This document shows, in pieces, positions 1-32,000 of a DNA stretch of 32,000 bases (the stretch's first letter is position 1; each line of letters begins with the position of its first letter). The position numbers were made by a program, and so were the translations under genes. Location: assembly GCA_965250005.1 (NCBI GenBank), contig OZ252279.1, positions 690,001 to 722,000 on the forward strand, given 5' to 3'. The DNA is from Demequinaceae bacterium (GTDB taxonomy: Bacteria > Actinomycetota > Actinomycetes > Actinomycetales > Demequinaceae). Under the pieces are notes generated by a model, which was not told the DNA's origin, ran no database searches, and saw only the letters and a list, made by a program, of their open reading frames with translations.

Positions 1-2448
1 TTCGGACGTGGCCGTCAACGTGCCGTTCTCGTACACGTCGATGCGGTACTCGCCTCGCTCGAGAACGCCCACAGGGTAGCGGCTCACGATGTTTCGGTCG
101 CACACCGTCCACAGGCTGCCGAACGTCGGGTTCTCCATGATTGCCCACGTGCCATCTGCTGAAGGCCGGTAGTACCAAACCAGACAAGCGTTCTGGTTGT
201 CCGGCACCACCCCGGCTAGATCCACGACTCCGACGGACGACTCCCACGGCTCGATCGAGTACGCGGGTTGGAGATCTACTTCAGCGAAACTACGGGCGCC
301 GCCAACGATGAGGCTTCGAAGGGGGTCGGTGAGGTCAAAATCTGGCAGGCGCTCGAGGTCATTCAACGCGTTCATGCGGACCCACACCCGCAGTGTTTCG
401 GAGTCGAACGCGGCCGCCTCGCAAAGCCCGCTACTCTCGACTCCATCGAGGCTCAGCAAAGCGTGCCCGTACCTGTCTGCGGCAAGGTCAGCGTCGCCGC
501 GCACCGCCGCTGCAAACGCCCAGTTGAAGCAAAAGTACGGGTTCGCCGGATCCGCGGCGAGCGCCTCCTCCGTCAGCTGTTCGCCTCGGGAAGCGAGCGG
601 TCGGTCGTCGTTGAGGATTGACAGCGCAATCATGAGCCACCCGAGATCGGACTTCGCGACCGGGTCCTCGCTGCGAAGTTCAAGAACCGCGCGCTCCAGC
701 GACCCAATCGAGGCCTCAATCTGACTCGGCGTCCAAGACGAGCTCCACGCGACGCTCGATTCCTCGCACAGCAGCGCATCGACCATGCGGACGTGGGCCG
801 GCGCGAAAAGCGGAAGGCTGCGAGTCGCCGCAAGGGATAGCGCCTCCTTCTCGTCACACCCCTCAGCCACATTGGCGGCGACGTACGCCAGCGAGCCATT
901 CACCAATTGATCCTGGGTGGGTGGGGCCGGGTATTGCGAAATGGCCCAGGTCGAAACCGCAATCCCGAACACCAGTCCGGTGGCAGCGGCGGCCATCAAC
1001 CAGCGTCGCCGTACCTGGTGCCCGCGCGGACTAGCAACGGCGAAAAGGAACCCGGCGAGACCGAAAATGACCACCGCAGTCTGAAGTTTCGCGCCAACGT
1101 CGCCCACGGCAAGCGCGGACTGGAGTGTCACCGAGGCCTGTGTCGAGCAAACGGAGCCCGCCGTTGCCGACAGGGCAACAAGCCGTGGCGCGAGATCCGG
1201 CATGCGCTCGCGATAGTCGGCGGCAACGCCCTCGAGGTACGAGTCGCCGCCTAGTCCCGCTCGCTTCCACGGAAGTAGCAGCTCGTCGCGGTTGATGCAG
1301 CCAAGATCACTACCGGCGGCGGATGGAGCCCCGGTTCCGAAGCGATCGAGTGCGACCTCCCATGACCTCTCAATCGCGGGCCAGGCGCTTCCCACGAGGG
1401 CTGCGCGCGCGGCAGAGTCCCCTGTGGTCTGCTCCGCAGCGTCCAGCCGGTCGAGCTCGAGCGCGCCGTCCAACGTCGCGAAGGCGACGTCAAGCCCGAG
1501 ACTTTGCGCGTTGATGGCCTCAGTACTCAGCGTGTCCGCCTCGGCCGTCAGAACGCGCTCCGCGCTCGCGGTGTAGGCAGAGCCGAGTACGGCAAACGTG
1601 AGCAGCAGGACCGTGATGGAGCCAAGGACTTCAGCCCACCAACGGATCGAGTGGCCCGCCCTGAGCCTGCGGATCTTCGCCCACAGTGAGGCGCGCTTGA
1701 CCGCCCACGCAAGCGCAACGAGCAATCCCGCAACCAGGACTAGGATTCCGAGCGCCTCCACCAGGCCACGGCCCGCGGCAACACCCGCGGCAACAATCAG
1801 ACCAAATCCCACACTGGCAAGCACAACCGCCGCCTGCACCCAGCGCCATGCGCGGCGCGGCGATCGAACGTTCTCCGCGAACGTGAGCCCCACCAGCGCC
1901 ATCGCCGCAATGGCGGCGGAAACCACAGCGAGGAGCTCTCCTCGGTCCATTCGAGTGGCTTGGTCGAGCAGTTGGACGTAACTGGGGACGCCCTTGCCGC
2001 CGGTGGCGAAGAACGTCTCGATCGCGATTGCCTCCGCGACTGTCGCCTCAGTCGCGCCCGCGCACGAGGAGGGCATGATGACGAAGTGCAACCGGATTGC
2101 ACTCAGCGCTTGGGCTACGTCTCTGACCGCGACCCGCGCAACCTCGTCACCGTAGAAGCGATTGTCTGCGATCGCGTCTGCGCGGCGAGCGAGGGCAACG
2201 TCGCAGGCGGCGGTGGTCTCGACGTCGTGCGCCAGTTGCGCGCGAATCGCGGCCTCGACGCGCGAATGGTCCGCCTGGGCGATGCGCGCCTGGTTGGTGG
2301 AGTCCGCAGACAGCTGCGAGTACTCGGTTGATTGCCAGAAGGCGACTGCACTGAGGCTCGCGCTCACCACCAGCAGGATGGCGATCGTCCATGGCAGGAC
2401 GGGGCGCTCGCGCTGCAGTTTGGGCGGCTTTGCTACCTTGGCTGCCAC
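1..2448 (-). CDS. large uncharacterised polytopic membrane protein; 3' end lies beyond the window edge (816 codons visible)
   Basis: Missing from the ORF track because it has no stop inside the window. Hand translation of the minus frame starts at GTG 2448-2446, preceded by AGAGGGAG (2460-2453). An in-frame TGA lies upstream at 2517-2515 with no other start codon between, and there is no stop down to base 1. Third positions are G/C-rich. The product begins VAAKVAKPPKLQRERPVLPWTIAILLVVSASL and has several long hydrophobic runs (LLAVVSAAIAAMALVGL, VVLASVGFGLIVAAGVAAG, ILVLVAGLLVALAWAV, VVIFGLAGFLFAVAS). The listed ORFs at 197-2566 are short Arg/Ser/Ala-rich off-frame products. Confidence 0.7.
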   Translation of the reverse strand, partial: MAAKVAKPPKLQRERPVLPWTIAILLVVSASLSAVAFWQSTEYSQLSADSTNQARIAQADHSRVEAAIRAQLAHDVETTAACDVALARRADAIADNRFYGDEVARVAVRDVAQALSAIRLHFVIMPSSCAGATEATVAEAIAIETFFATGGKGVPSYVQLLDQATRMDRGELLAVVSAAIAAMALVGLTFAENVRSPRRAWRWVQAAVVLASVGFGLIVAAGVAAGRGLVEALGILVLVAGLLVALAWAVKRASLWAKIRRLRAGHSIRWWAEVLGSITVLLLTFAVLGSAYTASAERVLTAEADTLSTEAINAQSLGLDVAFATLDGALELDRLDAAEQTTGDSAARAALVGSAWPAIERSWEVALDRFGTGAPSAAGSDLGCINRDELLLPWKRAGLGGDSYLEGVAADYRERMPDLAPRLVALSATAGSVCSTQASVTLQSALAVGDVGAKLQTAVVIFGLAGFLFAVASPRGHQVRRRWLMAAAATGLVFGIAVSTWAISQYPAPPTQDQLVNGSLAYVAANVAEGCDEKEALSLAATRSLPLFAPAHVRMVDALLCEESSVAWSSSWTPSQIEASIGSLERAVLELRSEDPVAKSDLGWLMIALSILNDDRPLASRGEQLTEEALAADPANPYFCFNWAFAAAVRGDADLAADRYGHALLSLDGVESSGLCEAAAFDSETLRVWVRMNALNDLERLPDFDLTDPLRSLIVGGARSFAEVDLQPAYSIEPWESSVGVVDLAGVVPDNQNACLVWYYRPSADGTWAIMENPTFGSLWTVCDRNIVSRYPVGVLERGEYRIDVYENGTLTATSE

Positions 2449-2562
2449 ATCGCTCCCTCTGGACGCGACCCGCTCGCGTCCTTGCCTGTATCTTTTCGCA
2501 GCGCAGGTTGCTCGTCAAAGGCGCGGCTCTGCCCGCGCCGCCATCTGGTCGCCCGCGACCCG

Positions 2563-3630
2563 CTAGACCGCCTCGTCGGGCCGCCCGTCAAAGTAGTAGC
2601 GGTGCAGCCCTACTTGGTCAACGCGATTCGCGTCCCCGATGTAGTAGTCGTTCGTTACAACAAAGTCGTCGTGGCAGGGAGTGCCGAAGGGGCCGAGCCG
2701 GTCGTGCTGGATCCACGTGTCCGCGGAGATGTCGTGCACCAAGAGTCGCGCTTGCCACGTGGCAATGGGGCCAGCATTGAATTCGTACCCCTCGTAGATC
2801 GCGATCCCGGCGCTCGGGTCGACCCGCATGCAGTAGTACTCCATGGCGCCCAGGCTCGGGTTGATGCCGCTCGCGACCGCGGGCCCGCCGGAGTCCCTGA
2901 AGAAGACGCCGTTGAGCGGCGCCGCGTAGCCAAGTCCGTACCAGACCTGCCGCCCGCTTGAAAGCGTGGAGTCGTGGACGACAAACCAGCCCTCCTGGTT
3001 TGTGATGGGCGCGACGTTCGAGAATCCGGTGTTGCTCCAGGACTCCGACGCCGTGCCCGCGACCAGGCTGAACTCGACGACCTGCGCCTCCTCCCAGAAC
3101 AGCCGCTGAATCCACACGAGCCGCTCGTCGAGAGCCTTCTCGGAAATCGTGAGGGTGACGTCTGTGCGGAGCGAATACAGCTTCAGCCAGGTGCCGTCGG
3201 GCGCGACCAGGTAGATCGCCTGGTGGAGGTGCGGGGGCTCGACTGGGTCAAACCCGCCCACGTACGCGGGGTTGTCGTTCCGCCAAATTTCGACGTCCCA
3301 GCCGGAATCGACAAGGTCCCAAACCCAAATCTCGAATTGCAGTGCGGCAGGCTCGCCGGGCTGCGGGCTCGCAACGGCTGGCGGCCGATCCGCGGGGGGA
3401 ACGTCCGACCAGTTTTCAACCACGCCCGTCGTTTCGGCCGGACTTGGCCCGCCGGTGACGCTGACCGTTGGGGTCGCCGTCTCGCTCTCCGTCGGTTCGG
3501 GCGAAGAACTGGACCCCAAACTCGCGACGAGCGCGTAGATGAGGAGCAAAATTATCGCAATCACCAGGGCAATAATGGCCCAAAGGATGTTGCTGATACC
3601 CGTGTCGCTGTCCTGGCCGCGCAAACGCAT
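2563..3630 (-). CDS. uncharacterised N-terminally membrane-anchored protein (355 aa)
   Basis: This is ORF 2563..3753 trimmed to the internal ATG at 3630, which is preceded by GGGAGG 6 nt upstream. The upstream 41 codons overlap the RNase P RNA. Product: MRLRGQDSDTGISNILWAIIALVIAIILLLIYALVASL (one TM helix), a Ser/Pro/Thr/Glu linker, then a Trp/Tyr-rich globular part. I recognise no family. Confidence 0.7.
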   Translation of the reverse strand: MRLRGQDSDTGISNILWAIIALVIAIILLLIYALVASLGSSSSPEPTESETATPTVSVTGGPSPAETTGVVENWSDVPPADRPPAVASPQPGEPAALQFEIWVWDLVDSGWDVEIWRNDNPAYVGGFDPVEPPHLHQAIYLVAPDGTWLKLYSLRTDVTLTISEKALDERLVWIQRLFWEEAQVVEFSLVAGTASESWSNTGFSNVAPITNQEGWFVVHDSTLSSGRQVWYGLGYAAPLNGVFFRDSGGPAVASGINPSLGAMEYYCMRVDPSAGIAIYEGYEFNAGPIATWQARLLVHDISADTWIQHDRLGPFGTPCHDDFVVTNDYYIGDANRVDQVGLHRYYFDGRPDEAV

Positions 3631-3689
3631 GGTGACCTCCCAGTCCGCCCTGGGACCAGTCAACCAGGCCGGGACCGATCCTGCGAGCC

Positions 3690-4066
3690 GGAGCGTGAAT
3701 GAGTCGGCCGATACGCCGGGTTCTGTCCCACCGAAGTGGGGACGGCCATCCATCTACGACGTACATTGCTGCACGCCTCTAGCAACCTACCCAGATACTC
3801 GGGCGAGCAGCCCTCAAACGCATCCTGTCTGGTCTTGCTCCGAGCGGGGTTTACCTAGCCGCTCCAGTCACCTGGTGCGCTGGTGAGCTCTTACCTCACC
3901 GTTTCAGCCTTACCGCCCGCCTAAGCGGGAGGCGGTCTACTCTCTGTTGCACTTTCCCGCGGGTCACCCCGGGTGGTCGTTAGCCACCACTCTGCTCTAC
4001 GGAGCCCGGACGTTCCTCGGTGCCGGTTACCCGGCAACGCGACCGCCTGGCCAACTCATCCACGCC
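3690..4066 (-). ncRNA. rnpB: RNase P RNA (bacterial type A), ends +/- about 5 nt
   Basis: The minus strand reads ...GCGTGGATGAGTTGGCCAGGCGGTCGCGTTGCCGGGTAACCGGCACCGAGGAACGTCCGGGCTCCGTAGAGCAG..., which contains the universal P4 GAGGAA(A/C)GUCCGGGCUCC block. It also has GGCTGAAACGGTGAGGTAAGAGCTCACCAG and the 3' block GGGACAGAACCCGGCGTATCGGCCGACTCATTCACGC. The 5' GCGTGGATGAGTTGGCC pairs with the 3' GGCCGACTCATTCACGC to form P1. Confidence 0.88.
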
Positions 4067-4086
4067 CCCAGCATAGGCTGTGGCGC

Positions 4087-4863
4087 GTGCTCCTGCTCCT
4101 GCCGCCCTCCGAGGGCAAGACCCCTCCCGCAAGCGGCGCACCCCTCGATCTAGCCGCGCTGTCGCACCCGGAGCTCGAGGACGGACGACACCGCATCGCC
4201 GACGCCCTGGTCAAAGTGAGCGCGCAAGCGAATGCGATGAAGGTGCTCGAGCTGGGTGCTTCGCTGGCGGTCGAACTCGAGCGCAACCTGTCGCTCTCGA
4301 CCGCGCCAACGGCCCCAGCAGCGCAGGTCTACACCGGCGTGCTCTACGACGCGGCGGGGGCTCACGGCTGGACCGGAGCGACCCTTAACCGAGCGGCCGA
4401 GCGCATCCGCATAGTCTCCGCACTCTTTGGCGCAATATCCCCCGCCGATCACATCCCCGCTTACCGACTCTCGATGGGCACCACTCTTGGCCGGCTCGGG
4501 ACCATGGCCAGCTTCTGGCGCCCGCGCCTGGCCGCCCCGCTCGAGGCGCTCGCGAACGGCGGGCTCGTCGTGGACTGCCGCAGCTCCGACTATGTGCCCG
4601 CATGGCGCCCACCCGCCGGAATTCCGTGGGTGACGGTGAAGGTGTTGCGCGAGTTGGACGGCAAACGCGCCGTGGTGAGTCACATGGCCAAGCACACCCG
4701 CGGACTGCTTGCTTCGGAACTTGTGAGCCTCGCGACCCCGCCCGCGCTCGCGGCGGACATCGCTGACGTCGCACGCGACATGATCGGCGACTCACTGATT
4801 GACATCGCTGTCACTGCGGCGGCGAAGGGGCCGGCCGAGCTCACCCTCGTAGTCGCTGGCTAG
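4087..4863 (+). CDS. yaaA: YaaA/UPF0246 (DUF328) peroxide-stress family protein
   Basis: ORF 3973..4863 trimmed to GTG 4087, the first start codon downstream of the RNase P RNA 5' end. The product begins (V)LLLLPPSEGK, the family N-terminus. Later it has QVYTGVLYDA and HIPAYRLSMG motifs. Length is 258 aa. Confidence 0.82.
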   Translation: MLLLLPPSEGKTPPASGAPLDLAALSHPELEDGRHRIADALVKVSAQANAMKVLELGASLAVELERNLSLSTAPTAPAAQVYTGVLYDAAGAHGWTGATLNRAAERIRIVSALFGAISPADHIPAYRLSMGTTLGRLGTMASFWRPRLAAPLEALANGGLVVDCRSSDYVPAWRPPAGIPWVTVKVLRELDGKRAVVSHMAKHTRGLLASELVSLATPPALAADIADVARDMIGDSLIDIAVTAAAKGPAELTLVVAG

Positions 4864-5417
4864 TCGTCGGCATCGTCGCGCTCGAGGACCAGCGTGATGT
4901 TCCGAGTTTTGAGCGCGACGTTCATCTGGTCCACCCACTCCGCCGGAACGCTCCCGTGGAGCGGGATGCGAGCCACGGTGCCCTCGGCGGCCAGCGTCAC
5001 CCGCGGATCCCCGGGGCTACCGTGCCTCGCGCGGCCCTCCTGCGTAACACTCACGGGCGAGCCGATGGCGAATTCCTGCGGGCGCTTGAGCCACTTTTCT
5101 TGGAAAAGCAACGGCCTCTCGATCGATCCCGTGGGCATCAGGATCAGCAGCGCACGCTTGTTGCGGACCACGTTGGCGATCTCGAGCACAAGCAGCGGCA
5201 GCCCCAGTGCGCCGAGCACCCAGACGACGATCCTGGTCCACGTCCACGTCCACGTCCACGTCCACGTCCACGGGATGAAGCCGTCCCAGCCGGTCCCGGG
5301 GGCACCGGCGAGCAATAACGCGCCGAGCGGCGGCATCAGCCGTCTCCACACGCGCACGATGACCGCGCCCCACGGTTCACGCCACAGCACCAACGGATCC
5401 ATCCAGGCGGTAGACAC
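4860..5417 (-). CDS. uncharacterised membrane protein carrying a (Trp-Thr)6 repeat
   Basis: ORF 4860..5471 trimmed to GTG 5417, with AGGAGG 6 nt upstream. There are hydrophobic segments on both sides of WTWTWTWTWTWT and an acidic C-terminus ...LERDDADD. It converges on yaaA with overlapping stops (CTAG at 4860-4863). Confidence 0.6.
   Translation of the reverse strand: MSTAWMDPLVLWREPWGAVIVRVWRRLMPPLGALLLAGAPGTGWDGFIPWTWTWTWTWTWTRIVVWVLGALGLPLLVLEIANVVRNKRALLILMPTGSIERPLLFQEKWLKRPQEFAIGSPVSVTQEGRARHGSPGDPRVTLAAEGTVARIPLHGSVPAEWVDQMNVALKTRNITLVLERDDADD
5236..5271. repeat. perfect hexanucleotide tandem repeat (GTCCAC)x6
   Basis: Read directly: gtccac repeated six times at 5236-5271. It is in frame and encodes (WT)6 on the minus strand. 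Confidence 0.97.
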
Positions 5418-5427
5418 GGCGGGCCTC

Positions 5428-6210
5428 CTATTCGACCGAATGGCCGAGGCACAGCAGGTGTCGCTGCGCAATTTCGCCCTCGGTGGTAATCCGTAGTTGC
5501 AGGATAGAGACTGAGGCGGGCTGAGGCCAGATACTGCCCCAGACCGACGGGTCCATCTTCATCGACATCGCCACAGCAGACTTGATGGCAACCGCGTGAC
5601 TTGCGAGCGCGTACGAGCGCGGAACGTCTTCACCCGCGCGGCAGGCGTTCGCGTGCTCGCGGGCGAGTTCCACCATGAGGCCGTCTAGCCGCTCGCCAAC
5701 GTCAGGAATGGACTCGCCGCCGGGAGCCGGGATCGCGCCCGCCTGCCACCTGTGGATGGCGTCGCCAAACTCGCGCGCGATGTGGTCGCCAGTGAGCCCG
5801 TCCCACTCGCCAAAGTCGATCTCCTTAAGTCTGTGGTCCGTCTCAACCTTGAGCCCGAGCCTGCGCCCCAGCGCCTCACCCGTGTCTTGCGCACGCGTCA
5901 TGGGAGACGCGATCACGCGGTCCACCTTGGGCACAAACATCCAGGCCTCGCGGCCGATGCGGTACACGGCATCCGCGGCCTTCGCCGCCTGCACTTTTCC
6001 CGCTGCATTGAGGTGAGGCCCGGGCTCTGACGAGCCCGAGAGCACGTGCGTCACGGTGTGGTCTGTGACGCCATGCCGGACGAACACCAGCGTGAGCGGG
6101 CTCACTAACTCAACTCCGGCCACCGTGAACAGCGACGAGCCTCGCGTGGCCTTGGTTTCGCGGGGAGTGTCATCGTTCATGCCCTCTTCTTCAACGTCGA
6201 TATCGCTCAT
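5428..6210 (-). CDS. histidine phosphatase family protein (phosphoglycerate mutase / CobC-like)
   Basis: ORF 5428..6363 trimmed to ATG 6210 (MSDIDVEEEG...), which starts 14 nt after the RNase H stop. It has the RHG catalytic motif in LVFVRHGVTDHT, then EIDFGEWDGLTG. It occupies the position of the C-terminal half of Rv2228c-type fusions. Confidence 0.8.
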   Translation of the reverse strand: MSDIDVEEEGMNDDTPRETKATRGSSLFTVAGVELVSPLTLVFVRHGVTDHTVTHVLSGSSEPGPHLNAAGKVQAAKAADAVYRIGREAWMFVPKVDRVIASPMTRAQDTGEALGRRLGLKVETDHRLKEIDFGEWDGLTGDHIAREFGDAIHRWQAGAIPAPGGESIPDVGERLDGLMVELAREHANACRAGEDVPRSYALASHAVAIKSAVAMSMKMDPSVWGSIWPQPASVSILQLRITTEGEIAQRHLLCLGHSVE

Positions 6211-6224
6211 GCGTGGTGCGCGCT

Positions 6225-6710
6225 CTAGAACAGCGCGTTCCCGTTCCCTTCGTCTTCGACAACGTCGTCGGCGCCGTGACCACGCCTGATCGCGGGAAGG
6301 CGTGTGTCCATGGCCTCGTTCGCCAGCGCGTCGGCCTCGGAATTCTTGGCCCGCGGCTGCCACGAGAAGTCCACCTTGGCGCCAGACATGAGTTCACGCG
6401 CCTCAGCAGCAAGCGCTTTCATGTCCGGATGCTTGATTTTCCACACGCCATTCATTTGCTGCACGATCAAGTTCGAGTCCAGGCGCACATCGAGCGCGGC
6501 GGCGGGATCGATCGCGCGGGCGGCGCGCAGGCCCTCGATCATGCCCCGGTATTCCGCGACGTTGTTGGTTGCCACCCCCATGAAGCCCGCCCGCTCGGCG
6601 AGCACCATTCCCGTCTCCGGATCCGTGACCAACGCGCCGTAGCCCGCCGGGCCAGGGTTGCCGCGGGAGCCGCCGTCGGCCTGGACAATCAGTGTGCGCG
6701 CTGCGCTCAC
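6225..6710 (-). CDS. rnhA: ribonuclease H (RNase HI family)
   Basis: ORF 6225..6749 trimmed to GTG 6710. This start overlaps the upstream gene's TGA (GTGA at 6710-6707). Product: LIVQADGGSRGNPGPAGYGALV..., NNVAEYRGMIEGL, NSEADALAN. Confidence 0.85.
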   Translation of the reverse strand: MSAARTLIVQADGGSRGNPGPAGYGALVTDPETGMVLAERAGFMGVATNNVAEYRGMIEGLRAARAIDPAAALDVRLDSNLIVQQMNGVWKIKHPDMKALAAEARELMSGAKVDFSWQPRAKNSEADALANEAMDTRLPAIRRGHGADDVVEDEGNGNALF

Positions 6711-7441
6711 GCGGCGTTCCTCACCAGGATGCGACCGCACTCTTCGCAACGGATTACTTCATCCGGGTCAGCATTCTCGATCGCCACCAGCTCGGCGGAA
6801 TTAACGTTCATGTGGCAGCCCTGGCAGGTTCCCGCCTGAAGCGGTGCGGCGCCCACTCCCCCGTGTCCCGCGCGCAACTTCTCATACATCGCAACCAAGT
6901 CCGCGTCGAGCCCGGTGACAACCCCCTCGCGCGCTGCTCCGATCATGGTGAGCTCGGCGTCGATCTCTGCGAACGCGGCTTCGCGCTCGCCGATGGCCTT
7001 GGCGATGTCGGCGTCGGTTTGGGCGAGGCCTGCCTCCGCCTTGGTCAGAGCCAACTCCGCGGCCTCGAGCCGCTCCATGGCCTCGAGCTCTATGTCCTCA
7101 AGGTCGGATTGTCGCTTGGCCAGCAACTCAAGCTCACTTTGCAGCGCGACGAGTTCCTTGGACAGCATGTCCCCGCTATTGAGCTTGACGGTGTCTCGCT
7201 CGGCGCGCTCGCGAACCGACCGGACGTCGTCCTCAGCCTTGTTCACTTCACGGCGGATGTCGCTCGCGCCGGTCGTGTGCGCCAGGATTTCCGCGTTCAG
7301 TTCGCGGGCGCGCGCGTCGAGACCTGCGAGCGTTTCCAGGATGGGGTGGTTGCCGCGTCGATGCTGCGCCTGCTGCGCCTGCGTATCGAGGTCCTGGGCG
7401 CGCAGCAGGGCCTGTTGATCGGCGGCGGGGGCGGTAGCCAC
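6707..7441 (-). CDS. zinc-ribbon / coiled-coil protein (DUF164, Rv2229c-like)
   Basis: GTG start at 7441 with AAGGAG 9 nt upstream. A long Glu/Ala/Leu coiled-coil region is followed by CQGCHMNV...CEECGRIL (C4 zinc ribbon). Confidence 0.85.
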   Translation of the reverse strand: MATAPAADQQALLRAQDLDTQAQQAQHRRGNHPILETLAGLDARARELNAEILAHTTGASDIRREVNKAEDDVRSVRERAERDTVKLNSGDMLSKELVALQSELELLAKRQSDLEDIELEAMERLEAAELALTKAEAGLAQTDADIAKAIGEREAAFAEIDAELTMIGAAREGVVTGLDADLVAMYEKLRAGHGGVGAAPLQAGTCQGCHMNVNSAELVAIENADPDEVIRCEECGRILVRNAA

Positions 7442-7473
7442 GGGGGGGTTCTCCTTGTTTCAGTTTGAAAGGC

Positions 7474-8304
7474 TTAGGTTACGCTTCCGGCGCCGAAGCG
7501 CGCCGTCCACGGGTCGGTCGTGATGGTGCTGACGTGGGTCTGCACTCCCGTGGCCTCGGCGACATGGGCGGCGGCAGCATCGAGCCACGCCCATTCGGAA
7601 GCAAAGTGACTGACGTCAACGAGTGCTGGCCGGCCATCCCCCATCTCCGCGACTTCGCGCGCCTCGGACGCCGGGTGGTGACGCAGATCCGCCGTGACGT
7701 ACGCGTCAACATTCGCGGCGCGGACCGCGTCAAAGAGCGAGTCGCCGGACCCGCCGAGGACGGCGACTGTCCGGATGGTGGCTTGGAGGTCTCCTGCGAC
7801 ACGGACTCCGTGCTCGGTGCGCGGAAGCGCGGCTGCCACGCGCTGCGCGAAGTCGCGAAGGGACAGCGGCTGATCGAGCGTCCCGACCCGCCCGAGCCCC
7901 AGAGCGGGGTCCGTGACGTCCGGAACGAGCGCAGAGGTCTCCTTCACTCCAAGCGCGGTAGCGAGGGCCTCAGCGACGCCGCCAGCTGCGGCATCGGCGT
8001 TCGTATGAGCGGTGTACAAAGCGCAGCCTGCGGTGATCAGCGCGTGCACCACCGACCCCTTGGCGGTATTGGCCGCAACCGAGGTTACGCCGCGCATCAT
8101 CAGCGGGTGGTGAGAGACGATCATCTGGGCGCCCGAGCCGATGGCCTCCTGCGCGACCGCCTGGGTGGGGTCGACGGCAAAGAGCACGCGCGTGACCTCG
8201 GCGGACGGGTCCCCTACCGACAGCCCGACTGCGTCCCACTCCTGCGCGAGACTGGGGGGGAAGAGCCCGTCCAGTACCTGTGCCACGTCCCGGATCGTTG
8301 TCAT
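7474..8304 (-). CDS. Nif3-like dinuclear metal centre protein (YbgI / GTP cyclohydrolase 1 type 2 family)
   Basis: MTTIRDVAQVLDGLFPPSLAQEWDAVGLSVGD, IVSHHPL, YTAHTNAD, and a C-terminal ...DVSHFASEW. It has the same position as Rv2230c. Confidence 0.9.
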   Translation of the reverse strand: MTTIRDVAQVLDGLFPPSLAQEWDAVGLSVGDPSAEVTRVLFAVDPTQAVAQEAIGSGAQMIVSHHPLMMRGVTSVAANTAKGSVVHALITAGCALYTAHTNADAAAGGVAEALATALGVKETSALVPDVTDPALGLGRVGTLDQPLSLRDFAQRVAAALPRTEHGVRVAGDLQATIRTVAVLGGSGDSLFDAVRAANVDAYVTADLRHHPASEAREVAEMGDGRPALVDVSHFASEWAWLDAAAAHVAEATGVQTHVSTITTDPWTARFGAGSVT

Positions 8305-8313
8305 GACTCCACG

Positions 8314-9102
8314 CTACTTGCCCCGCGCGGAGCGTTCGACGAGGACGTCGATCTTCTCCTCGAGCGACGCGACTTTGTGATGGAGCTTCTTGAGTTCGCG
8401 CGCATTGTGCGCCACGGACGCAGCTTCCTTCTTCTCGCTGGTGGCGCTCGTCAGCCGGACGAACCACGCTGCGACGGAGGCTGTCGCGACGCCGAACACG
8501 GCGACCCCCACCAGCATCAAACCCGAGGCGACCACTCGCCCCTCCCCCGTGACCGGGGCGATATCGCCGTATCCAACCGTCGTGACCGTCACCAGCGACC
8601 ACCAGGCCGCATCGCCGAACGAGTGCACCTCGCTGCCGATGGCGCCGTTCTCCGCGTCAAACAGCGCAACGGCCCCAATCCACATGAGCAGCAGAACGGA
8701 GACTCCGACCGCCTGACCCGTCGCGAGCACCCCCTTGGACGTCACCATCTTGTTCCCCGACATGAAAATTGTCAGGATCTTGAGCGGGCGCAGCCGTGGG
8801 TCAAGCACGGGGAGGACATCGAACGGGTGGCGGTAGACAAAGCGCCACGAATGCTTGGAGATGACCACGCGGACCACGAGGTCGACCGCGAAGGCGACCC
8901 AAATTGCCGCACGGACAATCTCCAGCACGGTGGTGACCCAGTTGGGGAGGCTAGTGACCAACGCGTCCACGGACCACACCGCCAGGAACAGCAGGGCAAG
9001 AATCAGCATCGGTCCATCAAAACGCTTGGCATACGCGTGATAGCGCTCGCCGCGCACGAGTGCGCGAACCTGTTGCGCCGCCCGACTTTCGCGTACTGCC
9101 AC
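8314..9102 (-). CDS. potassium channel (ion-transport family) with C-terminal coiled coil
   Basis: GTG 9102 with AGGAGG 5 nt upstream. Carries the TVGYGD K+ selectivity filter in WWSLVTVTTVGYGDIAPVT, with multiple TM helices before it. Confidence 0.85.
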   Translation of the reverse strand: MAVRESRAAQQVRALVRGERYHAYAKRFDGPMLILALLFLAVWSVDALVTSLPNWVTTVLEIVRAAIWVAFAVDLVVRVVISKHSWRFVYRHPFDVLPVLDPRLRPLKILTIFMSGNKMVTSKGVLATGQAVGVSVLLLMWIGAVALFDAENGAIGSEVHSFGDAAWWSLVTVTTVGYGDIAPVTGEGRVVASGLMLVGVAVFGVATASVAAWFVRLTSATSEKKEAASVAHNARELKKLHHKVASLEEKIDVLVERSARGK

Positions 9103-9114
9103 GAATCCTCCTAG

Positions 9115-9188
9115 TGGGCCCTACCGGACTCGAACCGATGACACCTGCGGTGTAAGCGCAGTGCTCTAACCAACTGAGCTAAGGGCCC
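9115..9188 (-). tRNA. tRNA-Val (anticodon TAC)
   Basis: Minus strand: GGGCCCTTAGCTCAGTTGGTTAGAGCACTGCGCTTACACCGCAGGTGTCATCGGTTCGAGTCCGGTAGGGCCCA. It folds as a cloverleaf: acceptor GGGCCCT/AGGGCCC, D stem GCTC/GAGC, anticodon stem CTGCG/CGCAG with loop CTTACAC, and T stem ATCGG/CCGGT with loop TTCGAGT. No encoded CCA. Confidence 0.92.
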
Positions 9189-9240
9189 GCGCCCATTGTT
9201 CCCTATCGGGGCGCTGGCGAAAACTGGGATAGCGAGAGAA

Positions 9241-9666
9241 CTACTTCTGCCTGCCCTTTTCCACCAGGTGCGTCGCGGTCCAACGCGCGGACGCCACGAA
9301 AGTGGACGTTGCGTGGAGACCGGAAAGCGATGAGCCTTCCTCAATGTCGCGCTGCTCAACATGGCCGTCGAGTCCAGCCTTGGGCGTCAGCAACCAGACG
9401 GCGCCGCCGCCCTCGAGCAGGGACTGAACATCCATGAGGAGATCCGCTAGGTCGTCGTCTCCGTCACGGAACCAGACCAGCGCGGCGTCGGTAACGTCGC
9501 CATAGTCTTCGTCGACGAGAGTCGCGCCTGTGGCCTCAAGACCCGCGCGCAACGCGTCGTCCGAGTCGTCGTCATACAGGAACTCCTGGACAACGAGACC
9601 CTTGCTAAGCATGAATCGCGCCAGGATCGCAGGGTCTGCGGCCTCCGCGCCCTTCTTCTGTGCCAC
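9241..9666 (-). CDS. DUF3052 domain protein
   Basis: ORF 9241..9702 (TTG start). I prefer GTG 9666, which has GAAAGGGG upstream. Product: LVVQEFLYDDDSDDALRAGLEATGATLVDEDYGDVTDAALVWFRDGDDDLADLL...VWLLTPKAG. It sits divergently upstream of aceE, as in other actinobacteria. Confidence 0.72.
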   Translation of the reverse strand: MAQKKGAEAADPAILARFMLSKGLVVQEFLYDDDSDDALRAGLEATGATLVDEDYGDVTDAALVWFRDGDDDLADLLMDVQSLLEGGGAVWLLTPKAGLDGHVEQRDIEEGSSLSGLHATSTFVASARWTATHLVEKGRQK

Positions 9667-9831
9667 GGTTCCGAGGCCCCTTTCAAACGTTGGATCGCAC
9701 AAAATGTGCGGTTGTCACCACAGTAGAGGCACCTGGGCGGCGTCGCAACGCACTTTATGCGGTAGGGGCTGGCGTGACATTCCGCCGTCTTGTCGCAAGA
9801 ATGGGTCGGTTGGCGGAACACCGCCGCACCT

Positions 9832-12585
9832 ATGACTACGCGGCGCACCACCCACGCGCCCCCCGGAGGCCACGCGCTCGTGACACCCCTGAACGAGGCT
9901 GACAGCGATCCACAGGAAACAGCCGAGTGGCTCGAGTCCCTCGATGGACTCATCAAGGCGGGCGGACCAGCCCGCGCGGAGAACATTCTCACCGCCCTGA
10001 TTGAGCACGCTGCGAGCCAGCAGCTGAGTCTTCCTCTCAACCTCAACACTCCGTACATCAACTCGATCGACGTGGACGACGAGCCCGTCTATCCGGGCGA
10101 CGAGCTGCTTGAACGCCGGTACCGCGGGTGGATCCGCTGGAACGCCGCGGTCATGGTCACGCGCGCGCAAGCCGCCGGCAAGGGCGTCGGAGGGCACATC
10201 TCGTCCTACGCCTCCGTTGCCACTCTCTACGAAGTTGGCCTCAACCACTTCTTCCGAGGCAAGAATCACCCCGGAGGCGGCGACCAAATCTATTTCCAGG
10301 GGCACGCGGCGCCGGGCGTCTACGCCCGCGCTCTAGTCGAGGGCCGGCTCACGGAGCAGGACCTCGACTCCTTCAGGCAAGAAAAGTCCGGCCCTGGCCG
10401 TGGTCTCAGCAGTTACCCGCACCCGCGGCTCATGCCCGACCTCTGGGAGTTCCCCACGGTCTCTATGGGGCTTGGGCCCGCATCGGCGATCTACCAAGCG
10501 TGGACCAACCGCTACCTGCACCTGCGTGGCATCAAGGACACCTCCGAACAGCACGTATGGGCATACTTAGGCGACGGCGAAATGGACGAGCCCGAAAGCC
10601 GCGGCATGCTGCAGTTAGCCGCAAACCAGGGCCTCGACAACCTCACTTTCGTGGTGAACTGCAACCTTCAGCGCCTCGACGGCCCCGTGCGTGGAAACGG
10701 CAAGATCATCCAGGAACTCGAGGCGTACTTCCGCGGAGCGGGCTGGAACGTGATCAAGGTTGTGTGGGGTCGCAACTGGGATCCGCTGCTAGCGCGCGAC
10801 AAGGACGGCGCACTCGTCAACCTTATGAATACCGTCCCCGACGGCGACTTCCAGACGTACCGCGCTGAATCCGGCGCATTCATCCGCGACCACTTTTTTG
10901 GCGGCGACCCGCGTGCCAAAGAGCTCGTAGAGGACATGACAGACGACCAAATCTGGGCGCTGAAGCGCGGCGGCCACGACTACCAGAAACTGTACGCGGC
11001 ATACGCGAAGTCCGTGTCGAAGAATGGCAAGCCCACGGTCATTCTCGCGAAGACCGTCAAGGGTTACGGCCTCGGGACCAACTTCGCAGCCCGGAACTCC
11101 ACACACCAGATGAAAAAGCTGGCAGTCAACGACCTCAAAGTCATGCGCGACACGTTCAACATCCCGATCACCGATGCGCAGATCGAGGCAGATCCGTACA
11201 GCCCCCCATACTACGTGCCAGACATGAGCAGCCCTGAAATCCAGTACATGCTGGATCGCCGTCAGCAATTGGGCGGGTTTGTGCCCGAGCGACGCACCGA
11301 GGAAGCGCCCATCGCGCTACCCGCCGACGAGTCGTACGACATCCTCGCGAAGGGCTCCGGAAAGCAGCAGGTCGCCACAACCCAGGCCTTCGTGCGCCTA
11401 TTCAAGGACCTGGTCCGGGACAAGGAATTCGGCCATAGAGTGGTGCCGATCATTCCCGACGAGGCGCGTACGTTCGGCCTTGATTCCATCTTTCCGTCAG
11501 CCAAGATCTTTAACACGCGGGGTCAGAACTACCTGCCCGTTGACCGGGAACTGATGCTCAGTTACAAGGAGTCTGAGTCAGGGCAGATTATGCACACGGG
11601 GATCAACGAGGCGGGCTCTGCGGCTGCGTTCCAAGCCGTTGGGACCGCGTACTCGACGCACGGTGTTCCCATGGTCCCGTTCTACATCTTCTACTCGATG
11701 TTCGGGTTTCAGCGCACCGGTGACCAGTTCTGGGCGGCAGGCGACCAGCTCACGCGCGGGTTCATCATCGGCGCCACCGCCGGCCGCACCACGCTTACGG
11801 GCGAAGGCCTCCAGCACGCCGATGGCCACTCCCCCATCCTTGCGGGAACGAACACGGCGGTCGTGCAGTACGACCCCGCGTACGGCTACGAGATCCGCCA
11901 CATCGTCAAGGCGGGCATCGAGCGGATGTACGGCGGCAAGCACGAGGACCCGAGCGTCATGTACTACCTGACGGTCTACAACGAGCCGATGTCCCAGCCC
12001 GAGGAGCCCGCCGACGTAGACGTCGAAGGAATCCTCCAGGGCATCCACCGGGTTTCCACGGCCGACGGTGATGGGCCTCGCGCACAGATCCTCGCCTCCG
12101 GCGTCGCGGTGCCATGGGCATACGAGGCTCAGCAATTGCTCGCCGACGACTGGGGCGTGCGCGCAGACGTCTGGTCCGTCACTTCGTGGAACGAGTTGCG
12201 CCGCGAAGCGCTAGACGCAGAGGCCCACAACTTCCTGGAACCCGACCAAGAGCAGCGCGTGCCGTACCTGACGACCAAGCTTGCCGGGGCCGAGGGACCG
12301 TTTGTCGCCACCACGGACTTCGACCACCTAGTCCCCGACCAGGTGCGCGCGTGGATCCCGGGTGACTACGCGACGCTAGGCGCGGACGGCTACGGCTTCT
12401 CGGACACGCGCCAGGCCGCGCGCCGGTTCTTCAAGATTGACGGCCCGTCCACCGTGGCCCGCGTGCTCCAGAGCCTGGAAAAGCGTGGCGAGGTCCCCGC
12501 GCAAACTACAGCGAAAGCCATCGAGAAGTATGCGCTTCACGACGTCACCAAGGGTGCGTCGGGCAACTCAGGCGGCGACTCGTAG
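9832..12585 (+). CDS. aceE: pyruvate dehydrogenase E1 component (homodimeric type)
   Basis: ORF 9790..12585. ATG 9832 is the preferred start and TTG 9790 is possible. Product: [40 protein letters not shown] (ThDP-binding GDG), over 900 aa. Confidence 0.92.
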
Positions 12586-12601
12586 CCCCTCGTCGCGCGT
12601 A

Positions 12602-12641
12602 GCGAACTGGGGACCCACCGTGAGGCGGGTCCCCAGTTCGC
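12602..12641. terminator. bidirectional stem-loop between convergent aceE and the membrane-protein gene
   Basis: GCGAACTGGGGACCC (12602-12616), a 10-nt loop, then GGGTCCCCAGTTCGC (12627-12641). This is a perfect 15-bp stem. There is no long T tract. Confidence 0.55.
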
Positions 12642-12668
12642 TGCGCGACGCTGTTCGCGTCTCGCCAT

Positions 12669-13604
12669 CTACTTCTTTGCAGGCGGCTTCTTGGCTGCCG
12701 GTTTCTTGGCTGCCTGCTTGGACGGCGCCGCCGACTTCCCGTCCGCAGCGTCCTCCGACCCCTTGTTGGAGCCCGCAGTGGCTGCCTTGCCACCCGCGGC
12801 TGCTGCAGCGGCTACCGCCGCCACCTCAGCGTTGCCGAGCTTGCGAATGCGGCACACCGGAATCATCCGGATAATCAACGTGATTACGAGGCTGCCGAAG
12901 ATACCCCAGAGGGTGATCAGTATCCAACCTGAGAAGAGACTCTCAGGCTCGAGGACCAACCAAGCGTCGAGGTCGCAGGTGCCGTCACTAGACGTAATAT
13001 TTCCCGTCATGTGGATCAGCCCTGAGACATCTACGCGCGTGTAGTCGTAGATGGTTTCGCTTTCGACCGCGACATCGATGATGCCACCGTCATTGGGGCT
13101 TCGTCCCTCGTTACTCTCGCCCTTGCTCCACACCTGAAGGTTAAACCCAGCGAATTCGACGGCAATCCATCCGGTCCAATCTTCGAAGGGGCCGGGAGTA
13201 GAGCCTTCCCACTCGATTGCGCCACCCCTGTCAATCATCATCGGATTGCTCGCCGATGTGGTCTTGGGCGTCGCCGCGTCGAGCGGGAGCCCCAGCCCAT
13301 CGGTGGAAATGCCCGCTACGGTGCACCCTCCCGTGAGGTCGCCGTTCGCGTTGTGCGCGGGCGCCCCCACGCCCGCCCAAACGATCATGAGCGCGGCGAG
13401 CACCATCACGGAAATGAATTTGGCCGACTTCATGACTGTCGTGAGCATCAGTGAACCCACGAGGATTCCGAGGCCTAGCAGGCCCCAGACCACCAACTGC
13501 GTGGGCGCGACGATCGCGCCAATCCACAGAATTAGCACGAGGACGAGGGCGGCGGACCCTCCCAATACTGCGCCGAGGATCGGCTTGCCTGTCTTTGCTT
13601 CCAC
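12669..13604 (-). CDS. uncharacterised membrane protein with Lys/Ala/Pro-rich C-terminal tail
   Basis: ORF 12669..13634 (TTG start). GTG 13604 is preferred because GGGAGGGAG lies about 9 nt upstream. N-terminal TM helices, a central non-hydrophobic domain, a late TM helix (WILITLWGIFGSLVITLII), then ...KQAAKKPAAKKPPAKK. Confidence 0.62.
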   Translation of the reverse strand: MEAKTGKPILGAVLGGSAALVLVLILWIGAIVAPTQLVVWGLLGLGILVGSLMLTTVMKSAKFISVMVLAALMIVWAGVGAPAHNANGDLTGGCTVAGISTDGLGLPLDAATPKTTSASNPMMIDRGGAIEWEGSTPGPFEDWTGWIAVEFAGFNLQVWSKGESNEGRSPNDGGIIDVAVESETIYDYTRVDVSGLIHMTGNITSSDGTCDLDAWLVLEPESLFSGWILITLWGIFGSLVITLIIRMIPVCRIRKLGNAEVAAVAAAAAAGGKAATAGSNKGSEDAADGKSAAPSKQAAKKPAAKKPPAKK

Positions 13605-13704
13605 GTTGAAGCTCCCTCCCATAAGGTGTTTCAACGCTAGTCATCCGGCGGCGACGCGGCTAGTGGTTTGTGGATTTCCCACAAGCGGCACCTATGCTGA
13701 TCAG

Positions 13705-14874
13705 ATGGCAACAGCAGACATGCGCACGGAAACGCTGCGGCGCCTCAAAAGCGGAACCGGCGTTCTGTCCACTGCAGCGATCAAGAGCCTCGACTCAGAC
13801 TTCATCTGGTTTCGCGAGTTGCCAGCGCGAGAGCGATCCTGGGTGGGAACGGTGGCCCAGGCCGGCATCAATGCGTTTGTCGAGTGGTACGCGAATCCGA
13901 AGGAAGTGGGCAGAGGCGCCAGTGAGGTGTTTGCCGCCGCACCGCCCGAACTCACCCGCTCGATCTCGCTCCAGCACACCCTGAGCATCGTCCGTACTGT
14001 TGTGAAAGTCGTCGAGGATCACTCCGACGACTTTGCTTCTCCGGGGACCGAAGCCCAGTTGAGGGAGGCAATCCTGCGCTATTCGCGCGAGATCGCATTC
14101 TCTGCCGCCGAGGTCTACGCGCGAGCCGCGGAGTCTCGCGGAGCCTGGGATGCGCGCCTTGAGGCTCTCGTGGTCGACGCCCTGGTTCGTGGCGAGATCA
14201 CGGACGATCTGCCATCTCGTGCGGCCGCTCTCGGGTGGAAACCGGGCCCAACCGTGGTGATGGTTGGCCTCACGGACGGCGCGCTTGGGGAAATCCAGTC
14301 AGCGGAATTGCGCCGGACCATTCGGCGGGTGGCTCGCGGGGCTCTTGTTGGAATACATGGCGAGGACCTTGTGGTGATCGCGCGCACCGACGCCGAACTC
14401 GATGAGATCACCGAATCGCTGCTGCCGTCGTTCGGCCCGGGGCCAGTGGTGATCGGTCCTCCGGCCGTGAGCCTGGTTGAGGTCGCCCACTCCACGCGTG
14501 CCGCCCTCGCTGGAGTGGTGGCCGCGCCCGCGTGGTCCCTCGCGCCGCGGCCCGCGAACGCGGATGACCTTCTGCCCGAGCGCGTCCTCGTGGGCGACGC
14601 GAGCGCTCGCGGCCGGTTGATCGATGTCGCATATGACCCCATCCTTCAGGCCGGTGGTTCACTCAAGGAGACCATCGGCACGTTCCTGGATTGCGGGCGG
14701 TCCCTGGAACTCGCCTCACGGACGATGTTCGTGCACGCCAATACCGTCCGGTATCGCCTAAAGAAGGTTAGCGACTTGACGGGCTGGGACGCCCTGAATA
14801 CGCGGGACGCACACGTGCTTTCCACGGCTTTTGCCCTGGGCCGCCTGCGCGACTCGAGCCACGCTCCGTTGTAG
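13705..14874 (+). CDS. fasR: PucR-family transcriptional regulator, FasR/MabR-type by position
   Basis: ORF 13246..14874 trimmed to ATG 13705, since the upstream part is antisense to the neighbouring gene. The C-terminal HTH is TMFVHANTVRYRLKKVSDLTG. It lies immediately upstream of fabD-fabH-acpP-fabF, matching SCO2386 and Rv2242. Confidence 0.82.
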   Translation: MATADMRTETLRRLKSGTGVLSTAAIKSLDSDFIWFRELPARERSWVGTVAQAGINAFVEWYANPKEVGRGASEVFAAAPPELTRSISLQHTLSIVRTVVKVVEDHSDDFASPGTEAQLREAILRYSREIAFSAAEVYARAAESRGAWDARLEALVVDALVRGEITDDLPSRAAALGWKPGPTVVMVGLTDGALGEIQSAELRRTIRRVARGALVGIHGEDLVVIARTDAELDEITESLLPSFGPGPVVIGPPAVSLVEVAHSTRAALAGVVAAPAWSLAPRPANADDLLPERVLVGDASARGRLIDVAYDPILQAGGSLKETIGTFLDCGRSLELASRTMFVHANTVRYRLKKVSDLTGWDALNTRDAHVLSTAFALGRLRDSSHAPL

Positions 14875-14885
14875 GAAACCTACAA
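14869..14885. promoter_or_regulatory. inverted repeat TTGTAGG-AAA-CCTACAA at the fasR stop / fabD upstream region (candidate operator)
   Basis: Read directly. It has 7-bp perfect arms and a 3-nt spacer. It overlaps the fasR TAG and lies 67 nt upstream of the fabD ATG. Its function is inferred only. Confidence 0.3.
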
Positions 14886-14951
14886 AACTTGGGGTAGACG
14901 TTAGCGTACGCGGCGTGAGCGATGCGGCCCAGTGTCATGCACGCTTGTTAC

Positions 14952-15866
14952 ATGCTTGCAGTCGTTTGCCCTGGACAGGGCGCACAAGCCCCCGGAATGC
15001 TCTCCTCCTGGCTCGAGATCCCTGAGATCGCCGAGCGCCTCGGAGCGCTATCCGAGGCGGCACACATTGACGTCGTCGCGCACGGAACCACGTCGGACGC
15101 CGATGCTATCCGCCACACGGCGATCGCGCAGCCCTTGCTGGTCGCCACGGCGATTGCCACGGGCCGCTCGCTCCTCGACGACACCGCGCCCGCGATTTCG
15201 GCGGGCCACTCCGTTGGAGAGCTGGGCGCGGCCGCACTGGCGGGCGTGATCAGCGACAGCGACGCCATGCTCCTAGTCTCCGTGCGGGCCAACGCCATGG
15301 CTTCGGCCGCCGCGTCGAGTGAGGCCACATCGATGGCCGCGGTACTTGGCGGCGACCCCGACCACGTGGCCACCGCGATCGCACTGCACGGCCTCACGCT
15401 CGCGAACGTGAATGGCGGTGGGCAAGTGGTCGCGGCGGGTGCCAAGGCCGCGATCGACGCGCTGGTTGACGCACCCCCCGAGAAGACGCGTGTCATCGAG
15501 CTGCAGGTCGCAGGAGCGTTCCACACGTCCTACATGGCATCTGCCGTTGACGCTCTAGGCGCTGCCGCGCGCGACATTGAGCGTCGTGATCCCCCGCGAG
15601 CGCTGCTGTCCAACGCCGATGGCACCCGCGTGATCGATGGCACGGACGCAATCGCGCGCATTGTGAATCAGGTCTCAAGCCCCGTGCGCTGGGACCTCTG
15701 CCAAGAAACAATGATCGACATGGGCGTCACCGCCCTGATTGAACTCGCGCCTGGCGGAGTACTCACCGGACTGGCCAAGCGCAGCATGAAGGGCATCCCA
15801 GCAGTTGCCCTCAAGTCGCCCGCGGATCTCGATGCCGCCCGAGAACTCCTGGAGCTCCACGCATGA
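14952..15866 (+). CDS. fabD: ACP S-malonyltransferase
   Basis: ORF 14922..15866 trimmed to ATG 14952. Product: MLAVVCPGQGAQ, GHSVGELGA (active-site GHSxG), VAGAFHTSYM. Confidence 0.9.
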   Translation: MLAVVCPGQGAQAPGMLSSWLEIPEIAERLGALSEAAHIDVVAHGTTSDADAIRHTAIAQPLLVATAIATGRSLLDDTAPAISAGHSVGELGAAALAGVISDSDAMLLVSVRANAMASAAASSEATSMAAVLGGDPDHVATAIALHGLTLANVNGGGQVVAAGAKAAIDALVDAPPEKTRVIELQVAGAFHTSYMASAVDALGAAARDIERRDPPRALLSNADGTRVIDGTDAIARIVNQVSSPVRWDLCQETMIDMGVTALIELAPGGVLTGLAKRSMKGIPAVALKSPADLDAARELLELHA

Positions 15867-16861
15867 CCACATTGAGCATCAACCGCGGGCCCGAGTTTTC
15901 GCGAATCCTCGGCCTAGGCGTCGCCCGCGGCGAGCAGGTCGTCCCCAACGAAGACATCGTCGGCCCGATCAACTCCTCTGACGAGTGGATCCGCCAACGC
16001 ACGGGCATCGCCACGCGCGTCCGCGCCAACGAAGATACATCGGTGCTGGACCTTGCCGAGCGGGCATCCGCGGACGCGATCGCGGCTTCCGGGATTTCCG
16101 CCGACGAGGTCGACACAGTCATTTTGTCGACCATCACGTACCCCCACCAGACACCGGGCGGCGCGCCCATCCTCGCGGATCGCCTCGGGGCAGCTGACGC
16201 AGCCGCATACGACATCTCGGCGGCGTGCGCAGGCTACTGCTACGCGATCGGCCAGGCGGACGCCCTGGTGCGCTCGGGCAACTCGCAAAACGTGCTCGTG
16301 GTTGGCGCCGAGAAGATGAGCGACTTCATTGATCCGACCGACCGCTCCATCTCGTTTCTTCTAGGTGACGCGGCGGGCGCCGTCCTAATTGGCGCCTCTG
16401 ACACGCCCGGCATCGGCCCGACGGTGTGGGGATCCGACGGCTCGCAGTCGCACACGATCACGCAGACCAACTCGTGGATCGAGGTGCGCGACTCAGACGT
16501 CCCCTTCCCTACCTTGCAGCAGGAGGGCCTCACCGTATTCAAGTGGGCTTCGTTCAAGATGGCACCTATCGCGATGCAAGCCCTTGAGTCCGCTGGCGTC
16601 ACCCCGGACGACATTCAGGCATTTATCCCCCACCAGGCCAACATGCGCATCATCGACCAGATGATCAAGCAAATCGGGCTGCCCGACACGGTTGCGGTCG
16701 GCCGCGACATCGCTGACTCCGGCAACACGTCGGCGGCGTCAATCCCGCTCGCGACGGAACGGATGGTGCGCGAGGGAGCAGCGAAGTCAGGCGACCTCGC
16801 CCTACAGATCGGGTTTGGCGCGGGCCTCGTGTATGCCGCCCAAGTCATCGTCCTTCCGTAA
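15863..16861 (+). CDS. fabH: beta-ketoacyl-ACP synthase III
   Basis: ATGA overlap with the fabD stop. Product: DISAACAGYCYA (active Cys), IPHQANMRII, GNTSAASIP, FGAGL. Confidence 0.9.
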   Translation: MTTLSINRGPEFSRILGLGVARGEQVVPNEDIVGPINSSDEWIRQRTGIATRVRANEDTSVLDLAERASADAIAASGISADEVDTVILSTITYPHQTPGGAPILADRLGAADAAAYDISAACAGYCYAIGQADALVRSGNSQNVLVVGAEKMSDFIDPTDRSISFLLGDAAGAVLIGASDTPGIGPTVWGSDGSQSHTITQTNSWIEVRDSDVPFPTLQQEGLTVFKWASFKMAPIAMQALESAGVTPDDIQAFIPHQANMRIIDQMIKQIGLPDTVAVGRDIADSGNTSAASIPLATERMVREGAAKSGDLALQIGFGAGLVYAAQVIVLP

Positions 16862-16922
16862 CCTATAAGTGTTCACATCAGAACTAGATGCTTAAGCATC
16901 ACCAACACAAGGAGAAAAACCC

Positions 16923-17171
16923 ATGGCTAAGTCCGAAAACGAGATCCTCGCGGGTCTCGCTGCAATTGTCGCTGAAGAGACCGGCCTCGACGCCGCGGAA
17001 GTGACGGGCGACAAGTCCTTCACCGACGACCTCGACATCGACTCGCTGTCCATGATGACTATCGTCACGCTCGCAGAAGAAGAGTTCGACGTGCGCATCC
17101 CCGACGAGGACGTGAAGAACCTCGTCACCGTCAACGACGCCGTTAAGTACATGACCGGCGCCCAGTCCTAA
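16923..17171 (+). CDS. acpP: acyl carrier protein
   Basis: 82 aa with AAGGAG upstream and DLDIDSLSMM (phosphopantetheine Ser). Confidence 0.92.
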   Translation: MAKSENEILAGLAAIVAEETGLDAAEVTGDKSFTDDLDIDSLSMMTIVTLAEEEFDVRIPDEDVKNLVTVNDAVKYMTGAQS

Positions 17172-17204
17172 CTTCGATCAACCCTTAACCCACACGGAGA
17201 ACAC

Positions 17205-18440
17205 ATGACGAACGTCGTTGTCACTGGTCTTGGAGCCACCACGCCAATAGGCGGGGATGTCGCCTCGACCTGGGAGGGAGCCCTTGCCGGGAAGTCCGGC
17301 GTACGCACCCTCGAGAACGACTGGGCAGAGAAGTACGAGATCCCGGTTGGCTTTGCTGGCCAGGCTGCCGTTCTACCCGAGGAGGTCCTCACGCGCCCGG
17401 AAACTAAGCGCATGGACCCGTCTGCTCAATTCGCGATTGTCGCGACCCGTGAGGCTTGGGCCGACGCCGGCTCGCCCGAGGTAGACCCCGAGCGCCTTGG
17501 CGCAGTGGTGTCCTCGGGCATCGGCGGTGTCTGGACCCTGCTCAACGCGTGGGACACCATCAGGGAAAAGGGAGCCAGGCGTGTCTTGCCCATGTCCGTG
17601 CCCATGCTCATGCCCAACTCCCCTGCCGCATACGTGGAGCTGGAGATTGGGGCAAAGGCCGGTGCGCACGCACCAGTCTCGGCCTGCGCGTCAGGCGCGG
17701 AGGCCATCGCCACCGGCTACCGAATGATCATGGACGGCCGCGCGGACATCGTGGTTGCTGGCGGTACTGAGGCGGCGACGCACCCGGTGTGCCTCGCCAC
17801 CTTCGCTGCCATGCACGCACTATCCACGCGAAATGACGACCCTGCGACCGCGTCGCGCCCGTACGACGTCACGCGCGACGGCTTTGTCATGGGCGAGGGC
17901 TCCGGAATTCTGGTGCTCGAGTCGGAGGAGCACGCCAAAGCTCGCGGCGCGCGCATCTACGCGACACTCAGCGGCGTAGGCCTCACCTCCGACGCGCACC
18001 ACATAGCGGCTCCCGAGCCGAACGGCGACGGCCAAACGCGCGCCATGAGATTCGCCATCGAAGACGCCGGAGTTACAACGCAGGACATCGACCACATCAA
18101 CGCGCACGCCACGTCGACGCCGCTGGGCGACATGATCGAGGCACGTGCGATCAGAGGACTGCTCGGCTCGCACGCCGACCAGGTGCTTTTGAGCGCGACC
18201 AAGTCCATGACCGGCCACCTCCTGGGCGGGGCCGGCGCGGTCGAGTCGGTGTTCGTAATCAAGGCGCTCACCGAGCGCCTCGCGCCTCCGACCATCAACG
18301 TCTCCGAGGTCGAGCCTGAGCTTGCGGTGGACCTGGTTCGTGACAAGCCGCGCGAGCTTCACGACGGCGACCTCACGGCAATCAACAACTCGTTCGGGTT
18401 TGGTGGCCACAACGTCGCGCTGGTCTTCACAAGCGTGTAG
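17205..18440 (+). CDS. fabF: beta-ketoacyl-ACP synthase II (KasA/FabF type)
   Basis: VVVTGLGATTPIG, PVSACASGAEAI (active Cys), NAHATSTPLGD, NSFGFGGHN. Confidence 0.9.
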   Translation: MTNVVVTGLGATTPIGGDVASTWEGALAGKSGVRTLENDWAEKYEIPVGFAGQAAVLPEEVLTRPETKRMDPSAQFAIVATREAWADAGSPEVDPERLGAVVSSGIGGVWTLLNAWDTIREKGARRVLPMSVPMLMPNSPAAYVELEIGAKAGAHAPVSACASGAEAIATGYRMIMDGRADIVVAGGTEAATHPVCLATFAAMHALSTRNDDPATASRPYDVTRDGFVMGEGSGILVLESEEHAKARGARIYATLSGVGLTSDAHHIAAPEPNGDGQTRAMRFAIEDAGVTTQDIDHINAHATSTPLGDMIEARAIRGLLGSHADQVLLSATKSMTGHLLGGAGAVESVFVIKALTERLAPPTINVSEVEPELAVDLVRDKPRELHDGDLTAINNSFGFGGHNVALVFTSV

Positions 18441-18561
18441 CCGTTCGTCGTGCCGTAATCCTGGCGCACCGGTTGACTCGGCGGTATCGTAGCCAAGTTC
18501 GTCAATTCTGCTGAGGCAATGGCGCGCGTAGCGCCGATCCTCGACATCGCGAGGAGGAATC

Positions 18562-20379
18562 ATGCGCGCGCTCGGTGTCTCACCAGCCTGGATCGCGCAC
18601 GGCTCCGTCATCGCGCTGGCGGCGGCGTTGGTCGCCGCCGGCCTATTCGGATTGCAGTCGACAACCGCCGCCGCCACCCAACAAGAGATCGTCGATAGTG
18701 ACCTGTCGTCAGCCAAGCCCGACGACAAGAGTGGCAACAGCGGGGGTGGCGGCAAGGCCGAGGAGCCCCTCCCTGAGACGTGGACGTTCCGCGTGTTTAA
18801 CGCGAACGGCACTGACATCACCAGCAGCCCCATCCGGCCCGGGGAGACCGTGACAATTGTTGCCTCGGGCCTGCCTGCGGATCGTCGCGTCAACGTGGGC
18901 CTCTCGGTCAACCAACAGACGTTCGACGGCGGATTCATCGGAAGCGACGGTGTGTTGCGGCTATCCATCACCATCCCCGCAGGCGCCGTGGCAGGTCAGG
19001 ATTCGATCGTCGCGCGCATCACCGGCCAAGGGGGAGAGTCTTCGACGGCTACCGTTGGCATCACGATCGGTTCAGGATCGGGTTCTGAGTCCGAGTCCTC
19101 GGATGTGACGACGGAGGACGACACCTCCGCCGAGAATTCGCCGTCGGCGAGTGGAGCGACCGCCGGCATCTCCGACATCGGCGAAATCGACTCGCACAGC
19201 ACCAACACCGAGGCTGAATACGGTCACGGACTCCACGACGCAACCAAGTTTGGCGAAGGCTTGCATACGGCTGACGAACTCCACCTCGACGCCGAACACG
19301 TGGCCATCACCAGCGGGCTTGCGATCGTCATCCTGCTCATGATCGTGGTCCCCGGGCGGCTCCTAGAGGGAACGCTCACGCACAACTACGGCCGCATCCG
19401 GGCGTGGATAACGGATCTACGCGGTTGGATTCGGCGACACCGGCCACGCCTATCCGCCCGACTGACCGCGATCTCACTCGGCTCGAATCGCGGGCGCGCA
19501 TCGTTCAAGCTCGCGCGCGGACGGCTCACCGGCAAGTTCCCGTGGCTGACGAGCAGCTGGGCAGTCGTGCTCGGATCACTCGCGGCTACGGCATTTATCC
19601 TGGGCTTTTCTGACCCAGGTTTCGGCACCAATCCGTCGTCGTTCCGACTGTTCCTGGCCATCGGGCTATCGCTGGTGTTCATCAACCTTGCGGGCAACAT
19701 CGCGGTTCGGGTAGTTGCGAGTTACCGTTACAAGACCCCGGGTGTCTTTACCGCCATGCCCGCCGTCTTGATCATCACCGTTCTGGCGGTGGCCGTATCG
19801 CGCATCCTCCACATCCAACCGGGTCTGCTCCTCGGACTGGTGATCGGCGTATCGTTGGCGCGCGAACTCAGGCACACCGAGCACGCGCGGCTCGCGCTCT
19901 GGCACGCGGGCACTCTCTTCACCGCGGGCGTAGGCGCGTGGATCGCATACTCATTCGTCGCGGGCGGGCACGGCGACGAGGCTGGATTCTGGACGCACCT
20001 GGCGCAAGAGGTACTCGCCGCGACGGCGGTCGAGGCGCTCGTGGGATTCCTCGTCATCATGCTTCCGCTGGAATTCATGGAGGGGTTTGCCGTGTTCGCG
20101 TGGTCGCGCAAGATTTGGATCGCAGCCTACGCCGTCGGGCTCGTCACGTTCCTGACGCTCATAGCCCCCATGGCCGACGAGTTCCAGCACTGGACCGGAA
20201 ACGCGTACGTTCTGCTGACCGGAGTAGTCGTGTTCACGGCGTTCGCGCTAGGGGTCTGGTACTTCTTCCATCGAATTGAGCAGCGGGAACGCGCCGAGGC
20301 GATGGCCGCGGCTGCCGCAAGAAAGAAGCGCAAGGCGCCCCCCGCCAAGAAGAAGGCGACAGCCGCGGCCAGGAAGTAG
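18562..20379 (+). CDS. uncharacterised large membrane protein (signal/anchor, beta-rich ectodomain, acidic Ser/Gly/Glu linker, polytopic domain, basic tail)
   Basis: ATG 18562 with GAGGAGG upstream. N-terminal hydrophobic segment VIALAAALVAAGLFGL, then GSGSGSESESSDVTTEDDTS, at least 7 hydrophobic helices, and the C-terminus AAAARKKRKAPPAKKKATAAARK. Confidence 0.7.
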   Translation: MRALGVSPAWIAHGSVIALAAALVAAGLFGLQSTTAAATQQEIVDSDLSSAKPDDKSGNSGGGGKAEEPLPETWTFRVFNANGTDITSSPIRPGETVTIVASGLPADRRVNVGLSVNQQTFDGGFIGSDGVLRLSITIPAGAVAGQDSIVARITGQGGESSTATVGITIGSGSGSESESSDVTTEDDTSAENSPSASGATAGISDIGEIDSHSTNTEAEYGHGLHDATKFGEGLHTADELHLDAEHVAITSGLAIVILLMIVVPGRLLEGTLTHNYGRIRAWITDLRGWIRRHRPRLSARLTAISLGSNRGRASFKLARGRLTGKFPWLTSSWAVVLGSLAATAFILGFSDPGFGTNPSSFRLFLAIGLSLVFINLAGNIAVRVVASYRYKTPGVFTAMPAVLIITVLAVAVSRILHIQPGLLLGLVIGVSLARELRHTEHARLALWHAGTLFTAGVGAWIAYSFVAGGHGDEAGFWTHLAQEVLAATAVEALVGFLVIMLPLEFMEGFAVFAWSRKIWIAAYAVGLVTFLTLIAPMADEFQHWTGNAYVLLTGVVVFTAFALGVWYFFHRIEQRERAEAMAAAAARKKRKAPPAKKKATAAARK

Positions 20380-20383
20380 CGCG

Positions 20384-21478
20384 CTAGGCGATCGCGAAGC
20401 GCGACAGGAAGTCCCAGAGGACTTCGACGTTCCAGTCCTTCGGCGCACTGCCCCCCGACGCGCCGCCTAGCGTGCGCGTGTTGCCGCCGGGGAAGAGGTG
20501 GCCGCCGTTGTTGATGGTCAGCATCCGCACCTCCGCGCCATCCGCGCACCCGGTATAGGTCGCGATGTCGGTCGTTGTGCCGTCGGCCCGGGAGTTGCGA
20601 ATGTTCGAACGCGCCGGCTCGGCGTCGCACTCGTTCGACGCGAGCCAAACACCGAGGCTCTCGGGGGCGCCGATCTTAGGTAGCGCAGACTCGTCTGCGC
20701 ACGCCTGCGTCGACGACTCGTATGTCCAGCAGCCGTCGCCCGTGCCGTGGGCGTAAATCACGGGAACGGCGCGCGACGGGGCGCACTGAGCTTCCGTGGA
20801 GAACGCATTGCCGCCAGAGACCGGCGCGATCGCGGTGATCCTGTCAGCCATCTCGCACCCGACGCGGTGCGACAGCGCTCCCCCGTTGGAGAAGCCCATG
20901 AAGTAGACCCGCGACGTGTCAACCCGGAACTCGGCCTCAAGTTGGTCGAGCACGGCGTTCAGGTAGGCAACGTCGTCGATGCCCCGGTAGCACGCCAGCC
21001 CCGACGAGCATGCGTATTCGCCGCCTCCGCCCGCGTTCCAGGTGCGCAGCTTGGGAAGAAGGCGCGCGCTCGTCCCGTTCGGGTAGACCGTGATGAAGCC
21101 CGCGCGGTCGCCGAGGTTGTGGAGACACACCGGGTCCTCCAAGTCGCCGATGGGGCACGTGGTTTCCTGGGTCTGCACGCTGTTTCCGCCTCCGCCGTGC
21201 AAAAAGATGACTACGGGCATCGGCTGCGCGGAAGGGTCGTAGGACACAGGCACGTAGACGTCGAACGGGCGATCATCGTATCCGGGGACATCGCAGCCGT
21301 CGGCGTGGCCTCCAGCATCGATGCAGGGGTAGGCAGTGGGTTCCCAGCCGCCCGGTGACGCGGCAGGCGCGGGTTCATGTGGAGTTTCACGGTCTCGGTC
21401 TCGCAACGAGCCGCAGGCAGCGAGCGTGACCACGCCAAGCGCTGCCACTGCTACGAATCTCACGACAGACCTACGCAT
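20384..21478 (-). CDS. secreted lipoprotein, alpha/beta-hydrolase (PHB-depolymerase / LpqC-like esterase family)
   Basis: Lipobox VTLAAC after a basic N-terminus (MRRSVVRFVAVAALGV). Also VVIFLHGGGGN and the nucleophile elbow GFSNGG. Confidence 0.72.
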   Translation of the reverse strand: MRRSVVRFVAVAALGVVTLAACGSLRDRDRETPHEPAPAASPGGWEPTAYPCIDAGGHADGCDVPGYDDRPFDVYVPVSYDPSAQPMPVVIFLHGGGGNSVQTQETTCPIGDLEDPVCLHNLGDRAGFITVYPNGTSARLLPKLRTWNAGGGGEYACSSGLACYRGIDDVAYLNAVLDQLEAEFRVDTSRVYFMGFSNGGALSHRVGCEMADRITAIAPVSGGNAFSTEAQCAPSRAVPVIYAHGTGDGCWTYESSTQACADESALPKIGAPESLGVWLASNECDAEPARSNIRNSRADGTTTDIATYTGCADGAEVRMLTINNGGHLFPGGNTRTLGGASGGSAPKDWNVEVLWDFLSRFAIA

Positions 21479-21517
21479 GGTCCTACCGTAGACACATTCG
21501 CTGGGCGTCGGCGGAAA

Positions 21518-22015
21518 TCAACTGACGCGGTGCAGCCACCGCACGGGGGCTCCGTGGCCGGCGTACCGGAATGGCTCGAGCTCCTGGTCCCACGCGGTGC
21601 CAAGAGCGAGGTCCATGGCCCGCTTGAGGTCCGCGGCGTTGCCGCCGGTCTCGATCGCCGTGCGTATGCGGTCCTCCGGGACAACGATGTTGCCGTGAAC
21701 GTCCGTGACGGCGTGGAAGATGCCCAGCCCTGGCGTGTGGCTCCAGCGGCCTCCGTCGTTGCCGTACGACGGCTCTTCCGTGACCTCGTAGCGGACGTGC
21801 TCCCAGCCGCGTAGGGCGGACGCCAGGCGAGCGCCCGTCCCCTGGATGCCTTGCCATGACATTTCGGCGCGCAGAAGGCCAGGGCCGGCGGGCTGCTCGG
21901 TCCAGTCGAGGGTGGCGCGTGAGGTCAGCACGCTGCCTGCCGCCCACTCGATGTGGGGGCACATTGCACGCGTGGCAGAGTGCACGAACAACACGCCGCG
22001 GGTAATGGCAGCCAT
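21518..22015 (-). CDS. DUF3145 domain protein (conserved actinobacterial)
   Basis: ATG 22015 with GGAAGGA 6 nt upstream. Product: TRGVLFVHSATRAMCPHIEWAAGSVL...WTEQPA...LRGWEHVRYEVTEEPS...PGLGIFHA. Confidence 0.8.
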   Translation of the reverse strand: MAAITRGVLFVHSATRAMCPHIEWAAGSVLTSRATLDWTEQPAGPGLLRAEMSWQGIQGTGARLASALRGWEHVRYEVTEEPSYGNDGGRWSHTPGLGIFHAVTDVHGNIVVPEDRIRTAIETGGNAADLKRAMDLALGTAWDQELEPFRYAGHGAPVRWLHRVS

Positions 22016-22146
22016 CACCGTTCCTTCCTTCTAGGTGCGTCTTCCCCAACGACCTATCAGGAACTGCGTGATCTGCTACGTGCGTATGCGATTATCGTGC
22101 GACTCCATCGTGCCTTACCTCGGCGAATATTGCCAGCGCCGAGCGG

Positions 22147-22713
22147 TTACGTCGCGGGCGTGTCGGCGTGCACGTCGACGATTTCGGCTGCGTCTTCGTC
22201 GACATCGAGGACGGCCCAGTCGCGTTCAATCGCGGCGCGCATTTCTCGCATCGCCTGTCTCTTCACGTCGTTCTCGAGGCGATCGAGGAACAGCTTGCCG
22301 TCCAGGTGGTCCACCTCGTGCTGAATGAGGCGGGCCCAAATCTCACGGCCCTCGACCACGACTTCCGCGCCGTCAAGATCCGTGCCGACGGCGCGCGCGT
22401 GAACCGGGCGCTCGCACGGGTACCAGAGCCCTGGAACGCTCAGGCATCCCTCGTCGCTCAGTTCCTGGTTTTCAGAGGACATCTCCACGATCTCGGGGTT
22501 CAGGATGTAGCCGACCTCCCCTTCGATATTCCAGGAGAACGCGCGCAGGTTCACACCGATTTGGTTGGCCGCGAGCCCGGCGCGGCCGTCGCGATTGACA
22601 GTTTCCAGGAGGTCAGCGACCAGCGTACGCACGCCGTCATTGATCTGGGTGATCGGATCGCACGCAGTGCGTAGCACCGGGTCGCCCGTCACGCGGATGT
22701 CTCGCATAGCCAT
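22147..22713 (-). CDS. def: peptide deformylase
   Basis: ORF 22147..22929 trimmed to ATG 22713 ([15 protein letters not shown]). Product: [24 protein letters not shown] (the three def motifs). Confidence 0.9.
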
Positions 22714-22846
22714 GGCCAGTATTCTCCCACGCAGTGCGCGGGCCGCGCGAATCGCGTCGCAGCGGCACACGGTTGTGGAGCCCGAACGGCGGGCTCCTCG
22801 CGGCATGGCTCTGCCGTACCCGCCCGCGTTGTGACACGCTGGAGCC

Positions 22847-23707
22847 ATGACTGTCAGCCCCAAAATCAAGCCCGTAGACCACGCGGAGGTGGCGGCTCTG
22901 TGGCCAGTCGCCCAGCCCGCCGACCACAAGTACTCGCGAGGCGTGGTTGGCGTGATCGCCGGCTCAGACGCGTATCCGGGCGCCGCGGTGTTGGCGTGCT
23001 CGGGGGCTGTGCGCGCAGGGGCCGGGCTGGTCCGTCACGTAGGGCCGGACCGGGTCCAAGACTTAGTGCTTGGCGCGCGCCCCGAGGTGGTGCCGCACTC
23101 CCCTGGTGATGCTCTGCCCCGCGCCGACGCATGGGTGGTGGGCCCAGGGATCGGAGAGGACCCCCTCCAGGAGCGAGCCGCAGAGCTCGCGCGGCTCACG
23201 GACTCCCCGCGCGTCGTCGATGCCGCCCAAGTGATTCTGTTCGCGCTAGACCGTGCTGGGGCTGCGAAGGCCCCGGATCCCACGAACGTACTTTTCACCC
23301 CGCACGCCGGCGAACTAGCCGAAGCCCTCAACGCGCTCGGAGTCAAGATCGATCGCGCCGGTGTCGAGGCCGCGCGGCACAAATCTGCGACACGCCTGGC
23401 CGACCTCGCTCACGCAACAGTGCTGCTCAAGGGGCACCGGACGCTCGTGGTTTCGCCGGGCGGCCGAGCCTCGGAACTCCCGGCTGCGCCCGCCTGGCTA
23501 GCCACCGCCGGAACCGGCGACGTCCTGGCTGGAATTGCCGGAGCGCTGCTTGCCGCCGGCCTCGACGCGCGCGAGGCGGGCATTTCTGCTGCGCTCGTTC
23601 ATGGCCTGGCCGCTGAGCACGCGTCTGCTGGCGCGCCAATTGCTGCGCTAGATGTGGCTTCCGCCATTCCCTCAACCATCGGTCGGCTACTAGTGTCTCT
23701 GGCATGA
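22847..23707 (+). CDS. ADP/ATP-dependent NAD(P)H-hydrate dehydratase (YjeF C-terminal family)
   Basis: [60 protein letters not shown]. Confidence 0.85.
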
Positions 23708-24282
23708 CCTTGATCACGGAGCGCCTGCAGCTCCGGAAATTCGCCATCGCAGATGCCAGTGCGGTACACAGTTACGCCTCAGACCCTGAGGTGTGCGCGT
23801 TCATGAGTTGGGGTCCCAACACGTGGGACGAAACCCTCGACTTCCTGTCGCTCGCAACGTCCCACTCGGCCACGCGCCACGAGTTTGCGGTCATTGACCG
23901 CGCCACAGGAGACGTCATTGGCGCGGTGGGCGGCGGCCCCGTGGGTGAGGGCCGGTGGGATATGGGGTGGGTATTCAGCAAGGACGCATGGGGTCACGGC
24001 TACGCGACGGAGGCGGCGCGAGCCCTGGTGGGGTTCATCGCTACCCAGCCCGGTGTGGCGACAATCGAGGCACGCTGCGTGCCTGAGAACCGCGCGTCGG
24101 CGCGAGTCATGGAGAAGCTCGGGATGCACTATGTCAAGCGCATCGAGAACGACTTCGCGACGCGCGGGAACATGACCGACTCGCTGCTGTATTCGATCCC
24201 CACGCGCCGCATCGCTCGGCGCGACGTCGCGGCCGTCGCGGGCGCCGCGGGCGCCGCGGGCGCCGCGGGCGCAACAGGCTAA
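23704..24282 (+). CDS. GNAT family N-acetyltransferase (RimJ/RimL-like)
   Basis: ATGA overlap with the preceding stop. Product: LITERLQLRKF, WGHGYATEAARALV, VPENRASARVMEKLGM. The C-terminus is AGAAGAAGAAGATG. Confidence 0.8.
   Translation: MTLITERLQLRKFAIADASAVHSYASDPEVCAFMSWGPNTWDETLDFLSLATSHSATRHEFAVIDRATGDVIGAVGGGPVGEGRWDMGWVFSKDAWGHGYATEAARALVGFIATQPGVATIEARCVPENRASARVMEKLGMHYVKRIENDFATRGNMTDSLLYSIPTRRIARRDVAAVAGAAGAAGAAGATG
24241..24267. repeat. 9-bp tandem repeat (GGCGCCGCG)x3 at the 3' end of the GNAT gene
   Basis: Read directly. It is flanked by degenerate copies (gtcgcg before, ggcgcaaca after) and encodes (GAA)n. Confidence 0.85.
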
Positions 24283-24297
24283 CTCAAGCTCCCAGCA

Positions 24298-24317
24298 GCA
24301 CCGCACGTAGGCGGTGC
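24298..24317. terminator. short stem-loop between convergent GNAT and DUF1905 genes
   Basis: GCACCGC, loop ACGTAG, then GCGGTGC. The stem is 7 bp and there is no T tract. Confidence 0.3.
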
Positions 24318-24325
24318 AACGTCTG

Positions 24326-24598
24326 TCACTGGTCGCGCACCTCGAGCTCAAAGTCGATCAACCGCCCGAGTCCGAGTTCCTCAGCCTTGCGGACTTGCGC
24401 CTTCACCGGCAGCACGAACGACTCCGCCTCCTTGCTGGGAAAGACGGACGTGTCCCACGTGGTGTCACCCACCGTTACCCGTACGCGAATCGATCCGAAC
24501 CCGCGCTTGGGGCCGACGTAGCGAAAGTCGATCTCATCCGACGCCTCATGCGGGAGCGTCACGAAGTACCACGAAGCGTCCGACTTCCACAGATACAT
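24326..24598 (-). CDS. DUF1905 domain protein
   Basis: ORF 24326..24910 trimmed to ATG 24598, since the upstream part overlaps amt. Product: MYLWKSDASWYFVTLPHEASDEI...GSIRVRVTVGDTTWDTSVFPSKE...FVLPVKAQVRKA. Confidence 0.7.
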   Translation of the reverse strand: MYLWKSDASWYFVTLPHEASDEIDFRYVGPKRGFGSIRVRVTVGDTTWDTSVFPSKEAESFVLPVKAQVRKAEELGLGRLIDFELEVRDQ

Positions 24599-24632
24599 CT
24601 CTGCGCTGAACTTCAGAGACTGGGACAAGTCG

Positions 24633-25868
24633 CTAGTTGGTGATCTCGTACGCGCCCTCGCCGTGCTGACTGTAATCGAGTCCGTCGAATTCTTCCTTCT
24701 CCGTAACGCGCAGCCCGACGGTCTTCTTGACCAGCATGGCCAGCAGCCAACTCGCACCAAACGCGAATGCACTCGCGGCGACGATGGCGATGGCGTGCTT
24801 GCCCAGCAGCTCGGCGCCTCCGCCATTGAAGATTGCGATGCCAGCGCCGCCGTCGGCGAGCAGGTCGCGCGCGAAGAATCCGAGGAAGAGCATCCCGACC
24901 ACGCCGCCAATGTAGTGAACGGCGAGGACGTCGAGCGAGTCGTCGATCTTCACACGGAACTTAAGCTTGACCGCCCACAGGCAGACTGCGCCGGCGATGA
25001 GGCCGAGCAGCAGCGCTGGCAGCGGGTCGAGGAATCCTGCCGAGGGCGTAATCGCCACGAGTCCAGCCACAACGCCCGATGCGCCACCAAGGGCGGTGGG
25101 TTTGCCCACGAGCTTCTTTTCGAGCGCAAGCCAGCCGATCATGCCGCCAACGCCAGACATGTGCGTGGCAAGCGCGGCTGCGCCAGCGTCGGCGCCGGAG
25201 GTAAGCGCGGAACCGGCGTTGAAGCCGATCCATCCGACCCACAGCAGGCCAGCACCTAGGAGAGTCAGCGGGAGGTTATGGGGAAGCATCGGCTTGCCCG
25301 GCCAGCCCTTGCGGCGTCCCACGACAATCGCGAGCGCGAGCGCAGAGGCTCCCGAACAGATCTCTACCACCGTTCCACCGGCGAAGTCCTTCACTCCAAG
25401 GGCGGCCATCCAGCCGTCGCTTGACCAAGCCCAGTGCGCGATGAGCGGATACACGGCGATGGACCAGAGCGCAATGAAGCCCATGAGCGGCAGGAAGCGG
25501 GTGCGATCCGCGGCGGCGCCAGTGATGAGCGCCCCGGTGATGACTGCGAACATCATTTGGAACATGACGAACACGTCCGGCGGGAAGGTGAAGTCCACGG
25601 CGCCCGGTTCGCGGATTCCGTCGAGCCCGATGAAGTCGAGGCCTCCGACCAGGCCTGCCCCGGCGTCGGCGCCCCAAAACAGCGAGAAGCCCACGAGCAC
25701 CCAGGTCACGGAGACGACCGCCAGCGCGCCAAAGTTGTACATGAGCATGCCGAGCGCGTTCTTGGCGCGCACCATGCCGGCGTAGAAGATCGCGAGGCCG
25801 GGGAGCATGAGGAGCACGAGGACGGTGCTGGTGATGAGCCACGCGGTGTCGCCGGTGTCGAATTCCAC
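24633..25868 (-). CDS. amt: ammonium transporter
   Basis: GTG 25868 with AAGGAG upstream. Product: DTAWLITSTVLVLLMLPGLAIFYAGMVR, DFAGGTVVEI, AVHYIGGVVG. About 11 TM helices. Confidence 0.9.
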   Translation of the reverse strand: MEFDTGDTAWLITSTVLVLLMLPGLAIFYAGMVRAKNALGMLMYNFGALAVVSVTWVLVGFSLFWGADAGAGLVGGLDFIGLDGIREPGAVDFTFPPDVFVMFQMMFAVITGALITGAAADRTRFLPLMGFIALWSIAVYPLIAHWAWSSDGWMAALGVKDFAGGTVVEICSGASALALAIVVGRRKGWPGKPMLPHNLPLTLLGAGLLWVGWIGFNAGSALTSGADAGAAALATHMSGVGGMIGWLALEKKLVGKPTALGGASGVVAGLVAITPSAGFLDPLPALLLGLIAGAVCLWAVKLKFRVKIDDSLDVLAVHYIGGVVGMLFLGFFARDLLADGGAGIAIFNGGGAELLGKHAIAIVAASAFAFGASWLLAMLVKKTVGLRVTEKEEFDGLDYSQHGEGAYEITN

Positions 25869-25972
25869 GGTGATTCTCCTTCGTTGATTCGGCCTACGCG
25901 GCCGCGCTCTGCCAGATCCCTACGGGCGAGTTCCCCCGAGTGTAGCGACCGTACGGACGGTAATCACGCTGG

Positions 25973-26302
25973 CTACTCGGCGGGATCAGGCTCGTGCGCC
26001 ACAGACCCGGCGGCGCCGAGCGCCCACCCAACCGTCGATGTCACCATTCGGCCCGCGAAGCGCACCGCAGTCCGCTCCGACACAGGTCGGTGTGGCAGTC
26101 CGAGTTCAGCCTGCGTCCATTCGGGCATCAATGCGACGCCGGCGGCCGCCAGCGCCCGGTACGGCGGCCTGGCGAACCATGGCAACGGCGGGTGGTCGAG
26201 GAGAAACCGTGCGGTCTCGCGCGCGGCGTCGGTTGCGCGGAGCTCCGGACGGTAGGCCTCGATGGCGTCGTCCAGTTCCCTCCTGGTGGTGGGAAGGCTC
26301 TC
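25973..26302 (-). pseudogene. 3' fragment of an MpaB/DUF2236-family oxygenase gene, 5' part removed at the IS-A boundary
   Basis: The frame of ORF 25973..26185 stays open up to the IS end at 26302. It reads ESLPTTRRELDDAIEAYRPELRATDAARETARFLLDHPPLPWFARPPYRALAAAGVALMPEWTQAELGLP, which resembles the C-terminal third of DUF2236 proteins. There is no start codon or N-terminal part. Confidence 0.6.
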
Positions 26303-26317
26303 TGAATCGCCCCGGGT

Positions 26318-26799
26318 TTAGTGGAGGGCGGGTTCTCCCAGGAGCGGTTGCTCGTGGGGTGTGTTCTCACGGTAGTACAGGTGGAGCCGACCCACAGCTC
26401 ATTGGGACATTCGGCACGGAAGTTGCGCTTCACGTGATCCGGTGCTCGGTTTGCTGCCGGATCGGGACGGGTCGTGACGAACTGTTTGCCGCGACGCACC
26501 CCGCGAAGCCCCTGAGCCCGCATGAGACGCTCCACCGTGCAGCGGGCGGTCACGACACCGTCACGCTTGAGTAGGCGCCACACCTTTCGCGCACCCGAGA
26601 TCCCGCGACCCTTCGTGCGGTCCCAGAAGACCCGCTCAATGTGTTCGCGCAACTCTTGATCACGCACCGTCCGCTGCGAGATGGCACGCGTTTTGAACGC
26701 GTAGTAAGTAGACGGGGCGATCTTGACTCCGTGCTCGGTGAGCACCCGGCAGATCGGCTCGACCCCGAAACGAACACGATGCTCGTCGATGAAGTTCAC
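26318..26799 (-). pseudogene. IS-A transposase orfB remnant (DDE core deleted)
   Basis: (GTG)NFIDEHRVRFGVEPICRVL...RNFRAECPNELWVG matches IS-B orfB up to ...RRLWVA. At about 26383-26388 it jumps out of frame to the terminal YYRENTP...H* segment. The listed ORF 26128..26799 is a read-through artefact. Confidence 0.8.
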
Positions 26800-27127
26800 T
26801 AAAACGGAAGTCGCGGGTCGAGCTCCCGCGCGAAGAAACTTGACGCCGCAAACAAAATATCGTTGGCACGCTTCAACTCACGATTCTCACGCTCGAGATC
26901 TTTGATACGGGCCGCGCCGACCGTGGCGATGCCCCTGACCTCGCCGGCGCCAATGCGCGCCTGTTTCACCCACCCACGCAACCTGTCCGGAATCACCCCC
27001 GTGCGATGACCGATACGGATCACCACCGCAATCAACGACAACGACACCTCCTGGCTCATCGCCTCACTTACGAACCGAATGGCCCGATCTGATTTGGCCT
27101 GGGTTTTGTTCCGACTTTTCAGTAAGG

Positions 27128-27448
27128 ATGGAACCCATGACTAGATACACACCGCAGATGCGTGAGCGGGCGTTGAGAATGCTTGCTGAGGCGAGGCCGG
27201 ATCACCCGAGTTTGATGACTGCGATCCGTCACGTGGCAGGCTTGCTTGGGATGAGCCCGGAGACGCTTCGCGTGTGGCAACGCCGCTACGAGGTCGATGC
27301 CGGGCAACGCCCGGGGGCGACTAGCGACATAGTTGAGGACAACCGGCGTTTGAAGCGCGAGAACGCGGAGTTGCGCAAAGCGAATGAGGTCCTTCGGGCT
27401 GCGAGCGTGTTTTTTGCGAAGGAGCTCGACCAGCCACGGACGAGATGA
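27128..27448 (+). CDS. IS3-family transposase orfA (HTH + leucine zipper)
   Basis: RERALRMLAEAR...IRHVAGLLGMSPETLRVWQRRYE...NRRLKRENAELRKANEVLRAASVFFAKELD. It contains GTG TTT TTT GCG (T6 at 27410-27415). From there the -1 frame is open into orfB. Confidence 0.88.
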   Translation: MEPMTRYTPQMRERALRMLAEARPDHPSLMTAIRHVAGLLGMSPETLRVWQRRYEVDAGQRPGATSDIVEDNRRLKRENAELRKANEVLRAASVFFAKELDQPRTR

Positions 27449-28371
27449 CCCGCTTCATTGACGAGCACAAGGGTCGTTTCGGGGTTGAGCTCATCTGCCG
27501 GGTGTTACGCGTGGCGGTTCGTGGATTTGTCACCTCGCGCGGTTATCGCGCCGCTAAGACGCGTCCACCGTCCGTGCGTGCCCTGCGTGATGGTCTGCTT
27601 GTGCCCGAGGTGGTCCGGTTGCATGCAGAGAACTACGGCGTGTACGGGAGGCGGAAAATGCATGCGCTGCTGAAGCGGCAAGGCTGGCAGGTTGGGCGGG
27701 ACCAGACCGAGCGACTCATGCGCCTGGCAGGTGTTCGGGGTGTGAAACGCTCGAAGAAAGTGTTTACGACCAAGAGTGATCCTGCTGCCGCCAAGCCGCA
27801 GGATCTTGTGCAACGCCGGTTCACTGCACCAGCACCGCGCCGTTTGTGGGTCGCGGACATCACCTACGTCGCGACCTGGTCCGGTTTCGCTTACGTCGCG
27901 TTCGTCACCGACGTCTACTCACGCAGGATCGTCGGATGGAACGTCGCATCGACCCTGCAGGCTGACATCCTGCCTTTGCGGGCGCTCGACATGGCCGCCT
28001 GGGACGCGGCAGGCGACCTCGCTGGCCTCGTCCATCATGCCGACCACGGCTCAAACTATTTGGCTACGGTCTACACCGACCGCGTCATCGAGCTCGGTGC
28101 GAAACCTTCCACCGGCTCGGTCGGCGACTCATATGACAATGCCCTCGCCGAGGCCATCAACGGCCTCTACAAAACAGAACTCATCCGCCAGCAAGGGCCC
28201 TGGCGCACCGTCGAACAAGTCGAGTTCGCGACCCTCGAATACGTGTGGTGGTGGAACAACAAACGACTCCACGGCGAACTCGACATGCACACCCCCGTCG
28301 AGATCGAACAGGCGTACTACGCTGGCCAAGAATCAACCCAACCGGCATCCGCCGGACAGGGAAACACCTAG
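27445..28371 (+). CDS. IS3-family transposase orfB (DDE integrase core)
   Basis: ATGA overlap with the orfA stop. Product: RLWVADITYV, VHHADHGSNY, YDNALAEAINGLYKTELI. Confidence 0.92.
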   Translation: MTRFIDEHKGRFGVELICRVLRVAVRGFVTSRGYRAAKTRPPSVRALRDGLLVPEVVRLHAENYGVYGRRKMHALLKRQGWQVGRDQTERLMRLAGVRGVKRSKKVFTTKSDPAAAKPQDLVQRRFTAPAPRRLWVADITYVATWSGFAYVAFVTDVYSRRIVGWNVASTLQADILPLRALDMAAWDAAGDLAGLVHHADHGSNYLATVYTDRVIELGAKPSTGSVGDSYDNALAEAINGLYKTELIRQQGPWRTVEQVEFATLEYVWWWNNKRLHGELDMHTPVEIEQAYYAGQESTQPASAGQGNT

Positions 28372-28613
28372 GAACTAAACCCAGGCCAAATCAATCCCGC
28401 AACTCCTGCGGATACTTCCTCGATGCTGGCATGACTCCCATCCTTTCGGGAAATCAGACCCTCCACCAAACCCGAGGCGATTCAGTTGGCTCCATGTTCC
28501 TACGTAGCGGGGCTTACACACTTGCCTGCAGGCGTGCGCGATTCGTTCGCGATCGCGACTGAATCCACCGAACCACCAGCCATAGCCGTCGCCCCTTGTG
28601 CAGAAATGGGTAA

Positions 28614-28633
28614 CGGGCCCCCGAAGGGGCCCG
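28614..28633. other. GC-rich hairpin CGGGCCCC-CGAA-GGGGCCCG in the cas9 upstream leader
   Basis: Read directly. It has a perfect 8-bp stem and a 4-nt loop. It is followed by CCTCATTTGG on the + strand and by TTACCCATTTCTGC on the - strand. Confidence 0.5.
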
Positions 28634-28783
28634 CCTCATTTGGTGCAGTCCTGTCTAACAACAGTTCTACTTGTTAGCGTCAGGGCGCATTTCCCAGAAC
28701 GATAGTTGTTTCGCCAACATAACATGTGTCAGACATCCAGGCTACGGTCGAGTAGATCCACAAGAGTTCTGAAAGGGACTGAC

Positions 28784-28835
28784 ATGACCGTACAAGCAAA
28801 TGCACCCCTCAAGTACCGGCTTGGGCTGGATGTTG
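28784..28835 (+). pseudogene. cas9: cas9 5' fragment (codons 1-17 plus one base)
   Basis: ATG 28784 after GAAAGGGA. Product: MTVQANAPLKYRLGLDV(G), the start of the RuvC-I motif. It is cut by IS-C at 28836. Confidence 0.85.
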
Positions 28836-28868
28836 GGGGCTGGTGCAGGAACTGGTGACAGTTCGGGT

Positions 28869-29744
28869 TTAGGCCGCGAGGGCCATTTGTGTGTTCATGA
28901 TGGTCTCGTATTCGATGGGGGTCAAGCGTCCGAGTCGGTCTTGTCGGCGGCGGCGGTGGTAGGTGCGTTCGATCCAGGTGATGATCGCGATGCGGAGTTC
29001 CTGGCGGGTGTCCCAGCGTTGCCGGTTCAGGACGTTTTTTTGGAGCAGGCTGAAGAAGGATTCCATTGCGGCGTTGTCGCCGGCGGCACCTACTCGACCC
29101 ATGGAGCCGACCATGCCGTGACGGTTCAGTGCGTGACCCATTTTGCGGGAACGAAATTGAGATCCCCTATCGGCGTGCAGGATGCATCCAGTGACGTCGC
29201 CGCGGGACGCGACGGCGTTGGCCAGGGCGTTCACAGCCAACTGGGCTTGCATTCGGTCACTGAGTGAGTAGCCGACGATGCGGTTCGAGTACAGGTCCTT
29301 GATGGCGCACAGGTAGAGTTTGCCTTCACTGGTGGGGTGCTCCGTGATGTCCGTCAGCCACACCTGATTTGGGCTCTGGGCGGTGAAGACACGTTGCACG
29401 AGGTCATCGAACACGGGTGGACCGGGTTTGCCTGCCTTGCCTCTCTTGCGACGCTGTGTCGTTGACACCAAACCCGCCTGCGACGCCAAGGACCATGCGG
29501 TCCTGCGCACCATCGGCCATCCGGCTACCACGGCCTCGTCCGCGAGGAACCGGTAGCCGAACTCTGGGTCGTCACGGTGCGCGTCAATGAGCGCGTTCAT
29601 GCGATGCGCTTGCACCCAGTCCAATGCCGTAACTGGTTCGCTTCGCCACCGGTAGTACGGCTGGCGAGCAATCTTCAGCACCCGACACGTCACCGCGACG
29701 GGAACACCGTCGACGGCCAGCTCGCGGACGAGCGGGTAGATCAT
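28869..29744 (-). CDS. IS3-family transposase orfB (DDE)
   Basis: VWLTDITEH, ILHADRGSQF, AGDNAAMESFFSLLQKNVL. Confidence 0.9.
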   Translation of the reverse strand: MIYPLVRELAVDGVPVAVTCRVLKIARQPYYRWRSEPVTALDWVQAHRMNALIDAHRDDPEFGYRFLADEAVVAGWPMVRRTAWSLASQAGLVSTTQRRKRGKAGKPGPPVFDDLVQRVFTAQSPNQVWLTDITEHPTSEGKLYLCAIKDLYSNRIVGYSLSDRMQAQLAVNALANAVASRGDVTGCILHADRGSQFRSRKMGHALNRHGMVGSMGRVGAAGDNAAMESFFSLLQKNVLNRQRWDTRQELRIAIITWIERTYHRRRRQDRLGRLTPIEYETIMNTQMALAA

Positions 29745-30040
29745 TTTGGGTGGCCACCGAGTTTGAGATTGGCCTGCGACAAGTAAGCGGCCGCACGCCG
29801 CAAAACCTCGTTCTCTTGCTCGAGCAACCGATTACGCCGACGCAACTCCCGCACCTGTTCGGCTCGCTCACGGCTCACACCAGGTTTGTCACCGTCCTCG
29901 ATGTTGGCTTGACGCAACCAATTCGACAACGTCGCATGCGAGATCCCGAAATCCTCGGCAATCTGCTTCTGAGACGCCTCACGGCGCCGGGCAACCGCAA
30001 CCACGTCACGGCGAAACTCCTCAGGAAAAACTTTAGGCAT
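29741..30040 (-). CDS. IS3-family transposase orfA
   Basis: ORF 29741..30091 trimmed to ATG 30040, with GGAAGGA upstream. Product: MPKVFPEEFRRDVVAVARRREASQKQIAEDFGISHATLSNWLRQ...RRNRLLEQENEVLRRAAAYLSQ. Confidence 0.85.
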   Translation of the reverse strand: MPKVFPEEFRRDVVAVARRREASQKQIAEDFGISHATLSNWLRQANIEDGDKPGVSRERAEQVRELRRRNRLLEQENEVLRRAAAYLSQANLKLGGHPK

Positions 30041-30112
30041 AACAACATCCTTCCACCAAGACCCTCCCAGGTCCCAGAAGTCAGTTGTCACCTATCCCTG
30101 CACCAGCCCCTT

Positions 30113-32000
30113 GGGACTGGATCCCTGGGGTGGGCCGTTCTCGCTTTGGATGAGGACGGCAAGCCGTTTCGCATTGAGCGCATGGGCTCGCGGATATTTG
30201 GCACCGGGCGCAAACCGAAGGACAACACGTCGCTTGCGGCGGATCGCACGCAGGCTCGGTCGATGCGCAGGCGCCGCGATCGCTATTTGCGCCGCCGAAA
30301 TATGACGATCAACCAGCTCGTCGCGGCTGGTCTCATGCCTGAAGACAAAGCAGCTCGCAAAAAGTTGGTTTCGCTTCACCCCTTCCGGCTACGTTCTGAA
30401 GGTCTGCACAGAGAGCTAACGTTGCATGAGCTGGGCCGGGCGCTCTTCCACTTGCAGCAACGTCGGGGGTTCAAAAGCAACCGCAAGGCGGACAAGGGTG
30501 ACAGCGATTCGGGAGCCATGAAGACGGCAATTCTGGACACTCAGTCCCGAATTCCTACTGGGGAGACAGTGGGCTCTTATCTTTGGGCACAGATTCTGGA
30601 GGGCGAGAGCGCGCGTGCGAGGCGGCGCGGCGAAGGAGCAAAGGCCACCTATGACTTCTACGTGAACCGCCAGATGGTTCAAGAAGAGTTCGACGCATTG
30701 TGGGAGTCTCAGAGACGGTTTCACCCCGAAGAGCTCGACCAAGAAGCGTATGACGCAGTCCACTCCGCCATCTTCTTTCAGCGGGCCCTCAAGCGGGTCC
30801 AGGTGGGCAAGTGCTTCTTCGAGCGTGAAGAGGAACGGGCGGCCGATGCGTTGCCGTCATCGCAACTGTTCCGGCTGTATCAGGAGGTCAACAACCTCAT
30901 GGTCCGCGATCACGATGACGCAACACTGCGCCTTCGACCTCTCACGCGAAACGAGAGGGATAGGGCCATCGAGTACCTCGGCGCGATCAAGGATTCCACC
31001 TTTGCGAAACTCGGCGAGAAGCTCTTCGGCAGGGCGTCTCGGTTTGAATTCAATCTTCAGGCGGGTGAACGCTCCAAGATCAAGGGAAACGACGTCGCCA
31101 GCACTCTCAAGGGGAAGAAGGCATTCGGGCCTTCCTGGTTCACCCTCCCCTTGGATCAGCAAGATGAAATCGCTCAAAGAATTGAAGACGTGGAGTCTGA
31201 AGCGGACGAGGAGGGCCTGGCGTTCTGGCTCCGCGAAGCCCACGGACTATCCCCCGACAACGCGCATCACGTCGCCACCAAAGTGAACTTGCCCGACGGC
31301 CACCGCCGCCTGAGTTCAAAGGCGATCGGCAAAATACTCCCGCACCTCAGTGACGGTTGGGATGAGGAGCATGGTCGCGCGCTCCGGTACAGCGACGCGG
31401 TGGAGCAGGTTGACGAGCCAAACTACCGGAGCCACAGCGAGCAGCACACCGGGGACCTCTTTGAGCATCTCCCCTACTACGGGAAGATTCTCCACCGGTA
31501 CACCGCAGACGTACCACGGCGTGAAGATGAGGCCGTACAGAAAAACACCGACGCGAACGAGTGGGAGTACGGACGCATCGCGAACACCACGGTCCACATC
31601 GGCCTGAACCAGATCCGCAAGGTGGTCAATGCCCTCATCAACGCGTACGGCCTCCCGGCCGAGGTCCACGTTGAAGTAGCCCGCCACCTGGGACAGAGCC
31701 GCGAAGCGCGCATCGAAGACTCAAAGCGGAGGCGCGAAGGGGAGGAGAACAACGAACGGATCCGCGAGATTCTTGAGGATCTGGGAGTCAAGGACAATTA
31801 TGACAACCGCACGCGCGTGAAGTTGTTTGAGGAGCTTGCACCGCTTAGCCACCGGTGCATATTCACTGGCATCCCAATAGCGCGTGCGCGCATGTTCACC
31901 AACGACTACCAGGTGGATCACGTGTTGCCGTATTCGCGGACTCTGGACGACAGTTACGGCAACAAGATCTTGATTCACCACACCGCGAATCAGTTCAAGG
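30113..32000 (+). pseudogene. cas9: cas9 3' part (about 629 codons, continues past the window edge); type II, II-C-like architecture
   Basis: Missing from the ORF track because it has no stop in the window. Hand translation: GTGSLGWAVLALDEDGKPFRIERMGSRIFGTG, RTQARSMRRRRDRYLRRRN (Arg-rich bridge helix), HELGRALFHLQQRRGFKSNRK, IANTTVHIGLNQIRKVVNALINAYGLPAEVHVEVARHL (RuvC-II) and YQVDHVLPYSRTLDDSYGNKILI (HNH; D-H at 31916-31921, N-K at 31961-31966). Confidence 0.88.

Follow-up and report, generated by a model that had tools for sequence, protein, structure and literature searches.

An IS3-family insertion sequence in codon 18 of cas9 in a putative type II-C CRISPR locus of a Demequina-like actinobacterium

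Insertion of IS elements into cas genes, observed in nature as well as trapped experimentally, is a documented route of CRISPR inactivation (Sheng et al. 2023, Nat Commun 14:4366, PMC10359306). The elements trapped in SpCas9 included IS3, and the insertions were flanked by target duplications (PMC10359306). The genome screen of Sheng et al. demanded 100% matches to ISfinder entries, and because of this requirement the case described here is probably not listed there (PMC10359306). A different relationship between IS elements and a CRISPR system was described for the II-C locus of Flavobacterium psychrophilum CN46, where IS982, located upstream of cas9, was proposed to drive the gene, on the grounds of a bioinformatically recognised promoter motif and of RNA-seq data on cas9 transcription (PMC10309648). 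The locus presented in this work is a new instance of the already published inactivation phenomenon, and an ordinary example of it.

In the window, by which we mean the whole stretch of 32,000 nucleotides that was analysed, an insertion sequence that we call IS-C separates the first codons of a cas9 gene from the remainder (Table 1). The 5' stub reads ATG...GATGTTG and is broken one base into codon 18 (Asp16-Val17-G/GG), and on the other side of IS-C the frame of 30101/30116 contains no stop up to position 32000. When IS-C and one TTG are removed, 28784-28835 and 30114-32000 form a continuous frame of 646 aa. Across the join the sequence is KYRLGLDVGTGSLGWAV, as it is in a Demequina Cas9, and YRLGLDVGTGSLGWAV is identical in the Cas9 of Demequina sediminicola (P0017). 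In relatives the site is uninterrupted, with GAT/GAC-GTx-GGx-ACx at exactly this position. Read-through from the stub is not possible, because its frame stops at 28856-58, inside IS-C, even though the element and one TTG together make 1278 bp, a multiple of 3.

The first-pass annotation had described a cas9 gene split by an IS3-family element, and the coordinates, the inverted repeats, the TTG repeats and the match to profile NF033516 agree with this description. That 28836-30110 is an insertion is borne out by the uninterrupted site in relatives and by the alignment of the 1275-bp unit with annotated IS3 elements. The insertion is also precise, as had been proposed, excision of the IS and one TTG restoring the conserved RuvC-I motif in the form found in relatives. 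The break, which had been placed two codons after the RuvC-I Asp, does lie just past Asp16, but one codon and one base after it. The N-terminus of cas9 was correctly located at 28784-28835, since the joined fragment aligns to the Cas9 profile TIGR01865 from profile position 1, and the frame is indeed open from about 30113 to the window end, with bridge helix, RuvC-II and HNH present. An assembly artefact was considered and rejected, as a mis-join does not produce inverted-repeat borders of this exactness, a duplication and a perfectly restored conserved motif.

Table 1. Features of the interrupted cas9 region (positions in the window)
Feature	Position	Strand	Details
IS-A, remnant of a third IS3-family element	26302..28485	-	26302-27089 + 28394-28485; tblastn and NF033516 matches
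IS-B, second, different IS3-family element	27090..28393	+	1304 bp; TG...CA ends; 23-nt inverted repeats; ATC duplication
tracrRNA	28601..28710	-	ends approximate; divergent from cas9; anti-repeat 28708-28673
cas9 5' stub	28784..28835	+	codons 1-17 (MTVQANAPLKYRLGLDV) and first base of codon 18; RuvC-I Asp16
TTG target-site duplication, left copy	28833..28835		read from sequence
IS-C, IS3-family insertion sequence	28836..30110	-	1275 bp; inverted repeats 28836-28860 and 30086-30110
IS-C orfB	28869..29744	-	291 aa; DDE/rve catalytic domain; PF00665 rve 5.8e-22
IS-C orfA	29741..30091	-	116 aa; HTH; PF01527 HTH_Tnp_1; NF033516 profile positions 1-86
TTG target-site duplication, right copy	30111..30113		read from sequence
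cas9 3' part	30114..32000	+	codons 18-646 of 1016; runs off window; bridge helix, RuvC-II Glu538, HNH His620/Asn634

In a profile search IS-C orfB scored 251.3 bits against NF033516 (IS3 family; cutoff 160), and the terminal inverted repeats of the element are 25 nt long and 88% complementary. The ends of IS-C (GGGGCTGG...CCAGCCCC) have the form GG...CC and lack the 5'-TG...CA-3' termini, which are common, not universal, in the IS3 family. The stop codon of orfA and the ATG of orfB overlap as ATGA, and at this overlap the heptamer C CCA AAA can be read in the orfA frame (29750-29744); it conforms to the canonical slippery site X XXY YYZ, and a -1 frameshift signal is predicted. The transposase genes are oriented antisense to cas9. 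Over positions 1-1275, IS-C aligns with about 70% DNA identity to annotated IS3-family elements carried by plasmids of Mycobacterium, Nocardioides, Rhodococcus and Streptomyces. Judged from its intact orfA and orfB, and from its end-to-end colinearity with IS3 elements elsewhere, IS-C is complete. Depending on where the inverted repeats are taken to end, the target duplication measures 3 to 5 bp: TTG, or TTGGG if the repeats are made shorter. The restored sequence is the same in every case. No further copy of IS-C was found within the window, where the three IS elements are all different.

An element that looks active, and whose removal together with one TTG leaves a perfect ORF, could be taken for a reversible switch, with cas9 restored by precise excision in part of the population and immunity that is phase-variable. 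We think this very improbable. IS3-family elements (IS911/IS3) transpose by copy-out/paste-in, a mechanism in which the donor copy stays where it was; precise excision between 3-bp repeats is a rare, host-mediated event, and there is no hint of a dedicated mechanism in the sequence.

The joined translation is, as the annotation had it, that of a Cas9: the 646-aa fragment scored 409 bits on the curated profile TIGR01865 (cutoff 100; profile positions 1 to 624 of 1070) and also matched Pfam HNH_4 and Cas9_a. The public gene call P0001, from the contig of the window (2.0 Mb), shows 100% identity to the cas9 part that both cover and extends 370 residues past the window (Cas9 residues 647-1016), including RuvC-III His757/Asp760. 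Its C-terminus, the natural one, coincides in alignment with those of P0002 and P0017, and the expectation of an otherwise undisrupted gene held up as far as the C-terminus. The rebuilt full protein of 1016 aa scored 579.5 bits on TIGR01865, with the same cutoff of 100, and the PADLOC Cas9 models matched at 4.8e-88. As located by aligning the protein with the chain of a solved Cas9 and by motif positions, the catalytic residues D16, E538, H620, N634, H757 and D760 are all present, D16 on the separated stub and the others on the 3' part, and the other 999 codons contain neither a stop nor a frameshift. The cas9 found here is a pseudogene by disruption, not an uninterrupted translatable gene, and no second cas9 from the same contig appeared among the best 120 of 2654 significant matches. 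An ATG at 29937, inside IS-C, opens the long ORF (P0001), which continues in frame into the body of cas9, and some truncated protein may be made.

P0001, an in-frame ORF of 1058 aa that starts within the IS (MRDPEILG...), would be a Cas9 with 59 IS-derived residues in place of its first 17. Were it a new functional protein, it would lack Asp16 and might serve as a nickase that is naturally RuvC-dead, or as a binding or regulatory protein guided by RNA. In favour of this, the bridge helix, the tracrRNA and the residues of HNH and RuvC-II/III are undamaged, and in the F. psychrophilum II-C locus IS982 is proposed to drive cas9 from upstream (PMC10309648). However, the start codon lies antisense within transposase orfA, and within 28380-30300 just one promoter-like match was found, on the opposite strand. 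What is lost is the first beta-strand, at the centre of the RNase-H fold; the substitute LSLHQPL contains a Pro and no acidic residue, and established Cas9 structures suggest that misfolding is likely. It must be noted that over-extension of ORFs is routine for gene callers in GC-rich DNA. A new functional protein is in our opinion most unlikely, and we would put just as little trust in the more specific proposal that an IS-borne start and transcription out of IS-C yield a 1058-aa RuvC-dead Cas9, which would load tracrRNA:crRNA and work as a nickase or transcriptional repressor, an IS-generated 'dCas9-like' domestication. The chimeric gene call should be annotated as disrupted cas9.

The space upstream of cas9, where the first-pass annotation had noted the absence of any gene, is not empty: it holds a divergent tracrRNA that had been missed. 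The anti-repeat is followed by a predicted two-tier stem-loop and then by a terminator hairpin (GGGCCCC-UUCG-GGGGCCC). Seven related loci (L002-L008) were fetched, six of them distinct, and in these the tracrRNA is conserved upstream of cas9 in the same position and orientation; pairing in its downstream stems is kept among the relatives via compensatory changes. The structure was taken from folds of the individual sequences, as the MAFFT/RNAalifold alignment misplaced the inner stem. The anti-repeats of L002 and L004 paired with the repeats of their own arrays at -57 and -63 kcal/mol (shuffles, -16 +/- 3.6). The anti-repeat of the window, whose own array lies outside it, was paired with the repeats of the same two relatives, which gave -52 and -46 kcal/mol. 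No Rfam family matched the tracrRNA, either at the gathering threshold or at E<=1. From its predicted folding and pairing, the tracrRNA is apparently intact.

The best PDB matches to the rebuilt Cas9 were 9ar4, 8jtj, 8uza and 6jdq/6kc8 (E 6.5e-68 to 1e-54), which we take to be GeoCas9 and Nme Cas9 (II-C). These were followed by Streptococcus thermophilus 1 Cas9 (II-A; 1e-30), by 5axw and related entries (~1e-29) and by 4cmp (6e-11), presumably SauCas9 and SpCas9, respectively, both II-A. This ranking of PDB matches supports the grouping of the protein with II-C enzymes and not with those of II-A or II-B. The six distinct related loci have the layout tracrRNA/cas9/cas1/cas2, with no csn2 and no cas4. 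Three of them were scanned for arrays, which were seen in L002 and L004, not in L003; the order is cas9-cas1-cas2-array, with 36-nt repeats that begin with GUUG... on the strand opposite cas9, as in Nme. A full-length type II Cas1 of 307 aa (P0260) was called on the same contig as cas9, which is 2,000,753 bp long. The window ends within cas9, and there is no CRISPR array inside it. The earlier suggestion of type II-C is supported, indirectly, by the PDB ranking, the layout of the related loci and the Cas1 on the same contig.

Two more IS3-family elements lie next to the tracrRNA. IS-B is inserted into IS-A, which is thereby split, and the orfB of IS-A is cut off at about residue 138. The inverted repeats of IS-A are 38 nt long and 82% complementary, no target duplication was seen at its ends, and it contains an ALIL frameshift pseudoknot (RF01497, 26713-26840). 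From the tracrRNA terminator to the nearer end of IS-A the distance is about 115 bp. Upstream of cas9, synteny with L002, L004 and L005 was unconvincing except for the tracrRNA, and we therefore abandoned the notion that an IS had deleted neighbouring genes. Three IS3-family elements within 4 kb, one nested in another and one degraded, could also indicate a CRISPR locus that is old and decaying, in a region ridden with IS elements, where the cas9 insertion would be one of many lesions and not the inactivating event. Decay of this kind is hard to reconcile with 999 undamaged cas9 codons, the complete set of catalytic residues, an apparently intact tracrRNA structure, a full-length Cas1 and an undamaged IS-C flanked by a perfect duplication, and we attach very little probability to it.

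The explanation that we strongly favour is that this is a chromosomal II-C locus of a Demequina-like actinobacterium, in which an intact IS3-family element transposed into codon 18 of cas9 and inactivated the gene. What the sequence shows directly is the insertion with its exact borders, the frame that is restored on its removal and the undamaged state of all else that is visible. The event was most likely a recent loss-of-function insertion, where we infer both the recency and the loss of immunity; the intact frame sets only a loose upper limit on the age of the insertion. No sister strain or empty-site allele came to light, and the ancestral state of cas9 was inferred from distant relatives, because the nearest database Cas9 is, among the matches listed, only 58% identical. 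The order of the locus would be tracrRNA (minus strand) and cas9, with cas1, cas2 and the array presumably past the window; the stop codon of cas9 would be expected near 33.1 kb, and in the array minus-strand repeats of about 36 nt resembling GTTGCGGCCAGGGCTCATTTCCCAGAGCGATAGACT would be expected. The cas9 promoter and ribosome-binding site would now yield only a 24-residue peptide, MTVQANAPLKYRLGLDVGGWCRNW*, and the remaining 999 codons are left without their start signals and without the first RuvC beta-strand carrying Asp16. One would expect no Cas9, hence no interference and no crRNA maturation with the tracrRNA, and expression of cas1/cas2 is probably reduced through polarity. The insertion may have been selected for because it freed the cell from a cost of the system, for instance self-targeting or the exclusion of incoming plasmids or prophages.

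This is a clean and fully resolvable natural case in which a Cas9 system, apparently intact in its other visible parts, was switched off by an IS. It adds an actinobacterial case, probably of type II-C, to a documented phenomenon and opens no new question. It also provides a ready reconstruction of a previously uncharacterised 1016-aa Cas9 with its tracrRNA and likely repeat.

It is instructive to compare the locus with the systems that it resembles. As in the cases of Sheng et al., where immunity was disabled, an IS has entered the gene of the effector nuclease within its coding sequence and is flanked by target duplications. The present case concerns a putative type II-C cas9, a Demequina-like actinobacterium and an uncharacterised IS3-family member. 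The II-C locus of F. psychrophilum CN46 is likewise colonised by several IS (IS982, IS256), adjoining the tracrRNA and within the locus (PMC10309648). In CN46 these lie between tracrRNA and cas9 and inside the array, and cas9 is intact and transcribed, whereas the IS of the window is inside the cas9 coding sequence. IS-C resembles the IS3 family (IS911/IS3/IS150 type) in its length of 1.2-1.3 kb, its pair of overlapping ORFs with a -1 frameshift heptamer, the DDE (rve) type of its transposase, its terminal inverted repeats and the 3 bp that are duplicated at the target. The usual TG...CA ends, present in the neighbouring IS-B, are replaced in IS-C by GG...CC, and IS-C has about 70% DNA identity to its nearest plasmid-borne relatives. 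The 1016-aa Cas9 has in common with the II-C enzymes of Neisseria meningitidis (Nme1/Nme2Cas9) and Geobacillus (GeoCas9) a compact build with RuvC-I/II/III and HNH, although its sequence is only distantly similar to those of the solved enzymes (E 1e-68 to 1e-62, in two local stretches), and, unlike in loci of the Nme/GeoCas9 type, the tracrRNA is located upstream of cas9 and divergent from it.

Direct reading of positions 28500-30400 matched the sequence that the first-pass annotation had described around the split cas9, and showed an intact IS3-family element, IS-C (1275 bp), inserted in codon 18 of an otherwise intact gene. In the 5' part of cas9 (the stub, 28784-28835) the ATG at 28784 starts MTVQANAPLKYRLGLDV, and the sequence goes on into GGGGCTGGTGCAGG. 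The terminal inverted repeats of IS-C, located by a repeat finder, are 25 nt long and 88% complementary (28836-28860 and 30086-30110), and a TTG stands on either side of the element (28833-28835 and 30111-30113); an alternative reading of the duplication, TTGGG, shortens the inverted repeats and leaves the restored sequence unchanged. Once 28784-28835 is placed directly before 30114-32000, the translation is 646 aa long and reads ...KYRLGLDVGTGSLGWAVLALDEDGK..., and the frame of the 3' part (the body), which contains 30116, is free of stops as far as 32000. The break falls one base into codon 18, thus Asp16 and Val17 remain on the stub. IS-C plus one TTG measures 1278 bp, a multiple of three; nevertheless, the stub frame ends at a stop at 28856-28858, giving a product of 24 residues.

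The two transposase genes of IS-C, orfA and orfB, overlap in ATGA, and in the orfA frame there is a slippery site, C CCA AAA, at 29750-29744 (canonical form X XXY YYZ). Over its full length IS-C matches, with ~70% identity, annotated IS3-family elements from plasmids of Mycobacterium, Nocardioides, Rhodococcus and Streptomyces, and this end-to-end alignment independently fixes where the mobile unit begins and ends. A protein search of the databases yielded no sister strain of the cas9 locus, the next Cas9 being 58% identical. Six related loci have an uninterrupted GAT/GAC-GTx-GGx-ACx at the insertion point, and Cas9 of Demequina sediminicola has the same peptide, YRLGLDVGTGSLGWAV, as the restored gene. 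Taken together, the uninterrupted relatives, the identical peptide, the end-to-end IS homology, and the inverted repeats and target duplication at the ends of IS-C leave little room for reading 28836-30113 as anything other than an insertion.

The claim that the joined parts encode a Cas9 was borne out by a match to TIGR01865 (positions 1-624 of 1070, 409 bits, cutoff 100) and by matches to Pfam HNH_4 and Cas9_a. The protein search also found a public gene call, P0001 (1058 aa), on a 2,000,753-bp NCBI/ENA contig, which is 100% identical across the shared part and is evidently the call of this same locus. It has no stop or frameshift beyond the window either, as the first-pass annotation had noted for the visible 1.9 kb of cas9, and its C-terminal end aligns with the termini of its nearest relatives, P0002 and P0017 (D. 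sediminicola). Cas9 rebuilt with its help has 1016 aa, scores 579.5 bits against TIGR01865 and contains D16, E538, H620, N634, H757 and D760. Its best solved relatives are chains 9ar4/8jtj/8uza and 6jdq/6kc8 (E 6.5e-68 to about 1e-62), which we take to be GeoCas9 and Nme Cas9, both II-C; an entry labelled St1Cas9 (II-A) was far behind, as were others that are presumably SauCas9 and SpCas9 (II-A).

P0001 starts at an ATG within IS-C, antisense to orfA (MRDPEILG...), and 59 IS-derived residues precede GTGSLGWAV..., the protein ending in ...DPLGNILDPGFHG. As called (29937-32000, plus strand, and beyond), it is a chimera of these antisense orfA residues and Cas9 residues 18-1016. A chimeric, RuvC-dead Cas9 translated from this ATG is unlikely: the start codon lies inside orfA in antisense orientation, a search of 28380-30300 gave no promoter-like match on its strand, and such a protein would be missing one of the strands at the core of the fold. 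The annotation of P0001 should become disrupted cas9.

The first-pass annotation had seen nothing between the upstream region and cas9, a reading that has to be corrected, as a tracrRNA gene lies there, divergent from cas9. Positions 28680-28710 resemble the reverse complement of the 36-nt repeats located downstream of cas2 in two related loci, L002 and L004. The element occurs in equal position and orientation upstream of cas9 in all seven fetched loci (L002-L008, six distinct), and its stem pairing is kept by compensatory changes (GUAG/CUGC vs GGAG/CUCC, and CUGG/CCAG vs CUGU/ACAG vs CCUG/CAGG). In the relatives, pairing between the anti-repeat and the repeat of the same locus reaches -57 and -63 kcal/mol (shuffles -16 +/- 3.6), and the anti-repeat of the window gives -52 and -46 kcal/mol with the L002 and L004 repeats. 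No Rfam family was found for 28601-28710. The tracrRNA of the window appears undamaged.

All six distinct loci are arranged as tracrRNA(-)/cas9/cas1/cas2, and csn2 and cas4 are absent from each, which is the II-C layout. The array scan covered L002, its duplicate L003, and L004; arrays follow cas2 in L002 and L004, and none was found in L003. In the closest related loci, L002 (15575-16272) and L005 (9340-10041), the CRISPR array is directly succeeded by a PIN-domain toxin gene, which has a small partner ORF upstream, and then by dnaG. A Cas1 search returned P0260 from a contig that, at 2,000,753 bp, is exactly as long as that of P0001: 307 aa, full query coverage, type Cas1_II, 76% identical to Cas1 of L002.

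Features located in the window
Feature	Position	Strand	Remarks
RNase P RNA (class A)	3696-4058	minus	320 bits
tRNA	9115-9188	minus	
aceE / PucR-type regulator / fabD / fabH / fabF block	9790-18440	plus	
Ammonium transporter gene	24633-25868	minus	TIGR00836, 418 bits; last ordinary gene ahead of IS cluster
IS-A (degraded)	26302-27089 + 28394-28485		IS3-family, 38-nt inverted repeats
IS-B	27090-28393		IS3-family, TG...CA ends, 23-nt inverted repeats, ATC duplication
tracrRNA	about 28710-28601	minus	anti-repeat, then AAG, two-tier stem-loop, GGGCCCC-UUCG-GGGGCCC hairpin
orfB of IS-C (rve/DDE, 291 aa)	29744..28869	minus	IS3-family model NF033516, 251 bits (cutoff 160)
orfA of IS-C (HTH, 116 aa)	30091..29741	minus	

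The host is Demequina-like, as judged from AceE, which is 82-84% identical to AceE of Demequina species. The split cas9 has a chromosomal setting, with aceE, pucR and fabD/H/F close by, and the features between 3696 and 18440 are those of an ordinary actinobacterial chromosome. A 605-aa ORF at 18562-20379 (plus strand) had no Pfam match at 1e-5, and in the protein collection it forms a singleton cluster from the window's own contig. Short perfect tandem repeats occur at 5236-5272 (GTCCAC x6.2) and 24228-24272 (CGCGGGCGC x5). An amt gene likewise precedes cas9 in L002, at a distance of about 5.5 kb, but tblastx found no convincing synteny. GC content is 58-60% in cas9 (30000-32000) vs 62-71% in the flanking genes (22000-26500), a difference consistent with the CRISPR locus having been acquired horizontally. 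Directly upstream lie two further IS3-family elements, distinct from IS-C: IS-B sits inside orfA of IS-A, whose orfB is truncated near residue 138. No target duplication was seen at the ends of IS-A, its frameshift pseudoknot matches Rfam ALIL (26713-26840, minus strand), and ~115 bp separate its end from the tracrRNA terminator.

The cas9 promoter would now yield the 24-residue peptide alone, and the 999-codon body would lack both a start and the first RuvC strand bearing Asp16, thus neither interference nor crRNA processing would be expected; cas1 and cas2 would probably suffer a polarity effect. That the insertion serves as a reversible switch is unlikely, because IS3-family elements transpose by a copy-out/paste-in mechanism. 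An old, decaying CRISPR locus is contradicted by the intactness of every other visible part. A recent single hit is favoured, since IS-C is undamaged, its target duplication is perfect, the other 3 kb of cas9 are open, the tracrRNA appears intact and Cas1 is full-length.

IS insertions into cas genes have been described in nature, and IS3 was trapped in SpCas9 under selection (Sheng et al. 2023, PMC10359306); in F. psychrophilum a II-C locus was found colonised by IS (PMC10309648). In the light of these precedents, the split cas9, correctly recognised and well resolved, is a further instance of an already described phenomenon, IS insertion into cas genes.
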